Shown: piece by piece, positions 1-64,000 of the stretch
How the letters are laid out: each line of letters opens with the position of its first letter
Position numbering within the stretch: position 1 is the first letter of the stretch
Source: Lachnospiraceae bacterium
Lineage (GTDB): Bacteria > Bacillota > Clostridia > Lachnospirales > Lachnospiraceae
Assembly: GCA_050944395.1 (NCBI GenBank)
Contig: JBMNQZ010000003.1
Coordinates: 22,244-86,243, forward strand
Length of the DNA: 64,000 bases
Reading direction: 5' to 3'
Notes under the pieces: model-generated
Database searches by the model: none
What the model was told of the DNA's origin: nothing
The model's input: only the letters and a program-made list of their open reading frames with translations
Made by a program: the position numbers and the translations under genes

Positions 1-55
1 ACTGGTTCTTCCTGTTCTCTATATTATCGGGGCTGTGAAGAATAAGACTGAATAA
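1..55 (+). CDS. 3' end of an upstream gene (partial; hydrophobic tail ...LVLPVLYIIGAVKNKTE*)
   Basis: An open frame enters from the window edge and ends at TAA 53-55. A strong terminator follows it. There is no sequence basis for assigning a function. Confidence 0.3.
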   Translation, partial: LVLPVLYIIGAVKNKTE

Positions 56-80
56 CCAGAAGCTGCATAAGCAGAATAAG

Positions 81-122
81 AAAAACCGCTGTTTGTATTT
101 ATTTATAAACAGCGGTTTTTTA
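81..122 (+). terminator. Rho-independent terminator
   Basis: Inverted repeat AAAAACCGCTGTTT (81-94) / AAACAGCGGTTTTT (107-120), running into a T tract. Confidence 0.8.
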
Positions 123-363
123 AGTTGTACAGAAAAGGGCCTGCAAAGCTCCTTGAGGCATTTTTAATTGACGGTGCTCATTTTTCAGCATTACTGTTTA
201 ATGAACACTGTCCGCACGGGGCGGCTTTTTTGGTATGCCGCTTTCCGAAAGCCGCAAGGGAACCGGTATTTTTCAAAAAAGATAAATAGAGAAAAGTATA
301 AAGGGCACTCAAGATTGTGTTTAGACAATGTGCTGAAAATCGGATTGATTAAGCAAAGAAATT

Positions 364-411
364 TGTCAATTATTAGATTAAATTGACATATAGCACATAG
401 TCAATTAGTAT
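364..411 (+). promoter_or_regulatory. Candidate promoter with an overlapping inverted repeat, upstream of the Crp/Fnr gene
   Basis: TTGACA at 383-388, a 17-nt spacer, then TAGTAT at 406-411. Inverted repeat TGTCAAT (364-370) / ATTGACA (382-388) with an 11-nt spacer overlaps the -35 element. Confidence 0.35.
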
Positions 412-500
412 AGTAAATAATAGAAGTGTCTCGAGTGGGACAAAAATTTGACACACTATTTATTTCATCAAAATTGCAGATACAGCCGGATACGAAAAAT

Positions 501-1169
501 ATGGAATTAATATTGATCGACAGATATATGGAAATAATTAAACAGTGCCCTTTGTTTGATAAGGTTCCTGATTCGGAGCTCCGTAGAATTCTGGAAGCGG
601 ATGATACTCGTTTGATCAGAGTGGACAGATCCCGGGAATTGACCAATGAATGCATGTATGTGGTTATCAAAGGATTTGTGCATATTGAGAAGGCTGCTTC
701 CGATGGGCGGTATATTACCATGAGAAGTGCGGGAGTTGCTTCTCCTATCAATGTTGCCGGAGCGTTGGGAAAGAAGGATGAAAATTCCAGACTTACTGCA
801 AGCAGGGACGGACGGCTTTTGTGCATCAGCGGAAAGACTCTTGAAAGGAGTATCCGCAAAGGCGGACAACTGGCCTATAATATCGTCGATTTTTTATCCG
901 AGAGGATATATTTTTTGAATAAAAAGATCGTGTCGCTGGCCGGGTATACCGCAGCGAGCCGGCTGAATATGTATATAGAAGAAAATCGCGTCGGGAATGA
1001 AGTTATTATTCCCATGAGCCTTGCTGAATTTGCCGAGTATCTGGGGGTCGGCCGGGCGTCTCTTTACAGAACGCTTGATGCCCTGGAAAGTTCGGGGAAG
1101 ATTGAGCGGAAGGGCAGAAAAATAACGATTACGGAGGATCGCGCAGAAGATCATCCGGAACAGGAATGA
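501..1169 (+). CDS. Crp/Fnr-family transcriptional regulator (cNMP-binding-like domain plus C-terminal HTH)
   Basis: The N-terminus MELILIDRYMEIIKQCPLFDKVPDSEL is typical of the family. The C-terminal HTH reads MSLAEFAEYLGVGRASLYRTLDALESSGKI. The ORF track starts at GTG 426; I prefer ATG 501. The stop lies only 8-14 nt before the next gene. Confidence 0.8.
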   Translation: MELILIDRYMEIIKQCPLFDKVPDSELRRILEADDTRLIRVDRSRELTNECMYVVIKGFVHIEKAASDGRYITMRSAGVASPINVAGALGKKDENSRLTASRDGRLLCISGKTLERSIRKGGQLAYNIVDFLSERIYFLNKKIVSLAGYTAASRLNMYIEENRVGNEVIIPMSLAEFAEYLGVGRASLYRTLDALESSGKIERKGRKITITEDRAEDHPEQE

Positions 1170-1182
1170 TAAGAGAGTGATT

Positions 1183-3771
1183 ATGGATAAGTATTATTCG
1201 GGTAAAAAAATAGGGGAAGCGGATTTCCCGATACCGTTTCCGCAGCAGCTGGAATACAGTTCACCGGCAAGAGGTGTCTGGAATATCGTTCATACCGGCA
1301 TGCTCATACCGGAGTGTCATGAGATTTTTGTATGCGCCAAGGGATGTCTGAGAGGTGTTGTTCTCACAGCGGCTGAAATGGGACAGATGGGACGGTATTC
1401 GGCGCTGGAGATTCAGGAAAAATATGTCATTACCGGGCATATTGAGGAATTTATGATAAAGGGCGTCGGGGATATATTAAGCAAGCTTTCCTACAGACCC
1501 AAGGCGGTATTGTTGTATATTAACTGCCAGCATTTTTTCCTGGCATATGACCAGCAGTATGTATTCCGGACACTGAGGGAAACTTATCCGGATATAGATT
1601 TTGCGGATTGTTATATGATACCGACGCTGAGAAAGAGCGGAATGAGTCCCGACAGGAAAATGAGGATCCAGCTTTACAGCCTGCTGAAGCAACGACCGGA
1701 AAATGACAGGCAGATAAACCTGATGGGAAGCAATCATGCGATAGAGAGAACGAGTGAGCTTTACGAGATGCTGGAAAACAAAAAATACAGTATCAGATCT
1801 CTGAATGACTGCAGTACCTATGAAGAATATCAGCAGCTTGCCGCGGGAAGGCTGAACATCATTTATGAGCCCCAGGCGATAAATGCGGCAAAGGATATGA
1901 AGGAAAGGCTGGGAATTCCGTATCTTTATCTGCCCTGCGTTTTTTCCGAACATGAGATCTCCCTGAGATATAAATATCTTCTTGCAGAATTATATGAGGA
2001 TCACGATGATGACTGGCTTGCCGGGAAGGAGAGAGAGGCTTCAAGGGCGATAAAGAAAGCCCGTGAGATCATAGGAGATACCGCAATTGCGATCGATTAT
2101 ACTCTGGTCTTCAGAGTGCTGTCGCTGTCGAGAAGGCTTTTGGAGGCCGGATTTAATCTTAAGAGAATATATGTTGATGTCATGAATCCCGAGGAGAGGA
2201 GAGATTTCGACTGGATAAAGGAAAATCATCCCGAGATTGAAATATTCCCGACATCGCGACCCGATATGAGACGAATGAAGGGAAGACTATCGGAAAAATC
2301 CGGAGGAAAGGTTCTGGCTCTTGGCCAGAAGGCTGCATATTTTGAGCAGACGGAGTATTTTACGGATATTACCGAGGGCGGAGGACTTTTCGGATATGAC
2401 GGAATTATCAGGATGGCTGAGCTCATGACGGATGCTTTCCTCAATAAAAAGGATGTCAGGGAGCTGGTGCAGAAGAAGGGCACAGGATGCAGGTGCATTC
2501 TCGGTGAGGACCCTGATGAATATGCAAGGATTCCGTCGGAGCTGAGCCGCATTTCATCCACGGGGATGAAGGAGAGCGCCAGTCTGATACCGACATATTC
2601 CTCGGATGAATTCGGAGTGTGTTCCGCACTTTACGATCTGGGCGGAATGACGGTCATGCACGATGCATCCGGATGCAATTCGACATACACAACTCACGAT
2701 GAACCGAGATGGTACGATTCGGACAGTCTGGTATACATTTCGGCGGTATCGGAGAGGGAATCGATATTGGGAGATGACGGGAAGCTGATGCGGGATATTT
2801 CGGACGCTGCCGACATGCTGGATCCGGAGTTTATTGCCCTGGTGGGAGCACCTATCCCATACATGACGGGAACCGATCTTAAGGGAATCGCCAGGGTGAT
2901 CGAAGCCGAGCGAGGGACGGTCTGCATGGGCTTTCAGACGAACGGCATGCGCGACTATGTAAGAGGAATATCGCTGGCGCTCGAGGCAATTGCCGACCGC
3001 TACTGCCCGAAAGGAGACGAAGAAGAGCTGCGGGAAAGAACAAAAGTAAGCGCCGGATACAGGGCCGGTGCCCGCATGATAACGGCATCCGATCTGGAGG
3101 GCGCGGAAAATATCAATATTATCGGCGTTACTCCGATGGACTTCCATGATATGGATGCGGTTGAGAGGATACGCAGCTGGATAGCTGAAAAAAATGTTCA
3201 AAAGGTGCCAGGCACCATTTTATCATTTGGTATGAACGGGGATCTTGCCGGGTACAGCAATGCCGGATCGGCAGATCTGAATCTTGTTCTCTCGTCAGGA
3301 GGTCTGAAATGCGCGGAGCTTTTGAGGGAGCGTTTCGGAACACCGTTTGTTGTCGGCGTACCGTGCGAGGCTTTTGCGGATGATGAGGCGCTGAAACGCG
3401 TAACCTGGCTTGAAAGACTGAATAAGGGTGACAATGTTCTGATAATAGGCGAGTACGTAACTTCGAGATCTCTTGCAGATTATCTTGAGAAATCAAAAGG
3501 AGTAAATGCCGTGGTGTTTGCCATGACTGAGACGGCTCCCCGCCTGCTTAGAAAGAATGAGAACGGCGAAGCTTCAGATAAGATATTAAACGGTGAAGAT
3601 GAGCTTATCAGGGAGCTGAAGGCTCTCGAGAGCGAAGGTTTGATTGATAAGGTGATCGCGGATCCGTTTTTCAAAGTAATATGTCCGGAGTCGGCAGAAT
3701 TCATATCTGTACCGCACAGGGCATTTTCAGGAAGGATATTTGATAATGTTAAAACTTGCAATTTATGGTAA
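1183..3771 (+). CDS. Fused nitrogenase component-1-like oxidoreductase (two NifD/K/E/N-like halves in one 862-aa chain)
   Basis: By eye, the N-terminal half is paralogous to ORF 4492-5820 (shared blocks [40 protein letters not shown]). The C-terminal half is paralogous to ORF 5817-6935 (shared ...DEPRW..., [26 protein letters not shown]). It sits next to a NifH-like gene. The start is either GTG 1177 or ATG 1183. Confidence 0.75.
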
Positions 3772-4495
3772 AGGCGGAATAGGAAAATCAACTACAACGG
3801 CTAACCTTGCGGCAGCCTTTGCATCTATGGGAAAAAAGGTCGTGCAGATAGGCTGTGATCCGAAGGCGGATTCAACGGTCAATCTTCTCCACGGGAATCC
3901 CGTGAAATCCGTAATGGATTACATGAGAGATTTTGATGAGGCGCCGGACAGCCTGGATAAGATAGCAAAGGAAGGTTTCGGAGGCGTTGTCTGTATCGAG
4001 ACCGGAGGACCTACCCCGGGACTGGGATGTGCGGGAAGGGGAATACTTACAACCTTTTCGCTCCTTGCGGATCTGGAGCTTTTTGAGACGTATAAACCGG
4101 ATGTTGTACTTTATGATGTTCTGGGGGATGTTGTGTGCGGAGGATTTGCGGCGCCTATCAGAGAGGGCTATGCAGAGCATGTTCTTATCGTGACCTCCGG
4201 AGAAAAAATGGCACTCTATGCAGCCAACAATATCTGTACGGCGGTCGAAAACTTTAAGGACAGAGGCTACGCTTCGGTGCTCGGCGTGATAATGAATCGC
4301 CGTGATGTGGAAAATGAGGAGGAGAAGGTGACGGCCTTTGCCTCGTCAAAAAATCTTCCGGTCCTTGCGGACATTCCGAGAAGCAAAGAGATCATTAAAT
4401 ATGAAGATATGGGAATGACCGTTGTGGAAGGCGATGCGGATCTTGATGTCAGCAGGAGATATATTAAACTTGCGGAAAGGCTTTTGGAATTATGA
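3746..4495 (+). CDS. NifH/BchL/CfbC-family ATPase (nitrogenase iron-protein-like reductase component)
   Basis: P-loop [12 protein letters not shown]. Switch I CDPKADST. The two [4Fe-4S] cysteines occur in their canonical contexts, GLGCAGRG and [12 protein letters not shown]. An AGGAAGGA RBS precedes ATG 3746. The gene overlaps the upstream gene's end, and its stop overlaps the next start (ATGA). Confidence 0.9.
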
Positions 4496-5820
4496 CGCGG
4501 GAAGACAAACAGTTTATGAATGAGAGGTGTGTTTCGTTTACCGCTTCGGAGCTGGCATCGATGGATTTTTCGGGGATACCCTCGGAGCTGAAATCCGGGG
4601 AGCATCTCATATACAGTTCCCCGGCAACTTTAAGCTTTAATTCTCCGGGTGCTCAGGGATTCGGAGTGAAACGGGCGGGGCTTGCGATACCGGGTTCGGT
4701 AATGCTTCTTGTGGCTCCGGGCTGCTGCGGCAGAAACACCTCGGTGTTGAGTGACGAAAAGAGATACGGTTCCAGATTTTTCTATCTTCTTCAGGATGAT
4801 ACGGATATCGTGACGGGGCGTCATCTCATGAGAATCCCCCGGGCGGTAAAGGAGGTTGTTGATTCACTGGATGAAAAGCCGTCCTGCGTGATGATCTGTA
4901 CGACCTGCGTTGATGCGCTTTTGGGAACCGATGTGGAACGTGTCTGCAGAAAGTCGACCGATAAAGCGGGGGTTCCCGTGATTCCGTGTTATATGTACGC
5001 ACTCACGAGAGACGGGAGCAAGCCGCCGATGGTAGAAGTGAGAAAAAGCATTTATTCACTTCTTGAAGAGCGTCCCAGAAAGAGCAATGTGGTTAATCTT
5101 CTGGGTGAGTTTTCTCCGTATGACGATGAAACGGAGCTCTACGATATTCTTCATAAGCTCGGAATAAAAAAGATCAATGAGATCTCCAGATGTAAGACTT
5201 TTGAAGAATATAAAAAGATGGCCGAAGCGAATTTTAATATTGTGATAAATCCCGAATGCAGATATGCGGCCGACGATATTTACAAAAGGCTGGGAATACC
5301 GGCTGTCTCGCTTACCAGGCAGTACAGGATCGATAAGATCCACAGCCAATATCAGCTTTTCGGCGGGGCGATAGGCTGTAAAATTGACGATTCGGAATAT
5401 TACGGGAGAGCGGAAAGGTCTGTGAAACAATTTTCGGAGAAATTCGGAGGGGAAAAGCCGCTGAAAATTGCGATCGGAGAATGGATGAACGGAGATCCCT
5501 TTGAGATGGCTGCGGCATTTGCCGGTTACGGAATGAAAATAACGGAAATATTCGGAACAGTGACAGATACAAATCTTGCCTACATAAGAAAGCTTGCGTC
5601 AATGGATCCGGATGTAAGAATTTATACAAATCTTCATCCGACAATGATCAATTATGATATGAGCAGGATCGAGTGCGATATTACCATAGGAAAGGACGCC
5701 GGATATTATCATCCGGACTGCCCGAATATCCCGTGGAACAGCGAGGACAGACCGTTTGGATATGCAGGCCTTGAGAAGCTGCTTAAGGAGATCGAGAAAA
5801 ATGCCGGAGGTGCTGAATGA
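4492..5820 (+). CDS. Nitrogenase component-1-like protein (X' subunit, NifD/E-like position)
   Basis: Paralogue of the N-terminal half of ORF 1183-3771. Cysteine motifs VAPGCCGRN and [16 protein letters not shown] overlaps couple it to both neighbouring genes. Confidence 0.7.
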
Positions 5821-6935
5821 AGGGATTATTAAAGTATCTTGCTCCGTTTGCTCCGGATCAGTCCGGCGCGGCAGCTGTATTCTATGATATGGATTGCATC
5901 ACAGTGGTATGCGATGCGGGAGGATGCATAGGAAATTACTGCGGGTTTGACGAGCCCAGATGGTTCGGGCACAAGAGCCCTATCTTCAGTGCCGGCCTGC
6001 GCGATATGGATGCGATACTGGGAAGAGATGACAAGATGGTCGCAAAGCTTAAGCTGGTGTCCGACAAGTTCAACTCAAAATTTGCTGCACTTATCGGCAC
6101 CCCTGTTCCTGCTGTCATAGGAACCGATTACAGAGCGCTGAAAAAAATGGCGTCAAAGAGGTGCGGGATCCCCGTCCTTGGTGTTGAGTGCAGCGGAACC
6201 AAGCTGTATGACGAGGGCGAGTCTGACGCTTATCTGGAATTGTTCAGAAACTTTTCAGGGGACGGAAAGACTGAAGATATTTCAAAAGATTTGCATGAGA
6301 ACGAGAGGATACTTGGAATTATCGGGGCGACGCCGCTGGAGCTGACCGATGTGGATGCGGATAAAAAGCTGAGGGATCATTATCTGAGAAGGGGTTACAC
6401 GAAGGTTTTCTGTTACGGAATGGGAGACGGCTTTGACGAGGTATGTATGGCCGGAAAAGCCGCGAAAAATATTGTTTTGTCCCCTGCGGGAATAAAAGCG
6501 GCGGAATATCTTAAGGAAACATTCGGAACACCGTATGAGGCGGAGTATATGATTCTCGGGGATGATATAAAGGATGAGGCGAGGAAGAAGCTCCTGGCCG
6601 CAAAGGCGTCAAAAAAAGCAGGAGCCGATGACGAAGGACCGATAAAGATTCTTGTCATTCATCAGCAGGTGATAGCGGATGCTATGAGAACATTTATAGA
6701 AGATGAAGCCGGAGAGGCTGAGGTATCAAATGCCACCTTCTTTATGATGGACAGATCGCTGGCAAGGCCGGGAGATGTTCACATTGAATCCGAGGAGGAG
6801 CTGCGGAAGCTTGTTTTCGAGGGCGGATTCGACATCGTTGCCGCAGATGATATTCTCAGAAAAGCCGTGAGAGGATATGAGGGAGAATGGATCTCATTTC
6901 CGCATTTCGCGGTATCCGGAGATATCGAAAGATAG
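5817..6935 (+). CDS. Nitrogenase component-1-like protein (Y' subunit, NifK/N-like position)
   Basis: Paralogue of the C-terminal half of ORF 1183-3771. N-terminal CX4CX4CX4C motif (DCITVVCDAGGCIGNYCGFDEPRW). ATGA overlap with the upstream gene. Confidence 0.7.
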   Translation: MKGLLKYLAPFAPDQSGAAAVFYDMDCITVVCDAGGCIGNYCGFDEPRWFGHKSPIFSAGLRDMDAILGRDDKMVAKLKLVSDKFNSKFAALIGTPVPAVIGTDYRALKKMASKRCGIPVLGVECSGTKLYDEGESDAYLELFRNFSGDGKTEDISKDLHENERILGIIGATPLELTDVDADKKLRDHYLRRGYTKVFCYGMGDGFDEVCMAGKAAKNIVLSPAGIKAAEYLKETFGTPYEAEYMILGDDIKDEARKKLLAAKASKKAGADDEGPIKILVIHQQVIADAMRTFIEDEAGEAEVSNATFFMMDRSLARPGDVHIESEEELRKLVFEGGFDIVAADDILRKAVRGYEGEWISFPHFAVSGDIER

Positions 6936-6961
6936 AAAATTAAAAGTATTTGGAGAAATAC

Positions 6962-9379
6962 ATGAGCGACATGAAACAGACTTTCAGGATATGTGTGTAC
7001 GGAATAGTACAGGGGGTGGGCTTCAGGCCTTTTGTGAGCCGTATAGCTGATGCCGCAAAGATCACGGGAAGCGTGGCAAACCGCGGATCCTATGTCGAGA
7101 TATTTGCCTGCGGGACAAAGGGTCAGATTGAAATTTTCAGGCATGACCTTGAGGCGAAGGCTCCCGAGAGGTCGGATATATTGAAGATATCCATGCAGGA
7201 GATCTCCCACGATGATGAGAGGATCGCGGGGTATTCCGATTTTCAGATAATTGAAAGTGAACGGGAAGAAGGAAGCATTTACGTATCGCCGGATATTGCA
7301 ACGTGTCCGAAGTGTGCAAAGGAGTTATATGATCCGTCAGACAGGCGATATATGCATCCTTTCATAAATTGTACGGCATGCGGTCCCAGGCTGACTATTC
7401 TTGATTCCATGCCGTACGACAGAGTGAGGACGAGTATGGGAGAGTTCCCTATGTGCCCCGCCTGCGAGGAGGAATATACCCACGCCGAGAGCCGCAGGTA
7501 CGATGCACAGCCTGTCTGCTGCAATGACTGCGGCCCGGAGGTTTATATTATTAACGGGAAAAACGGCGGAATAGAAAACGCTTTGATAAAGGGACGAGAG
7601 GCGATCACCTATGCAAGGCAGGGAATTATCGACGGAAAGATAATTGCTATCAAGGGAATAGGCGGATATCACCTGTGCTGCAATGCAAAGGATGAGGCGG
7701 CGGTTGCCAGGCTCAGAACGCTGAAGAGGCGCCCGGCAAAACCGTTTGCGGTAATGATGAAGGATCTTGAAACGGTGAGAAGACAGTGCGAGATTCCCTC
7801 CGCAAAGACAGAGGAGCTTTTGAACGGACACCAGAAGCCGATCATTCTCCTTCGCAAAAAGGAGGACGGGACACTGGCGCCTTCCACCGCACCGGACAAT
7901 CCGAATATCGGGGTGATGCTGCCCTATGCTCCCGTGCAGATGCTGTTGTTTGACTACAATGACGGTCTGACAATGAATACCGACTGCTTTGTGATGACTT
8001 CCGGCAATGTAAGCGGGGCGCCCATATGCAGGACGGATGAGGATGCGGTCAGTGAATTATCGGGGTTCTGCGATATTATTCTTTCTCACAATAGAAAGAT
8101 TCGTCTTCGGGCGGACGATTCGGTTGTGGATATTTATGAAAATGAACCCTATATGATAAGAAGATCCAGGGGCTTTGCCCCGCTTCCGGTGATGACGGAT
8201 GCCGATCTTAAGGGCGCGGTTCTCGGAATCGGAGGAGAGCTGAAAAATACTTTCTGCATTGCCAAAGATCAGCTTTTTTATGAATCGCCCTACGTCGGAG
8301 ATATGGCGGATGTCAGAACCGTCAATGCATTGAGGGAATCCGTAAAACGTATGGAGGAGCTTCTGGAGGCCAAGCCCGAAAGAGTGATCTGCGATATGCA
8401 TCCGAAGTACAATACAACTCTGGTGGCAAATGAACAGGGAGTCGAAGTGACTCAGATCCAGCATCATTATGCTCATATTCTTTCGTGTATGGCGGAGAAT
8501 GATTTTGAAGGGCGTGTGATAGGACTTTCTTTTGACGGAACCGGATACGGAACCGACGGGACCATCTGGGGCGGAGAGCTTCTTCTTTGTGATTACAATG
8601 GATTTGAAAGGTCGGGAAGCATTATGCCGTTTAGCCAGGTCGGGGGAGATCTTTCGGCAAAAGAGGGCTGGCGGATCGCTGCATCCATGATCCATTCATT
8701 ATATAAAGAAGAGGGGCCTGGTATCTGTGAAAAGATCGGATTATGCAGTGAAGCTGAAGCGAAAATGATCGGAAAGATGGCGGACAGGGGCATTAACACA
8801 GTAATGTCCACCAGTGCCGGACGTCTGTTTGATGCCGTAAGTGCGGTTCTCGGAATCAGGAAAGCCTCCACATTTGAGGGAGAGGCTTCTATGACGCTTC
8901 AATTCAGAGCTCAAAAATATGAGACATATTATTCGGATCCGGCATCCGCAGAGGCGCTTGTCGATCGGATCGTGCAGGAGAATCCGAAGCTTCTTTCAAT
9001 GAAGGAGCTTGAGGGCAGGATGACAATGCCGACAGATGAGCTGTTTGCATATATTCTCTCGGAAACGGAAGGCAGAATAAAGGAATGCGGTCGGTCGGAC
9101 GATGAGTTCCAATGCAGGCTGGCCTATGTTTTCCATTCGGTACTTGCCAGGATGGCGGCAGAGGCGGCGAAAATAATTTTCGCATCGGGAAAGTGTGATA
9201 CGGCGGCTTTGAGCGGCGGAGTTTTTCAGAATACACTGCTGCTTGGACTGACCGAGAAGGGAATTATTTCCGGAGGACACAAGGTTATAAGGCATCATTT
9301 AATACCTCCGAACGACGGGGGAATAGCCCTTGGACAGGCTGCGTATGGGATGAGAAATATTGCCGGGAATAATATCTGA
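6962..9379 (+). CDS. hypF: Carbamoyltransferase HypF
   Basis: Acylphosphatase-like N-terminus (ICVYGIVQGVGFRPFV). Two zinc-finger pairs (CPKCAKELYDPSDRRYMHPFINCTACGPR and CPACEEEYTHAESRRYDAQPVCCNDCGP). A YrdC-like region (IKGIGGYHLCCNA) and a Kae1-like C-terminus. About 800 aa. ATG 6962 follows a GGAG RBS; the track start is TTG 6950. Confidence 0.92.
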   Translation: MSDMKQTFRICVYGIVQGVGFRPFVSRIADAAKITGSVANRGSYVEIFACGTKGQIEIFRHDLEAKAPERSDILKISMQEISHDDERIAGYSDFQIIESEREEGSIYVSPDIATCPKCAKELYDPSDRRYMHPFINCTACGPRLTILDSMPYDRVRTSMGEFPMCPACEEEYTHAESRRYDAQPVCCNDCGPEVYIINGKNGGIENALIKGREAITYARQGIIDGKIIAIKGIGGYHLCCNAKDEAAVARLRTLKRRPAKPFAVMMKDLETVRRQCEIPSAKTEELLNGHQKPIILLRKKEDGTLAPSTAPDNPNIGVMLPYAPVQMLLFDYNDGLTMNTDCFVMTSGNVSGAPICRTDEDAVSELSGFCDIILSHNRKIRLRADDSVVDIYENEPYMIRRSRGFAPLPVMTDADLKGAVLGIGGELKNTFCIAKDQLFYESPYVGDMADVRTVNALRESVKRMEELLEAKPERVICDMHPKYNTTLVANEQGVEVTQIQHHYAHILSCMAENDFEGRVIGLSFDGTGYGTDGTIWGGELLLCDYNGFERSGSIMPFSQVGGDLSAKEGWRIAASMIHSLYKEEGPGICEKIGLCSEAEAKMIGKMADRGINTVMSTSAGRLFDAVSAVLGIRKASTFEGEASMTLQFRAQKYETYYSDPASAEALVDRIVQENPKLLSMKELEGRMTMPTDELFAYILSETEGRIKECGRSDDEFQCRLAYVFHSVLARMAAEAAKIIFASGKCDTAALSGGVFQNTLLLGLTEKGIISGGHKVIRHHLIPPNDGGIALGQAAYGMRNIAGNNI

Positions 9380-9445
9380 GGCGATAGAGATATCTGATAA
9401 TAATAACATTTGATAAAGAAGGAGCGGTCAGCTTTAGGAGGAAAT

Positions 9446-9655
9446 ATGTGTGTAGGATTATCGGCGAAGGTTGTAGGAATTAAAAACGGCATGGCAGTAG
9501 TTGATGCCATGGGCGCAAAAAGAGAAGTTTCGGCGGAGCTTATCGATGAGCTTGAACCCGGAGATTACGTAATGGTGCATGCCGGGGTTGCCATTGCCAG
9601 GATCACTTCCGATGACACGGAAGAAACGGATGACATCCTGAATTCTCTTTTGTAA
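9446..9655 (+). CDS. hypC: HypC/HybG/HupF-family iron-cyanocarbonyl chaperone
   Basis: The 69-aa protein starts MCVGLSAKVVG, retaining the essential Cys2. An AGGAGG RBS lies 5 nt upstream of ATG 9446. It sits between hypF and hypD. The track start at 9410 is too long for this family. Confidence 0.85.
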   Translation: MCVGLSAKVVGIKNGMAVVDAMGAKREVSAELIDELEPGDYVMVHAGVAIARITSDDTEETDDILNSLL

Positions 9656-9712
9656 GGGATCGGAAAGGTTTTACAGGAAAAGCAGACTTGGATTTATTGC
9701 GGAGGAATTATT

Positions 9713-10774
9713 ATGACTGGATCCGGAACAGAGGGAGGAGCAAAGCCCTCGGCACTGGAAATAATAAAGAATTACAAAGGTCCGAAGATCAGAATAATGG
9801 AGGTGTGCGGCACGCATACACATGAGATATTCAGGCTCGGAATCAGAAAGATACTCCCGGAAAGCATAGAGCTGATATCCGGTCCCGGATGTCCGGTATG
9901 CGTTACGGAGGTTGGATTTATCGATATGGCAATTCTCCTTGCGAAGGAGCATGGATGTGTAATATGTACGTTCGGAGATCTTATCCGTGTGCCGGGAACA
10001 AACGGAAGTCTGGCGGATGCCAGGAGCACGGGAGCGGAAATAAAGATCGTGTATACTCCGTTGGATGCGTATACATTTGCGAAGGAAAATCCGGACAAGC
10101 AGGTGGTATTCCTTGCGGTGGGATTTGAGACGACTACTCCCGGAGCATGCCTTGCAGTCAAAAAAGCAAAGGAGGACGGGCTTAAGAATTTCTCGATCCT
10201 TGCGTCTAACAAGACCATGCCAAATGCTTACCAGGCGTTAAAAGGAAGTGCGGACGCTTTTTTGTACCCCGGACATGTTCATGCGATAACCGGTGAGGAG
10301 GAATGTGAAAGGCTCAGGGATGAGGGAATCTCCGGAGTGATCGCAGGCTTTACCGCAAAGGAGCTTTTGGCGGCGATCGCGGTTATTCTCAAAAAATATC
10401 AGGAGAAGGAGCCGTTTTTTGTAAATTGTTATCCCAGGGTCGTGACTAAAGAGGGAAGCATTTCCGGAAAGGCGATTATTAAGGAAGTGATGGAGCCCTG
10501 TGATATGCAATGGAGAGGACTCGGAACGATTCCAATGAGCGGGCTGAAACTGAGAGATGAATACGCGGAATATGATGCCGAAAGAAAATACGGAATTGAG
10601 CATATTGAGGGCAAGCCGAGTCCTGCGTGCCGGTGCGGAGAGGTGCTGCAGGGAAAATGCAAGCCTTCCGACTGCAAAGTTTTTGGAAAAGTGTGTACGC
10701 CGGAGCACCCGGTGGGAGCGTGTATGGTCTCGAACGAAGGTGCGTGCTCGGCATATTATCAGTATAGGATTTGA
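9713..10774 (+). CDS. hypD: HypD Fe-S scaffold protein
   Basis: Motifs GPGCPVCV and GFETT. C-terminal cysteine cluster CRCGEVLQGKCKPSDCKVFGKVCTPEHPVGACMVSNEGAC. Confidence 0.92.
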   Translation: MTGSGTEGGAKPSALEIIKNYKGPKIRIMEVCGTHTHEIFRLGIRKILPESIELISGPGCPVCVTEVGFIDMAILLAKEHGCVICTFGDLIRVPGTNGSLADARSTGAEIKIVYTPLDAYTFAKENPDKQVVFLAVGFETTTPGACLAVKKAKEDGLKNFSILASNKTMPNAYQALKGSADAFLYPGHVHAITGEEECERLRDEGISGVIAGFTAKELLAAIAVILKKYQEKEPFFVNCYPRVVTKEGSISGKAIIKEVMEPCDMQWRGLGTIPMSGLKLRDEYAEYDAERKYGIEHIEGKPSPACRCGEVLQGKCKPSDCKVFGKVCTPEHPVGACMVSNEGACSAYYQYRI

Positions 10775-10789
10775 TAGAGGTAAAGGATT

Positions 10790-11794
10790 ATGAACGATAC
10801 GGTAAAACTTGCGCACGGAGCCGGCGGAAAGCAGACTTCGGAACTTATTGAAAAGGTTTTTAAGGCACATTTCGCAAATGAACAGTTTACTGCGGATGAT
10901 GCGGCAGTCCTTTCTCTTCCGAAGGGAAGATTTGCGATGACAACAGACGGATTTATCGTTTCACCTTTTGAATTTCCGGGCGGAAATATCGGAAAGCTCA
11001 GCATTTGCGGAACAGTCAACGACCTTTCGTGCATGGGTGCGAAACCGCTGTATATGACCTGCGGATTTGTTATCGAAGAGGGATTTCCGATGGAAAAGCT
11101 TGAGATGATCGCGGCTTCCATGGAAAAGACCGCCGCAGAGGTGGGGGTTCGGATCGTTGCGGGAGATACAAAGGTTGCCGGGAAAGGCCAGGTGGACAAT
11201 GTATTTATTACAACTACGGGAATCGGAATTATTGAGGACGGCGCAGATACCTCGGGGGCGTACGCAAGGCCGGGGGATGCGGTCATCGTAACGGGAGACA
11301 TCGGAAGGCATGGCTGCACGATACTTCTTGAGAGAGAGGATCTGGGAATAGATGCGGAGGTGGCCAGCGACTGTGCGCCTCTTTGGAATACAGTGAAGGC
11401 AATGATGGATGTTTCGAAGGACATTCACGTAATAAGAGATGCGACCAGGGGAGGCGTGGGAACTGTCCTCTATGAGATCGCTGCGGAGAGTAATGTGGGA
11501 GTGAGAATCGAGACGGAAAGCATTCCTGTGGCCCCGGCGGTAAAGGGAGTGTGCGGAATGCTCGGACTCGATCCCATGTACCTTGCAAATGAGGGAACCA
11601 TGGTGGTGATCGTTCCCGATGATAAAAAAGAGGCGATACTTAATGCGCTTCATGAAGACAAATACGGAAAAAATGCCGCGGTTATTGGAAAGATAACCGA
11701 GGAAAACAAGGGAAGCGTGATAATTACAACAGAAATCGGCTCGGAGACAATGCTTCCTCAGCCGGGGGGAGAGATGCTTCCGAGAATCTGTTAA
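10790..11794 (+). CDS. hypE: HypE carbamoyl dehydratase (thiocyanate-forming)
   Basis: PurM-like fold signatures and the canonical C-terminal PRIC* motif. Confidence 0.92.
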   Translation: MNDTVKLAHGAGGKQTSELIEKVFKAHFANEQFTADDAAVLSLPKGRFAMTTDGFIVSPFEFPGGNIGKLSICGTVNDLSCMGAKPLYMTCGFVIEEGFPMEKLEMIAASMEKTAAEVGVRIVAGDTKVAGKGQVDNVFITTTGIGIIEDGADTSGAYARPGDAVIVTGDIGRHGCTILLEREDLGIDAEVASDCAPLWNTVKAMMDVSKDIHVIRDATRGGVGTVLYEIAAESNVGVRIETESIPVAPAVKGVCGMLGLDPMYLANEGTMVVIVPDDKKEAILNALHEDKYGKNAAVIGKITEENKGSVIITTEIGSETMLPQPGGEMLPRIC

Positions 11795-11859
11795 AAGGTG
11801 CCAGGCACAAGCACTAAAAGTGCCAGGCACAAACACTAAAAGTGCCAGGCACCTTTTTT
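11793..11859 (+). terminator. Terminator built from a tandem palindromic repeat (three GTGCCAGGCAC cores)
   Basis: Sequence: AAAAGGTGCCAGGCAC-aagcactaaaa-GTGCCAGGCAC-aaacactaaaa-GTGCCAGGCACC-TTTTTT. The outer arms AAAAGGTGCC/GGCACCTTTT are complementary, and a T tract follows. It begins at the hypE stop codon. Confidence 0.7.
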
Positions 11860-12032
11860 GCGCGGAATGTCTCCTGGAGAGTCTTGAGCTTTTAACAGCC
11901 GCATGCAGAATCCTCAGGACGAAGTGTATAGATCATGTGGAGGCTAATGAAGAAAGATGCTCGGAGCATCTGAAGGGCTCGCTGGAGGAAGTGACGAGAA
12001 GAGCTTCCGAAATAGGGTATGATAACGTATGA
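11820..12032 (+). CDS. Small aspartate-ammonia-lyase/fumarase C-terminal-domain-like ORF (truncated; start uncertain)
   Basis: The segment ...LLTAACRILRTKCIDHVEANEERCSEHLKGSLEEVTRRASEIGYDNV resembles the C-terminal region of AspA/FumC-family lyases (ANEERC...SL...IGY). The stop overlaps the hydE start (ATGA). The only in-frame start lies inside the repeat element, so translation is uncertain. Confidence 0.4.
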   Translation: MPGTNTKSARHLFCAECLLESLELLTAACRILRTKCIDHVEANEERCSEHLKGSLEEVTRRASEIGYDNV

Positions 12033-13081
12033 ATGACGAAGTTAGATCACTTATCGATAAACTAAATGAAAATAAGACGCTGGAAAGATCCGAGTGGATA
12101 GAAGTAATAGAGGGCTGCAGCGAAGAGTCGAGGGCCTATGCCGCACTTCTTGCGTGTGAGGCAAGAGAGCCGTATTACGGAAAAAAAGTATTTTTGCGAG
12201 GCCTTATAGAGTTCACGAATTACTGCAAAAACAACTGTTACTATTGCGGAATAAGATGCGGAAACAAAAATGTTAACAGATACCGTCTGACCAAAGAGGA
12301 GATAATGGCCTGCTGTGATGAAGGCCGGAATCTGGGCTTCAGGACATTTGTGCTTCAGGGCGGAGAGGATCCGTATTTTACCGATCAGAGGATAGTCGAG
12401 ATCATAGGGATGATAAAAGAAAAATTCCCTGACTGTGCCATCACACTGTCTATCGGCGAAAGGCCGAAGGATAGCTACAGGGCTTTCAGGGAGGCGGGCG
12501 CCGACAGATATCTCCTTCGCCATGAGACTGCCAATGAGGAACATTACCGCATGCTGCACCCCGAAAATCTGTCTGGCGAAAACAGAAAGCGATGTCTTTG
12601 GGATCTAAAGGAGCTCGGTTTTCAGGTCGGTGCGGGATTTATGGTCGGGGCGCCGTTTCAGACGAGCGGAACACTTGCGGAGGACATGTTGTTTTTAAAG
12701 GAATTAAATCCCGCAATGGTGGGAATCGGACCGTTTATCCCTCATCATGACACGTGCTTTGCCGGCAAACCTGCCGGAACGCTGGAGCAGACGCTTTATT
12801 TACTGAGTCTTATCAGAATAATGATTCCCCGGGTCCTTCTGCCCGCAACCACAGCCCTGGGAACGATAGATCCAAAGGGTCGGGAGAAGGGAATGCTTGC
12901 GGGAGCCAATGTTGTTATGCCGAACCTTTCTCCTACAGAGGTGAGAAAGGATTATCTCCTTTATGATAATAAGATATGTACGGGTGATGAGTCGGCACAG
13001 TGCAGGCGATGCATGGAACTCAGAATGGAAAACATCGGATATGAGATCGCCTACGGACGCGGAGATGCACTTAACATGTAA
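12029..13081 (+). CDS. hydE: [FeFe]-hydrogenase maturase HydE (radical SAM)
   Basis: Radical-SAM motif CKNNCYYCGIR. HydE-typical blocks RGLIEFTNYC, FVLQGGEDPYF and GADRYLLRHETAN. 350 aa. Confidence 0.88.
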   Translation: MNDEVRSLIDKLNENKTLERSEWIEVIEGCSEESRAYAALLACEAREPYYGKKVFLRGLIEFTNYCKNNCYYCGIRCGNKNVNRYRLTKEEIMACCDEGRNLGFRTFVLQGGEDPYFTDQRIVEIIGMIKEKFPDCAITLSIGERPKDSYRAFREAGADRYLLRHETANEEHYRMLHPENLSGENRKRCLWDLKELGFQVGAGFMVGAPFQTSGTLAEDMLFLKELNPAMVGIGPFIPHHDTCFAGKPAGTLEQTLYLLSLIRIMIPRVLLPATTALGTIDPKGREKGMLAGANVVMPNLSPTEVRKDYLLYDNKICTGDESAQCRRCMELRMENIGYEIAYGRGDALNM

Positions 13082-13102
13082 ATACTTTAATTGGAGGCTT
13101 AG

Positions 13103-13171
13103 ATGATGCAGGCATATAAAATGCAGTATATGAGATACTGCTTTAAAGACTGCAGATGTATAAGATACTGA
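13103..13171 (+). CDS. Candidate 22-codon mini-ORF (MMQAYKMQYMRYCFKDCRCIRY*)
   Basis: GGAGG at 13093-13097 lies 5 nt before ATG 13103. The ORF is below the track's size cutoff and sits in the hydE-hydF spacer. It may be a chance ORF. Confidence 0.25.
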   Translation: MMQAYKMQYMRYCFKDCRCIRY

Positions 13172-13202
13172 TCAAACGGTAATTTGATAGCAGGAGGGTA
13201 AT

Positions 13203-14399
13203 ATGAGCATGAACAGTACTCCTTCGGGAGAGAGGATCCATATAGGAATATTCGGAAGGCGAAATGCCGGAAAGTCGAGCCTTATTAATGCACTCACAGG
13301 CCAGAGCCTTGCCATAGTGTCGGATGTCCGTGGAACGACAACGGATCCCGTTTTAAAGGCTATGGAGCTGCTGCCTCTGGGTCCGGTCGTTATGATCGAT
13401 ACCCCGGGACTTGATGATGAGGGCGAGCTTGGAGTACTCAGGGTGAAGAAGGCGTATCAGATGCTGAACAAAACGGATATTGCCCTTCTGGTAGTTGACG
13501 CTTCGTGCGGAATGACGGATGCGGATCGGTCCATTCTTGAAAGGATCAGGGATAAAAAGATCCCGTATATCATCGTCTATAACAAATGTGATATGCTGGA
13601 GAACGCGGATAAAAAAGAGCAGCCGGGGGACACGATCTATGTTTCTGCCGAAAAGGGCATAAATATCTACGAACTCAAGGAGCGCATCGGAAAGGCTGTA
13701 AAGCTTGATGATGAAAAGCTCAGGATAGTCGGCGACCTTCTGAATCCGGGAGATTTCGCGGTACTGGTGGTTCCTATCGACAAGGCGGCGCCCAAGGGGC
13801 GGCTTATTCTGCCCCAGCAGATGGTGATAAGAGATATCCTTGAGGCCGATGCCACAGCGATCGTTGTGAAGGAACATGAGCTCAGGGAGACTCTTGAGGG
13901 ACTTTCAAAAAAACCCTTCATGGTCATTACCGACAGCCAGGTATTTGCAAAGGTATCCGCAGATACACCGGACGATGTGTACCTCACATCATTTTCTATC
14001 CTTATGGCAAGGTACAAGGGGGATCTGAAATCCCTCGCTGCAGGAGCCGGGGCGATAGAAACTCTTGAAGACGGGGATAAGATCCTTATTTCGGAGGGAT
14101 GCACCCACCACAGACAGTGTGATGATATCGGAACTGTAAAGCTCCCAAGATGGATAAGAAATTATACCGGAAAGGAAATCGAGTTTGAATTCTCTAGCGG
14201 TGTTGAATTCCCCTCCAATCTGGAAGAATACAAGATGATAATCCACTGCGGAGGCTGTATGCTCAATGAAAGAGAAGTAAAATACCGTATGAAGTGCGCC
14301 GCGGATGCGGGGAAACCGATGACAAATTACGGAACGGCTATTGCCTACATGCAGGGGATCCTTGAGAGGAGCATGGAGGTATTCGGGGATGAATATTGA
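13203..14399 (+). CDS. hydF: [FeFe]-hydrogenase maturation GTPase HydF
   Basis: G1 motif GRRNAGKSSLINALTG and G3 motif DTPGLDD. C-terminal cluster motifs EGCTHHRQC and HCGGC. Confidence 0.9.
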   Translation: MSMNSTPSGERIHIGIFGRRNAGKSSLINALTGQSLAIVSDVRGTTTDPVLKAMELLPLGPVVMIDTPGLDDEGELGVLRVKKAYQMLNKTDIALLVVDASCGMTDADRSILERIRDKKIPYIIVYNKCDMLENADKKEQPGDTIYVSAEKGINIYELKERIGKAVKLDDEKLRIVGDLLNPGDFAVLVVPIDKAAPKGRLILPQQMVIRDILEADATAIVVKEHELRETLEGLSKKPFMVITDSQVFAKVSADTPDDVYLTSFSILMARYKGDLKSLAAGAGAIETLEDGDKILISEGCTHHRQCDDIGTVKLPRWIRNYTGKEIEFEFSSGVEFPSNLEEYKMIIHCGGCMLNEREVKYRMKCAADAGKPMTNYGTAIAYMQGILERSMEVFGDEY

Positions 14400-14566
14400 T
14401 TTTTGATCCGGAATAATGAAAATAAGCAGGTTTAACATATTTTTTTGTTTGCCTAAATTAGCTTTTGATGATAAAATAATTACACAAATATACAAATATG
14501 GCAAAACTTTCGAAAGGAAGCGACGCAAAGTTTAGTATCTAAGTGTTATTGCATATGATTGACTGA

Positions 14567-14607
14567 CTGCGCATAGAGAGATTCTTCTATGTGCAGTTTT
14601 TGTTTTT
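14567..14607 (+). terminator. Rho-independent terminator downstream of hydF
   Basis: CTGCGCATAGA (14567-14577) pairs with TCTATGTGCAG (14586-14596) with one mismatch. TTTTTGTTTTT follows. Confidence 0.7.
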
Positions 14608-14683
14608 CGGTGATAAACCTTTTTATTATTCGGGCATTTCTTTCGAAGGCAGCCTTAATTATTTGACACCGGGGAGCCGCAAA

Positions 14684-15709
14684 ATGATCAGACTACGCGC
14701 ATTTTTTCGTATAATTACTTCTAAGACACAAAGAAAACCGAACTACAGGAAAAGAGTTCTTTACACCATTGATATCGCCCTTATGATACTTGTATTTGTA
14801 TTCGGCCTGATCACAGGCTTTGGGGGGGATGTTCTTCTGATGGTGTTCGTTCTGTTTCCTCTTGCCGCGATAGCGATCAAGGGGCTGGCGGTCGGAAGTA
14901 TCATCAGTATTTGTATGTTTCTGTTTTCCTGTCTTACCTTCTATGTGCCGGGTCTGATTCCGGATCATGGAAATTACTCAAAAGAAATGCAGATCGTTTT
15001 TCCGATAGTGTTCTTTGCGGCGTTTCTTATTTCCTTCGCGGTTCTGTACGACAGACAGCGAAAGATCATTTCGGCTTTTTCAAGGAGGAACACTCTGGAA
15101 ATGGCAGTTGAGAATGAGCATGACCGGCTTATGGCAATGACGACACAGACTATTTTGTCGATATCAAATGCCGTTGACGCAAGAGACCGCTATACCAAAA
15201 GGCATTCCGCCCGTGTTGCCGAATATTCGCTGTTAATTGCAAAAGAGCTGAACTGGGATGACAACAGACTTGAGCAGCTCTATCAGATAGCACTCCTTCA
15301 CGATATTGGAAAGATAGGAGTGAGCGACACTATTCTGAGTAAGGATTCGGCTCTTACGGAGGAGGAGTATGAAAAGATAAAGGAGCATACGGTGATCGGA
15401 GGAGAGATACTTAAAGACCTCACACTGCTTCCGAATGCTTCCATCGGAGCTATCCTGCACCACGAACAATACAATGGTGAGGGCTATCCTTACGGACTTA
15501 AAGGGGATCAGATACCTATTGAGGCAAGGATCATCGGCATTGCGGACGCCTTTGATGCAATGAATTCATCAAGAGTATACAGAAAAAGAATGTCCGCGGA
15601 AGATATCATGAATGAGCTGCTGGGCGGAAGGGGAACACAGTTCGATCCCGAACTGCTTGATATTTTTGTTCCCCATGCCCGGAGAATACTTGAAAATTCT
15701 GTGATTTAG
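14684..15709 (+). CDS. Membrane-bound HD-GYP domain protein (probable c-di-GMP phosphodiesterase)
   Basis: Several N-terminal TM helices. HD motif LLHDIGKIGV and HHEQYNGEGYPYGLKG (the GYP motif). The track start at 14591 overlaps the terminator hairpin; ATG 14684 has a GGGGAG RBS. Confidence 0.85.
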   Translation: MIRLRAFFRIITSKTQRKPNYRKRVLYTIDIALMILVFVFGLITGFGGDVLLMVFVLFPLAAIAIKGLAVGSIISICMFLFSCLTFYVPGLIPDHGNYSKEMQIVFPIVFFAAFLISFAVLYDRQRKIISAFSRRNTLEMAVENEHDRLMAMTTQTILSISNAVDARDRYTKRHSARVAEYSLLIAKELNWDDNRLEQLYQIALLHDIGKIGVSDTILSKDSALTEEEYEKIKEHTVIGGEILKDLTLLPNASIGAILHHEQYNGEGYPYGLKGDQIPIEARIIGIADAFDAMNSSRVYRKRMSAEDIMNELLGGRGTQFDPELLDIFVPHARRILENSVI

Positions 15710-15726
15710 CAAGAGGATGATTGACA

Positions 15727-17880
15727 ATGGCTTTTATTGGAAAAGGGCAGAACATTGCGCAGGTAACTACCGTTCTGATATGCGGCAGGACAGATCTGCT
15801 GTCGGAAAACTGCATAGATGTAGTATCGAATTCATACAATACTATTATTGCCGGGAAAACTTCTTTTGGCCGGAAGAAAAAAAGAGTCCATGTGTATGAG
15901 ACTCTTACTGACGACGAGAAATTCAGATGGATATTTGAGGCGTACTCCGTCGATGTCGTTTGGTATATCAGCGGATACACAGACATCGGTGAAGGACTTT
16001 ACGATGAGGTGAAAAATATCGGCAGTGTAATGGATAAATGCCGGGAATTCGGGGTTAATAAGGTTATTGTTCTGTCTTCTTTGGAGGCTCTGAACTTTCA
16101 TCCCCTGTTCGGAATAAGCAACGAGGTGATCAAAAAAATATTTGCCTCGGACAGAGCATACAATATCGCTCATTTTGAGGAAGCGGTAAGATTTTATTCC
16201 GAGAGCAAGAGTGTGAAGACAATTATCCTGAGGGCGCCTTATGTAGTCGATGACGTCAATTATGATAATTTCCTCGGAAAGATTTTCCGTCAGATGGATG
16301 AGGAAAGAAGGGTGGTTTTGCCGTACAGAGAGGAAAATCAGCTCGATTTTATCACCACAATGGATCTGGTTGAGCTTATGATGCTCATTTCCGAAGAGTA
16401 TACGGATGAGTCGGCGACCTATAATGTTTCCAGCGGATATCTCGAGACCTTCAAGTCCTTTGAGGAGGAGCTTAAGGTGCTGAATCCGGAGATAGAGGTC
16501 CGGTACGAGGCACTTCTTAATTACACCGGAGTCCAGCATTACAGTATCAATCTGAAAAAGCAGTACGGCTTTCTGCCCTCCGATAATGTATTTGCCTCAC
16601 TTCCGGAATATTATCAGAATTATAAAAAAGCATCGGGAAGGCTTAAAAAACAAAGAAGAGGGAAGCTGTTCGGGGGCAAGGTGCTGCCACTCCTGGTCAG
16701 ATATTTCGAGGTAATCTTTTTTGCACTGGTAATGCAGTTACTTTTATATCTCACCAAGGACTCCGTATATTTCAGATATGTGGACATACGCCTGTTTTAT
16801 GTGCTGGTAATGGGAACGGTACACGGAATGCAGGCCGGAATAGCAGCGGGAGGCCTGGCATGTGTATCCTTGCTTCTAAGCTTTAATTCCCTGGGGATTA
16901 CGGGGACGATGATCTTCTATAATATTGAGAACTGGCTTCCGTTTGTAATATTGCTGATGACCGGATCCATCACCGGATATGTGAGATCGGTCCATAACCA
17001 GAAAGTCACCTCGGTTGAGCGGGAGAATGAGCTGGTAAGAGAAAAGTACGTATTCTTAAATCAGGTCTATAACGGACTTATCGACAATAAGAGCAGATAC
17101 AAAAGACAGATCCTCGGGTATCAGGACAGCTTCGGAAAGATATTTGAGGCGGTTCAAAAGCTTGACAGTGCACTTCCGTCAGATATTTTCATGCACGGCA
17201 TCGGCATTTTGGAGGAGACTTTGGAAAATGATTCCGTTGCTGTATACACTCTGGATCAGAACGGCAGATACGGACGTCTCATGGCCTGCTCCGGAAAATA
17301 CATGCCGGTGCTCAAAAAATCGATCAATCTTGAGGAGCATGCCGAGCTTTTAGAGGTCACCGGTTCGGGAAAAATGTGGAAAAATTCCGAATTTGTCCGG
17401 GGTGAACCGGAGTTTGCATTCGGCATCAGAGATAAGGACAGCTTAAGGATCATCATAGCGCTCTATGAGGTCCGGGCCGATCAGAAGGGACTTTATTACG
17501 AGAATCTTTTCAGGATCCTTTGCGATCTTATCAGGCTTTCGTTCCTTCGCGCCCTTAAGTATCAGGAAGCGATCGATGATGAGAAGTATTATCCGGGAAC
17601 GGTCGTGCTGTATCCTGTTTATTACGAGGAAGCCCTTAAGGTTCAGAAGGAGATGAAAAATAACGGAATTTCCAATTACACCGAGATAAGATTTGATTCC
17701 TCGGATCCCGAGCTTGTTTACAGATTTATGAAGGGCAAAAACAGGCAGACCGATATTCTGGGATGCGGAAGTGACGGAAAGATTCATCTCATTCTTACTC
17801 AGACGGGCGAAGACAGCTTTGGATTTTTTGAAAAGAGAATGGCGGGCAGTACGATCGGTTATGAAAAGGTGGAGCAATGA
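15727..17880 (+). CDS. pelD: PelD-like protein: degenerate SDR/epimerase-like N-domain, a TM segment, and a GAF/GGDEF-like cytoplasmic region
   Basis: It sits at the head of a pelE/A/F/G-ordered cluster. The N-terminal ~300 aa are NAD-epimerase-like. Central hydrophobic helices span aa ~330-420. The C-terminal ~290 aa are soluble. The architecture matches the SDR-fused PelD described for Gram-positive pel loci. Confidence 0.6.
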   Translation: MAFIGKGQNIAQVTTVLICGRTDLLSENCIDVVSNSYNTIIAGKTSFGRKKKRVHVYETLTDDEKFRWIFEAYSVDVVWYISGYTDIGEGLYDEVKNIGSVMDKCREFGVNKVIVLSSLEALNFHPLFGISNEVIKKIFASDRAYNIAHFEEAVRFYSESKSVKTIILRAPYVVDDVNYDNFLGKIFRQMDEERRVVLPYREENQLDFITTMDLVELMMLISEEYTDESATYNVSSGYLETFKSFEEELKVLNPEIEVRYEALLNYTGVQHYSINLKKQYGFLPSDNVFASLPEYYQNYKKASGRLKKQRRGKLFGGKVLPLLVRYFEVIFFALVMQLLLYLTKDSVYFRYVDIRLFYVLVMGTVHGMQAGIAAGGLACVSLLLSFNSLGITGTMIFYNIENWLPFVILLMTGSITGYVRSVHNQKVTSVERENELVREKYVFLNQVYNGLIDNKSRYKRQILGYQDSFGKIFEAVQKLDSALPSDIFMHGIGILEETLENDSVAVYTLDQNGRYGRLMACSGKYMPVLKKSINLEEHAELLEVTGSGKMWKNSEFVRGEPEFAFGIRDKDSLRIIIALYEVRADQKGLYYENLFRILCDLIRLSFLRALKYQEAIDDEKYYPGTVVLYPVYYEEALKVQKEMKNNGISNYTEIRFDSSDPELVYRFMKGKNRQTDILGCGSDGKIHLILTQTGEDSFGFFEKRMAGSTIGYEKVEQ

Positions 17881-18884
17881 TAAAGCTGATTTTGATTCTT
17901 TTGGCAGTTCATCTGCTGGTTTGCCTTGTATGTATCATTCTTAAGGGATCGGATGTTCTGAAGTGTGAATATAATGCAATCTTCATAGAGCTTTTCGTGC
18001 CGGTATTCGGACTGGTAATTCTTCTGTTTCAGTCTCACTGCTACAGAAAAGAAAGAGAAGCGGTTCTTTATACCGGTCTGGAGAAGATGAGGGCTCAGGA
18101 TATCTATAAGAGTATTGATATGGACGATTCGGAAAATGATGATGTTGTCCCGCTGACTGAGACCATCGTTGTCAACGAGTCGAAGGTCCGCAGATCCGCC
18201 ATGATGGAGATACTGTACGATATCAATAAATCTATAAGAATGGAAGATGAGGAGGATGCCATGTCGGTGGTTCCCATCGAGGATGTCTTAAGATTGAATA
18301 CTTCCGAGGAGAAGAGAGCTGTGATCATGAATGTTCTGTACTCAAATCCGGAGTATTATGTGAAGCAGCTTTCGGAGGCGAGGAGCAATGATGATTCCGA
18401 GGTTGTTCACTATGCGGTGACCGCTCTTGTGGAGATCCAGAAGGATTTTGATATCAGGCTTCAGAATATTATCAGAAAAAGACTGGAAGATCCCGATGAC
18501 AGATCATTGATGCTGGAGTATCAGGAAGTACTTGAGAGATATATCGCAAGCGGTCTTTTGTCGGATTCGGCCAGGAAGGTACAGATCCGGAATCTCTCGG
18601 AATTTCTGGATACAAGACTTGAAAGTGAGCCGGACAACTGGAGTCTGAATCTCAAGAAGGCGCAGGCCGATCTTGAACTGGAGGACGGAGACGCCCTTGA
18701 AAATGACAGCAGACGGATCATTGAAAAGTGGCCCGAAAAGGAGAACGGCTATATTTTCCTTATTCTGAGCTGTTCACTTAAGAAAGACCGGGCGGGAATG
18801 GCAGAGATAGTGAAATTGATAGAAAAAAGAAACGTGCATCTTTCTTCGGACGGAGAAGCGGTTCTTCGTTTCTGGGATTTATAG
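17877..18884 (+). CDS. PelE-like membrane-anchored helical-repeat protein
   Basis: Two N-terminal TM helices followed by an acidic helical region. It lies between the pelD-like and pelA-like genes, and its start overlaps the pelD stop. Confidence 0.45.
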   Translation: MIKLILILLAVHLLVCLVCIILKGSDVLKCEYNAIFIELFVPVFGLVILLFQSHCYRKEREAVLYTGLEKMRAQDIYKSIDMDDSENDDVVPLTETIVVNESKVRRSAMMEILYDINKSIRMEDEEDAMSVVPIEDVLRLNTSEEKRAVIMNVLYSNPEYYVKQLSEARSNDDSEVVHYAVTALVEIQKDFDIRLQNIIRKRLEDPDDRSLMLEYQEVLERYIASGLLSDSARKVQIRNLSEFLDTRLESEPDNWSLNLKKAQADLELEDGDALENDSRRIIEKWPEKENGYIFLILSCSLKKDRAGMAEIVKLIEKRNVHLSSDGEAVLRFWDL

Positions 18885-18900
18885 AAAAAAGGAGATTGTT

Positions 18901-20730
18901 TTGGAGTCAGGGTCATTCAGATCTAAGATTACATTTTTGGGAATGCTCGGAACGGCAGCGGTCCTTATAGCGCTCACGGTCGTTCTTATTGCATTGCAGA
19001 ATAATGTAAGATATGAAAAAGGCGATTCTAAAATTGAATATCTTGATGTTGAGAAATCAGAAACGGTAGTGGAAGAGCAGGAGCCATCCACCCTTATAAT
19101 TTACGAGCAGGGTGATACCCAGTCGGAAAACGGAAGGAAATTGATGGAGGACATTCTCTCTCAGATGAAGATTCCGTATGAAGTGTGCAGCGATGCGGGG
19201 AAAGCAGAGTTTGATAAGTATTCCCGCATCGTTCTGGGAGTGACCCATATCCAGCTTATTTCCGATTGTATAACCGATCTCAAAAATTGGGTAAAAGAGG
19301 GCGGCGGACTCATGTTCCTTTACATTCCGGAGTACAGCGGCGTGTTTACCAGCATGTTTAATATGATAGGAGGAAAGGACAGCGGAGGCTCCATATCTGT
19401 GGTGGAAGGGATTCACTTCAATGAGGAGCTTCTGATAGGCAGTACTTTGAAGGATTTCCGGATAACGGATCCTTTTGAATGTTCCATGACAATGTCGCTG
19501 GAGGATGACTGCAGGGTATATATGCAGTCTGACGACGAGTATCCGGTGCCGCTTATCTGGACGCATGAATTCGGCAAGGGAATCGTCGCGGTGGACAATC
19601 TGGGAATTCTGGAAAAATCCTACAGAGGCTTTCACTGTGCGGTATATTCCCTGCTAGGCGATGCCTGCCTGTACCCGGTAATAAACGGATCTGCGTTTTA
19701 CATTGACGATTTTCCGTCCCCTGTTCCCGGGGGCAACGGTGAATATATCACACGGGATTACGGAATGTCGGTTTCCGAATTCTACACCCAGGTGTGGTGG
19801 CCGGATGTCTATAATCTGGCGGAGAAATACGGAATCAGGTACACGGGAATGGTGATCGAACAGTACTCCGATGATGTGAAAGCGCCTTTTAAGAAAAATG
19901 AGGAGACGGAAAGATATAAATATTTCGGAAATATGCTCCTTCAGGAGGGCGGAGAGATCGGTATTCACGGCTATAATCACATGCCGCTTGTGCTGGAAAA
20001 TTTTGATTACGAGGGGCAGTATGACAGCTATAAGCAGTGGAACAGCTATGACGACATGAAAGAGGGGCTTGAGGAGGTCATCTCTTTTGTACGGAGCATA
20101 TATTCGGACAGGACGATCAGTACCTATGTTCCCCCGTCAAATATTCTGTCGGAGGAGGGGCGCGGGCTTATCGCCAATGAGTTTAAGGAAATCAAAGCCA
20201 TTGCATCCGTGTACATAGAAGGTGATCTCGCGCTCGCACAGGAGTTTGACGTGGGTGAAGACGGGATAGTAAATACGCCCAGGATCATTTCAGGCTACAA
20301 CTTAAATGATTTTACGGATATTTCAGCACTTTCCGAGCTGACCTTCCACTATGTCAATACTCATTTCCAGCATCCGGACGATGTTCTTGATGAGGACAGA
20401 GGCGCGGCTCTCGGGTGGACGAAACTGATCGGAAGACTTTCCGAGTATGTGGACTGGCTTTACACCGCTGCGCCGGAGATACGAAATCTCACCGGAGCCG
20501 AGCTGGGAGCCGAAGTGCAGCGATACGACTATATCGATGTTGTAAGGCACGAAGATGAGAACGGAATGAAGGTGCATTTAAATAATTTCTATGATTCTGC
20601 CCAGTTTATTCTGAGGATAAATAACAAAGGCGGTGAGCCTTCGGTTTCGGGCGGAAAAATCACAAAGATCGGGGAGGATCTCTATCTGATAGAGGCCGAA
20701 AAAGAAGATCTGGAAATCTGTTACAGGTAG
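18901..20730 (+). CDS. pelA: PelA deacetylase-domain-like protein (CE4-like/DUF2194-type), membrane-anchored
   Basis: N-terminal TM helix. CE4-like metal-triad motifs FYIDDF and IHGYNH. It sits immediately before pelF. The TTG start is preceded by an AAGGAG RBS. Confidence 0.65.
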   Translation: MESGSFRSKITFLGMLGTAAVLIALTVVLIALQNNVRYEKGDSKIEYLDVEKSETVVEEQEPSTLIIYEQGDTQSENGRKLMEDILSQMKIPYEVCSDAGKAEFDKYSRIVLGVTHIQLISDCITDLKNWVKEGGGLMFLYIPEYSGVFTSMFNMIGGKDSGGSISVVEGIHFNEELLIGSTLKDFRITDPFECSMTMSLEDDCRVYMQSDDEYPVPLIWTHEFGKGIVAVDNLGILEKSYRGFHCAVYSLLGDACLYPVINGSAFYIDDFPSPVPGGNGEYITRDYGMSVSEFYTQVWWPDVYNLAEKYGIRYTGMVIEQYSDDVKAPFKKNEETERYKYFGNMLLQEGGEIGIHGYNHMPLVLENFDYEGQYDSYKQWNSYDDMKEGLEEVISFVRSIYSDRTISTYVPPSNILSEEGRGLIANEFKEIKAIASVYIEGDLALAQEFDVGEDGIVNTPRIISGYNLNDFTDISALSELTFHYVNTHFQHPDDVLDEDRGAALGWTKLIGRLSEYVDWLYTAAPEIRNLTGAELGAEVQRYDYIDVVRHEDENGMKVHLNNFYDSAQFILRINNKGGEPSVSGGKITKIGEDLYLIEAEKEDLEICYR

Positions 20731-20747
20731 AGACTGGAGAGGTTAAC

Positions 20748-22175
20748 GTGAGGATTTGTGTAATACTTGAGGGCTGTTATCCGTATGTGACGGGAGGCGT
20801 TTCGTCATGGATACATCAGTATATGCAGGCAATGCCGCAGCATGAGTTTGTCATCTGGGCTATAGGCGCCGATTCTTCCATAGAGGGGCAGTTTAAATAT
20901 GAATTGCCGGACAACGTGGTTGAAGTCAGGGAGATCTTTCTAAATGATGCCCTGAAGATGAATTATATTCCCAGAAAATACACATTCACTGAAGAGCAGG
21001 TAAAGGTTCTGTATGATTTTCTGAACTGCAGCAGTCCTGAATGGGAAGTTCTGTTTGATATGTACTCAAAAAATGAGATCGATCCGATGGCATTTCTGAT
21101 GAGTGAATCATTTCTTGATATCATCACGGGAATCTGCGAAAAGGAGTGTAAATACACGGCTTTTTCGGATTTTTTCCACACGATCAGGTCGATGCTCCTT
21201 CCTATATTATATATACTCAGCTCCGATGTTCCGAAGGCGGATATTTATCATGCCATAGCAACAGGGTACAGTGGGGTTCTTGCCAGGCTGGGTTCATATG
21301 TAAATCACGTTCCTTATGAGATAACGGAGCACGGTATCTATACCAGGGAGCGCGAGGAGGAGATAATCAGGGCAAGATGGGTGGATCCGGCATTTAAAAA
21401 GCTGTGGGTCAGGTTTTTCTATATGCTCTCCGATGCGGCGTATGAGAAGGCATCCATGATTACAAGTCTCTTTGCCGGGGCAAAGAAAATTCAGATCGAT
21501 ATAGGATGCGACCCGGAAAAATGCACATATATCGGCAACGGGATACACTATGACCGGTTCAGGGATATTAAGCCGAAGGAGGAGAACGGATATATTGACA
21601 TAGGTGCTGTTTTGAGGATCGCACCTATTAAGGACGTAAAGACCATGATATACAGCTTCTCCGAGGCAAAAAAGAGAGTTCCTTCAGCCAGACTCTATAT
21701 TGCGGGTCCGGAGGATGATGAGGAGTACGCAAAGGAGTGCTATGACCTGGTGAAGCAGTTGGGAACACAGGATATTTATTTTCTGGGAACCGTAAATGTA
21801 CTGGATTATCTTGGAAAATTCGATTTTACTATGCTCAGCAGCATTTCCGAGGGGATGCCTCTGGCGGTTCTGGAGTCTTTTGCCGCGGGACGCCCCTGTA
21901 TTACCACCGATGTCGGCTGCTGCAGGGAGCTGATATACAGGACTGCGGAGGATGATGATTTCGGTGAGGCCGGAATAGTTGTGCCTCCCATGCATGTACA
22001 GGCAATGTCCGATGCCATAGTGCGAATGTGCCTTAAAAAGAAAGAAAGGCAGCAGATGGCTGAGGCAGGAAGAAAAAGGGTTGAAAGATATTTTCGTCAT
22101 GAGGACATGATAAGAAAATATCAGGAAGTATATGAAGAGGTTTTCAGAAGATGGCGGGAATCGGATTCAGTTTAA
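20748..22175 (+). CDS. pelF: GT4 glycosyltransferase PelF (DUF3492 N-terminus)
   Basis: The N-terminus MRICVILEGCYPYVTGGVSSWIHQYM matches the PelF/DUF3492 signature. The C-terminal half is GT4-like (ISEGMPLAVLESFAAGRPCITTDVG). Confidence 0.88.
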   Translation: MRICVILEGCYPYVTGGVSSWIHQYMQAMPQHEFVIWAIGADSSIEGQFKYELPDNVVEVREIFLNDALKMNYIPRKYTFTEEQVKVLYDFLNCSSPEWEVLFDMYSKNEIDPMAFLMSESFLDIITGICEKECKYTAFSDFFHTIRSMLLPILYILSSDVPKADIYHAIATGYSGVLARLGSYVNHVPYEITEHGIYTREREEEIIRARWVDPAFKKLWVRFFYMLSDAAYEKASMITSLFAGAKKIQIDIGCDPEKCTYIGNGIHYDRFRDIKPKEENGYIDIGAVLRIAPIKDVKTMIYSFSEAKKRVPSARLYIAGPEDDEEYAKECYDLVKQLGTQDIYFLGTVNVLDYLGKFDFTMLSSISEGMPLAVLESFAAGRPCITTDVGCCRELIYRTAEDDDFGEAGIVVPPMHVQAMSDAIVRMCLKKKERQQMAEAGRKRVERYFRHEDMIRKYQEVYEEVFRRWRESDSV

Positions 22176-23692
22176 GAAAGCTATTCGATAAAAGCGGAGT
22201 ACTGGCGCTGTGCCGCGCATACGGATACGCGGGGGTAATCACCATAGGTCCCATGCTGCTCGGAGTTTTGCTTCTGGTCGGAATGGCGTTTATCTCGAAT
22301 ATCGGCGGACTGGATCCGCATTTAAGAGAGCTGCTCAACTGTATGCTCACTTATACTCTGCTGGGATCTCTGACGGTGACCAGCTGGTTTAATATGGGAA
22401 TAACCAGATTTGTCTCGGATATGCTGTATCAGAAAAAGAATGAAAAGATCATTCCGTCTTTCCACGGAGTGTGCAGCATCATGCTGGTGATAGGAGGCGT
22501 CGGCTACGGAATATTCCTTGCATTTTCCGGGGCAAATCTTATCAGATGCATTCTCTGCCTGTGGCTCCTCATGATCCTTATTATAGTCTGGACGGAAGTG
22601 ATCTATCTGACTGCCATAAAGGATTACAGACAGATAGTTGCCGCGTTTGCCATCTCTTTGATGGCCGGATTTCTCCTTGCTCTCATCTTTATTTTGCTGG
22701 GACTTGTATATCTTGAGACCATGCTTTTTTCGGTGATCGTAGCCTACGGAATTCTGGCTTGCTGGAATTACAGGCTTATGCTTGATTATTTTCCCAGGGC
22801 GGAGGGAAGCAATTTCTCTTTCCTGAGATGGATGGACAAATACCGAAAGCTGGTGCTGGGCGGCGGATTTTTGAATATCGGGCTTTTTTCACACCTTATT
22901 ATCATGTATTTCGGTCCACTGAGGGTTCAGGTCGAGGGACTGTTTTACGGAGCGCCCCAGTATGATGTCCCGGCACTTATCGCTTTCTTCTCGGTGCTTG
23001 TCACCACCGTGGGGTTCGTGACTTCCGTGGAGGTCAGATTTTACCCGATGTACAGCAATTATTACGGGCTTTTTAATGACAGGGGAGCGATCGGTGATAT
23101 AAAGCACGCCGGGGAGGAAATGCTGGCCGTACTGAGAAGAGAGCTGACATTTGTCGGGCACAAACAGATGTTTACGACTATATTATTTATTGTTATCATG
23201 TCCGCGCTGCTACAGACGCTGCCGCTGGGAATGTCGTCGCTTGCCATCAATATTTTCAGGTTTTTATGTGTGGGGTACGGCGCATATGCGGTGGCAAATA
23301 CCAACATGCTTATACTCCTGTATTTTGAAGACTACATGGGTGCTATGACAGGGTGTGCGCTGTTTGCCATAATAAGCACTGCCGGAACCATAGTACAGAT
23401 ATCTGTGGGGGAGGAAGGTCTGTTTGGCTTAAGCTTTATCGCCGGCGCCGTGGTGTTCTATATTTTTACGATATTGAGGCTGGAGTGGTACACCAAAAGG
23501 CTGCCGTATTTCCTGCTTTCCCGCCAGAGTGTTGTTCCGCATCCCGAAAAGGGACTGTTTGCGGCGATCGCCGGAAAGCTTGACAGGAGAGCCGAAAATA
23601 TTAGAGCAAAGAGGGAGGCCGAGCTAATAAGGCTGGCCAGAAGAGAGATGGAAAAACAGGGAATGGATCCGAAAGGAGCGTTAAAGAGTTGA
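22151..23692 (+). CDS. pelG: Pel exopolysaccharide transporter PelG (polytopic membrane protein)
   Basis: It starts MAGIGFSLRKLF, the characteristic PelG N-terminus, and has about 12 hydrophobic segments. It overlaps the pelF end. Confidence 0.85.
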   Translation: MAGIGFSLRKLFDKSGVLALCRAYGYAGVITIGPMLLGVLLLVGMAFISNIGGLDPHLRELLNCMLTYTLLGSLTVTSWFNMGITRFVSDMLYQKKNEKIIPSFHGVCSIMLVIGGVGYGIFLAFSGANLIRCILCLWLLMILIIVWTEVIYLTAIKDYRQIVAAFAISLMAGFLLALIFILLGLVYLETMLFSVIVAYGILACWNYRLMLDYFPRAEGSNFSFLRWMDKYRKLVLGGGFLNIGLFSHLIIMYFGPLRVQVEGLFYGAPQYDVPALIAFFSVLVTTVGFVTSVEVRFYPMYSNYYGLFNDRGAIGDIKHAGEEMLAVLRRELTFVGHKQMFTTILFIVIMSALLQTLPLGMSSLAINIFRFLCVGYGAYAVANTNMLILLYFEDYMGAMTGCALFAIISTAGTIVQISVGEEGLFGLSFIAGAVVFYIFTILRLEWYTKRLPYFLLSRQSVVPHPEKGLFAAIAGKLDRRAENIRAKREAELIRLARREMEKQGMDPKGALKS

Positions 23693-25503
23693 AATTTTTA
23701 AAACGGATTATTTCGATTTTTCTTGTTTTATTCATAGCCGGAGCTATGCTTACCGGATGTGCCGGAGAGAATCTGAAAGACGGTTCGGGAGGAGCCGCGG
23801 AAGGTTCCGGATCAGGGGTTTATTCCCCTGATACCATAACCAGGGATACTTCGGGGTACGAAAAGGAAACTCCCGCGGAAGGAAACATTTCAGACAATAA
23901 CATGCTGTATGCGGATGAGGACGATTCATCCGTTCTTACGATGCATCTCACGGTTTCTTCGGGTAATTCTGCGGATGGGAGCGATCATACCTGGAGAGAG
24001 ATCAATGAGCATTCCGCATATTATTATGACGATCTGGGAATAGACCGCTATCAGACGGAGGGGCTCTTAAGAATTGGCGAGGAAGGCGACGAGGAGACAT
24101 TTGGGTATGACACGGACCTCCCGAATGTGTCTGTCCAGGTCAGGGGGCAGACCTCATCAAAAAATGCCCAGAAGAATTACAAAATAAGGATAAAAAAGGG
24201 ACTGGGGAGCTTTCGTGGCCAGAGAACCCTCAATTTGAATAAACATATGACCATCGCCTACCGATTCAACAATAAGCTGGCGTATGATCTTCTTGAGGAT
24301 ATCCCTCAGCTTATGTCGGCACGCACTCAGTTTGTTCACCTTTATGTGACCGACAATACTCAGGGAGGCTCGGGGCAGGAAGAGGATTACGGTCTGTATG
24401 TGATGGTCGAGCAGATGAACAGGACTTATCTCAGGGAGCATGGCCTTGACGAGAACGGAAGAATGTACAAGGTAAACTTTTTTGAATGGTATACCTATGA
24501 TGAGATCATGGCCGATCCCGAGGACGGAAGCTTCGATCTCGATGCATTTGAGGAATATCTCGAGGTGAAGGGAAGCGATGACCATTCTACCTTGCAGGAG
24601 GTGCTTCTGAAGCTGGAGAATTATCAGATTCCGACAAAGGAGATCGTAGAAGAACACTTTAATGTCGAGAATCTGATGTACTGGGCGGCATTTCAGATAC
24701 TTATCGGAAATTATGACTCGGGAGCCAGAAACCTTTTTATCTACAGTCCGCTTAATTCGGAGCGCCTGTATTTTATAAGCTGGGACATGGACGGTGCGTT
24801 TCAGGAGAGCTATTTTAAGATGAAAAATTATAGTGAGGCCGGATCCTGGGAGCAGGGGATTACCCAGTATACCGGACTTGTGCTTTTCAGGAGAATGCTT
24901 AAAGAGCCCGAGTACAGGGATGCTTTAACTGCGGCAGTGGAGGATCTTTACCGTAATTATCTTACCCGGGAAAAGATCGAATCAAAGGTTAAGACCTATT
25001 CCGGTATTGTAGAGCAGTATCTGTTCCAGGCTCCCGATTCGGAGCGATCCCGGTTTGACACACCCGAGGAATACGAGGCACTGGCGTCTCTTATTCCCGA
25101 TGATATTGATGAAAATTACAGACAGTATCAGGAGAGTTTAAATATGCCCTGGCCGTTCTTCGTGGCGCTTCCGGAAAAGGACCACGGAAAGCTGGTATTT
25201 TCCTGGGAGTCCTCATATGACCCGGGCGGAGAAAGCGTAACATATGATTATGTGCTTGCAAGAGACTATGATTTCACCGATGTTATCACCCGGGGATCAA
25301 AGCTTGATGTTCCAAGCTTCGAGTATGATATGCTGGAACCGGGAGAATATTATTTAAAGGTTGTGGCGGAAAATGAGTCCGGATACAGGGTCGACTGTTT
25401 TGATTATCAGTCTGTATCCGGAAAAGGAAAAAAATATGGGTGCTATAAATTTTATGTACTTGAAGACGGAACTGTTTCGATATATGAGGATGGCGGTGTA
25501 TGA
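23689..25503 (+). CDS. CotH-family (atypical kinase fold) lipoprotein
   Basis: Lipobox LTGCAG. CotH-like blocks include LNLNKHMTIAYRFNNKLAYDL, FVHLYV, NYDSGARNLFIY and YFISWDMDGAF. The C-terminus is Fn3-like. The start overlaps the pelG stop. Confidence 0.8.
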   Translation: MKFLKRIISIFLVLFIAGAMLTGCAGENLKDGSGGAAEGSGSGVYSPDTITRDTSGYEKETPAEGNISDNNMLYADEDDSSVLTMHLTVSSGNSADGSDHTWREINEHSAYYYDDLGIDRYQTEGLLRIGEEGDEETFGYDTDLPNVSVQVRGQTSSKNAQKNYKIRIKKGLGSFRGQRTLNLNKHMTIAYRFNNKLAYDLLEDIPQLMSARTQFVHLYVTDNTQGGSGQEEDYGLYVMVEQMNRTYLREHGLDENGRMYKVNFFEWYTYDEIMADPEDGSFDLDAFEEYLEVKGSDDHSTLQEVLLKLENYQIPTKEIVEEHFNVENLMYWAAFQILIGNYDSGARNLFIYSPLNSERLYFISWDMDGAFQESYFKMKNYSEAGSWEQGITQYTGLVLFRRMLKEPEYRDALTAAVEDLYRNYLTREKIESKVKTYSGIVEQYLFQAPDSERSRFDTPEEYEALASLIPDDIDENYRQYQESLNMPWPFFVALPEKDHGKLVFSWESSYDPGGESVTYDYVLARDYDFTDVITRGSKLDVPSFEYDMLEPGEYYLKVVAENESGYRVDCFDYQSVSGKGKKYGCYKFYVLEDGTVSIYEDGGV

Positions 25504-27266
25504 AAAATAGAATAAAAATCATTTTGTTTTGTGCCGCCGCGGCGGTATCGACTTTCATTCTTGCGGGATGCTCCTTCCCGGGCGTGAGCCAGAACAGGAA
25601 GCTGACCGTGGATGAGGATGAGACTTTTGAAAAAGAGAGTACCGCTGCTGCGGAAATTGCAGATGACCTCAGTCTCTATGAAGGATTTGGTGATGAGGTA
25701 AAGACCGTGTATCTCACGGTCGGCAGGGGAAATGCCGAGGATGGAACGGGTTATTCCTGGAGTGAGGTGAATTCCGCTGCGGAAAATGACGATTTCTGGG
25801 AGGGAAAAGAATATCTTTGCGAGGCCGTACTTCAGTTTGGCGATGAGACTGCACCTCTTCCCGGAGAGTTCGGATATGGGGCGTTGACCGCAAACGCCAC
25901 CGTAAGGCTTCAGGGAAAGAATGCGGCGACAAGACAGCAGAAATCCTACAGAGTGTCCATAAAGGACGGCAGCGGAAATGTAAACGGAATAAAGACGCTG
26001 GTATTTTCCAAGGAGTTCTCGGATCCGCTCAGGTTTACCAATAAGCTGTGCTTTGATCTTATGCAGGGAATCCCGGGAATGATGAGCACCAGGACATCCT
26101 TTGTGCATCTTTATGTAAAAGACAAGTCCGATACCGACGACACGCTGTTTGTGGATTACGGTCTCTACACCATGATCGAGCCGATAAACAAGACTTATTT
26201 TAAAAACCGTAATCTCCCCAAAAACAGTCTTATCTATAAGGCTGAAAATTTTGATTTCGGACGTCATTCCGATGTCATTACTCAGGCTACCGACAGCAGC
26301 TACGATGAAGGTGAGTTTGAGAAGCTGCTGGAGATCAAGGGGGATACGGATCACACCAATCTGATAACGGTTTTGGATGCGGTAAATGACGAAAATGTCT
26401 CTATTTATGAGACGGTCAAAGAATATTTCGATGAGGATAATATCTATGATTATTTGGCCTTCGGACTGCTGACGGGCAATAAAGATGCCTGCCTGGATAA
26501 TTATTATCTTTACAATCCCGTGGGAACCGGAAAATTCTATTTCATTTCCTGGAATAACGGAGGGGCGCTGGATGAGGACTACGAAAATATGACTTCCTCC
26601 TCAGATCCGGAGTTCTGGAAAAAGGGGATTTTCCTGTTTTCGGACAATGTCCTCTTCAGCCGGATTCTGAAGGATGAAAAATGCCGCGAAAAGCTGGCGG
26701 AGCACGTGGATAATCTTTATGAAAATTATCTCACGAAAGAAAAAGTGGCGGAGAAAGCCTCCGATCTTAAAGAGATGGTGAAGGGCCGGATATATTCACT
26801 TCCGGATCTGACCTTTGCCAGAGTTGACGAGGAAACTTACGACAGCATCGCAGCGGGTCTTAGTGATCAGGTGGAAAGGAATTTTTATTCATTCTATGAG
26901 ACGCTTGAGCTTCCGTGGCCTTTCCATATAAAAGAGCCGGAAGGAAACGGCGGAAAAATCACCATAAACTGGGAGTCGGCGTTCCTTTACGGCGGAGAAG
27001 CCTCATATGATGTTGCGGTTGATGACGCCTGGGATTTCCAAAGTCCGATAATAAATGAGAAGGGCATGAAGGGAACGAGCCTGGACATAGGCAGCTTAAG
27101 TGAGGGACAGTATTTTGTAAAAATAACCGCCGTTTCGGGTGCGGGCGAGACAGCCGCACGCGAGTACTACAATACAGAGAAGAAGACAATGGTAGAGGGA
27201 ACATTGTGTTTCTATGTATTAGCCGACGGAAGTGCAAGGGCGCTTTACATGTATGATGAGGGGTAG
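25500..27266 (+). CDS. CotH-family lipoprotein (paralogue)
   Basis: Lipobox ILAGCS. It has the same block structure as the preceding gene (FVHLYV, YFISWNNGGAL). ATGA overlap with the upstream gene. Confidence 0.8.
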   Translation: MKNRIKIILFCAAAAVSTFILAGCSFPGVSQNRKLTVDEDETFEKESTAAAEIADDLSLYEGFGDEVKTVYLTVGRGNAEDGTGYSWSEVNSAAENDDFWEGKEYLCEAVLQFGDETAPLPGEFGYGALTANATVRLQGKNAATRQQKSYRVSIKDGSGNVNGIKTLVFSKEFSDPLRFTNKLCFDLMQGIPGMMSTRTSFVHLYVKDKSDTDDTLFVDYGLYTMIEPINKTYFKNRNLPKNSLIYKAENFDFGRHSDVITQATDSSYDEGEFEKLLEIKGDTDHTNLITVLDAVNDENVSIYETVKEYFDEDNIYDYLAFGLLTGNKDACLDNYYLYNPVGTGKFYFISWNNGGALDEDYENMTSSSDPEFWKKGIFLFSDNVLFSRILKDEKCREKLAEHVDNLYENYLTKEKVAEKASDLKEMVKGRIYSLPDLTFARVDEETYDSIAAGLSDQVERNFYSFYETLELPWPFHIKEPEGNGGKITINWESAFLYGGEASYDVAVDDAWDFQSPIINEKGMKGTSLDIGSLSEGQYFVKITAVSGAGETAAREYYNTEKKTMVEGTLCFYVLADGSARALYMYDEG

Positions 27267-27269
27267 GAT

Positions 27270-28022
27270 ATGAGAAAAAGGGTGTACAGAAATGAATGGA
27301 AATACCTGATATCGTATCCCGAGGCAAGGCTTCTTATGGACAGACTGAAGCCGTTTATGCATCTTGACGCGCATGCTTCCGACGGAGGATACCTTATAAG
27401 AAGCCTGTATTTTGACGACTGGAAAAACACGGCGTACGAAGAAAAGATTATGGGTACGATGAACAGAGTGAAGTGGAGGATAAGGATATATGATTATTCC
27501 GATAAAACCATAAACCTTGAGCGGAAGAAAAAGTCCGGGAGCTATATTTACAAAGAATCCGCACGCATAACAAGAGAGGATTTTGAGAGGATCCTGGACA
27601 ATGATTTTTCTTTTCTGCTCGATAAGGATGAAAATCTTTGCCGTGAATTCTATTTTGAGTGTATGTCGAAGGTCATGAGGCCGAAGGTTATCGTGGATTA
27701 TGAACGAGTTCCGTATGTTTTGGATGAGGGAACCGTGAGAATCACTTTCGACAGCGACGTGAGGGCGGCATACGGGAGCTTTGACATTTTTGATCCGACG
27801 CTTCCCGCTATGTATGTTCTTGAGCCTGAGAAGCTTGTTCTTGAGGTTAAATATACGGAATTCCTGCCGGACATCATAAGGCAGCTGCTGCCGCTTAGGG
27901 GGCAGGAGTTCACCGCGTTGTCGAAATATACTACCTGTTATGAGAAGGTACACCATCTGACGGATATTACATCGGGTGTTTCAAAGTCAATATTGCGAGG
28001 GAGAATCAGAGATGAGCATTAA
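27270..28022 (+). CDS. VTC (polyphosphate polymerase/triphosphate-tunnel) domain protein
   Basis: N-terminal YRNEWKYLI, with LERKKK and LEVKYT strands typical of CYTH/VTC tunnel folds. About 250 aa, the usual size for bacterial VTC proteins. Confidence 0.7.
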   Translation: MRKRVYRNEWKYLISYPEARLLMDRLKPFMHLDAHASDGGYLIRSLYFDDWKNTAYEEKIMGTMNRVKWRIRIYDYSDKTINLERKKKSGSYIYKESARITREDFERILDNDFSFLLDKDENLCREFYFECMSKVMRPKVIVDYERVPYVLDEGTVRITFDSDVRAAYGSFDIFDPTLPAMYVLEPEKLVLEVKYTEFLPDIIRQLLPLRGQEFTALSKYTTCYEKVHHLTDITSGVSKSILRGRIRDEH

Positions 28023-28695
28023 GGATGTGTTTAAAAAATCGGTACTTGAGTCGTTTACTTCAAATAACGGCATCACCATGGAGTTCGTTCTCCAGGCGGT
28101 TATCGCCATGGCAATCGCCATCGTTCTCGGAGTGATAATATTTTTTATCTACAGGCACTATTACGGCGGAGTTGTATACTCGTCTTCCTTTGCGGTCACT
28201 CTTGTCGGAATGACTGCACTGACATGTATGCTGACCCTTGCCATCAGCAGCAATATCGTTATCTCGCTTGGTATGGTCGGTGCCCTTTCAATTGTAAGAT
28301 ACAGGACAGCTATAAAGGATCCGATGGATCTTTTGTACATTTTCTGGTCGATATCGGTGGGAATCACTGTTGCGGCCAACCTGTATGTGCTTGCTGCCAT
28401 TGCCATGGTGGTCATGACGCTTATCGTGCACGTATTTTATCACAGGAGAAAAACGGGAACAATTTACATTATGGTCATTCATTATTCCGATGAGCTGGCT
28501 GAAAATGAGATCTATAAGATAATTCATACCATGAAATATCAGCTCAAGTCGAAGACTATAAGAAAAGGTGTGACCGAGATGACGATTGAGATAATGTCCA
28601 GACATAACAATACGGCATTTGTCAACCTCATTTCGGATATTGACGGAGTAAATGACGCTACTCTTATCCAGTATAACGGAGAGTATAACGGATAA
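28012..28695 (+). CDS. DUF4956-family integral membrane protein
   Basis: Several TM helices and the conserved block GALSIVRYRTAIKDPMDLLYIFWSI. ATG 28012 has a GAGGGAG RBS. It overlaps the VTC gene end. Confidence 0.7.
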   Translation: MSIKDVFKKSVLESFTSNNGITMEFVLQAVIAMAIAIVLGVIIFFIYRHYYGGVVYSSSFAVTLVGMTALTCMLTLAISSNIVISLGMVGALSIVRYRTAIKDPMDLLYIFWSISVGITVAANLYVLAAIAMVVMTLIVHVFYHRRKTGTIYIMVIHYSDELAENEIYKIIHTMKYQLKSKTIRKGVTEMTIEIMSRHNNTAFVNLISDIDGVNDATLIQYNGEYNG

Positions 28696-28697
28696 TA

Positions 28698-30140
28698 ATG
28701 GAGAAAAAGAGAAGAAGAGGGCTTATTCAGGCTCTTATTATGATAATTATGGCAGCTGCCATAGCTGTCATCCTGATATATATGATACCGGAAAGGCATC
28801 ATCTCAATGATGAGGTCGTGTATCAGGTTGATCCTTCTGTGACCGATAATCCGCTCATAGGATTTGCACCTCCGGCTGAAAATGTCGATGAATGCAGCAG
28901 GACAAATCTGGTCTTTATAAGGCTCAGGTGGGCGGACTGGGAGCCTCAGGAGGGGAAGTTTGATACGGATTACCTGAGGGAGACTTTTCATATTGATGAA
29001 TACAGCGCACAGAATAAACACTGTGTGCTGCGTTTTGTGTGCGATATTCCGGGGGAGGAGCAGCACACGGATATTCCCGAATGGGTTATGGAAAAAACAG
29101 GCGGACAGTATTATACTAATGAATACGGATCTGGCTGCATGCCTTCGTATTCCAATCCGGAATTCATCAGGCTGCATGAAAGAGCGGTGAAGGAGCTGGC
29201 AAAGTTCTTTGACGGGGATGATTTTCTTTCCTATGTGGAGCTTGGCAGTCTCGGACACTGGGGAGAGTGGCACTGCATGGATTCGGAGGGAAGAAACTGT
29301 ATGCCTGAGGAAGAGACTTTATGGGATTATGTCCTTCCCTATACAGACAATTTTACGAATTCAAGGATACTTATGAGGCGCAGCTATCAGATGGCCGGGG
29401 ACGGTGGTCTGGGATTATACAATGATATTCTGGGTGATTCCGGCGGAACCGGGGAGTGGCTGTCGTGGACAAATGAAGGCGGACAGCAGGAGCTTTCCAA
29501 GGGAAATGCGGCACTGGTGCCGATGGAGGATTTCTGGAAAAAGGCGCCGGCAGGCGGCGAGTTCTCAAGCGAGCTGAGTCCGGAGGAGTTGATGAATACC
29601 GGCCTTAGCGATATACTTGAGGAACTTGATAAGTGCCATGTTTCATTTATCGGGCCGAATTGTGCTCTGTATGATCCGGAATATTCGGCAGGGTACGAGG
29701 CATTGAAAAAAAGAATAGGGTACCGTATATATATCTCGCGTCTTGAAACAAAATTTAAGTTTGCGGAAAATGCGATCGAGGTGAGCCTTGAATGGAAAAA
29801 CGACGGAAATGCTCCTATTTACTGGGACTGGCCGGTTATGCTGAAGGTTTTTGACAGTGAGGGGAATCCTGTTTACTGGGAAAGTCTGGATATTAATTTA
29901 TCGGAGCTGGTGCCGGGTACCGTTATCAATACAAAGGCGTCTATTCCATTTACGGATGAAATCAAGGAGGGCTTTTCCATAGGTATCATGGCGGTTGACT
30001 ATGAGGAGGACGAAACCCTGACGCTTGCTATTGAGTACGACGATGAAAATTCGGATGAATCGGGAATCCCTTCGTCAATGGAGCGGATAGAAGGTGCCCA
30101 GATCGTTTACAGATATGTAAAAAATCAGAAAGGCAGTTGA
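28698..30140 (+). CDS. DUF4832-type (glycoside-hydrolase-like) membrane-anchored protein
   Basis: N-terminal TM anchor. The block ELGSLGHWGEWH is typical of DUF4832-like TIM-barrel proteins. Confidence 0.55.
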   Translation: MEKKRRRGLIQALIMIIMAAAIAVILIYMIPERHHLNDEVVYQVDPSVTDNPLIGFAPPAENVDECSRTNLVFIRLRWADWEPQEGKFDTDYLRETFHIDEYSAQNKHCVLRFVCDIPGEEQHTDIPEWVMEKTGGQYYTNEYGSGCMPSYSNPEFIRLHERAVKELAKFFDGDDFLSYVELGSLGHWGEWHCMDSEGRNCMPEEETLWDYVLPYTDNFTNSRILMRRSYQMAGDGGLGLYNDILGDSGGTGEWLSWTNEGGQQELSKGNAALVPMEDFWKKAPAGGEFSSELSPEELMNTGLSDILEELDKCHVSFIGPNCALYDPEYSAGYEALKKRIGYRIYISRLETKFKFAENAIEVSLEWKNDGNAPIYWDWPVMLKVFDSEGNPVYWESLDINLSELVPGTVINTKASIPFTDEIKEGFSIGIMAVDYEEDETLTLAIEYDDENSDESGIPSSMERIEGAQIVYRYVKNQKGS

Positions 30141-30152
30141 CACAGACAGAAA

Positions 30153-31952
30153 ATGAAAGAATATGTAATGGGTAACAGTGCCATTGCTCTGGGAGCGATG
30201 GCAGCGGGTGTAAATCTGGCGGCAGGATATCCGGGAACCCCATCCTCGGAGATCATTGAAACTATTGCAAAGAGACCGCATGAAGGGGTATATATTGAAT
30301 GGTCCGTGAATGAGAAAGCGGCTATGGAGGTTGCGGTAAGCGCGTCGTATTGCGGAGCCAGAACTCTCGTCACCATGAAGCAGATGGGACTTAATGTTGC
30401 AGCCGATGCGCTCATGTCCGCCGCGTATGTGGGGGTCAAGGGCGGCATGGTGGTGGTTGCGGCCGACGATCCGGGTCCGATCTCATCCCAGACTGAGCAG
30501 GATACCCGTCGGTTTGCGGATTTTGCCCGCATTCCGGTATTTGATCCGTCATCGCCGGAGGAGGCATACGAGATGATACAGGATGCTTTTGAGTGTTCTG
30601 AAAAGTACGGAACACCGGTTATTTTCAGACCCACGACCAGAGTCTGCCATGCCTATGCCTCTATTGACGTGAAGGAGGATCTCAGACCGAAGGAATATGA
30701 AGGCTTTGTAAAGGATTCGGGAAAATGGGTCATATTCCCGAGGCTTTCATATATTAACCACGGGCTGATCGAAAAGAGAAATGCGGATATCGCGGAAGAA
30801 TATTCCGATTACAGATACAACACGGCGGAGGGTGATATGGCCTCGGAAAAGGCGGTCGCTGCCTCCGGTGTGAGCTATGCCTATGTGAAGGAATGCTTAA
30901 AGGACATTCCGGGAGTAAGGCTCGTAAGGATCGCGTCGGCTTTTCCGTTTCCGGAGAGCTTTGCCCTCGATGCGTTTAAGGGCGTCAAAGAAGTACTCTG
31001 CTTCGAGGAACTCAGCCCCTATATCGAGGAGCAGCTTTTGAAGCTTGCGGGAAAGCATCATCTTGATCTCTGCGTCAGAGGAAAACTGACAGGGGATCTT
31101 CCGGTAAACGGAGAGTATGGAGCCGACATGGCTTTCGATGTCCTTGGAAGATTTTTGGGGACAGATAATTTGAGGGGAGGCATTGACATTTCGGATGCGC
31201 CCTCCCTGCCTCAAAGACCGCCCGTACTTTGTGCCGGATGTCCTCACAGGGCGTCCTTCTATGCCGTAAAGCAGGCTATGAAGGGCAGAAAATCGGTATT
31301 TTGCGGGGATATCGGATGCTATACCCTGGGAAATGCAATGCCGCTTGATATGGTGGATACCTGCCTTTGTATGGGAGCGGGAATCACAATGGCCCAGGGC
31401 CTCGGAAGAATGGAGAAGGATACGATCTGCTTTGCCTTCGTGGGAGATTCCACCTTCTTTGCTTCGGGAATGACCGGGATAGTGAATGCCGTCTACAATG
31501 ATGCCGATATGGTTCTGTGTGTGCTGGACAATTCGACCACTGCAATGACGGGACATCAGCCCCATCCCGGAACCGGGAAGAATATGATGGGCGGAATAGT
31601 GGAAAAGGTCAGTATAGAGAAAATTCTGGAGGCTGTCGGCGTCAAAAAGATCGTAACGGCAGATCCGCTCGATCTGAAGAAATCGGTGAGCGCGGTGAAG
31701 GAATGTGCGGATATCAGAGGAGTTACGGCAGTTATCTTCAAATCTCCGTGTATAGCGATTGAAAAGTCCCGCAAAAAATGCGAGGTGGGACAAAAGTGTA
31801 TAGGATGTAAAAAATGTATACGCGAAATAGGCTGTCCGGCGCTTGTGTCAGATAACGGAAGGGTCTGTATCGATCCGGGACTTTGCACCGGATGCGGCCT
31901 GTGTGCACAGATCTGCCCTGTGGATGCGATCGGAGGTGTCTCAAATGAATAA
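30153..31952 (+). CDS. iorA: Indolepyruvate:ferredoxin oxidoreductase subunit alpha
   Basis: N-terminus GNSAIALGAMAAGVNLAAGYPGTPSSEI. TPP-binding region GDSTFFASG. C-terminal 2x[4Fe-4S] ferredoxin motifs (CIGCKKCIREIGCP and CTGCGLCAQICP). Confidence 0.88.
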   Translation: MKEYVMGNSAIALGAMAAGVNLAAGYPGTPSSEIIETIAKRPHEGVYIEWSVNEKAAMEVAVSASYCGARTLVTMKQMGLNVAADALMSAAYVGVKGGMVVVAADDPGPISSQTEQDTRRFADFARIPVFDPSSPEEAYEMIQDAFECSEKYGTPVIFRPTTRVCHAYASIDVKEDLRPKEYEGFVKDSGKWVIFPRLSYINHGLIEKRNADIAEEYSDYRYNTAEGDMASEKAVAASGVSYAYVKECLKDIPGVRLVRIASAFPFPESFALDAFKGVKEVLCFEELSPYIEEQLLKLAGKHHLDLCVRGKLTGDLPVNGEYGADMAFDVLGRFLGTDNLRGGIDISDAPSLPQRPPVLCAGCPHRASFYAVKQAMKGRKSVFCGDIGCYTLGNAMPLDMVDTCLCMGAGITMAQGLGRMEKDTICFAFVGDSTFFASGMTGIVNAVYNDADMVLCVLDNSTTAMTGHQPHPGTGKNMMGGIVEKVSIEKILEAVGVKKIVTADPLDLKKSVSAVKECADIRGVTAVIFKSPCIAIEKSRKKCEVGQKCIGCKKCIREIGCPALVSDNGRVCIDPGLCTGCGLCAQICPVDAIGGVSNE

Positions 31953-32559
31953 GGATATTTTGATCTGCGGAGTGGGCGGTCAGGGAACCGTTATGATATC
32001 AAAGATCATTGCGGCGGCCGCCATGAAGGAAGGAAACCGTGTGCATTCAGCGGAGACTATAGGAATGGCGCAGCGCGGAGGTCCGGTGACGAGTCATGTA
32101 AGAGTCGGAAACGAAGCGTTTTCACCACTCGTTCCCTTTGGAAGTGCTGATGTTCTCATCGCTTTTGAACCTGCTGAGGCGGTAAGGAACCTCAGATATT
32201 TAAAGCCGGACGGGGCTGCCGTGGTAAACACCGGGGCGGTAAAGCCCGTCACCGAATCCTTGCTTGAAACAGGCTATGACGGCAGGGAAATGATTGAATA
32301 TCTCAGAGGAAAATGCAATGCGATATTTGTAGATGCCGGACTTGAATCGTCAAAGGCGGGATCCGAAAAATTCTTTAATGTGGTTATTTTAGGGACTGCT
32401 GCCGGGACGGGATATCTCGGGATCGACAAGGATACGATCCTTGCTCAGATAGATGATCTTCTTGAGGGAAGAGGCGCTCTTGCAAAAGCGAACAGGGAAG
32501 CTTTTCTCATAGGCTATGAGATTGGAAAACAAAGTGCAGATGAAAGGGGACAGAAGTGA
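31945..32559 (+). CDS. iorB: Indolepyruvate:ferredoxin oxidoreductase subunit beta
   Basis: It starts MNKDILICGVGGQGTV at ATG 31945, overlapping the iorA stop. The longer track ORF starting at 31843 overlaps iorA and is rejected. Confidence 0.85.
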   Translation: MNKDILICGVGGQGTVMISKIIAAAAMKEGNRVHSAETIGMAQRGGPVTSHVRVGNEAFSPLVPFGSADVLIAFEPAEAVRNLRYLKPDGAAVVNTGAVKPVTESLLETGYDGREMIEYLRGKCNAIFVDAGLESSKAGSEKFFNVVILGTAAGTGYLGIDKDTILAQIDDLLEGRGALAKANREAFLIGYEIGKQSADERGQK

Positions 32560-33797
32560 AATTAAGCAGTGACCAGCTTAAAAAGGTGGATGCCCAGGTA
32601 AAGAGGTTGATAGCTTCGGGCAGTTATTACGGAAAATTATATGAAGAAATGGGAATATCCGGCGTCGGGACTCAGGAGGATTTTGAAAATCTTCCGTTTT
32701 CCAGCAAGGCGGACCTGAGAAATGCTTATCCTCTTGGAATTCAGGCAGTGCCGGATGAAGAGGTGGTGAGAATTCATTCCTCATCGGGAACTACAGGGAA
32801 GCCGGTGATCATTCCCTATACCGCAAAGGATGTGGATGACTGGGCGATAATGTTTGCAAGATGCTATGAGACCGCGGGAGTTACAAAAAAGGACAGAATA
32901 CAGATAACCCCCGGATACGGACTCTGGACGGCCGGAATAGGTTTTCAGGCAGGCTGTGAGAAGCTGGGAGCCATGGCGATTCCCATGGGTCCCGGAAATA
33001 CGGAAAAACAGCTTCAGATGATGATGGATCTTAAGAGCACAGTCCTTACGGCAACCTCATCGTATGCGCTCCTTCTGGCAGAGGAGATAAACCGACGCGG
33101 GATAAAGGACAGGATTCATCTGAAAAAAGGTATTTTCGGCTCTGAGAGATGGAGCGGAAAAATGCGTGAATACATAAAGGATGAACTGGGGATAGAGCTT
33201 TATGATATTTACGGACTGACCGAGATCTACGGACCGGGAATCGGAATAAACTGCTCCTGCCAGGAAGGGATGCATTACTGGGATGACTATATATATATAG
33301 AAATAATAGATCCCGTTACCGGAAAGAGTGTTCCGGACGGACAGGAGGGAGAGATCGTCATAACAACACTTGTCAAGGAGGGCGCTCCGCTTCTCAGATT
33401 CAGGACCCACGATATCTCCCGGATCATTCCCGGGAAATGTCCGTGCGGCATGAAATATCCGAGACTTGATATTATCAAGGGAAGAAGCGACGATATGTTC
33501 AAGGTCAATGGAGTGAATATGTTCCCGAGCCAGGTGGAGGAGATATTGGGAAATGTTGACGGTGTCTCCAGCGAATATAATATCAATATAGCGTATGATG
33601 AGGAGAAAAACAGGGATGTGATCCTTGTGACCGTGGAAGCGGAAGGCAGAGTCAACTTCGAGCGGACGGGAGCGGAGATAAGATCAAGATTCAAGTCCAG
33701 AATGGGAGTGACTCCGAAGATCACGGTGGTGCCTGTCGGAACGCTTCCGAGAACGGAGAAAAAGGCCAAAAGAGTCATAGATCACAGAGAAAGATAG
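32556..33797 (+). CDS. Phenylacetate-CoA ligase family (PaaK-like adenylate-forming enzyme)
   Basis: Motifs SSGTTGKP and YGLTE. About 410 aa. This is the classic position after iorAB. Confidence 0.8.
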   Translation: MKLSSDQLKKVDAQVKRLIASGSYYGKLYEEMGISGVGTQEDFENLPFSSKADLRNAYPLGIQAVPDEEVVRIHSSSGTTGKPVIIPYTAKDVDDWAIMFARCYETAGVTKKDRIQITPGYGLWTAGIGFQAGCEKLGAMAIPMGPGNTEKQLQMMMDLKSTVLTATSSYALLLAEEINRRGIKDRIHLKKGIFGSERWSGKMREYIKDELGIELYDIYGLTEIYGPGIGINCSCQEGMHYWDDYIYIEIIDPVTGKSVPDGQEGEIVITTLVKEGAPLLRFRTHDISRIIPGKCPCGMKYPRLDIIKGRSDDMFKVNGVNMFPSQVEEILGNVDGVSSEYNINIAYDEEKNRDVILVTVEAEGRVNFERTGAEIRSRFKSRMGVTPKITVVPVGTLPRTEKKAKRVIDHRER

Positions 33798-33871
33798 AGT
33801 ATTGACCGGAAAAATAAAGCGGAGCTCACTCACTGCGGGGTGAATTCTGCTTTATTTTTAAATAAAAAGAG

Positions 33872-33900
33872 TTGACAAAGGTTTCGCACCTATATATAAT
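33872..33900 (+). promoter_or_regulatory. Consensus sigma-A promoter of the ilv-leu operon
   Basis: TTGACA (33872-33877), a 17-nt spacer, then TATAAT (33895-33900). Confidence 0.8.
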
Positions 33901-33924
33901 TAAGCGAAACTCGATTTGAAACGC

Positions 33925-34210
33925 TGTGAAGCGGACTAGTAGATGATCATTTTCTTCTGAAGAGAGATGCCGGTTGCTGCGAGGCATTGAAGGAGGTTCG
34001 TTGAACTCACCGTGGAGCGGCTGCGGTGAAAATTGCAGTAGCTGCAGACGGGTGCTCCCGATACAGGGCAAGGGTGTGTTTGCACTTAAAGGGCATTTCA
34101 GTTTTTGAAATGAAAAAGAGTGGTACCGCGGAAGAAAGTATGATTATGTGACTCTTTCGTCTCTTTGATTATCTGGAGGAAGATAATGTGAGACGGAGGA
34201 GATTTTTTAA
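33925..34210 (+). promoter_or_regulatory. T-box leader riboswitch, probable leucine (CUC) specifier
   Basis: Stem I elements (AGAGAG at about 33960). Specifier-loop context GAA-CUC-A, with CTC at 34006-34008. Conserved T-box sequence AGAGTGGTACCGCGG at about 34117-34131. Terminator CGTCTC/GAGACG followed by ATTTTTT at about 34158-34207. Confidence 0.75.
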
Positions 34211-34302
34211 GTTTAGGGTAAAAAATTGATCGTACATATTTTTAGCTTGTCAACAGAGGAAAAGAGTTTTTAATATTATTTTACGCAGGTGGGTGATTTT
34301 AT

Positions 34303-36012
34303 ATGGAGAGTAAAACCAGCAAAACGATGAATGGCGCAAGGATCATCATTGAGACACTTATCGAGCAGGGCGTTACCGATGTTTTCGGATATCCGGGAGG
34401 AGCTGTTCTGGATATCTACGATGAGCTCTATAAGGCCGGCGACAGGATCAATCATGTTCTGGCGGCACATGAGCAGGGAGCGTCACATGCGGCAGACGGA
34501 TATTCCAGAGTAACGGGAAAGGTCGGCGTGTGTATAGCGACATCGGGCCCGGGTGCAACCAATCTTGTAACGGGAATCGCAACGGCGATGCTTGATTCGG
34601 TTCCGATGGTTGCGATCACAGGAAATGTTGGCACGGCTGCCATAGGAAAGGACAGCTTCCAGGAGGTCAACATTACCGGTATCACGATGCCGATAACAAA
34701 GCATAATTATTTCGTATCCGATGTAAACGATCTCGCCGATACTATAAGAGAGGCTTTCCAGATCGCGAAGTCCGGCAGGCCCGGTCCGGTGCTTATCGAC
34801 GTTCCGAAGGATGTACAGAAGGCAAAATGCAGGTTTGTGAAAAAGGATATTGTTCCGGAGATACCTCAGAAGATTGCAAGAGATGAGCTTATCGATCAGG
34901 CGGTAGAGCTTATCAATGAGTCAAAGAGACCGTATATCTTTATCGGAGGCGGTGCGGCAGGCGCCGGAATGGCAAATTCCATCAAGGCGCTGGCGGAAAA
35001 GATCGACGCTTATATAGGATGTACGTTTATGGGACTTTCTACGATTGAAAATTCCTACGAGAGATTCCTGGGAATGGAGGGAATGCATGGTCTCTATGCT
35101 TCTTCCAAGGCAAATGAGGAAGCCGATCTTCTCATCGGACTCGGAGTCAGATTCAGCGACAGATCTACGGGAAATCCGAAAAAATATGCGCCAAACGCAA
35201 AGATCATCCAGCTTGATCTCGATGTATCCGAGATCAACAAAAATGTTCCGGTGGACCTCGGAATCATCGGAAATATCGTGTCTTCCTTTGAGAGGATTCT
35301 TGAGAGAGTAGAGAAAAAGGAGCACCCGGAATGGGGCGCTATGATCAGAAAATACAAGGAGACGGGCAAGGCTATCGTAAGGGAGCTGGAGAATGTTCCG
35401 GGAGATACTATCACACCTATCAGGGCGTTTAATGTGATCAATTCCCTTAAAACGCCGTCAATGCCGGTCGCAACAGATGTGGGCCAGCATCAGATGTGGG
35501 CAGCACAGTACACGGATTTCGAGCAGACACGCAGATTTGCGTCAAGCGGCGGACTCGGAACCATGGGCTACGGTCTCGGAGCTGCCATTGGCTGCGCCGT
35601 TGCAAGCAAAGAAAAGACAGTGCTTATCACAGGTGACGGAAGCTTCGGAATGAACCTCAACGAGCTGGCAACAGCCGTTTCATATAATGTTCCGGTGATC
35701 ATCGTTCTCATGAACAACGGCGTTCTCGGAATGGTAAGACAGTGGCAGACACTCTTCTATGAGCAGAGATATTCCAATACGGTTCTTGGAAGGGCAACGG
35801 ATTTTGTAAAGCTTGCGGATGCCTTCGGACTTAAGGGCGTTCGGGCTGCAACTGTTGAAGAATTTAGGGCTGCCTTTGAGGATGCGATGAACCATGACGG
35901 TCCGTACCTCATCGAGGCGCTCATCGACAAAGACGAATTCGTTCTTCCGATGCTCCCGCCGGGCGGATCAATGGAAGATATTATCACTTCATTGGAAAAG
36001 GAGGCAGAATAA
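34303..36012 (+). CDS. ilvB: Acetolactate synthase large subunit
   Basis: TPP-enzyme signatures ([47 protein letters not shown]). Confidence 0.92.
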
Positions 36013-36013
36013 A

Positions 36014-36505
36014 GTGAGACACGTTATTTCGGTTTATGTAGACAATAAATTCGGTGTTCTTGCAAGAGTCTCCGGATTGTTCATGAGAAGAGGATTCAAT
36101 ATTGATTCGCTTACTGTCGGTGAGACGGAGGATCCGGATTTTTCAAGGATCACCGTTACCGTTCACGGAAACGAGAGCCTCCGCGACCAGGTGGTGAATC
36201 AGCTCACAAAGCTTTATAACGTAAAGAGGGTAAAATCTCTTTCATATGACGAGACTACGGAAAGAGAGCTTCTTCTTATTAAAGTGGCAAATACTTCCAA
36301 GAAGAGAAATGAAATCATTTCAGCAACGGAGGTATACAGGGGAACTATTGTTGACTACTCGTCAAATTCGATTACGATTGAAATCACGGGTGAGCCGAAC
36401 AAGATCAGTTCGTTTATCGAGCTTATGAAACCGGTAGGAATCATTGAGCTCTGTCGTACAGGTATCGTTGCTCTCGAGAGAGGAATCAATACTCTCGGAG
36501 AGTGA
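36014..36505 (+). CDS. ilvN: Acetolactate synthase small (regulatory) subunit
   Basis: ACT domain start VRHVISVYVDNKFGVLARVSGLFMRRGFNIDSLTVG. GTG 36014 lies just after the ilvB stop. The longer track ORF starting at 35894 overlaps ilvB. Confidence 0.88.
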   Translation: MRHVISVYVDNKFGVLARVSGLFMRRGFNIDSLTVGETEDPDFSRITVTVHGNESLRDQVVNQLTKLYNVKRVKSLSYDETTERELLLIKVANTSKKRNEIISATEVYRGTIVDYSSNSITIEITGEPNKISSFIELMKPVGIIELCRTGIVALERGINTLGE

Positions 36506-36586
36506 TAATATATATTAAATATGAAGCAAAGCGGAGGAATCCGCCTTACGGATATTTACAGTAGTAGCTGCGAAAGGAGATATTGA

Positions 36587-37606
<1,020 letters not shown>

Positions 37607-37654
37607 TTAACAGCGGAAAATCCGGTGTTATAAACAGTATATGAGGATTTGAAA

Positions 37655-39325
37655 ATGATAAAGGATACTATCGTAGATGGTTTTCAGAATGCGCCGCACA
37701 GAAGCCTGTATCATGCGCTCGGTCTCACAAAAGAGGAGCAGTCGCGTCCGCTTATCGGAATCGTAAGCTCCTACAACGAGATCGTTCCGGGCCACATGAA
37801 TATTGACAAGATCGTAAATGCGGTAAAAATGGGCGTTGCCATGGCAGGCGGAACCCCAATCGTGTTCCCTGCTATTGCAGTGTGTGACGGTATTGCAATG
37901 GGTCATACCGGAATGAAATACTCTCTTATCACAAGGGATATGATTGCCGACTCGACCGAGGCTATGACTCTTGCCCACGGCTTTGACGGTCTTGTAATGG
38001 TTCCGAATTGCGACAAGAATGTGCCGGGTCTTCTTATGGCAGCGGCAAGGGTGAATATCCCGACGATCTTTGTCAGCGGAGGACCTATGCTGGCGGGCCG
38101 CGTTCACGGACATAAGACAAGTCTTTCCAGCATGTTTGAGGCGGTAGGCGCCTATTCTGCCGGAAAGATCGACGAGGCTGAGCTCACGCTCTGTGAGGAG
38201 AAGACCTGCCCGTCCTGCGGTTCATGCTCAGGTATGTACACTGCAAATTCAATGAACTGCCTTACAGAGGTTCTCGGAATGGGACTTTCCGGCAACGGAA
38301 CGATCCCGGCAGTATATTCCGCGCGTATCGAGCTTGCAAAGCACGCCGGAATGCAGATCATGGATCTGGTAAGGAAAAATATCCGCCCGAGAGATATCAT
38401 GAATGAAAAGTCCATAAGGAATGCCCTCACGGCGGATATGGCGCTTGGATGCTCCACAAACAGTATGCTTCATCTTCCGGCAATCGCAAATGAATGCGGT
38501 GTGAAGTTCAATCTGGATATGGCGAATGAGATCAGTGAAAAGACACCGAATCTGTGCCACCTTGCTCCGGCGGGCCCGACTTACATGGAAGACCTCAACG
38601 AGGCAGGCGGAGTGTATGCGGTCCTTAAACAGCTTCTTGACGCCGGACTTATTGACGGAACGGCAATGACATGTACCGGAAAGACAATTGCGGAGAATGT
38701 TGAAAATGCCGTAAATATGGATGAGACTGTAATCCGTCCTCTGGACAATCCGTACACGAAGACCGGCGGAATAGCGGTTCTTCGGGGAAATCTCGCTCCG
38801 GACGGATGTGTGGTAAAGAGAAGCGCGGTGGCTTCGGAAATGCTCGTTCATGAGGGACCTGCCAAGGTATTCAACAGCGAGGAGGAGGCGATCGCAGCTA
38901 TCTACGGCGGAAAGATCGTTTCGGGAGATGTTGTTGTTATCAGATACGAAGGTCCGGCCGGCGGCCCGGGAATGAGGGAAATGCTCTCTCCGACATCCGC
39001 GATCGCGGGTATGGGACTTGACAAAGAGGTCGCTCTTATAACGGACGGACGTTTTTCGGGCGCAACAAGAGGTGCGAGCATCGGGCATGTTTCACCCGAG
39101 GCGGTTCGCGGCGGTCTTATTGCATATGTTAAGGACGGCGATATCATCTCCATCAATATTCCGGAATACTCTATCAGCCTTAAGGTGAGCGATGAGGAGA
39201 TTGCGGAAAGAAAAGCATCTATGGAGATCTGTCACAAAAAAGGTATTAAAGGCGCGCTTGCACGTTACGCGGCAGCTGTAAGCTCAGCGGACAAGGGTGC
39301 GATCATCAACAAATTTGAGGAGTAA
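37655..39325 (+). CDS. ilvD: Dihydroxy-acid dehydratase
   Basis: Motifs [34 protein letters not shown] and [14 protein letters not shown] 37655 follows a GAGGA RBS. Confidence 0.95.
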
Positions 39326-39334
39326 ATAATAACT

Positions 39335-40525
39335 ATGACTGAACGGGCATTGAAGAAACTGGCATGTGAATTATCTTCGCTGTGTGTTTTCCGGGATATT
39401 CTTGAGAATGATACAATGAAAGCTCTTCTGAGCTTCCTGTCTTCCGACGGCAGTGTTCTTGAAAGAATGAGCCTGTTCGGTCAGTTTGTTTATTCTCTGA
39501 GCAAAGACAATTATTCGTTTTCGGATTTTCTGTGTCGTGTCGTTTATACAAACGAGAACAGTTATGTAGTCGGCACGGCGCAAAAAACCGAGATTTCAGA
39601 GGCTTTAAGGAAGAATGCGAAGGCGGAGCTGAAGCTGTTTTCAAAGCTTACGGAGCTGACTCCGAACGACTTTTGCGATTCTTTGTCATATGACGGATAT
39701 ATCCCGAAATTTTCCGTTAAGCCGGTGGATTTCAGGAAAACATATGAGGAGAGGCTGAAAAAGATCGATTGCTGCGGATACGGTATTTTTTCCTCGGCAT
39801 GTATGTTCAGAGTAAACAGTTCGAGAGAGATAGTTCCTGTGGAGGCTGCGGACGATATTTCTCTTGATCATTTTATAGGATATGAGGAGGCCAGAAATCA
39901 GGTCCTGGCAAACACACAGGCACTTGTGGAGGGCAGACCGGCGGCAAATGTACTATTGTTCGGAGATGCCGGAACGGGAAAATCTTCTACGGTGAAGGCC
40001 TGTGCGAATCATTTTTATGACCGGGGTGTAAGGCTTATAGAACTGAGAAAGGATCAGCTTTTCACTCTTTCGAAGGTAATGGGAAAGATCGGCGGGAATC
40101 CGTTGAAATTTATTATTTTCATAGACGATCTGTCCTTTAACAAAAACGATGACAATTTCAGCATGCTGAAAGCGGCGCTGGAGGGATCGGCATCCGCCAG
40201 AGCGGATAATGCGGTGATCTATGCTACCAGCAACAGAAGACACATAGTAAAGGAGACATTTTCCGAGAGGGGTACCAGGGATGACATTCATCACGGAGAT
40301 ACGGTTCAGGAGCTCCTGTCCCTGTCGGAAAGATTCGGTCTTCAGGTGTATTTTGAAAAGCCGAATAAGCAGCTGTATCTAGATATTATTCACGCGCTGG
40401 CGGACAAAAAAGGTATCGAGCTGGACAGAAATGAGCTGGATATAAAGGCTGAGGCGTTTGCTCTTTCCAAAGCAAGCAGAAGTCCGAGAGCTGCGGAGCA
40501 GTTTATTGACAGTTTGATGATATGA
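39335..40525 (+). CDS. DUF815-type AAA-like ATPase
   Basis: Walker A motif LLFGDAGTGKSSTVKA. Walker B-like motif FIIFIDDLSF. About 400 aa. It lies 9 nt after ilvD and just before leuA. Confidence 0.7.
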   Translation: MTERALKKLACELSSLCVFRDILENDTMKALLSFLSSDGSVLERMSLFGQFVYSLSKDNYSFSDFLCRVVYTNENSYVVGTAQKTEISEALRKNAKAELKLFSKLTELTPNDFCDSLSYDGYIPKFSVKPVDFRKTYEERLKKIDCCGYGIFSSACMFRVNSSREIVPVEAADDISLDHFIGYEEARNQVLANTQALVEGRPAANVLLFGDAGTGKSSTVKACANHFYDRGVRLIELRKDQLFTLSKVMGKIGGNPLKFIIFIDDLSFNKNDDNFSMLKAALEGSASARADNAVIYATSNRRHIVKETFSERGTRDDIHHGDTVQELLSLSERFGLQVYFEKPNKQLYLDIIHALADKKGIELDRNELDIKAEAFALSKASRSPRAAEQFIDSLMI

Positions 40526-40563
40526 GAGAAAGGGTATCTTGTGATACCAGGAGGAAAAGGAAA

Positions 40564-42222
40564 ATGAAGAATGCATCAAAGTATACACGCCAGTTTTTTC
40601 CGGTGAAGAATCCGACTCGCAAGTGGGCGGAGAAGACCTATATTGAAAAGGCTCCGACCTGGTGTTCGGTGGATTTGAGAGATGGAAACCAGTCCCTTAT
40701 CATTCCGATGAGCCTTGAGGAAAAGCTTGAGTTTTTCAAGCTTCTGGTAAAAGTCGGATTCAAGGAGATCGAGGTAGGCTTTCCGGCAGCGTCTGATACA
40801 GAGTATAAGTTCCTCAGAACTCTTATTGAGGAGGATATGATCCCGGACGATGTCACTGTTCAGGTCCTCACACAGAGCCGCGAGCATATCATACGCAAGA
40901 CTTTTGATGCTCTTGAGGGATGTAAAAATGCCATTGTGCATCTCTATAATTCAACCTCTCTTGCCCAGAGAGAGCAGGTGTTCCGCATGTCAAAGGAGCA
41001 GATACTCAAGATTGCCACAGACGGAGCCGAACTCTTTGACAGCATCGCAAAGGAGAGAGGCTGCAATTACAGATATGAATATTCTCCGGAATCCTTCACG
41101 GGAACAGAGCCGGAGTATGCGCTTGAGGTGTGCAACGCCGTTCTTGACGTGTGGAAACCCACACCGGACCGCAAGGCGATCATCAATCTTCCGGTTACGG
41201 TGGAGCTTTCGTCTCCTCATGTTTATGCGGACCAGATTGAGTTCATGCACAATAACCTGAAATACAGAGATGCCATTGAGATCTCCCTTCATCCTCACAA
41301 TGACAGAGGCTGTGCGGTTGCGGATTCAGAGCTCGGACTTCTGGCGGGAGCCGACCGTATCGAGGGAACGCTTTTCGGAAACGGCGAGAGGACGGGAAAT
41401 GTCGATATTATCACACTCGGCATGAATATGTTCGCCCAGGGCGTGGATCCGGAGCTTGATTTCTCAAATATGCCGGAGATCGCCGAGGTATATGAGAAGG
41501 TTACAAGAATGAGGGTATATGACCGTACACCGTATGCGGGCGCGCTTGTTTTCGCGGCATTCTCCGGTTCACATCAGGATGCGATCGCAAAGGGAATGAA
41601 GTGGCGTGAGGAGAAGGCGCTTAATACATGGACAGTGCCGTATCTTCCGATCGATCCTACGGATGTCGGACGTGAGTACCAGACCGACGTTATCCGTATC
41701 AATTCGCAGTCCGGAAAGGGCGGAATCGGATATCTCCTTGAGAATAATTTCGGTTATATCCTTCCGGCAAAGATGAGAGAGGATGTCGGATATGCCGTAA
41801 AGGGCGTTTCGGACCGCGCTCATGCAGAGCTTTCACCGGAGGAGGTATTAAACGTATTCAAGTCCGAATATGTTAATATTAACGATAAGATCAGACTCGT
41901 TGAGTGTCACTTCACCCAGGGTGAAAAGATCACAGCAATCGTGACGGTAGCGATCAACAACGAAGAACAGGTAATAGTTGCAAAGGGCAACGGCCGTCTT
42001 GATGCGGTTGCAAATGCCATCAAGAAGCATCTGGGAGTTGAGTTCTCAAATCTCACATACGATGAGCACGCACTTACCGAGGGGTCGTCATCTCAGGCTA
42101 TTACATATGTGAGCATCATGCTTCCGTCGGGAAAGAAGGTATGGGGAGCAGGTATTGACGAAGATATCATCATGTCATCGATCAGGGGTCTCTTCTCGGC
42201 AGTGAACAGAAGTATGCGGTAA
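40564..42222 (+). CDS. leuA: 2-isopropylmalate synthase (long form)
   Basis: Motifs WCSVDLRDGNQ, HPHNDRGCAVA and a C-terminal LeuA dimerisation/regulatory domain. ATG 40564 follows an AGGAGGAAAAGG RBS. Confidence 0.9.
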   Translation: MKNASKYTRQFFPVKNPTRKWAEKTYIEKAPTWCSVDLRDGNQSLIIPMSLEEKLEFFKLLVKVGFKEIEVGFPAASDTEYKFLRTLIEEDMIPDDVTVQVLTQSREHIIRKTFDALEGCKNAIVHLYNSTSLAQREQVFRMSKEQILKIATDGAELFDSIAKERGCNYRYEYSPESFTGTEPEYALEVCNAVLDVWKPTPDRKAIINLPVTVELSSPHVYADQIEFMHNNLKYRDAIEISLHPHNDRGCAVADSELGLLAGADRIEGTLFGNGERTGNVDIITLGMNMFAQGVDPELDFSNMPEIAEVYEKVTRMRVYDRTPYAGALVFAAFSGSHQDAIAKGMKWREEKALNTWTVPYLPIDPTDVGREYQTDVIRINSQSGKGGIGYLLENNFGYILPAKMREDVGYAVKGVSDRAHAELSPEEVLNVFKSEYVNINDKIRLVECHFTQGEKITAIVTVAINNEEQVIVAKGNGRLDAVANAIKKHLGVEFSNLTYDEHALTEGSSSQAITYVSIMLPSGKKVWGAGIDEDIIMSSIRGLFSAVNRSMR

Positions 42223-42246
42223 TTTATATAATTGGAGGAAACAGAT

Positions 42247-43506
42247 ATGGGAATGACCATGACACAGAAGATCCTGGCATCTCACGCCGGACTTGAGTCG
42301 GTTCAGGCGGGACAGCTTATAAATGCCAGACTGGATCTTGTACTTGGAAATGATATCACTACTCCGGTAGCGGTTAATGAGTTTAAGAAAGCGGGCTTTG
42401 AAGGTGTGTTCGACAAGGACCGCATTGCAATTGTTCTGGATCATTTTGTGCCGAACAAGGATATTAAGGCTGCTCAGCAGTCAAAAACCTGCCGCGAATT
42501 TGCCTGCGAGCACTGTGTGAGCCACTTTTACGATGTGGGAAAGATGGGTATTGAGCATGCCCTCCTTCCGGAGCAGGGCGTTGTTACCGCAGGTGACTGC
42601 ATTATAGGCGCCGACAGCCATACCTGTACATACGGAGCTCTGGGAGCATTCTCCACCGGCGTCGGAAGCACTGATATGGCAGCAGGAATGGCTACGGGAA
42701 TGGCCTGGTTCAAGGTTCCTTCGGCTATTAAATTCAACCTTACCGGAAAGCTTCCGTCAAACTGCAGCGGAAAAGATGTGATTCTTTACATTATCGGAAA
42801 GATAGGCGTTGACGGAGCGCTCTACAAGAGCATGGAATTTGTCGGAGAGGGTGTTGAGACGCTTTCGATGGATGATCGTCTCTGCATTTGCAATATGGCG
42901 ATCGAGGCCGGAGCAAAGAACGGAATTTTCCCGGTGGATGACATTACCAGAGAATATATGGATGGAAGATGCGAGAGAACTCCCGTTGAGTATACCGCTG
43001 ACGAGGATGCGGTATATGAGCAGATAATTGATATCGACCTCTCGGAGATGGTTCCGATCGTAAGCTGTCCTCATCTTCCGGAAAATACAAAGACAGCTGC
43101 GGAGTGTTCAGATATTAAGATTGACCAGGTTGTGATCGGAAGCTGTACAAATGGACGTATGGAGGATATGGAATCGGCCTTCAGAATCCTTAACGGTAAG
43201 AAGGTTGCCGACGGCGTCAGAGTGATCATTATTCCGGCCACAATGGAAATTTATAAGAAATGTATCGAAAAAGGCTACATTACGGCGTTTATCGAAGCCG
43301 GCGCAGTAGTTTCCACACCAACCTGCGGACCGTGTCTCGGCGGATATATGGGAATTCTCGCTGAGGGCGAAAGATGTATTGCCACGACGAACAGAAACTT
43401 TGTCGGCAGAATGGGACATGTTGACAGCGAGGTTTATCTTGCCAGCCCGGCAACCGCGGCAGCAAGTGCGCTTACAGGATATATTACAGAACCGAAGGAG
43501 GCTTAA
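42247..43506 (+). CDS. leuC: 3-isopropylmalate dehydratase large subunit
   Basis: Aconitase-family motifs ([31 protein letters not shown]). ATG 42247 lies 8 nt after a GGAGG RBS. Confidence 0.9.
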
Positions 43507-43508
43507 GG

Positions 43509-43994
43509 ATGAATACACAGGGTAAAGTTTTCAAATATCCGGACAATGTGGACACGGACGTTATCATCCCGGCCAGATATCTCAACACACCCGATGCAAA
43601 GGAGCTGGCGCTTCATTGTATGGAGGATATAGACACCGGGTTTGTGAAAAATGTAAAACCGGGCGATATTATGGTTGCGGGATGGAATTTCGGATGCGGC
43701 TCTTCCCGTGAACACGCTCCGCTTGTAATTAAGACCTGCGGAACGGGATGCGTTATTGCGAAAAGCTTTGCGCGTATCTTTTACAGAAATGCCATCAATA
43801 TCGGACTTCCGATCCTTGAATGCGAGGAAGCTGCCGAGGCTATTGCTGCAGGAGACGAGGTAAAGGTTGATTTTGATACCGGAATCATAACCGATATCAC
43901 GACAGGGGAAGAATTCAGGGCGCAGCCGTTCCCTGAGTTTATTCAGAATATTATAACCAAGGGCGGGCTTCTCAAATCTCTCAGAGATGAATAA
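43509..43994 (+). CDS. leuD: 3-isopropylmalate dehydratase small subunit
   Basis: Swivel-domain motifs [14 protein letters not shown] and [12 protein letters not shown]. Confidence 0.9.
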
Positions 43995-44139
43995 AAGAGG
44001 TTTCGAAAGATTAAAGTAAAGCATTAAGAGGTTAATGCTCGGATATCATCAGAGATGAGCAATTGGTTTTACCGGGAAAAAATCAGATCTCCCGGGGATC
44101 AACAGGCATTGTTTCTGGGTTATTTATAGGAGAAATATC

Positions 44140-45210
44140 ATGGTAAAGAATATTGCGGTGCTGAAGGGCGACGGTATCGGACCGGAAATTGTGGATGAAG
44201 CCCTCAAGGTACTGGACAAGGTCGCGGAAAAATACGGACATACATTTAACTATACATATGTGGATATAGGAGGATGTTCCATCGATAAATACGGCGTTCC
44301 GATAACTGAAGAGGGAATGGAGATCTGCAAGAATTCCGACAGTGTACTTTTGGGCGCAGTAGGCGGACCGAAGTGGGATAATGTCCCGGCAGACATCCGT
44401 CCGGAGAAGGCTCTTCTTGCGGTGAGAAAGGAGCTGGGACTCTTTGCGAATTTAAGACCTACGAAGCTGTTCCCGCAGCTGGCGGATTCCTCTCCGCTTA
44501 AAAAGGAAATCGTCGGAAACGGAATTGACCTTCTGATCGTGAGAGAGCTCACAGGCGGAGTGTATTTCGGACCGAAGAAGACGGAAGAGGTCGACGGAGA
44601 ACTGGTAGCTACAGACATCATGCCATACTCGGAGCATGAGATCGAAAGGATCGGACGCGTTGCGTTTGAGACTGCGATGAAGAGAGGAAAGAAGCTTGCG
44701 TCTGTCGATAAGGCAAATGTGCTCGATACCTCCCGTCTTTGGAGAAAGACTATCCACAGGCTTGCCGAGGAATTCCCGGAGGTAGAGTGCAGCGATATCC
44801 TTGTGGACAATACCGCTATGCAGCTTATCAAGAATCCTACGCAGTTTGACGTTCTTGTCACGGAAAATATGTTCGGAGATATTCTCTCTGATGAAGCGTC
44901 AATGCTCACCGGATCTATCGGGATGATGCCGTCGGCGTCGCTTTCATCGACAAAGCTCGGTATGTATGAACCGATTCACGGATCGGCTCCCGATATTGCG
45001 GGAATGAATATTGCAAATCCGCTGGGAACGATTCTTTCGGCGGCAATGATGCTCCGCTATGCGTTTGATATGACAGTGGAGGCTGACGCCGTTGAGGCTG
45101 CGGTAAATAAAGTGCTCGATGACGGATTCCGTTCGGGTGATATAATGCAGGAGGGCTGCACGAAGGTTTCCTGCTCCGAGATGGGCGATCTGGTGATAGA
45201 GCGCTTATAA
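44140..45210 (+). CDS. leuB: 3-isopropylmalate dehydrogenase
   Basis: Motifs IAVLKGDGIGPEI, NLRP and NMFGDILSDEASMLTGSIGMMPSASL. Confidence 0.93.
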   Translation: MVKNIAVLKGDGIGPEIVDEALKVLDKVAEKYGHTFNYTYVDIGGCSIDKYGVPITEEGMEICKNSDSVLLGAVGGPKWDNVPADIRPEKALLAVRKELGLFANLRPTKLFPQLADSSPLKKEIVGNGIDLLIVRELTGGVYFGPKKTEEVDGELVATDIMPYSEHEIERIGRVAFETAMKRGKKLASVDKANVLDTSRLWRKTIHRLAEEFPEVECSDILVDNTAMQLIKNPTQFDVLVTENMFGDILSDEASMLTGSIGMMPSASLSSTKLGMYEPIHGSAPDIAGMNIANPLGTILSAAMMLRYAFDMTVEADAVEAAVNKVLDDGFRSGDIMQEGCTKVSCSEMGDLVIERL

Positions 45211-45488
45211 ATACGATGCATGAATATGATATGCTCCTCATATGATAGATTTTTGTATATTTTCATTGTCTGTCATATGGGGAGCATATTAATTTTCGGA
45301 TTTTGCAATCGAGCCGAGAGTGTTTGGACAGACATCAGCGTGTCCGGCGGCATCAGTGGCTTCTTCGATAAAGAAGCTGTCTGGCACGATAAAAAATATT
45401 TTTCTTTCTTTTTCATAGTGTGCCTCATTGCTTTTATAATATAGTTAGGATAGACTGTTTTTATACCGCATTTTCAGGAGAGAAAATT

Positions 45489-48400
45489 ATGAAAAAAAGA
45501 ATTTTGTGTCTGATTATGATATGCGTACTGATATTTACTATGTTTCCTGTATCAGTATTTGCCGAAAATGAGGCAGGTGATGACCCCGGACTTTACTTTT
45601 GCAGTCTTATGATGGCGGAAGATCGCTGGACAGTAGATCTGGAAAATCCTATGTCGGACTGGTGGGGTTTTCCGGGCAGCGGAGCTCCTGTATGTTTCTA
45701 TTACGGAACCCGAAGTCAGGTGCAGGCCGGAAATGCTCTTTCGTTGTCTGCGGATGATCTCATTTTCCCGTCTTATTTCAGGGTGTCTGAAACAAAGGAT
45801 GATGAGCGCATCGTGCCTGAAAATGCACTGGATGTTGATATTCTGCGATTTGACGACGGGCAGGAATCCACCGAGATTATCTACAAAAATGATCCCGAGT
45901 GCAAAATTTCCGCTCATCCGCAGCTTCCGCCTGTTGGTTTTTTCAGCGACACCGAGGCTGTTGAAAGCAATTTTATTTATGAAGAAAATCCTTTTGTGGT
46001 GACCGAAGAAAACCGGACCTTCTATTTATGTGTGTGCGATCCGGAGATTACATGTCTGACAGGAATTAATTGGAATGATTCCGCACTTGATAAAATATTT
46101 AAGGTGAATTCGGTTGAAAATGACACCTGTTTTGAAATTACGGTAGAAGATGGCGCGGTGGTTCCGGACGGATGGTTCGGCGCTGAGGTTAGCTATCGGT
46201 ACAATACGGAAACCAGTGTCGGAGAGGAAGATGTTATGAACGCCGGTGTTTTTCTGAAAAACGGTCAGCCGGCTTTGATGTATCGATCTTTGCATTGGGA
46301 TGAGGATGCGCAGGTATGGTTTGAGCACCCTGAAGATCCGTATCAGACAACATTGAATATTTCTCACGGAAATTCATTTCCTTTGAGATTCTGCTACGGA
46401 ACAGTGGAAAGCTTTGTTCCGGTAGGGTTGAGTGATCTGACATTTGATGCCGATATCTTGAATATGTATGAGCAAGACGGCGAAATCTGGGTAGAAGGAC
46501 TCGGATTTGAAGAAAGCGGTACGGTCACTTATTCCGATGGCGGAACAGGAGCATCGGTAGCGGTGAATGTCACAATTCCCGAAATTGGATTATACAGTGA
46601 TACTGTGGCAAGTAAGGATACTTATCTGAATGGAAAAGTTGAAGTAAGCGGTCCGGATTCGAAATTCTACATTGTGGCTGCGGAGACTTCTGTTATCCGG
46701 AGGATAGAGGAAATTCAAAATAATTCAACCGGTGAGGATGCGGGCGACAAATTTGATATCATTATTTCCGATGACGGAAGATATGCGGAAGTTAGAATGG
46801 TATCAGGCGGAGATCTTCCTGCAGAAGGAGATTATTCTGTTCTTGCAGAGGGAAATGGGGAAAGCTTTGATATATGTTTCGAAGTGACTCGCAGTGATCT
46901 TCCGCGCCTGTCCACACCTACTGAGCTTTCATGGCACAGACAGTATTATATGGATACTGCGGATGAAACCGAATATGATTATGAAGACAGATTGGGTACT
47001 ATGAGTTTTAAGGCCGGCGAACTGACGCAGAACTGTTTTTCGGTTGAAATTTATTCAGATGCCGATAATTATTCAGTCCCTGTTAAGGAGTGCTACTTGA
47101 ATATGGGAGATATGGATCATTCCTCCTATTTCACCGCAACCGACTTTATCTATGGTGAACTTCCGAGCGGAACATATAGATTCCGGGTACGTGCGAATGG
47201 AGACGGAACCGTATACCGTAACAGCGAATGGAGTGAGTTGTCGGCTGAATGGACATATACTATGCCGTCTGAACAGCTTTCCGCTCCCGATACGGATTCA
47301 TTGATCTGGAGTAAAGATAATGGAAATTATTTCTCGGGCTGGAAGGGCACTGACGAGCCCGGTGCGGGTTATTATGAGATAGACTGGTATTATAATAACG
47401 CCGGAACAATTGAGCGTACGTCGGTAGGATACTTTGATATACGCCTTGACGATAGTGAATATTACGGAGTCTTCACATCCGAGATGCCGGATCATCTTCT
47501 CGAAGAATACGGAATCGGAAATATATATTTCAAGGTTCGGGCGATTCCTTATGATATTACCGAGTATCGCCTCAGTCCCTGGTCGGATTTCAGTGAGCCG
47601 CTGGATGTAGATAATATTACGAAAACCCTGAATCAAAAGCTTGATGATCTCATTGATAACAATGATTCCTCCGACCCGTTGACTGTAGAAAAGGTTCAGA
47701 ATGCTCTGAGAAATGAAACGGCAGACCTTCGCGCTGCCATGGCGGCAGATCCGGAACTTTCAGGAGGTAATTCAAGCGGAACTCTGGGGAGGATCCAAGA
47801 GCTTGAAAACAGTGTGTCGGACAATGTTGCGCAGAGAGTTGAGGCAAAGAACAGCGCGCCGCAGCAGATCAGGGATATTGCCGAAGGCATTACGATGATT
47901 GGCGCGACACTCAATCTGGCGGACAAGAATCCGGGATCGGGAATGACTCCGACTGTAACGCTGGAACTTGATGAACCTAAGAGCGGTGTTGTTATTCCGG
48001 AGCAGCAGCACAATTCCGTACAGTTCTCCATGAAGCTGAACGGGGCTGTGGATAAAGATGACATTGAGGCGTCCGGTCAGCAGCTTATTATTCCTGTTGT
48101 CATAGATATGCCTGTACCGGAAAATATTAATCCTGATTTCCTGGTTATCCTGCACAGGCTTTGGGATGGCAGTATTGAGCAGATTAGCCCGTATATTTAT
48201 CTTAAAGAAGCAGAAGACCGGGTATATGCAAGATTTGTCGTAGACAGTTTCAGTGATTTTGCTTTAGTTGAGTATAAATTTTATTTTGATACCGCGTCAG
48301 TTACAAAACGGGTGGGGGATCAGCCGTTCGGCTGTATACCCCTCGGAAAAGCAGAAGGGAGCAATGTGTCATATCGAAGCAGCAATCCCGGAATTGCTTC

Positions 48401-49115
48401 TGTTAATAAAATTACCGGCGAGGTATCCATTCACAATACCGGAAAAGTCACAATAACTGCCGCTGCTTCGGCTACGGATATTTATCCGGAAGCAGAATGC
48501 AGTTATGAGCTTACAATTGAAAATGAGCCGGACCCGATGAAATTTGATGATATAAAAGGAAATGAGTGGTTTGTAGAGGCTGTACAATTCGTCTATGACA
48601 GGGGAGTCATGACGGGCTATGAAAATTCCAATGACTTCGGACCGAATGATAAACTCACGAGAGCTCAGCTTGCGATTATTCTTTACAGGCTTGAGGGATG
48701 TCCTGAGGTTACATATAAGAAGCTGTTCAAAGATGTGAACGACGGAAGATATTATTCAGACGCGGTTATCTGGGCGGCAGAGAACGGAATTGTAACGGGA
48801 TATCTCGGCGGTGAAAAAGCAGGATGCTTCGGACCCGATGATTATATTACAAGAGAGCAGTTTGCGGTTATGATGTACAGATACTGTGAAGCAATCGGAT
48901 TAAATGTTTCTTCGACCGGAGATATCAGTGTATTTCCGGATGCGGCAAAAGTTGACAAATGGGCGCTTGCGGCGATGAAGTGGGCGGTAGCCACCGGCCT
49001 TATCTCGGGAAAGACAGATAAGGATCCGGCATACCTCGATCCGCTCGGAAATGCAACACGAGCCGAGTGTGCAATGATATTGATGAGACTTCTGACATAT
49101 GCAGAGCCTGTCTGA
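45489..49115 (+). CDS. Large secreted surface protein with a Big_2-like domain and three C-terminal SLH domains
   Basis: Signal peptide MKKRILCLIMICVLIFTMFPVSVFA. Big_2-like segment (SSNPGIASVNKITGEVSIHNTGKVTITAAA). Three SLH repeats (FDDIKGNEWFVEAVQFVYDRGVMTGY, FKDVNDGRYYSDAVIWAAENGIVTGY, FPDAAKVDKWALAAMKWAVATGLISG). Confidence 0.85.
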   Translation: MKKRILCLIMICVLIFTMFPVSVFAENEAGDDPGLYFCSLMMAEDRWTVDLENPMSDWWGFPGSGAPVCFYYGTRSQVQAGNALSLSADDLIFPSYFRVSETKDDERIVPENALDVDILRFDDGQESTEIIYKNDPECKISAHPQLPPVGFFSDTEAVESNFIYEENPFVVTEENRTFYLCVCDPEITCLTGINWNDSALDKIFKVNSVENDTCFEITVEDGAVVPDGWFGAEVSYRYNTETSVGEEDVMNAGVFLKNGQPALMYRSLHWDEDAQVWFEHPEDPYQTTLNISHGNSFPLRFCYGTVESFVPVGLSDLTFDADILNMYEQDGEIWVEGLGFEESGTVTYSDGGTGASVAVNVTIPEIGLYSDTVASKDTYLNGKVEVSGPDSKFYIVAAETSVIRRIEEIQNNSTGEDAGDKFDIIISDDGRYAEVRMVSGGDLPAEGDYSVLAEGNGESFDICFEVTRSDLPRLSTPTELSWHRQYYMDTADETEYDYEDRLGTMSFKAGELTQNCFSVEIYSDADNYSVPVKECYLNMGDMDHSSYFTATDFIYGELPSGTYRFRVRANGDGTVYRNSEWSELSAEWTYTMPSEQLSAPDTDSLIWSKDNGNYFSGWKGTDEPGAGYYEIDWYYNNAGTIERTSVGYFDIRLDDSEYYGVFTSEMPDHLLEEYGIGNIYFKVRAIPYDITEYRLSPWSDFSEPLDVDNITKTLNQKLDDLIDNNDSSDPLTVEKVQNALRNETADLRAAMAADPELSGGNSSGTLGRIQELENSVSDNVAQRVEAKNSAPQQIRDIAEGITMIGATLNLADKNPGSGMTPTVTLELDEPKSGVVIPEQQHNSVQFSMKLNGAVDKDDIEASGQQLIIPVVIDMPVPENINPDFLVILHRLWDGSIEQISPYIYLKEAEDRVYARFVVDSFSDFALVEYKFYFDTASVTKRVGDQPFGCIPLGKAEGSNVSYRSSNPGIASVNKITGEVSIHNTGKVTITAAASATDIYPEAECSYELTIENEPDPMKFDDIKGNEWFVEAVQFVYDRGVMTGYENSNDFGPNDKLTRAQLAIILYRLEGCPEVTYKKLFKDVNDGRYYSDAVIWAAENGIVTGYLGGEKAGCFGPDDYITREQFAVMMYRYCEAIGLNVSSTGDISVFPDAAKVDKWALAAMKWAVATGLISGKTDKDPAYLDPLGNATRAECAMILMRLLTYAEPV

Positions 49116-49136
49116 TACCGGGACTGTAACAAAAAA

Positions 49137-49177
49137 GTAGCGGGGCATGGATGTATATCCGATCCCGCTATTTTTTT
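49137..49177 (+). terminator. Rho-independent terminator after the SLH gene
   Basis: TAGCGGGG ... TCCCGCTA stem followed by TTTTTTT. Confidence 0.7.
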
Positions 49178-49372
49178 GTGAGTATTTATGTACAAAAAGT
49201 GGAGCTATAAGACCAATAGACAATGATTCGAAAGAACTTCATATTATTTAAATGGTTGTTTGTAAATAGTGCTGGAAAAGAAGTACAATAAAAATGCCGG
49301 GCGAAGGTTGGGCATTTGTGAGAAATACTGCAAAGCTTTGGGATAAGTGAGAGAAAGCATCGGTGATTTATT

Positions 49373-49765
49373 GTGAAGAGAAAAATGGCATTTGTAATTG
49401 GCGTGATCGCTATATTGGCAATAGCTGCGATAATGATTTTTTCGGCATATAGGTCTTCTGAATCATATAGAAAAAAGAATGCATCGGAAACATATACGAT
49501 GAAAGGTACGGTATTGGATATTTCAAACGGCACGGTGATTGCAGAACCTTTTGTAGGTGAAGACGAGTTGAATTCTTCCGATAAGTTTGTGATTTCAATG
49601 GAAAATATGAATTCCTCGCCTGAGCCGCAAGTGGGCGACGTTATTGAAGTGAAATATAATGGTGATATTGAGGAAACATATCCCGCAAGGCTCGGTGGAG
49701 TGATTTCTGTATCTGTTGTTGAATCCGGATTGGATGTTGACCAAGAAGAAAATGGAAAAGGCTGA
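49373..49765 (+). CDS. Small membrane-anchored/secreted protein of unknown function
   Basis: N-terminal hydrophobic helix (FVIGVIAILAIAAIMIF) followed by a ~90-aa soluble domain. I recognise no motif. Confidence 0.5.
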   Translation: MKRKMAFVIGVIAILAIAAIMIFSAYRSSESYRKKNASETYTMKGTVLDISNGTVIAEPFVGEDELNSSDKFVISMENMNSSPEPQVGDVIEVKYNGDIEETYPARLGGVISVSVVESGLDVDQEENGKG

Positions 49766-49770
49766 TTGCA

Positions 49771-49972
49771 ACTCCCGGAAACTTAAATCCGGCCACGCCG
49801 GAAGGGCCGAGAAATGACCGCCAATCCGGGAAAACTAAATCAAGGCATTCGATCAGGCAACTAAGAATGCCCGCCAAGCCGGAAAGTCTAAATCAAGGCA
49901 TTCAATCAGGCAACGGAGAATGCCCGCCAAGCCGGGAAAGCCTGAATTAAGGCATTTCAAGTGGCCTTTTTT
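49771..49972. repeat. Tandem repeat of ~53-54 bp, about 3.5 copies, each carrying GAATGCC/GGCATTC inverted repeats
   Basis: Units start at about 49811, 49865 and 49918, with a degenerate partial unit from 49771. An example unit is GAATGCCCGCCAAGCCGGAAAGTCTAAATCAAGGCATTCAATCAGGCAACGGA. The array ends in GGCCTTTTTT. Confidence 0.8.
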
Positions 49973-50288
49973 GAAGGAATTGAAGCAAAAATGAAACCCC
50001 ACCCCTCATGAATGAGGGGCAGGGGAGTTGAATAGGAGAAGTCTACTTCTTAATGAAATCTCCCGCAAATTTAAGGTGTCAGAAAAAATTTGCGGAAGAT
50101 ATGCGTTTTTGCGGCGGAAGTGATGCTGCAAAAACGCATTCATCCGTCACCGGGAAGCCGGAAAGCAGAAATTCTGCTTTTAAGAAGGCATTTGTCGAAA
50201 AAAGGTCCCCGGCTTTAGAAGGAGCTTGCCGCGTGCAAATGAAGGGAAATGTATGCGGCAGAGTGTGATAAGATTCATTCAGGAATAG

Positions 50289-50705
50289 TTATTCCTGCAT
50301 AGAATCGATAACAGCCTTATATGCTTCCGGCATATTTTTCTTTATGCTGAGGGGATGTCGGGTTTCATCGTCTAAGAAGCAATGTGAAGTCCAGCCGGTA
50401 GTGGACGGCTTATCGCTGCCGTTGGGATAGATTTCATATGCGAATTTCAGGCGGATCCCGTTGAATTCGGTGACTATGGTTCTGATGGTTACCTCATCAT
50501 CGTATCTGAGGGGAGAACCGTATTTTACGTGAGCTTCCACAACGGGAATGATTATTCCGGCATCTTCCATTGAATGGTAATCCACGCCAGTCTGGCGCAT
50601 ATAGTCCAGACGCGCCTCCTCAAACAGACGGAGATAATTTGAATTATGCACATAGTTCATCCGGTCTGTTTCGTAATAATAGATTCTTCTTTTATATTCT
50701 TTCAT
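50289..50705 (-). CDS. 4HBT/YbgC-type acyl-CoA thioesterase
   Basis: The N-terminus RIYYYETDRMNYVHNSNYLRLFEEAR is typical of hotdog-fold thioesterases. 138 aa. Confidence 0.8.
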   Translation of the reverse strand: MKEYKRRIYYYETDRMNYVHNSNYLRLFEEARLDYMRQTGVDYHSMEDAGIIIPVVEAHVKYGSPLRYDDEVTIRTIVTEFNGIRLKFAYEIYPNGSDKPSTTGWTSHCFLDDETRHPLSIKKNMPEAYKAVIDSMQE

Positions 50706-50707
50706 AA

Positions 50708-52558
50708 TTACTCCCTGTTCTTAACTGCAAGTTTTAAAAGACCGAGTTCGAGATCGTTTGCCGCCATCTGTTTTACAATGAAGTGCTGCAGCTTTCCGGT
50801 AGCGGTCATAGGAAGCTCTTTTACGAAACGATAATATCTCGGACGTTTGTAACCTGACAGGAGATCGGATTCGCCGCAGAAATCAATGAGTTCGTTGATA
50901 CTCAGAGATTCGTCCTCGGGAACGATGTATGCGACAACAGCTTCGCCTCTGGTTGCGTCCGGAACTCCTGTTACGGCACAGCTTGCAACCTTTGGATGCA
51001 GATTGAGGGCTTCCTCGATGATAGGAGGATAGATATTTTCTCCTCCGGAAATAATCATGTCATCCTTTCTGCCCGCAATTGTAATGAACTGATTGCTGTC
51101 CCATGTAGCCAGATCTCCGGTGTACATCCAGCCTTTGTAAAATTTATTTTCTTCCTCTTCGGGATTGTTGTAATAGCAGTACGACGATTTTGGAGATCTG
51201 ATTATTACCTCGCCGGTTTCTTCCTCGTTTGTTGCGGCCAGGTCGTCGGGGTCTGCTTTACGGTCTTCGTATACTTTTACTACTCTGACTTCATCATCGG
51301 TGCATGAGCGTCCTGCGGTGCCTGACATTTCCGGAAGGTCATACGGCCTTAAGAATGTATTCCAGAAGGTCTCGGTAGTGCCGTATCCGTTAAACAGATT
51401 CGGGGTAAGTACTTCCAGGACTTTCATGCAGTCTGCACGCTCGAAAGGAGCGCCCATTGTGATTATTCCGCGAAGGCTTGTGATATCGGCATTGTATTTC
51501 TGCTGATGACGAACAAGCATCTTAACAATGGACGGAACTCCGATGAGGAAAGTGATCTTATACTTTTCCACATATTTCAGAGAGGTGAGACTCTGGAAAT
51601 TTCTCATGATAACGACACATCCGCCGGCGTAAAGAGTCGGGTTCGGGCCTCCTGAGTGAATGCCGCCTCTGTGGAACCACGGCGTTGTGTTCATGGTGAT
51701 ATCCGTAGAGTTCATCGGGAAATGCATCATAACATCATGGGCCGAGAGCACTTCGTTTGCGTTGTAAAGCGGAACAGCCTTTGGCTTTCCGGTCGTTCCG
51801 GACGTATAGAGGCGCATTACCTCGTCATAGATGTTGGGTGTGAAGTTGACATCCGGCTCCGATTCCGGATAACCTTTGATGAAATCGTCAAAACGATAGT
51901 GCCCTTCCGGAAGCTCTCCGTCTCCGACCATAATACAGCAGTCCGGCATCTCATCGGCCTTTTCCAATGCCTTTACGGAGCCCTTGACGAACTGGCTGTC
52001 GTAAATGAATATCTTAGGCTTGCTGGTGTTAAGGCAGACAGCTGTCTCGCCGGATGAGAAATTGTAGTTTGCCGGGCTGTTTATGGCACCGAGCTTCTGG
52101 GGTGCGAGATAGCAGTAGAGAAATTCGAGGCTGTTCGGGAGCTGATATAAGACGACATCTCCCTTTTTAACGCCGTGATCCGAAAGGGCGTTGGCGAGAC
52201 GGTTGATTGTGCTGTTGAGCTGACTGTAGGTAAGAGTTGTTCCGCTTGGCGGATCTATAACTGCGGTCCTGCTTCCGAATCTTCTGACATTTCTCATAAA
52301 ACCTCTGATGTAGGTGAAATCTTCCTCGAAAACTTCACGGAACATCGGTTTCTTTTCCGAGTAATTGCGGTCTGCAAGCTCATCTATTGAAACTCCCAGT
52401 GCGTCGGCAATGAGGATAGCATAAGACACAGTGGGTTCCGCTCCGCTGTTGCAGTATTTTTTTATCATGTTATATGTGATGCCGGTCATATTGGCGAGCT
52501 GCGTCATTGAAACATTCTTTGAAGCCATCAAAGCTTTCAGTTTTTCATTAAAGGTCAT
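50708..52558 (-). CDS. XRE-type HTH domain fused to an AMP-dependent synthetase/ligase (acyl-CoA synthetase family)
   Basis: N-terminal HTH: MTFNEKLKALMASKNVSMTQLANMTGITYNMIKKYCNSGAEPTVSYAILIADALGVSIDEL. AMP-binding motifs YTSGTTGKPKAV, GYGTTE and YTGDL. ATG 52558 is preceded by an AGGAGG RBS. It lies 2 nt from the thioesterase gene. Confidence 0.8.
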   Translation of the reverse strand: MTFNEKLKALMASKNVSMTQLANMTGITYNMIKKYCNSGAEPTVSYAILIADALGVSIDELADRNYSEKKPMFREVFEEDFTYIRGFMRNVRRFGSRTAVIDPPSGTTLTYSQLNSTINRLANALSDHGVKKGDVVLYQLPNSLEFLYCYLAPQKLGAINSPANYNFSSGETAVCLNTSKPKIFIYDSQFVKGSVKALEKADEMPDCCIMVGDGELPEGHYRFDDFIKGYPESEPDVNFTPNIYDEVMRLYTSGTTGKPKAVPLYNANEVLSAHDVMMHFPMNSTDITMNTTPWFHRGGIHSGGPNPTLYAGGCVVIMRNFQSLTSLKYVEKYKITFLIGVPSIVKMLVRHQQKYNADITSLRGIITMGAPFERADCMKVLEVLTPNLFNGYGTTETFWNTFLRPYDLPEMSGTAGRSCTDDEVRVVKVYEDRKADPDDLAATNEEETGEVIIRSPKSSYCYYNNPEEEENKFYKGWMYTGDLATWDSNQFITIAGRKDDMIISGGENIYPPIIEEALNLHPKVASCAVTGVPDATRGEAVVAYIVPEDESLSINELIDFCGESDLLSGYKRPRYYRFVKELPMTATGKLQHFIVKQMAANDLELGLLKLAVKNRE

Positions 52559-52592
52559 ACAAAGACACCTCCTTATTTTAATGACTAAATGT

Positions 52593-52621
52593 ATATTAAA
52601 GTTCATAACGTGAGATGTCAA
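52593..52621 (-). promoter_or_regulatory. Candidate sigma-A promoter for the HTH-ligase/thioesterase pair
   Basis: On the minus strand: TTGACA (52621-52616), a 17-nt spacer, then TAATAT (52598-52593). Confidence 0.5.
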
Positions 52622-53500
52622 GAGAGATGGACAGAGATAAAAGTGAAATATAATTCAGAGAAATCGTTCACTTTCTTTCTGCTGTTCCGGGTGCGGAAGA
52701 GTACTTCCCGGGGACAGAGCTTTCCGGGCAGAATAATCATATAAAAAAGAGATGGCTTCCGACCCGTTCGGATTAACCGGACGAGATCCCGAAAACTATC
52801 TGCGATATGCTTCGTTTTTAATGAACAACTGTTTAAAATCCGTTTCTTATCAGAGTCGAATTCTTCCTGAGTCAAAATCCTTTTACCCATCAAAGCATTC
52901 AATTCCCTTAGCTGTTCGGCTTTGCTCCTTGCGGGGGGCGGGCTGAGATGATGATTAAATGATCTTATGAGTCACTGCCTATCCCCGAGCTATACCGGCA
53001 CCCGATCCGGCAAGACCGCCTTTTTGCTTTGAGGCGTCTCTTACGTCCCGGGCAGTCTGATACTGCAAAAAGAAATCCAAATCCTGTTCGAGAATGGATA
53101 GATTGCGATCGCATCAAGGGGGGGAGTGTTTTGTAAAAAAGTATGCGTTTTTGCAAATAATTGTTTTTATTCAGATGACTTGAATTATATCACATAAACG
53201 TACTGTTTAACCAAATTATTATGTTTTTTAAAAAGAAATGCAGAGAATAGCCCTTGTCAAAAACGTATACATTTATGAAAAAAGGGACGGCTTTCAAAGT
53301 GCGTCGGACATATATCGGACCGGGTTCAGCAGTGCGAGCGGATACGTCTTCCTCCCAATGCCGGATTGAAGGCACGGATGCCGTGGGCGTAAATTTCTCA
53401 AATAAAGGCCGGTTCCCTTTATCGCTTGAACAATTCCGGATGGTTCTCATCCATACACAGCATCATAAAAGAACTGTTTCACTTACACACGGGGGCAAAA

Positions 53501-56086
53501 ATGATAAGAAAGAAAATATTGGCAGCACTGATCCTGTCCGGGGTCATGATCCTTCAAAGCCCGGTCGCGGCAATGGCGGACGTATACTCCGGGGCGGAAG
53601 AAGCCGAATCCGGAGAAACCGGGACGGAAGAGTCCGAATCGGAAAAAACCGGGACAGTAGAGTCTGAATCCGGGGAAACCGGGACGGAAGAGTCCGGATC
53701 GGAAGAAACCGGAGAAGAAGAGACCGGATCCGGAGAAACAGGGGCGGCAGACGAAACGGCGGAAATCCTCTTATCGGGTGCTGAAGCCGATATATCATTC
53801 GATCCGGATGGATACTACCATCTGGAATGTATGGCGGACAGGAACTACACACTCCGGGTGGCGGACGGATCTCTGTCGGATTCCGGCAATGTCAATATAG
53901 GAAAAAAGACCTTATCCGCCGACAGCTGGTTCCGCATCGTAAATAACGCGGACGGCACCTTCACCTTCCGTTCCGCAAGATCCGGAAAGGTACTTGACGT
54001 GAAGGCGGGATCGAAGGACAACTTTGCCAATGTTCAGCAGTATTCGGCCAACGGCACCGCGGCACAGAAATGGACCGTAGTCCCAAATGAGGACGGATCC
54101 TGCGAGATAATAAATGCCGGATCGGGAAAGGCGCTGGATATAATGTCGGGCATCATCAAAAACGGTCAGAACGTCAGCCAGTACACCCGGAACGGCACCG
54201 CAGCCCAGAAATGGTGCATAACTCAGGTGGGAACGGATCCGAAACCTGAAGAGGGCATCCTATGCACGGCTCTCGGCTCATCGGAGAGGGCGCTTACTGT
54301 AAACGGCAGCATAAACGGCAACGGCGTAAACGTCTGCATCAAACGCAACACGGAATCCGACACGCAGAGATGGAGCTTTAAAAGACAGGCGGACGGAACC
54401 TACTTCATCCTTAACGGTGTGACAGGAAAGGCTCTTGACGTCTATGCCGGAGGATGCAGCAACAGGGACAACATATGGTGCTATGCGGAAAACGGAAGCA
54501 ACGCCCAGAGGTGGATCATAATTCAGGATCCGGACGGAACAGTGACTCTTATCAACAAGGGGTCGGGATTTGCCGCCGATGTTGAAGCCGCTGCGGACAA
54601 AGATCTGGCAAATGTATGGCAGTATCAGCCCAACGGAACGTGGGCTCAGAAATGGTACATAACCCAAGCTCACTCTCCTGAACCCGATCCCGAACCGGGG
54701 GAGGATACGGAAGATCCCATATTCGACCTTCCTGAGCCTACTGACCGGCAGTCTTCACAGGTTGGCGCAAACGTCACCGACTACTGCCTGCCGGCGGGCT
54801 TTTCTAAGGAGGAAGGAGAGATATACCGTGTCCCCGGCGGATCCATAGCCATACGCTTAAGGAATGAGGGGGCTTCCATAACCATGGAAGAAGATGACTT
54901 CAGGCTTTTTAGGGACTCCACGGACCGCAGCCGCATGGAGCTTAACCGGATACGTCTGCAGAGTGCCATGGACAGGGTTTCGGCAGCCGGAGGAGGAACG
55001 ATCCTCATCAGTGAGGGAGTGTATTACATAGAAAGGCAGCCCGAGCCTTATGAATACTGGGGTTCGATCCAGCCGCGGTACGGCTGCCTCGAGGCAAGGG
55101 ACAACGTTACCATTGCGGGAACCTCAAAAGACGGCACCGTAATGACCTGGATAAATCCCTGCGGCACGTATGACGCACCCGTGAATGTTTTCTACTGTCC
55201 GTTCACTGCCGAAAGGGAGGCTTCCGTGGAAAATGCGGACTTCAGGGACCTCGGCATAGACGGATACAACTGCACGCATACCGGAATATATGAGGCAAAC
55301 GGCAAAGGCTACATGCTCTATCAGCCGAAGGACTGTGACTGGTACAACTGCATCGTAAAGAACACGGATGGCACCGGCTTCGGCATCGACGAGATACTGA
55401 ACTGCACCATAACCAACTGCACGGCGGTTGCTTGCGGTAAAAGAGGAACTTCGGGCGGTGTTGGGGCTTCAGGCTTCGGCATCGGGTATGGAAGATCAAA
55501 AAATGAGAGCATCATCGTGAGGAACTGTCTGTCCCTTAACAACAGGAGGTTCGGGTTCTTCTTCGAGTCACAGTCGAGATTCGCTCCCCAATTTCCATAC
55601 GACACCGTGGATGGACCGCTCCTTGCCGAGAACTGCATCTCGGGAGGCAATTATTACAATTACGGAGGCGAGTTCTGCAATGGGGCGCAGTATGTCGGCT
55701 GCATTTCGAAAAAGTTGGGATCGGGTTACGGATATTCGAATCCTCTCGGTGTAAAAAATGCGCAGCATTACCATTTTGGTGACAACTGCACGGAAAATTT
55801 TATTAACGGTTCCGCCGTAGGACAGGATGAATACTTCTACGCGTCCAAGACGGATGAAGGCTTTTTTGTAAAGGCAAAGTCCTCCCTGATAGAGGGGACG
55901 GTGCATGTGGCGGCGTGGTCGGATACGGGCGGTCAGGATGACCTGAAGTGGTATCCTCTGTCAAAGAACGCCGACGGATCCTTCAGCACGACCGTGTCCT
56001 TCGCGAACCTCAAGCACGACGGGAAGGTACATTTCCATTTCTATACCGTAAATTCCAAAAAACTAAAGGTGCTTACACTGGGGTAG
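53501..56086 (+). CDS. Secreted protein: E/S/G/T-rich repeats, multiple ricin-type beta-trefoil lectin repeats, a right-handed beta-helix-like region and a C-terminal GBS-Bsp-like repeat
   Basis: Signal peptide MIRKKILAALILSGVMILQSPVAAMA. QxW lectin motifs (AQKW x3, TQRW, AQRW). Parallel beta-helix-like NxTIxNC repeats (NCIVKNTDG, NCTITNCTAV). The C-terminal segment VHVAAWSDTGGQDDLKWYPL...GKVHFHFY is GBS-Bsp-like. Confidence 0.7.
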   Translation: MIRKKILAALILSGVMILQSPVAAMADVYSGAEEAESGETGTEESESEKTGTVESESGETGTEESGSEETGEEETGSGETGAADETAEILLSGAEADISFDPDGYYHLECMADRNYTLRVADGSLSDSGNVNIGKKTLSADSWFRIVNNADGTFTFRSARSGKVLDVKAGSKDNFANVQQYSANGTAAQKWTVVPNEDGSCEIINAGSGKALDIMSGIIKNGQNVSQYTRNGTAAQKWCITQVGTDPKPEEGILCTALGSSERALTVNGSINGNGVNVCIKRNTESDTQRWSFKRQADGTYFILNGVTGKALDVYAGGCSNRDNIWCYAENGSNAQRWIIIQDPDGTVTLINKGSGFAADVEAAADKDLANVWQYQPNGTWAQKWYITQAHSPEPDPEPGEDTEDPIFDLPEPTDRQSSQVGANVTDYCLPAGFSKEEGEIYRVPGGSIAIRLRNEGASITMEEDDFRLFRDSTDRSRMELNRIRLQSAMDRVSAAGGGTILISEGVYYIERQPEPYEYWGSIQPRYGCLEARDNVTIAGTSKDGTVMTWINPCGTYDAPVNVFYCPFTAEREASVENADFRDLGIDGYNCTHTGIYEANGKGYMLYQPKDCDWYNCIVKNTDGTGFGIDEILNCTITNCTAVACGKRGTSGGVGASGFGIGYGRSKNESIIVRNCLSLNNRRFGFFFESQSRFAPQFPYDTVDGPLLAENCISGGNYYNYGGEFCNGAQYVGCISKKLGSGYGYSNPLGVKNAQHYHFGDNCTENFINGSAVGQDEYFYASKTDEGFFVKAKSSLIEGTVHVAAWSDTGGQDDLKWYPLSKNADGSFSTTVSFANLKHDGKVHFHFYTVNSKKLKVLTLG
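53606..53755 (+). repeat. In-frame 30-bp tandem repeat (5 copies) encoding (E/G)SGETGTEES-type decapeptides
   Basis: Units at 53606, 53636, 53666, 53696 and 53726. The consensus is GAATCCGGAGAAACCGGGACGGAAGAGTCC. Confidence 0.85.
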
Positions 56087-56149
56087 ACAAAGGGGAAGTG
56101 AAAAATATTCGTGTATCGATCGGCGAATGTCAGCAGAAAGGTTTTATTT

Positions 56150-57166
56150 ATGAAAAAAACAGACCAGATAGAAGGCTTGCGTGCGATCGCATGCCTCATG
56201 ATCGTTGCGGGACACTGCGGATTCCTCCATCTTGAGGGTCACGGCGGCGTTCCCGTGACATTCTTCTTCGCCCTTTCAGGGTTTCTCACTGCAGGGCCCT
56301 GGCGCGAAGGCTATGAGAAGGCTTTTTTCAGCTTTAAATATATCGGGAGTTTTTATGCCAGGCGGGCTCTCAGGCTACTTCCGGCATATTATGTGATACT
56401 GCTGACCGATGCCGCGTTAAGCGGATCATTTAGCTTTGAGCATCTCAGGGGGGATCTGTTTTTTACAGTATCCACGGGACATTACTGGTTCCTCCAGCAG
56501 TATCTCCTCCTTACTGTGCTTGCCCCGGCGATCATGCTGATCATCCTTTTTCTGAAGAAGGTGTGCGGCTTCGGTGATATTCCGGCGGCAGTATTCCTCA
56601 TGACTGCGGCTATCCTTATTCATGCCTTTGTCACCCGTGACGTATTCTATCTCATGGGCAACGGCATGAAACAGACGTTCAGGCTCCCGGAGTATATGAC
56701 GGGAATGGCTTTTGCCTATCTGTATAAGTCGTTGCCCAAAAAAGTGATAAAGGATGGAAAACTTAGGTGGTGTGTCGACGGCCTGTCGGTTCTGATACTG
56801 GCAGCCGGTTTCCTTTCGTCCCCGTTCTGTCTCGGACTTGTCAGACCTGAGTGGGCCGATATACACGTCGGATGGACGAACACTATGGAATGTGCTGTCA
56901 TCAGCTGCATGCTGGTTCTCGCGATACTCGTCAATCCTGACGGAATAGTGTCGCGATTCCTGCGCGTTCCGCCTCTGACCTTTCTGGGAAGGATCAGCTA
57001 TCAGATATATCTGATCCATTTTGTGCTTTTGATGCACTTCTCCCTCCCAAATTCTTTACTGAATTTCACAGTGAACCTGTCCGTCAGCATAGTATTGTCC
57101 CTTGTCATAAACTTTGCAGTCGAAAGACCCCTGTCGTCCCTGTGCAGCGCATTGAGACGAACGTGA
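56150..57166 (+). CDS. Acyltransferase family 3 (membrane O-acyltransferase)
   Basis: N-terminus MKKTDQIEGLRAIACLMIVAGHC. About 10 TM segments. The block LGRISYQIYLIHF is typical of acyltransferase_3. Confidence 0.8.
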   Translation: MKKTDQIEGLRAIACLMIVAGHCGFLHLEGHGGVPVTFFFALSGFLTAGPWREGYEKAFFSFKYIGSFYARRALRLLPAYYVILLTDAALSGSFSFEHLRGDLFFTVSTGHYWFLQQYLLLTVLAPAIMLIILFLKKVCGFGDIPAAVFLMTAAILIHAFVTRDVFYLMGNGMKQTFRLPEYMTGMAFAYLYKSLPKKVIKDGKLRWCVDGLSVLILAAGFLSSPFCLGLVRPEWADIHVGWTNTMECAVISCMLVLAILVNPDGIVSRFLRVPPLTFLGRISYQIYLIHFVLLMHFSLPNSLLNFTVNLSVSIVLSLVINFAVERPLSSLCSALRRT

Positions 57167-57180
57167 AAAAAGCGTGCAAA

Positions 57181-58827
57181 TTAGTTGATCCAGCTGTTTC
57201 TCAGCTCCACTCTTCGGATTTTTCCGCTGATAGTTTTTGGCATAGATTCCGCAAATTCAAGCAGCCCTATACTTTTGTAGGAAGCCATTTTTCTGTTGGT
57301 TTTAAGCAGGATGTCGTCATGAAGTTCTCTGCTCGGGCTGAACCCGTCTGCGAGGACAACTGTCGCCTTAATGATATTGCCTCTTTTTTCATCCGGAATA
57401 CCGACCACGGCGCATTCAAGCACCGCCGGATGCTCCATCAGAACATTTTCGACCTCAAAAGGCCCCACTCTGAATCCTCTTGTTTTGATAAGATCGTCGG
57501 CTCTGCCCACATACCAGTAATATCCGTCCTCATCTATCCATGCGGTGTCGCCGGTGTGATAGACGCCTCCTCTCCAGACATATTTATAAAGATCGTCATC
57601 TCCGTAATAATTCATAAAGACACCGTGCTGTGGTCTATCGTTTCTCGGAACCACCACGAGTTCGCCAACCTCTCCTTGAGGAACCTCGTCGCCGTTTGAG
57701 TCCGCTATCATCGTATTGTATAAAGGAGTGGGCTTTCCCATTGACCCCGCTTTTGTTTCGGTTCCTCTCAGATTTGCAAGCATGAGAACGGATTCTGTCT
57801 GGCCGAATCCCTCGTAAAGCGTAAGTCCGGTCTGCTCTTTTACCTTCTCAAACACCTCCGGATTCAGTGCCTCGCCGGCGGTGGTAATATGCTTCAGAGA
57901 AGAAAGATCTACCTTGTTCATTCCGTATTTTACGAAATATCTGTAGACAGTCGGAGGTGCACAGAAGCTGGTTACCTTATATTTGGAAATGATTTTCAAC
58001 AGGTTTCCGGGTGAGAATGCATCGAAATCATATACCAATACGGCACATCCGCAAAGCCATTGTCCGTAAATCTTTCCCCAGGAAGCCTTGCCCCAGCCTG
58101 TTTCGGCAACAGTCAGGTGAAGACCGTATTCCTTTACATCCTGCCAGTAACGCGCTGTTATTATATGTGAAAGAGAATAGGTGTGGTCGTGGATCACCGC
58201 CTTTGGATATCCTGTGGTGCCGGAGGTGAAATATATTATCATGGGATCCGTTGCTTTGGTATCTACTCTTTCAAGGGTACAGGATGCGGTTTCCATTTCT
58301 TTTGTGAAGTCAATGGTTTCTGTCAATGTTTTTCTGACGGCAAATATGTTTTTAAGTTCAGGGCAATCTTTTTGTGCCTCGAGAAGATCGCTCAGGGTGG
58401 AACCGTCGGGAGTTGCTACTGCGGCGGAAATTTCGGCGGTTTTGATCCGGTATTTCAAATCTTCAACAGTCAGCATATGTGTTGCCGGTATTATTACGGC
58501 TCCGAGTTTGTGGAGAGCGGGAGCGACATACCAATACTCGTAGTTTCTTTTGAGGATAACGAGAACGGTGTCTCCTTTTTTGATTCCGTGGGCTTTGAAT
58601 ACATTTGCAGCTTTGTTACTGAGTATGCTGATGTCTTTAAAAGAGAATTCTCTTGGTTCTTCATGAGGATGGCACCAGAGCATTGCGCGCTGATCAGGCT
58701 CGAGTTCTGCCATGCGGTCGATAACATCGTATCCGAAATTATAGTTCAGCGGATAATGTAAAGAAATATCGGACAGGTGGTTTTGAGAATCGTAAGTTTC
58801 GGTTATATAATTGTTGTATAAAAACAT
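57181..58827 (-). CDS. AMP-dependent acyl-CoA synthetase (medium-chain/acetyl-CoA-synthetase-like)
   Basis: Motifs YFTSGTTGYPKAV, GFGQTE, YHTGDTAW and SGKIRRVELR. Confidence 0.85.
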   Translation of the reverse strand: MFLYNNYITETYDSQNHLSDISLHYPLNYNFGYDVIDRMAELEPDQRAMLWCHPHEEPREFSFKDISILSNKAANVFKAHGIKKGDTVLVILKRNYEYWYVAPALHKLGAVIIPATHMLTVEDLKYRIKTAEISAAVATPDGSTLSDLLEAQKDCPELKNIFAVRKTLTETIDFTKEMETASCTLERVDTKATDPMIIYFTSGTTGYPKAVIHDHTYSLSHIITARYWQDVKEYGLHLTVAETGWGKASWGKIYGQWLCGCAVLVYDFDAFSPGNLLKIISKYKVTSFCAPPTVYRYFVKYGMNKVDLSSLKHITTAGEALNPEVFEKVKEQTGLTLYEGFGQTESVLMLANLRGTETKAGSMGKPTPLYNTMIADSNGDEVPQGEVGELVVVPRNDRPQHGVFMNYYGDDDLYKYVWRGGVYHTGDTAWIDEDGYYWYVGRADDLIKTRGFRVGPFEVENVLMEHPAVLECAVVGIPDEKRGNIIKATVVLADGFSPSRELHDDILLKTNRKMASYKSIGLLEFAESMPKTISGKIRRVELRNSWIN

Positions 58828-59023
58828 AAAATCTCCGTAAAATGTGTATTTTCAGAGCTTTATTAGCTTCTGAGTCTTTATTCTGAAGAACAGAATCGCA
58901 CATTTACGATAAAAATAACAGTCCAAAGATAATTCAAAGCAATGTGAATTATAATTCGAGAAATGCCGAGCAAAACAAGAAGTGAATAAAAAATTGTGAA
59001 TCAGAGTGCTAATGCGAGAAAAA

Positions 59024-59103
59024 GGGGGACAGAGGAAGGGGAGAAAGGTGCCAGGCGAAAGCACTAAAAGTGCCTGGCACCTTTCTCCCCTTCCTCTGTC
59101 CCC
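59024..59103. repeat. 32-bp perfect inverted repeat (probable bidirectional terminator) containing the GGTGCCAGGC core
   Basis: Left arm GGGGACAGAGGAAGGGGAGAAAGGTGCCAGGC (59025-59056), a 15-nt loop, and right arm GCCTGGCACCTTTCTCCCCTTCCTCTGTCCCC (59072-59103). It lies 3' of the lacI-family gene. Confidence 0.75.
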
Positions 59104-59127
59104 TTCATTGCCTTCGCCTGTCCCTTT

Positions 59128-60210
59128 TTAAAGAAGTTCCCTGGCTTTTCCGGTTGTATTTCTTTCTATCAGTTCCGGCTCATATTCAAGCCGCATAATA
59201 TATCTGCGCTCCCCCGATGATCTCTGGCGGTTTTTTCTGTGAATTATCTCAACCGCCTCCCGCCCTTTCAGCGATGCGCCGTGCTCTATTGTGGTGAGCG
59301 AGATCTGAGGCATCGATGCCAGAGGCACATTGTCGAATCCGCATACCGAGTAATCCCCCGGGATCCTGCACCCGCGGTCATGAAGAGCTGCCATGATCCC
59401 GAACGCGGTCAGATCGTTGTTTCCCACAAAAGCGGTGGAGGCTGTTCCTGAATCAATGGCTTTTGCCGCAAGCTCGTAACCTGTCATGTATTCGGCGGAA
59501 TCTATACCGTAGGATTTATAACGGGAGGTTGAGACAGACATCATTTCCACATTTGAAGGATCAAGCCCTTGCTTTTCGAAGGCGATCCTCAGTCCGTCAA
59601 GCCTGTGGATTCGTCCCACCTCACTTGTGTTTATCGGGGTGGAAATATAAGTGATGTGCCTGTGTCCAAGCGATAGGAGATGCTCACCGATCATCGTTCC
59701 GGGACGGGTGCTCTCGAGCTCCACGGCATCGAACTTGCATGTGTCGGGCTTATCTCCGATCGACACTATTGGTATCTGTTTAGAAATCCTGTTGGCAAGC
59801 TCGATCTTTGCGGGAGGATACAGGGAAATTATCCCCGCCACCTCAAATTCGGAAAGATATTTTAAATATTCCTCCTCGTTGGAAGCGTGCCGGTCGGTGG
59901 ACAATGAGAAGATCATGTATCCGTACTCACGGGCCTTTTCCGTTATGGAATGAATCACGGTGGAATAGTAGCTGTTTGCAAAATGAGGGCATAAAACGAT
60001 TATCGATTTTTTAAATGCCTGGTTTTTTGAAGGCGTTTTTTTAGCCGGCTTTTTGTAGCCCATTTCTTTTGCCGTCTGTTTTACGGAATTAATAGTCTCC
60101 TCTGAAAATGATACGTTTTTCCTGTCGCTTAATATCATGGAAATTGTGGATTGCGAAAAGCCTGTCCTTGCGGCAATGTCTCTTGTTGTTACCCGATTTC
60201 GTTTTCCCAT
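59128..60210 (-). CDS. LacI-family transcriptional regulator
   Basis: N-terminal HTH VTTRDIAARTGFSQSTISMILS and a periplasmic-binding-protein-like core (GFDN motif). Confidence 0.88.
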   Translation of the reverse strand: MGKRNRVTTRDIAARTGFSQSTISMILSDRKNVSFSEETINSVKQTAKEMGYKKPAKKTPSKNQAFKKSIIVLCPHFANSYYSTVIHSITEKAREYGYMIFSLSTDRHASNEEEYLKYLSEFEVAGIISLYPPAKIELANRISKQIPIVSIGDKPDTCKFDAVELESTRPGTMIGEHLLSLGHRHITYISTPINTSEVGRIHRLDGLRIAFEKQGLDPSNVEMMSVSTSRYKSYGIDSAEYMTGYELAAKAIDSGTASTAFVGNNDLTAFGIMAALHDRGCRIPGDYSVCGFDNVPLASMPQISLTTIEHGASLKGREAVEIIHRKNRQRSSGERRYIMRLEYEPELIERNTTGKARELL

Positions 60211-60271
60211 AGCGTTTTATCCCCTTGAAGTAAATTTTTCGGCAGATGAGTCAGGTTGAAAATATTTATTT

Positions 60272-60395
60272 TGATTAACAAACGATTACTAATCAAAAAC
60301 ATATTTGATTAGCAATATAATACACTTTTTCACGATAATCAAGACGCTGAAAGAAAGTGAGGACGCAATCCGCAGCTAATCAAACGCAATGATTA
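60272..60395. promoter_or_regulatory. Array of TGATTA/TAATCA hexamers (candidate operator sites) in the divergent intergenic region
   Basis: TGATTA at 60272, 60306 and 60390. TAATCA at 60290, 60336 and 60377. Two pairs form inverted repeats, for example TAATCAAACGCAATGATTA (60377-60395). Confidence 0.35.
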
Positions 60396-60501
60396 ATAAA
60401 AAATATCCTGAAATGCCGATTTTATGGTGCTTTTGAGATTTGACTGATGTGTTTTTTGAGAGGTATATTCTACTGAGAATACAATCAGAAGGGAGACGAA
60501 A

Positions 60502-61941
60502 ATGAATTGTGATGTTGCGATAATAGGTGCCGGAATATCCGGGTGCGCCATGGCGTATGAATTGTCAAAATATGATATAAAAACTGTGCTCATAGAAAAG
60601 GAGAATGATGTATCTGTCGGGACCACGAAGGCGAACAGCGCAATTCTGCATGCGGGGTTCGATCCGGAGCCGGGAAGTCTTATGGCAAAGTATAATGTCG
60701 AGGGAAACGCCTACACAAAGGAGCTTTGCCGCAAGCTGGATGTTCCCATGAAAGAGATCGGCTCTCTGGTAGTTGCCTTTGATGAATCCGAACGTTCACA
60801 GATAGAAGAATTATACGAAAGAGGCTTAAAGAACGGTGTTCCGGGACTGGAAATCTGGGAAGCTGCCCGATTAAGGAAAGAGGAGCCGGAGATCTCCGAA
60901 AATGCGGTATGCGCCCTGTTTGCCCCGAGTGCAGCGATAGTTAGTCCCTGGGAGCTCGCAATTGCCCTTGCAGAGACTGCTGTAAGAAACGGAGTATGCG
61001 TAAAGCTGAATACAAAGGTTACATCAATTTCCAAGATTTCAAACGGCGGTTTTATCATTGACGCGGTCAGGGAGGATACCGGCAGGGCGGAGCGTATAAA
61101 TGCAGGCTTTATATGCAATGCCGCAGGAGTCTTTGCCGACAGCATAAACGATATGGTAAATGATGCGCATTTTACTATTAAGCCGAACAAGGGAGAATAC
61201 TATCTTCTGGATAAGAGCCAGGGCGGGCTGGTGAAGCATGTTATTTTCCGGTGTCCGGGCAAAAACGGAAAAGGAGTACTCATTTCACCTACGGTACACG
61301 GAAATCTGATCGCGGGGCCGAACTCCGAAAATTGCGGCCCAGAGGATGTTTCAACGACTTATACCGGACTTGCGGAGGTAATGTCTGAGGCGAGAAATAG
61401 TGTACCCCGAATCAATTTCCGGGAAAATATCCGAAATTTTGCCGGGGTAAGGGCCAGAACCGACAGACATGATTTTTATTTTTATGAAGATGAAAAGAAC
61501 AAGGGTTTTGTAAATATTGCCGGAATGGCTTCCCCGGGACTTACATCCGCCGCTGCGATCGCCAGAGATGCGGTGGGTCTTTTTGAGCGGAGCGGACTTG
61601 AACTCAGAAAGAAGGAGAATTACATAGACACCAGAAAGATTGTACGATTCAGAGAGCTCGATGAGGCGGAAAGGGCGGAGGCAGTAAAAAAGAATCCGCT
61701 TTACGGCCGGGTGATCTGCAGGTGTGAGACGGTGACCCAGGGGGAGATAATAGACGCGCTCAACCGTCCGATCCCGGCGGTGTCCGTTGACGGAGTGAAG
61801 CGCAGATGCGGCGCCGGAATGGGAAGGTGTCAGGGCGGATTCTGCGGTCCGAAAGTGCTGGAAATCATTGCGGAGCATACCGGAATACCAATGGAGGATA
61901 TCCCAAAGGACCGCCTGGGCTCCTATATACTTTCCAGGTGA
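60502..61941 (+). CDS. FAD-dependent oxidoreductase, GlpA/LhgO-like, with a BFD-like [2Fe-2S] C-terminal domain (probable glycerol-3-phosphate dehydrogenase)
   Basis: FAD-binding fold CDVAIIGAGISGCAMAYEL. C-terminal CRCETVTQGEI...RRCGAGMGRCQGGFC. Confidence 0.75.
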   Translation: MNCDVAIIGAGISGCAMAYELSKYDIKTVLIEKENDVSVGTTKANSAILHAGFDPEPGSLMAKYNVEGNAYTKELCRKLDVPMKEIGSLVVAFDESERSQIEELYERGLKNGVPGLEIWEAARLRKEEPEISENAVCALFAPSAAIVSPWELAIALAETAVRNGVCVKLNTKVTSISKISNGGFIIDAVREDTGRAERINAGFICNAAGVFADSINDMVNDAHFTIKPNKGEYYLLDKSQGGLVKHVIFRCPGKNGKGVLISPTVHGNLIAGPNSENCGPEDVSTTYTGLAEVMSEARNSVPRINFRENIRNFAGVRARTDRHDFYFYEDEKNKGFVNIAGMASPGLTSAAAIARDAVGLFERSGLELRKKENYIDTRKIVRFRELDEAERAEAVKKNPLYGRVICRCETVTQGEIIDALNRPIPAVSVDGVKRRCGAGMGRCQGGFCGPKVLEIIAEHTGIPMEDIPKDRLGSYILSR

Positions 61942-62028
61942 AATTATGAGAGCTCGCGAAATTTATTTGAGGGTTTATTTGGCAAAAGAAGATGCATTTG
62001 AGTAATATTGAATTGCTGCGGAGGGAAT

Positions 62029-63318
62029 ATGAAGAAATATGATGTGATCATCGTCGGCGGAGGACCTGCCGGACTTGCATCAGCTGTCGAGGCTTACAGA
62101 AACGGTGCCGAAAATGTTCTTATTATTGAGAGGGATTCTGAACCGGGAGGAATTTTAAACCAGTGTATTCACAATGGGTTCGGCCTCCACTATTTCAAGG
62201 AGGAGCTGACGGGACCCGAGTACGCAGGTCGCTTTATTGACATGCTCTCGGGAACGGGTATCGAGGTCATGACAGACACTATGGTCCTCGATATCGACGA
62301 GCGGGAAAGAAGCGTGCATGTGGTAAATACGGTTGACGGATACAAAAAGATCGAGGGAAAAGCGATAGTCCTTGCGATGGGCTGCAGGGAAAGGACGAGA
62401 GGTGCGATATCGATTCCGGGAGATCGTCCGGCCGGGGTATTTACCGCGGGTGCTGCCCAGAGATATGTCAATATAGAGGGAAGGAACGTCGGAAAGCGTG
62501 TGTTGATCCTGGGTTCGGGAGATATCGGACTCATAATGGCCAGGCGAATGAGCCTTGAGGGGGCGAAAGTTCTCGGATGCGTGGAGCTGTGCCCTTACTC
62601 CAACGGTCTTCAGAGAAATATCGTTCAATGCCTCGAGGATTTCGACATTCCTTTATACCTGTCCCACACTATCACGAATATCAAGGGGGACAAAAGAGTT
62701 GAAAAGGTGACGGTTCAGAAGGTGGATTCCGGCAACAGACCCATTCCCGGAACCGAGATTGAATTTGACGTGGATACGGTCCTTCTCTCGGTGGGACTTA
62801 TTCCTGAAAATGAACTTACCAGGGCGGCGGGAATCGCTATCGATCCGGCTTCATCGGGTCCGGTCGTTTATGAAAATATGGAGACAAGCGCCCCGGGAAT
62901 ATTTGCCTGCGGAAATGTTGTGCATGTCCACGATCTGGTTGATTTTGTCACCGAAGAAAGTGCTCTGGCGGGAAGGTCGGCGGCGATCTATTCCTTAAAT
63001 GGCGGAAATGAAAAGCTTCCTTATGTGAAAATAACTAACGGAAACGGAGTAAATGCGGCCGTTCCCCAAAGGATAAGGCCGGAAAATATCAGTGATAAGG
63101 TCTGTCTGATGTTCAGGGTAAGAAATGTATTCAAAAACGCCGCTATCCGGGTTACCGCAGGGGGAGAGGAACTGGCGAGATTCAGGCGTATTCACATGGC
63201 GCCCGGTGAGATGGAAAAGATAGTTATTACAAAGGAAATGCTTACAAGAGCGCAGGATTCCGAAGGAGAGATTGTGATAGATATCGTCTCGGGATCCGGG
63301 GAAGGAGAGGCTGTATGA
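62029..63318 (+). CDS. Pyridine-nucleotide-disulfide-type FAD/NAD(P) oxidoreductase (partner subunit)
   Basis: Two Rossmann motifs: YDVIIVGGGPAGLASA and VLILGSGDIGLIMA. Confidence 0.75.
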   Translation: MKKYDVIIVGGGPAGLASAVEAYRNGAENVLIIERDSEPGGILNQCIHNGFGLHYFKEELTGPEYAGRFIDMLSGTGIEVMTDTMVLDIDERERSVHVVNTVDGYKKIEGKAIVLAMGCRERTRGAISIPGDRPAGVFTAGAAQRYVNIEGRNVGKRVLILGSGDIGLIMARRMSLEGAKVLGCVELCPYSNGLQRNIVQCLEDFDIPLYLSHTITNIKGDKRVEKVTVQKVDSGNRPIPGTEIEFDVDTVLLSVGLIPENELTRAAGIAIDPASSGPVVYENMETSAPGIFACGNVVHVHDLVDFVTEESALAGRSAAIYSLNGGNEKLPYVKITNGNGVNAAVPQRIRPENISDKVCLMFRVRNVFKNAAIRVTAGGEELARFRRIHMAPGEMEKIVITKEMLTRAQDSEGEIVIDIVSGSGEGEAV

Positions 63319-63665
63319 CGGAACTGGTATGTATTGTGTGTCCGAGGGGATGCAGAATGAAGATTGACGAGGCAAACGGATTTGAGGTCAGCGGCAATTC
63401 ATGCCCCAGGGGAGCCGATTACGGAAGGAAAGAACTGACAGATCCTCACAGAATGGTGACATCGACAATAGAAATTGAGTCGGAAAGTGCAAAAAGACTT
63501 CCGGTAAAGACCAAAAGTAGTGTACCAAAAGGCCGCATTATGGATATAATGGATGTGATCCGGCATTTAAAAATTAAGGCACCGGTTAAATGCGGTGACA
63601 GTATTGTGACCGATATTCTTGGGCTGGGAACGGATATTGTTGCGTGCAGGACAATAGAAAGATAA
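63315..63665 (+). CDS. DUF1667-family small Cys-rich protein
   Basis: Motifs CIVCPRGC and SGNSCPRGADYG. ATGA overlap with the upstream gene. It is the usual third member of this oxidoreductase trio. Confidence 0.7.
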   Translation: MTELVCIVCPRGCRMKIDEANGFEVSGNSCPRGADYGRKELTDPHRMVTSTIEIESESAKRLPVKTKSSVPKGRIMDIMDVIRHLKIKAPVKCGDSIVTDILGLGTDIVACRTIER

Positions 63666-63755
63666 AACAGAAAAGTGCAGGATTATAGAATATACAGAAA
63701 ACTGCAGGACAAAAGAGAAAATAAAATAGAAAGAATTGGATTCGGGAGAAGAAAA

Positions 63756-64000
63756 ATGAGCGTTATAACATTTATTTGTGCGGGTCAGATGAATTCCGCA
63801 ATAACATTTCCGGCGTTTGAAAACGGACACGAGGTCAGACTGGTGGGTTCGCCGCTTGACGGTGAGATCATAGACGGTCTCAGGAAGGATAATTACCATA
63901 TTACTTTGAAGAGGACTCTTCACGACGGTATTAAGTATTACAAGTATGAGGAACTTCCGGAGGCTCTTGAGGGAGCGGATCTTCTGGTTGGAGGAGTGAG
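63756..64000 (+). CDS. NAD(P)H-dependent glycerol-3-phosphate dehydrogenase-like protein (5' partial; runs off the window)
   Basis: My own translation from ATG 63756 is MSVITFICAGQMNSAITFPAFENGHEVRLVGSPLDGEIIDGL..., a GpsA-like N-terminal Rossmann region. It is not in the ORF track because it is truncated. Confidence 0.45.
   Translation, partial: MSVITFICAGQMNSAITFPAFENGHEVRLVGSPLDGEIIDGLRKDNYHITLKRTLHDGIKYYKYEELPEALEGADLLVGGV

Follow-up and report, generated by a model that had tools for sequence, protein, structure and literature searches.

Nitrogenase-like proteins encoded beside hydrogenase maturases in a conserved gene cluster found among anaerobes of gut and rumen

Introduction

NifHEN-like genes beside hydrogenase maturation genes have been described in Coprococcus catus GD/7, Dorea longicatena and other Firmicutes (Dos Santos et al., 2012; PMC3464626). 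That paper gave the adjacency one sentence and did not analyse the maturases involved, and a 2026 review of nitrogenase-like systems makes no mention of it; the association of these nitrogenase-like (nfl) genes with hyp genes has been recorded once, in 2012, and never studied since. By description, the 2012 clusters resemble the locus reported here in having two NifHEN-like copies close together, few conserved cysteines, adjacent maturation genes and human-gut Firmicutes hosts, but our locus has one NifH-like gene, a fused D1K1 gene, a crp/fnr gene and an aspA remnant. Typical hyd loci, which serve maturation of the [FeFe]-hydrogenase H-cluster, include the gene of the TM1266 regulator and aspA (PMC11736057).

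Here we describe the locus in the window, the whole 64-kb stretch of Lachnospiraceae DNA that was analysed. Judged by gene content and order, it belongs to a conserved type of cluster that is widespread among anaerobes of the gut and rumen, occurs in hundreds of genomes and has a core of D1K1, D2K2, a NifH-like ATPase and HypFCDE and usually also HydE, HydF and TM1266.

Results

On the + strand, a crp/fnr gene is followed by a fused NifEN-like gene (D1K1), a NifH-like ATPase gene, D2, K2 and hypF-C-D-E, with hydE and hydF on the same strand downstream of hypE (12029-14399). Pfam and NCBIfam matches place every gene named in the original prediction where it had been put, on the + strand. The cluster was, however, said to end at 11794; its gene content up to hypE stands, whereas that end does not, as hydE and hydF follow. 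The features are:

383..411, + strand: candidate sigma-70-like promoter, TTGACA-17-TAGTAT, the best consensus match 5' of crp/fnr (10/12) and putative start of the transcription unit
501..1169, + strand: Crp/Fnr-family regulator (Pfam HTH_Crp_2 and cNMP_binding)
1183..3771, + strand: NflD1K1, fused NifE-like and NifN-like protein of 862 aa, module 1 (Pfam Oxidored_nitro twice)
3746..4495, + strand: NflH, NifH-like ATPase of the H2 type, the sole one in the cluster (PF00142, 1.2e-87)
4492..5820, + strand: NflD2, NifE-like subunit, module 2 (Oxidored_nitro)
5817..6935, + strand: NflK2, NifN-like subunit, module 2 (Oxidored_nitro)
6962..9379, + strand: hypF, carbamoyltransferase (TIGR00143, 715 bits against a cut-off of 466; all five of five Pfam domains)
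9446..9655, + strand: hypC, product beginning MC (TIGR00074, 62.6 bits against 48; N-terminal Cys2)
9713..10774, + strand: hypD (TIGR00075, 395 bits against 193; 42% identity to E. coli HypD)
10790..11794, + strand: hypE, C-terminal PRIC (TIGR02124, 431 bits against 252; 43% identity to E. coli HypE)
11794..11860, + strand: repeat/hairpin element, terminator- or attenuator-like (sequence and RNA fold)
11862..12032, + strand: aspartate ammonia-lyase (aspA) remnant, C-terminal ~55 residues only (NF008909, E 2e-11, profile positions 368-422 of 474)
12029..13081, + strand: hydE, radical-SAM H-cluster maturase (TIGR03956, 586 bits against 255; CX3CX2C motif)
13203..14399, + strand: hydF, H-cluster scaffold GTPase (TIGR03918, 581 bits against 326; HydF_dimer and HydF_tetramer domains)

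The spacing is as tight as first described: the fused gene lies 7-13 nt after crp, nflH shares 26 nt with the fused gene and 4 nt with nflD2, and nflK2 ends 14-26 nt ahead of hypF. From gene spacing, we infer co-transcription of nfl and hyp. The crp/fnr gene is particular to this window, as this family is not among the recurrent neighbours of related loci. A terminator-like structure had been predicted at the hypE stop, and one is there: three 22-nt repeats at 11794-11860, each containing GTGCCAGGCAC, pair into an outer stem of 10 bp that encloses two hairpins, and U6 comes next; the folding energy of the region 11785-11875 is -32.3 kcal/mol (z = -3.5; 0/200 shuffles equally stable). The aspA remnant lies between hypE and hydE and ends at the hydE start; full-length aspA-like genes lie 3' of hydF in four related loci. 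With a stably folding RNA element, its U-tract and a decayed aspA lying between hypE and hydE, the hyd genes of the window may be transcribed separately from hypE.

All Hyp and Hyd proteins of the window score above curated cut-offs and keep their catalytic motifs. HypF, HypC, HypD and HypE pass equivalog cut-offs, as in the HypCDEF branch of [NiFe]-hydrogenase maturation, and HypD carries CGTHTH, GPGCPVC, GFETT and the C-terminal Cys cluster. HydE matches Thermotoga maritima HydE structures at E 1.1e-87; HydF matches HydF structures at E 1.6e-111 and has the CxHx(n)HCxxC motif. With canonical hydE and hydF here, and TM1266 and aspA in relatives, the cluster also resembles the HydE/HydF/HydG system. 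On this gene content, its ties to maturation of the [FeFe]-hydrogenase H-cluster are as strong as those to Hyp. The original prediction had overlooked hydE and hydF, the aspA remnant, TM1266 and aspA in relatives, and the two-module paralogy described below.

The usual partners of these maturases were sought by profile and by tblastn, and the absences claimed earlier held up. No ORF of 110 aa or longer in the 64-kb window matched a hydrogenase subunit, HypA/B, a maturation protease, NifB or a Mo/V transport gene in Pfam and NCBIfam scans. E. coli HypA, HypB, HycE, HycG and HycI gave no tblastn match in the window at E <= 1e-3, where the positive controls, HypD and HypE of E. coli, matched at 1e-84 and 1e-87. 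The same five queries found nothing in ~168 related neighbourhoods (~2.7 Mb), and a bona fide HydG query found none in 2.76 Mb of neighbourhoods. Thus, unlike the HypCDEF branch of [NiFe] maturation, HypA, HypB, the endopeptidase and the large and small subunits are missing from the window and the ~168 neighbourhoods, and a NifEN-like pair precedes hypF. Unlike the HydE/HydF/HydG system, hydG is missing from every neighbourhood: TM1266 lies directly 5' of hydG in Monoglobus and directly 5' of nflH1-D1K1 in nfl clusters.

By sequence comparison, the four component-1 domains are two paralogous NifEN-like modules with a common "GC...DEPRW" motif; NflK2 aligns to the K half of D1K1 at an hhalign E of 1.5e-65. 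D1K1 conserves four cysteines across 78-79 homologues, Cys51, Cys55 and Cys115 in the D half and Cys498 in the K half, a 3+1 site resembling the [4Fe-4S] cluster site of NifEN. It aligns collinearly with 9i0g, a naturally fused NifEN (profile E 4.8e-22; Foldseek E 1e-20), and its AF2 model has a pLDDT of 74.9 and a pTM of 0.76. D2K2 conserves seven cysteines against these four: Cys78, Cys79, Cys136, Cys139 and Cys152 in NflD2 and two in the invariant NflK2 motif DAGGC37xGNxC42GFDEPRW. NflD2 is 100% identical to NCBI MGI6020063.1 from a Lachnospiraceae MAG, and the NflK2 family comprises 1213 representative clusters at E <= 1e-3. FeMo-co-type ligands were not found in either DK pair by sequence and structure comparison. 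NflD2 has Asn at the position of NifE Cys250, and since D2 has no counterpart of NifE Cys250 or NifD Cys275, which bind the precursor or cofactor cluster, a NifEN-style cluster-holding site on it is not evident.

As first read, the P-loop (GKGGIGKS) and both [4Fe-4S] cluster cysteines (in CAGRG and VVCGGF) of NflH are intact. The protein is 82% identical to the Hyp-proximal NifH of a related locus, L001, and falls under every curated NifH, CfbC and BchL cut-off. Family placement had been proposed as a check, and curated models together with profile and structure comparison put the Nfl proteins in no characterised clade. The nearest solved relatives are NifE, the best solved match of D2, and fused NifEN. 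The pairs share the component-1 fold with these, and the single NflH, which could serve two DK pairs, has a parallel in NifH, which serves both NifDK and NifEN. Unlike the NifH-NifEN module, however, the Nfl proteins are only 12-16% identical to it, and the cluster has Hyp and Hyd maturases as partners in place of NifB, NifX, NifV and Mo genes. Both pairs fall below every curated cut-off, and the models (nifE 71.6 against 505; nifD 30 against 654) reject a Nif/Vnf/Anf identity. DPOR (BchLNB), COR, CfbCD and MAR are similar in their ATP-dependent NifH-like partner, inter-subunit Cys-ligated cluster (predicted here) and lack of FeMo-co ligands. Yet scores for DPOR and CfbCD are far below cut-off (BchB 34 against 490, CfbD 29 against 268, CfbC 294 against 402), MAR structures are weaker matches than NifE, and no tetrapyrrole or sulfur-metabolism genes lie near nfl clusters.

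The adjacency of nfl and hyp genes recurs in related genomes. Among 82 genome loci found with D1K1 as seed, 79 carry at least one of Hyp, HydE, HydF and TM1266, 49 carry HypF/D/E, and hypF lies directly 3' of a NifEN-like pair in 47/47 evaluable loci (median gap 43 nt). Reciprocally, K2 as seed in metagenomes retrieved 67 contigs (~29 lineages at 90% identity), 66 of which have hypF within 600 nt downstream of K2; D1K1 is also present in 31/32 contigs with full flanks. K2-hypF adjacency is kept, with gaps mostly of tens of nucleotides, across lineages just 35-60% identical. Such recurrence across distant genomes makes the arrangement, as a matter of gene order, more than chance. Unbiased clustering returned only Nfl, NifH, HypFCDE, HydE, HydF, TM1266, an iron-chelate-type ABC importer and AspA as recurrent neighbours. 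A single NifH accompanies two DK pairs in 9/27 complete Hyp-containing clusters, and interleaved orders such as H2-DK2-HypFCDE-TM1266-DK1-HydF-HydE exist. Ruminococcus albus AR67 has a complete cluster including hypFCDE. In an Oscillospiraceae-type locus, L076, the order is TM1266, a FecCD-type permease, an ABC ATPase with a TM1266-like C-terminus, HydE, NflH1, D1, K1, a Peripla_BP_2 binding protein and HydF. Clade members in Sutterella and on Treponema saccharophilum pTS1 have the iron-chelate-type importer only, with no Hyp or Hyd genes within 10-12 kb.

Discussion

The original prediction held that the nitrogenase-like and HypCDEF proteins act together, with Hyp not serving a nearby [NiFe]-hydrogenase. 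Synteny (47/47 and 66/67) favours this; a CN/CO-bearing cofactor on these proteins is hypothetical. Our best explanation, to which we give about even chances, is an assembly line in which Hyp-made Fe-CN/CO units would be handled by the NifH/NifEN-like proteins, with a link to HydE and HydF. In canonical Hyp systems, HypF and HypE use carbamoyl phosphate to make a cyanide equivalent carried on the HypE C-terminal Cys, and HypC and HypD put together the Fe(CN)2CO unit. As the cluster comes with no [NiFe] large subunit, HypA/B or protease, we take the acceptor to be the Cys-rich D2K2 pair, always directly upstream of hypF. The NifH-like ATPase might then give ATP-coupled low-potential electrons and/or drive insertion, as NifH does on NifEN, one such protein serving both pairs in the window and in one third of complete clusters. 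D1K1 would be the product's end user or, with TM1266, hydE and hydF as neighbours, a second scaffold feeding an Fe-CO/CN unit into the H-cluster pathway of HydE/HydF.

This model draws on the hypF adjacency and the counts of 79/82, 49/82 and 31/32, with no HypA/B, Hyc or HydG nearby; on single-NifH clusters, interleaved orders and the exchange of Monoglobus hydG for nflH1-D1K1 after TM1266; and on the canonical Hyp and Hyd scores and motifs, the seven D2K2 cysteines and NifE/NifEN as nearest solved relatives. The known hydrogenases of R. albus 7 are all of the [FeFe] type (PMC10838669), which fits the full cluster in R. albus AR67. Counting against it are the missing NifE Cys250 counterpart in D2, the importer-only clade members, and the RNA structure and aspA fragment before hydE. 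The Hyp product is Fe(CN)2CO, whereas HydE uses Fe(CO)2(CN); given this mismatch in stoichiometry, passing the unit on to the H-cluster route would take additional steps.

Alternatively, the Nfl proteins could be ATP-driven low-potential reductases serving the maturases, neither scaffolds nor cofactor carriers. They might supply the CO ligand from CO2 reduction at or for HypCD, provide an aminomethyl unit for the bridging ligand of the H-cluster by reducing thiocyanate or cyanide carried on HypE, or reduce Fe for HydE/HydF. Both DK pairs, with no FeMo-co/L-cluster-type ligands, do resemble DPOR/CfbCD-type enzymes that reduce a bound substrate with a single inter-subunit [4Fe-4S] cluster, the Hyp and Hyd synteny fits equally well, and aspA and TM1266 point toward H-cluster ligand supply. 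NifH proteins can reduce CO2 to CO, nitrogenases can reduce cyanide, and to our knowledge the anaerobic origin of the Hyp-pathway CO ligand is not settled. We nevertheless think this unlikely: D2K2 has three to four conserved cysteines above the need of one [4Fe-4S] cluster, a surplus that suggests a further metal site, no feature that could bind a substrate was identified in the Nfl proteins, and the reason for two paralogous reductases is not obvious.

Quite unlikely, in our judgement, is a division of labour in which module 1 (NflH and D1K1) reduces an imported metal chelate or tetrapyrrole (haem, corrinoid, siderophore), its proximity to hyd and hyp reflecting shared iron economy or regulation, and module 2 alone is linked to Hyp. 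The characterised single-[4Fe-4S] relatives DPOR, COR and CfbCD are all tetrapyrrole reducers (PMC13474568), nif-like genes beside ABC transporters are also on record (Dos Santos et al., 2012; PMC3464626), L076 places a permease, an ABC ATPase and a Peripla_BP_2 protein around NflH1-D1-K1, and Sutterella and T. saccharophilum have just NifH-D-K plus a binding protein or importer. The window's cluster, however, has no ABC importer, and neither it nor six loci contain a cobalamin, NiCo or similar riboswitch; D1K1 lies interspersed among Hyp and Hyd genes, often sharing one NifH with module 2, and occurs in 31/32 full-flank module-2 loci.

Could the target of the hyp genes be an ordinary [NiFe]-hydrogenase encoded elsewhere in the genome, the nif-like adjacency being functionally meaningless? 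The Hyp proteins are canonical by score and motif, and some Clostridium acetogens with hypCDEF but no hypAB are reported to have [NiFe]-hydrogenases (PMC9431212). Against this, K2-hypF adjacency persists in 66/67 contigs and 47/47 loci across divergent lineages, hypA, hypB, the subunits and the protease were never found in the surveyed neighbourhoods, and the R. albus hydrogenases in the literature are all [FeFe], which makes the idea very improbable. A nitrogen-fixing or alternative nitrogenase system, for all its NifH-like and component-1 Pfam domains, is practically out of the question, ruled out by missing NifB (none in the window), 3+3 Cys P-cluster set and Cys275/His442 counterparts.

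The arrangement may mark a novel way to build or use Fe-CN/CO metal centres.

Layout and extent of the cluster

The nitrogenase-like (Nfl) genes of the window lie in one cluster with hypFCDE and with two further maturase genes, hydE and hydF, which the original prediction had overlooked. The Nfl proteins comprise a fused double component-1 protein, D1K1 (module 1, a NifE-like and a NifN-like half), the separate component-1 proteins D2 and K2 (module 2) and a NifH-like ATPase, NflH.

Features of the nitrogenase-like, hyp and hyd cluster and its 3' border
501-1169, + strand: Crp/Fnr-family regulator (crp)
1183-3771, + strand: D1K1, fused double component-1 protein, 862 aa
3746-4495, + strand: NifH-like ATPase, sole copy in the cluster
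4492-5820, + strand: D2, component-1 protein
5817-6935, + strand: K2, component-1 protein
6962-9379, + strand: hypF
9446-9655, + strand: hypC
9713-10774, + strand: hypD
10790-11794, + strand: hypE
11794-11860: three tandem 22-nt repeats, each with the palindrome GTGCCAGGCAC, directly 3' of the hypE stop
11862-12032: aspartate ammonia-lyase (aspA) remnant, last ~55 codons, in the 235-nt hypE-hydE gap (NF008909, E 2e-11)
12029-13081, + strand: hydE
13203-14399, + strand: hydF
14490-14574: c-di-GMP-I riboswitch (RF01051, 62 bits vs a gathering score of 35)

Within the nif-like block neighbouring genes overlap or abut, and nflK2 is separated from hypF by 14-26 nt. The genes upstream of crp are small and unrelated; the best promoter-like site, a candidate by consensus match, is at 383-411, and Rfam searches of the window and six related loci returned no riboswitch 5' of the cluster. 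The terminator-like structure predicted at the hypE stop is real, as the three repeats fold into a stable branched RNA (-32.3 kcal/mol, z = -3.5) followed by U6. The nif-like and hyp part of the predicted cluster also stands, but its end at hypE does not: hydE and hydF belong to it too, and the cluster is therefore larger than first reported. A strong 14-bp hairpin at 14565-14598 was considered as the hydF terminator and rejected, being the terminator and expression platform of the c-di-GMP-I riboswitch that opens the next unit. Given the promoter-like site at 383-411 and this new riboswitch-led unit after hydF, the cluster spans ~0.4-14.4 kb. An HD-GYP-type phosphodiesterase-like gene (~14.6-15.7 kb) lies directly 3' of the riboswitch.

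The decayed aspA fragment between hypE and hydE suggests that a rearrangement which destroyed aspA brought the hydE-hydF pair next to the hyp genes. Intact aspA-like genes are found 3' of hydF in four relatives, and aspA typically accompanies hyd maturase loci (PMC11736057).

The remaining window encodes Pel-like exopolysaccharide, CotH/VTC and ilv-leu genes, surface proteins and acyl-CoA ligases, and we found no hydrogenase, HypA/B, protease, NifB or HydG there. The Pel-like cluster (18.9-23.7 kb; DUF2194, PelF, PelG) is directly followed at 23689-28695 by two CotH-kinase-family genes and then VTC-domain and DUF4956 genes. An ordinary T-box leader (33917-34167, 139 bits) lies upstream of ilvB-ilvN-ilvC-ilvD / leuA-leuCD-leuB (34.3-45.2 kb). 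Two proteins are large surface proteins, one of 1231 aa with S-layer homology domains (45420-49115) and one of 886 aa (53426-56086) that combines a GBS Bsp-like repeat with five ricin-type lectin repeats. From 1 to 64000, almost every 2-kb bin has a positive GC skew and the + strand carries nearly all long genes, as would fit a single leading-strand replichore of a Firmicute.

Conservation of the arrangement

An alignment of D1K1 homologues, used to scan species-representative genomes, revealed at least 589 related stretches, of which the best 80 were fetched. Most hosts are Clostridia of gut and rumen, among them Ruminococcus albus AR67, Lachnospiraceae G41 and NK3A20 and Sarcina DSM 11001, with further hosts in Coriobacteriaceae, Selenomonas, Synergistaceae, Mogibacterium and Sutterella. 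We then mapped the window proteins onto these loci. Of 82 non-redundant loci, 79 have at least one of Hyp, HydE, HydF and TM1266 (a regulator gene near hyd genes in relatives), and 49 have HypF/D/E. Among the 49 loci with full flanks, 37 carry Hyp, 30 carry HydE or HydF, 19 carry both and one carries neither. In the clusters the two modules alternate in varying order with hyp, TM1266 and hyd genes, and unbiased clustering of neighbouring ORFs added only two recurrent families, a FecCD/BtuF-type ABC importer and AspA.

The predicted adjacency of nitrogenase-like and hyp genes proved both real and strongly non-random. In all 47 evaluable loci hypF lies directly 3' of a NifEN-like pair with its own NifH (median gap 43 nt). 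Seeding instead with K2 gave 80 metagenome contigs, representing ~29 lineages at 90% identity; hypF lies within 600 nt downstream of K2 in 66 of 67 evaluable contigs, the remaining one also having hypF after its D2-K2 pair, and D1K1 is present in 31 of 32 contigs with full flanks.

This adjacency of nif-like and hydrogenase-maturase genes is not new, as it was noted in passing by Dos Santos 2012, who described two linked NifHEN-like sets beside hydrogenase maturation genes in Firmicutes (PMC3464626). The window fits their cluster in having two component-1 (DK) pairs, hypFCDE and hydEF; theirs has two NifH, whereas in the window only one NifH-like gene accompanies the two DK pairs, an arrangement also seen in 9 of 27 complete Hyp-containing clusters. 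Beyond that study, our search of the full-text literature found no paper tying nitrogenase-like proteins to Hyp/Hyd maturases, and HydE, HydF and hydrogenase maturation go unmentioned in a Chem Rev review from July 2026 on nitrogenase-like systems (PMC13474568).

Distant members of the clade from beyond the Firmicutes, in Sutterella massiliensis (2643-13900 of the fetched locus) and on Treponema saccharophilum pTS1 (9863-17519), carry NifH-D-K with an iron-chelate-type binding protein or importer only. The Treponema K subunit has HDASGCTGNYLGYDEPRW. The Sutterella genes adjoin a type IV secretion coupling protein gene, which suggests horizontal transfer. A plasmid collection yielded only one distant Treponema relative and Monoglobus hyd genes without nif-like neighbours. 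These Monoglobus pectinilyticus genes, TM1266-hydG (5587-7317 of L171) and hydF-hydE (12795-14996 of L170), are on separate plasmid-labelled records that carry the housekeeping genes recA, glyA and rpmB and look like chromosome pieces, not plasmids.

The Hyp and Hyd maturases

HypF, HypC, HypD, HypE, HydE and HydF all score above NCBI curated equivalog cut-offs (HydE 586 vs 255; HydF 581 vs 326), and HydE and HydF match Thermotoga HydE at 1e-87 and HydF structures at 1e-111 in the PDB. The Hyp proteins keep the diagnostic motifs of Fe(CN)2CO synthesis: Cys2 of HypC, CGTHTH, GPGCPVC and GFETT of HypD, and the C-terminal PRIC of HypE. Likewise, HydE keeps CX3CX2C and HydF CxH...HCxxC, as in the canonical HydEFG system of H-cluster maturation.

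The other [NiFe]-maturation components are absent locally, and so is HydG. Pfam and NCBIfam searches detected no [NiFe]-hydrogenase subunit, HypA, HypB or endopeptidase in the window, and E. coli HypA, HypB, HycE, HycG and HycI had no tblastn match in the window or 168 loci, with the positive controls HypD and HypE matching their counterparts at 1e-84 or better. The local lack of hydrogenase, hypA/hypB, protease and nifB asserted in the original prediction is thus borne out over the 64 kb. Neither the window nor 2.76 Mb of related neighbourhoods yielded HydG, the Monoglobus pectinilyticus HydG query giving weak cross-hits to hydE genes only; hydG is often unlinked, as in Monoglobus. A protein search with this HydG listed matches all at least 77% identical to it.

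A 229-aa radical-SAM gene 3' of hypE in one relative (L087) was rejected as HydG, having no PDB match, and of the two remaining proteins with CX3CX2C in the loci, one is HemW-like and the other a SPASM-type enzyme. In R. albus AR67, ORFs of 168, 222 and 214 aa without Pfam or NCBIfam match lie between hydF and hydE (6307-8141 of that locus).

The nitrogenase-like proteins

NflH belongs to the NifH/Fer4_NifH ATPase family (PF00142, 1.2e-87) and, as predicted, has an intact P-loop and both bridging [4Fe-4S] cysteines, one of them in VVCGGF. Comparing profile with profile pairs D2 with the N half of D1K1 (E 3e-48) and K2 with its C half (E 1.5e-65), making D1K1 and D2K2 by sequence two paralogous modules. 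Their likeness to each other far exceeds that of either to any solved structure, the best relatives being NifE and the natural NifEN fusion 9i0g (E 1e-16 to 5e-22). For the fused protein such matches came from profiles alone, its single sequence having no hit in the PDB. The AlphaFold model of D1K1 (pLDDT 74.9, pTM 0.76) has fused NifEN as its top Foldseek match (E 1e-20), followed by NifK, AnfK, NifN, NifE, MAR and DPOR subunits at 11-16% identity.

The conserved cysteines divide the modules. D1K1 has exactly four that are highly conserved, Cys51/55/115 of D1 and Cys53 of K1 (Cys498 of the fused protein), present in 99-100% of 78-79 homologues. They match the NifEN [4Fe-4S] site, with three cysteines from E and one from N, and align to NifE TCVPALIGDD and NifN HGAQGC. 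D2K2 has seven (D2 Cys78, 79, 136, 139 and 152; K2 Cys37 and 42). At the position of the NifEN Cys250-type precursor-cluster ligand, a consensus Asn replaces the Cys of NifE MMVCSKA in D2, which therefore has no FeMo-co/L-cluster-type ligand. D2, which is 100% identical to NCBI MGI6020063.1 and so places the window in a Lachnospiraceae MAG, scores 71.6 against the nifE model TIGR01283 (fused protein 43, K2 44; cut-off 505), and the fused NifEN model PRK14477 gives 55.6 vs 1229.

The established families fit no better. The 3+1 pattern of D1/K1 and the 5+2 pattern of D2/K2 differ from the 3+3 P-cluster cysteines of NifDK/VnfDK/AnfDK, and the same Asn of D2 falls at NifD Cys275, one of the FeMo-co ligands Cys275/His442. 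Curated NifD/E/K/N, Vnf, Anf, BchB/L/X, CfbC/D and NifH models all score far under their cut-offs (nifD 30.4 vs 653.6, VNFD 36 vs 823, ANFD 23 vs 874; DPOR_BchB 34.5 vs 490, DPOR_bchL 211 vs 345, BchX 203 vs 331; CfbD TIGR03282 29 vs 268, CfbC NF033200 294 vs 402). The MAR structures 9d9u/9fmg match more weakly than NifE (E 1.4e-5 for the D2 profile, 6e-12 for D1K1), and the Nfl cysteine set is unlike the P-cluster-type ligands of MAR. Neither NifB nor Mo/V handling genes were found in the window or among recurrent neighbour families. We therefore reject N2 fixation and membership in DPOR/COR, CfbCD or MAR on curated cut-offs and ligand patterns.

The K subunits carry a signature that we did not find elsewhere in solved families, with the form DAGGCxGNxCGFDEPRW in K2 and a related stretch in K1. 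Searched against 1.84 billion proteins, K2 matched only 1213 representative clusters at E <= 1e-3 and 428 at E <= 1e-30, so the clade is well separated. Collectively, the Nfl proteins are a distinct, uncharacterised variant in the nitrogenase-like superfamily, and the cluster unites in conserved synteny NifEN-like but unclassified DK pairs with canonical Hyp and Hyd proteins.

Possible functions

A nitrogenase homologue that depends on Hyp, as originally proposed, is plausible and uncontradicted by the results. HypCDEF would make their usual Fe(CN)2CO unit and hand it to, or act together with, the Cys-rich D2K2; the NifH-like ATPase may act on both DK pairs, as NifH does on NifEN and NifDK; and D1K1 may connect the Fe-CN/CO chemistry to HydE/HydF or itself be the enzyme using the product. 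The position after TM1266 is occupied by D1K1 in these clusters and by hydG in Monoglobus. The main weak points of this reading are that what Hyp makes does not match what HydE uses and that the Cys250-type ligand is missing. We also offer, as a tentative and rather doubtful proposal, that a NifH/NifEN-like machine takes the Hyp-made unit for one of two ends. One would be a HydG-free assembly of the [2Fe] part of the [FeFe]-hydrogenase H-cluster, in which Nif, Hyp and Hyd maturation logics are combined; the other would be a new CN/CO-ligated iron cofactor on D1K1, a new organometallic enzyme class of gut anaerobes.

Alternatively, the Nfl proteins could be ATP-driven reductases for ligand synthesis, producing CO from CO2 or reducing cyanide. 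Module 1 could also be a reductase for an imported metal chelate. In Oscillospiraceae-type loci (5688-13582 of L076) the genes of an iron-chelate-type ABC importer (a FecCD permease, a Peripla_BP_2 binding protein and an ATPase with a TM1266-like C-terminus) alternate with TM1266, hydE, nflH1-D1-K1 and hydF, and no hyp genes lie within 10 kb. Finally, and improbably, the hyp genes could serve an unlinked [NiFe]-hydrogenase. Against this, R. albus AR67 carries the full cluster with hypFCDE, and the hydrogenases described for R. albus 7 are all [FeFe]-type (HydABC, HydA2 and HydS; PMC10838669).

Significance

To our knowledge, biologically made Fe-CO/CN centres occur in three enzyme classes only, each with its own maturation pathway, and nitrogenase-type scaffolds serve Fe-S-carbide clusters only. 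If functional, a conserved operon-level link that joins NifH/NifEN-like proteins to HypCDEF and HydE/HydF would therefore imply one of three things: a fourth way to make or use Fe-CO/CN centres, an H-cluster route independent of HydG, or the anaerobic source, so far missing, of a diatomic ligand. The cluster is of high interest to specialists in metallocofactor assembly.

In the 2026 review, the only Group IV systems for which a function is verified or proposed are Nfa, CfbCD, MAR and ISR, beside the long-known DPOR and COR; the NFL groups IV-D, IV-E and VI are described as uncharacterised, and such clades are named as the field's main open problem (PMC13474568). For one of them, the cluster provides a handle for finding function, and it is directly testable because cultured carriers exist, among them Ruminococcus albus, Coprococcus catus and Dorea longicatena. 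Fermenters of the human gut and the rumen commonly carry the cluster, with relatives in at least 589 species-representative genome stretches, and it could therefore affect H2 production in these ecosystems.

Follow-up and report, generated by a model that had tools for sequence, protein, structure and literature searches.

Whitfield et al. reported in 2020 that cotH, a poly-phosphate polymerase gene (PPP), DUF4956 and DUF4832 lie contiguous with pelDEA(DA)FG in streptococci and clostridia (PMC7112168). In a 2025 mBio study each accessory gene of S. intermedius, SIR_1594-1591, was deleted singly, and none proved to be required for Pel synthesis; deletion of cotH lowered Pel and reduced aggregation, deletion of DUF4956 raised Pel and reduced aggregation, and no loss of aggregation was reported for the VTC deletion (PMC12345266). 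In the same work the DUF4832 protein, SIR_1591, proved to have hydrolase activity and, like PelA_H, broke up Pel aggregates (PMC12345266). The locus described here lies in a stretch of 64,000 nucleotides from a Lachnospiraceae bacterium (the window), in which five genes follow pelG. The 'second accessory gene group' of PMC7112168 has this same architecture, down to the epimerase domain of PelD, and the block is almost certainly the published accessory gene group of the Gram-positive Pel operon. An earlier note on this DNA, made from the sequence alone, stated that no function had been shown for the gene combination; with the description of 2020 and the deletions of 2025 that statement is outdated. 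A streptococcal locus in our comparison set has the same layout, and its CotH, VTC and DUF4956 proteins are 43-61% identical to those of the window.

The five ORFs downstream of pelG are co-directional and either overlap or lie at most 3 nt apart, and their identities were read directly from domain matches:

15721..23692, + strand: pelD-like gene (epimerase fusion), gene in the pelE position, pelA_DA (DUF2194), pelF and pelG, by Pfam the Gram-positive Pel synthase operon that precedes the module
23689..25503, + strand: CotH1, Pfam CotH at E 9.5e-62 and 209.8 bits (PF08757 cut-off 23.8)
25500..27266, + strand: CotH2, Pfam CotH at E 1.6e-52 and 179.5 bits (PF08757 cut-off 23.8)
27270..28022, + strand: VTC, Pfam VTC (PF09359) at E 2.4e-36 and 125.9 bits (cut-off 23)
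28012..28695, + strand: DUF4956, Pfam DUF4956 at E 1.4e-10; the ORF is also open from 27976
28698..30140, + strand: DUF4832, Pfam DUF4832 at E 9.6e-18

The pelG/CotH1 and CotH1/CotH2 junctions are 4 nt overlaps (TTGA and ATGA, respectively), CotH2 and VTC are separated by 3 nt, and DUF4956 and DUF4832 by 2 nt. VTC and DUF4956 overlap by 11 nt with ATG 28012 as the DUF4956 start, a choice supported by the resulting length of 227 aa, which is that of nearly all homologues listed. Upstream, pelD, E, A_DA, F and G stand in order on one strand, with Pfam matches to DUF2194 (E 5e-150), DUF3492+GT1 (PelF, E 3e-79) and PelG (E 2e-121). PelD (719 aa) carries an extra N-terminal epimerase domain, PF01370 at residues 56-236, a weak match (E 2.7e-5) whose 24.1 bits exceed the cut-off of 20.9. 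The gene in the PelE position has no Pfam match, and homologues hold the same place in the 80 related loci considered below. None of the five module proteins is covered by an NCBIfam model. The five-gene arrangement with its overlapping or abutting starts and stops, the domains assigned, the signal peptides and the layout of the operon, all as given in the earlier note, were borne out by Pfam and by inspection of ORFs, coordinates and junctions. The window also has HD-GYP genes upstream. Downstream, iorA, iorB and a gene for a PaaK-like ligase start 12 nt after the module without an intervening terminator; these were considered as members of the unit and rejected, being found in 0/80 related loci.

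Conservation of the arrangement was assessed in 80 related loci from 80 species genomes, with counts limited to loci with enough sequence. The synteny is strict: VTC is followed directly by DUF4956 in 76/76 genome loci, CotH adjoins this pair in 72/73, and the CotH-VTC-DUF4956 block follows pelG in 63 of the 65 informative loci, which come from several bacterial classes. DUF4832 (18/68 loci) and a second CotH gene (7/80 loci) are optional. Three species have PelG and CotH as a single protein of 1092-1093 aa in which the former CotH signal peptide is an extra TM helix, an arrangement that would place CotH outside, next to the exporter. The linkage of the module is thus confirmed to be far beyond chance, and the co-occurrence of CotH, VTC and DUF4956 with each other and with pelG, which had been proposed as a check, is very strong.

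The three conserved genes also travel without pel. In a metagenome scan that used a 4-sequence alignment as query, DUF4956 stands directly after VTC in nearly all loci with the pair, and CotH accompanies the pair in 47 of the 50 metagenome loci that have no pel genes; the CotH proteins of these loci were missed by single-sequence phmmer with the window CotH and were found by a profile HMM. The partner of the trio away from pel is mostly a PgaC/IcaA-like GT2 synthase. The trio therefore adjoins two HexNAc-polymer synthases, that of Pel and the PgaC/IcaA-like GT2, and it also occurs inside a third EPS cluster. An operon of the form VTC-DUF4956-CotH-X689-HEAT-GT2 is found in C. perfringens NELoc-2, on Planococcus plasmid NZ_CP059541 and on many metagenome contigs. 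Nonomuraea has the VTC-DUF4956 pair as well, and so does a plasmid of E. faecalis; on that plasmid genes for a response regulator and a histidine kinase are interspersed with the trio, with an amidase gene alongside and no obvious polysaccharide synthase. HD-GYP genes were also seen in three non-pel loci. In sum, CotH-VTC-DUF4956 is a portable three-gene core that is not specific to Pel and occurs in at least three kinds of polysaccharide locus. The occurrence of the trio without pel genes contradicts a statement in the 2025 paper (PMC12345266).

The VTC protein of the window (250 aa) consists of the VTC domain only and is cytoplasmic, with no hydrophobic segment; by Pfam and hydrophobicity both the SPX domain and a VTC-type TM pore are absent. 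Searches of solved structures with its single sequence or with a profile of close relatives gave no match, and the Vtc4 structure was reached only with a profile including distant members, which matches yeast Vtc4 3G3Q at E 3e-14. Residues K11, R70, R72, K86 and Y144 correspond to Vtc4 K200, R264, R266, K281 and Y359, and R146, E192, S218 and K219 to R361, E426, S457 and K458, where the mapping of E192/S218/K219 is based on a weak second HMMER segment together with identical E-x-K and S-K motifs. All nine catalytic residues are invariant in the VTC alignment, down to relatives that are 24-26% identical, and K458 is the residue separating active Vtc4 from inactive Vtc2/3. Triphosphatases and cyclases with similar tunnel residues are also found among the TTM enzymes. 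Natural VTC-DUF4956 fusions were sought among VTC cluster representatives and none was present; the extensions of the long representatives are N-terminal, disordered and rich in Pro, Gln and Arg, with nothing else. No characterised bacterial VTC-domain protein was found in the literature searched, nor any mechanistic study there of DUF4956, of CotH together with polyphosphate, or of bacterial TTM polyP polymerases.

Both CotH proteins begin with lipoprotein-type signal peptides (CotH1 …MLTGC; CotH2 …ILAGC). In CotH1 the signal peptide with its LTGC lipobox is followed by a CotH kinase domain and a C-terminal Fn3-like domain. A solved-structure search with the single CotH1 sequence gave no match, and only a CotH profile including distant members reached B. 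cereus CotH 5JD9 (E 7e-30), matching titin Fn3 domains as well. The catalytic signature of CotH1 is complete, with K162, E241, N341, D343, N348, D366 and D368 conserved and a D343-D366 spacing of 23 residues, as between D228 and D251 of B. subtilis. The loss of catalytic residues, which had been raised as grounds for discarding the proposal, is thus seen neither in VTC, where all nine are kept, nor in CotH1. CotH2 (lipobox LAGC) is a paralogue 34% identical to CotH1 that keeps the catalytic Asp, D329, and in which the metal-binding WDxD is replaced by WNNG (N352, G354); its signature reads KENDNNG, against KENDNDD in 84/87 informative CotH ORFs of pel loci. Among the compared CotH ORFs the metal-binding Asp, equivalent to B. 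subtilis D251, is lost solely in the window CotH2, and the B. subtilis D251A variant is inactive (PMC7821199). Judging from these substitutions, CotH2 is probably a pseudokinase or an altered enzyme, and the treatment of the two proteins as equivalent kinases in the earlier note cannot be upheld. The CotH kinases characterised so far are Ser/Thr protein kinases that use ATP and phosphorylate proteins (PMC7821199).

In the AF2 model of DUF4956 (227 aa, pLDDT 76) the chain opens with an amphipathic helix, continues through five TM helices and closes with an ACT-like domain of the order beta-alpha-beta-beta-alpha-beta; the segment that joins TM3 to TM4 carries the invariant basic motif R96-x-R98-x-x-x-K102-D. 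Foldseek matched the model to ACT/NikR C-domains at E ~1e-3, and the TM part had no Foldseek match among solved structures. DUF4956 also has no match, by sequence or fold, to the VTC chains in solved structures, so it would be at most an analogue of the yeast VTC channel, and its role as a channel is conjecture. Five TM helices followed by a C-terminal ACT-like domain is what we take to be the defining MgtC architecture, as the 2025 S. intermedius paper also has it. The five predicted TM helices and the cytoplasmic ACT-like domain after them are shared by DUF4956 and the MgtC/SapB family, a likeness that is architectural only. The score against MgtC (PF02308) is 20.4 bits, a weak match below the Pfam cut-off of 31.4.

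The AF2 model of DUF4832 (pLDDT 91) comprises an N-terminal signal-anchor TM helix (residues 2-34), a (beta/alpha)8 barrel and a C-terminal beta-sandwich, and Foldseek matched it to GH5, GH35, GH30 and GH14 enzymes at E ~1e-8. The high-confidence TIM barrel and beta-sandwich agree with the earlier reading of the protein as glycoside-hydrolase-like, and the fold is of the clan GH-A-like kind. Two glutamates, E190 and E288, do not vary across an alignment of 47 sequences and are candidates for the catalytic acid/base and nucleophile. Homology to PelA_H was considered and rejected, the sole Pfam match being DUF4832. By analogy with SIR_1591 the protein would be a functional substitute for PelA_H, and model and precedent together suggest that the window DUF4832 is probably an extracytoplasmic Pel hydrolase. 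The suggestion that DUF4832 supplies the missing Pel hydrolase gains support from the published experiment with SIR_1591, whose streptococcal locus is related and carries the same genes.

These features can be arranged in two layers, an optional membrane-anchored DUF4832 hydrolase and a conserved CotH/VTC/DUF4956 unit. The hydrolase would trim or release Pel in place of the PelA hydrolase domain. In the conserved unit the VTC enzyme would build polyphosphate from ATP on the inner side of the membrane, and DUF4956 would take the chain at its invariant basic cytoplasmic loop and pass it, or gate its passage, across the membrane. CotH1, tethered on the outer side beside the exporter PelG, would then transfer phosphate from the exported donor to newly made Pel or to a surface protein. 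Such a donor would be useful since ATP is scarce outside the cell, and the phosphate modification may tune both the amount and the stickiness of the polymer retained by the cell. CotH2, having lost the catalytic metal ligand, would probably be a non-catalytic partner. To our knowledge there is no polyP-dependent or glycan-directed CotH. Polyphosphate synthesis, its export, and the donor and substrate of CotH are the steps that we infer, and we offer the sequence from VTC polyP through DUF4956 export to CotH1 phosphorylation as the likeliest of the mechanisms considered, yet a tentative scheme, possible but short of probable. The broader proposal, that the trio is a self-contained system for phosphorylating amino-sugar exopolysaccharides (Pel, PNAG-like) or surface proteins by means of exported polyP, is more doubtful. 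Putative polyphosphate export feeding a surface kinase is plausible in that it fits the anatomy of the proteins. The published deletions weigh on the other side. The lack of a reported aggregation phenotype for the VTC deletion in S. intermedius argues against a simple linear VTC-DUF4956-CotH pathway, unless a second source of polyP compensates, and the opposite effects of the cotH and DUF4956 deletions on Pel count against it because a linear pathway predicts similar phenotypes.

Those opposite shifts look regulator-like, and they speak for the suggestion of Whitfield et al. that an ATP-using CotH phosphorylates the Pel machinery or a surface protein and so controls Pel output where c-di-GMP control is weak, with VTC and the MgtC-like, ACT-containing DUF4956 relaying cellular phosphate or energy status and no export of polyP. 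The protein-kinase activity of known CotH enzymes, the ACT-like ligand-binding domain and weak MgtC match of DUF4956, the two-component genes interleaved with the E. faecalis trio, and the HD-GYP genes, found upstream in this window as well as in three non-pel loci, are all in keeping with this account, and a PelG-CotH fusion would equally suit a kinase acting on the Pel machinery. We nevertheless consider it rather unlikely, for it requires an extracytoplasmic lipoprotein kinase without an evident ATP supply and leaves unexplained why a complete polyP-polymerase-type enzyme should stand beside a membrane protein and a kinase in >120 loci of varied context. That the five genes are mere neighbours of pelG with no functional link is refuted by the synteny and deserves practically no credence: tight spacing alone proves little, as the ior and PaaK-like genes only 12 nt downstream illustrate, but those genes are missing from all related loci, whereas the block keeps its place after pelG and CotH is fused to PelG in three species.

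Two further readings turn on what VTC makes. Polyphosphate might itself be a matrix component, secreted by VTC and DUF4956 and serving, as a polyanion, to cross-link HexNAc polymers (Pel, PNAG-like) that are cationic and partly deacetylated, with CotH anchoring or transferring the chain and not acting as a classical kinase; eDNA, which cross-links Pel in Pseudomonas, offers an analogy. It would account for the reduced aggregation of the DUF4956 deletion despite more Pel, and it accords with the intact VTC catalytic residues, with HexNAc-polymer synthases as both main partners of the trio, and with the deacetylase PelA_DA encoded in the pel locus. The VTC deletion in S. intermedius, with no reported loss of aggregation, runs counter to it, and the full kinase signature in nearly all informative CotH ORFs argues for catalysis, which makes this role distinctly unlikely. 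Similarly improbable is that VTC is some other TTM enzyme, a triphosphatase or a maker or consumer of a small phosphorylated molecule, and that the substrate of the trio is not polyP. TTM enzymes carry out diverse reactions despite their common tunnel and many basic residues (PMC4641920), and the window protein has neither the SPX nor the VTC-type TM domain; the match is, however, specific to Vtc4, including the S457-K458 pair, whose lysine marks active Vtc4 as against inactive Vtc2/3.

As a discovery the window locus is modest, since its operon type had already been published. What deserves study is the core of three genes: it moves among polysaccharide loci of at least three kinds, its VTC and CotH catalytic residues are conserved across phyla, and natural PelG-CotH fusions put its kinase at the exporter. 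If the polyP-driven scheme is true, it would give bacteria their first VTC-type polyP synthase/translocase and would make CotH the first extracytoplasmic kinase driven by polyP. The carriers are anaerobes that abound in the gut (Lachnospiraceae, Oscillospiraceae, Collinsella) as well as streptococci, so such a surface-modification system could affect aggregation and host interaction.

With the Whitfield group and SIR_1594-1591 the window locus shares the gene set, its order, contiguity with pelG and a PelD with an N-terminal epimerase domain; it differs in having two CotH genes, the second without the metal-binding Asp. With the yeast VTC complex, in which the Vtc4 tunnel domain works with a TM pore of Vtc1/2/3/4, it shares the homologous tunnel domain with its nine catalytic residues and the constant pairing with a membrane protein, whereas in the bacterium the partner has a chain of its own, with five TM helices and an ACT-like domain, and the likeness of VTC-DUF4956 to coupled synthesis and translocation in yeast is one of analogy only. 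The Bacillus CotH spore-coat kinase (5JD9) belongs to the same fold family, and CotH1 retains its catalytic and metal-binding Asp together with a Lys and a Glu that are conserved in the N-terminal portion of the domain. Unlike it, the window proteins are exported as lipoproteins, carry an Fn3 domain besides and stand in a polysaccharide setting unrelated to sporulation; their identity to it is only ~15-20%, and CotH2 is degenerate. The VTC-DUF4956-CotH-X689-HEAT-GT2 operon, whose other genes encode an uncharacterised ~690-aa protein, a HEAT-repeat protein and a PgaC/IcaA-like GT2, differs in having VTC first and CotH last within the trio and no pel genes, and shares with the window the three-gene unit beside a HexNAc-type polymer synthase.

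The five genes that follow pelG belong to a densely packed plus-strand series extending from 15.7 to 30.1 kb, which, together with the HD-GYP gene preceding it, is arranged as follows.

14591–15709, plus strand: HD-GYP gene with an N-terminal hydrophobic region, directly upstream of pelD
Plus strand: PelD-like protein of 719 aa with an epimerase domain at its N-terminus
Plus strand: gene in the PelE position, between the PelD-like gene and PelA_DA
Plus strand: PelA_DA (DUF2194, E 5e-150)
Plus strand: PelF, upstream of PelG
Plus strand: PelG (E 2e-121)
23689–25503, plus strand: CotH1 (Pfam CotH, E 9.5e-62)
25500–27266, plus strand: CotH2 (Pfam CotH, E 1.6e-52)
27270–28022, plus strand: VTC (Pfam VTC, E 2.4e-36)
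Start ATG 28012, plus strand: DUF4956, 227 aa (Pfam DUF4956, E 1.4e-10)
28698–30140, plus strand: DUF4832 (Pfam DUF4832, E 9.6e-18)

Pfam matches, junctions, signal peptides and hydrophobicity all agree with the earlier note's description of these five genes from the sequence alone. Three of their junctions overlap, by 4, 4 and 11 nt, and two leave gaps of 3 and 2 nt; a purine-rich, ribosome-binding-like stretch lies upstream of the start at each. The DUF4956 start is placed at ATG 28012 and not at a GTG further upstream because 227 aa is the length of nearly all listed homologues. From 12 nt past the DUF4832 stop, indolepyruvate:ferredoxin oxidoreductase-like iorA and iorB and a phenylacetate-CoA-ligase-like gene occupy 30153–33797, and no terminator-like site was found in the 12 nt between DUF4832 and iorA. 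Such genes adjoin the module in none of the 80 related loci (0/80), and so these genes may just be read through. Shortly before the pel region, a radical-SAM gene and hydF (12029–14399) have the appearance of [FeFe]-hydrogenase maturation genes. The GTG start predicted for the HD-GYP gene is overlapped by a terminator-like hairpin (14565–14598) and may therefore be mis-set. All genes examined within 12–36 kb lie on the plus strand, and GC skew is positive nearly throughout the window (1–64000), its cumulative value climbing steadily, as expected of a leading-strand segment.

With each species represented by one genome, a scan returned at least 596 VTC relatives. The best 80 loci, which come from Lachnospiraceae, Oscillospiraceae, Faecalibacterium, Streptococcus oricebi and many Collinsella, were analysed by using the window proteins as queries against their ORFs, taking as denominators the loci with sufficient sequence. 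Among these best 80 of at least 596, DUF4956 comes straight after VTC in 76/76 loci, CotH adjoins VTC in 72 of 73 and PelG is present in 63 of 65, whereas DUF4832 is present in only 18 of 68 and two full-length CotH genes occur in 7 of 80. The conserved core is thus CotH–VTC–DUF4956, with DUF4832 and a second CotH as optional additions; the co-occurrence raised in the earlier note holds tightly for CotH, VTC, DUF4956 and PelG but not for DUF4832. The observation of a module after pelG is correct and statistically solid, and a chance placement of the five genes beside pelG is excluded.

The earlier note knew of no function shown for this gene combination, a statement that published work has overtaken. 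A ‘second accessory gene group’, made up of cotH, poly-phosphate polymerase, DUF4956 and DUF4832 and contiguous with pelDEA(DA)FG in streptococci and clostridia, was reported by Whitfield et al. (2020, PMC7112168); its presence correlates with an additional PelD epimerase domain. In S. intermedius the four accessory genes were deleted one by one, and none is required for Pel synthesis (mBio 2025, PMC12345266). Deletion of CotH (SIR_1594) gave less Pel and deletion of DUF4956 (SIR_1592) more; in artificial sputum medium, either deletion cut aggregation to less than half, and no decrease in aggregation was reported for deletion of VTC (SIR_1593) (PMC12345266). Purified SIR_1591, the DUF4832 counterpart, disperses Pel aggregates equally well as the PelA hydrolase domain (PMC12345266), experimental support from a related locus for the earlier suggestion that DUF4832 replaces that hydrolase.

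Several lines of evidence bear on what the individual proteins could do. The window VTC has no hydrophobic segment. Profiles of its close relatives found no matches in the PDB, and a profile including 24–38% identical members matched yeast Vtc4 (E 3e-14). Nine residues are needed for polyphosphate (polyP) synthesis by Vtc4 (cryo-EM preprint, 10.1101/2023.01.27.525886): in natural Vtc4 numbering, K200, R264, R266, K281, Y359, R361, E426, S457 and K458 correspond to K11, R70, R72, K86, Y144, R146, E192, S218 and K219 of the window protein, the last three being mapped through a weak second HMMER segment together with identical E-x-K and S-K motifs. All nine catalytic-tunnel residues are present and are invariant throughout the diverse VTC alignment, including the equivalent of K458, which tells active Vtc4 from inactive Vtc2/3 (10.1101/2023.01.27.525886); the window VTC is thus firmly predicted to be a catalytically complete, Vtc4-like cytoplasmic enzyme. 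At E ≤1e-5 the database holds 6549 VTC relatives, and among sequences clustered at 50% identity 4688 representatives match at E ≤1e-3. Many VTC-domain proteins (for example the cluster representatives P0374, P0393 and P0378) carry Pro/Gln/Arg-rich, apparently disordered N-terminal extensions of 140–390 residues with no Pfam domain, which could be genuine or over-extended ORF calls.

At the N-terminus of both CotH proteins, basic residues are followed by a hydrophobic segment and a lipobox (LTGC, LAGC). When CotH sequences from inside and outside pel loci are combined in one profile, it matches B. cereus CotH (5JD9, E 7e-30), and the C-terminal ~90 residues match Fn3 domains. In B. subtilis CotH, D228Q or D251A is inactivating (PMC7821199); CotH1 has the equivalents D343 and D366 at the identical 23-residue spacing and also keeps K162, E241, N341 and N348. 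The complete signature, K-E-N-D-N-D-D, occurs in 84 of 87 informative CotH ORFs from the 80 pel loci. The catalytic signature is complete in CotH1 but not in CotH2, where WNNG replaces WDxD at codons 351–354 (about 26550–26561) and the metal-binding Asp equivalent to D251 is lost; its signature, K-E-N-D-N-N-G, is the only one of its kind among those 87 ORFs, and CotH2 is probably a pseudokinase, catalytically dead or altered. In three species one polypeptide of 1092–1093 aa comprises both PelG and CotH (L005:4907-8188, L007:4901-8182, L026:4925-8203); within it the CotH signal peptide and lipobox persist as an internal hydrophobic segment, preceded by a KKKRRR-type stretch. With the basic stretch and former signal peptide as linker, the fusion would place CotH on the outside of the membrane, beside the exporter. 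What stands firm is a predicted CotH kinase with its catalytic residues complete, located on the external side of the membrane and tethered, in some species even fused, to PelG.

The predicted model of DUF4956 (pLDDT 76) has an N-terminal amphipathic helix, five TM helices and, at the C-terminus, a beta-alpha-beta-beta-alpha-beta domain, for which the Foldseek matches are ACT and NikR C-terminal domains (E about 1e-3). Foldseek found no solved relative of the TM part, and a Pfam match to MgtC fell below threshold. That a predicted five-TM protein with an ACT-like domain invariably adjoins VTC is firm. Its most conserved feature, G-A-L-S-I-V-R96-x-R98-T-A-x-K102-D-P-x-D106, lies between TM3 and TM4. 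If, as expected, the C-terminal domain and the basic residues that follow TM5 face the cytoplasm, the TM3–TM4 loop would lie on the cytoplasmic side, where, on this model, the VTC tunnel could dock. DUF4832 (pLDDT 91) is modelled as a TM helix (residues 2–34, the N-terminus being one long helix), a (beta/alpha)8 barrel and a beta-sandwich, and in the PDB it most closely matches GH5 endoglycoceramidase, GH35 beta-galactosidases, GH30 xylanases and beta-amylase (E about 1e-8). E190 and E288, invariant among 47 homologues, are candidate catalytic residues, and the protein is probably an externally anchored hydrolase of the Pel-active type.

The best unifying reading, which we hold tentatively, is that VTC would make polyP, DUF4956 would conduct it out or gate its exit, and extracellular CotH would use it, in place of the ATP that is scarce outside the cell, for modification of either the polymer or a surface protein. 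The interpretation in the earlier note, which proposed this export, is partly supported. The export reading is weakened by the lack of a phenotype on VTC deletion in S. intermedius, by the opposite shifts in Pel level on CotH and DUF4956 deletion, by the lack of precedent for polyP-using or glycan-directed CotH enzymes and by the fact that DUF4956 shows no recognisable homology to the pore of the yeast VTC complex. A less likely alternative is that CotH is a regulatory protein kinase, with VTC and DUF4956 as phosphate-status modules. That polyP itself, as an anion, cross-links cationic polymers is improbable, and there is a similarly slim chance that VTC, its nine Vtc4-equivalent residues notwithstanding, is a TTM enzyme with non-polymerase activity.

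The 2025 study stated that the synteny is absent outside the Pel locus (PMC12345266); contrary to this, the trio of CotH, VTC and DUF4956 also exists elsewhere. All four VTC matches in the plasmid collection (4/4) carry it. On plasmid pNP95 of Pseudobutyrivibrio it lies within a GT2/GT4/acyltransferase/pyruvyltransferase polysaccharide cluster, and in Nonomuraea, in an 11.85 Mb record filed as a plasmid, the three genes lie side by side where no features are annotated. E. faecalis plasmid LR962858 (L084:6575-13119) encodes an N-acetylmuramoyl-L-alanine amidase, VTC, DUF4956, a response regulator, a histidine kinase and CotH, the two regulators splitting the trio, with no obvious polysaccharide synthase nearby. 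The Planococcus plasmid operon (L081:5389-12824) runs VTC, DUF4956, CotH, a 689-aa protein, a HEAT-repeat protein and GT2. A metagenome scan seeded with this type of VTC returned 80 loci, none with pel genes; the order VTC, DUF4956, CotH holds in 47 of the 50 with room, and the six-gene layout, found in dozens of contigs (L086–L164, e.g. L095, L104, L120), is the commonest extended one, exact in 24 of 36 long loci and present in more with minor variants. Its ~690-aa protein has no Pfam or NCBIfam match; for its GT2 the closest resemblance is to the PNAG synthase PgaC/IcaA (TIGR03937, E 2e-42, scoring under the equivalog cut-off). Three trio loci outside pel operons likewise have an HD-GYP homologue upstream of VTC (L110:185, L136:3868, L155:3711), hinting, with the one upstream of pelD, at a common nucleotide-signalling input. 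These plasmid and metagenome loci indicate that the trio is a portable unit, and its partners are mainly synthases of N-acetylhexosamine polymers.

The value of the locus lies in the question of trio function, which portability, residue conservation and the PelG–CotH fusions make more testable. Among known systems, C. perfringens NELoc-2 has the same layout as the Planococcus operon, and the gene after each of its VTC genes, annotated ‘tubulin/FtsZ’ (PMC2879425), is by position a putative DUF4956. The window locus itself belongs to an already known operon type, resembling the accessory-group operons of PMC7112168 in its PelD with the extra epimerase domain and departing from them in one small respect: CotH is duplicated, and its second copy appears degenerate.
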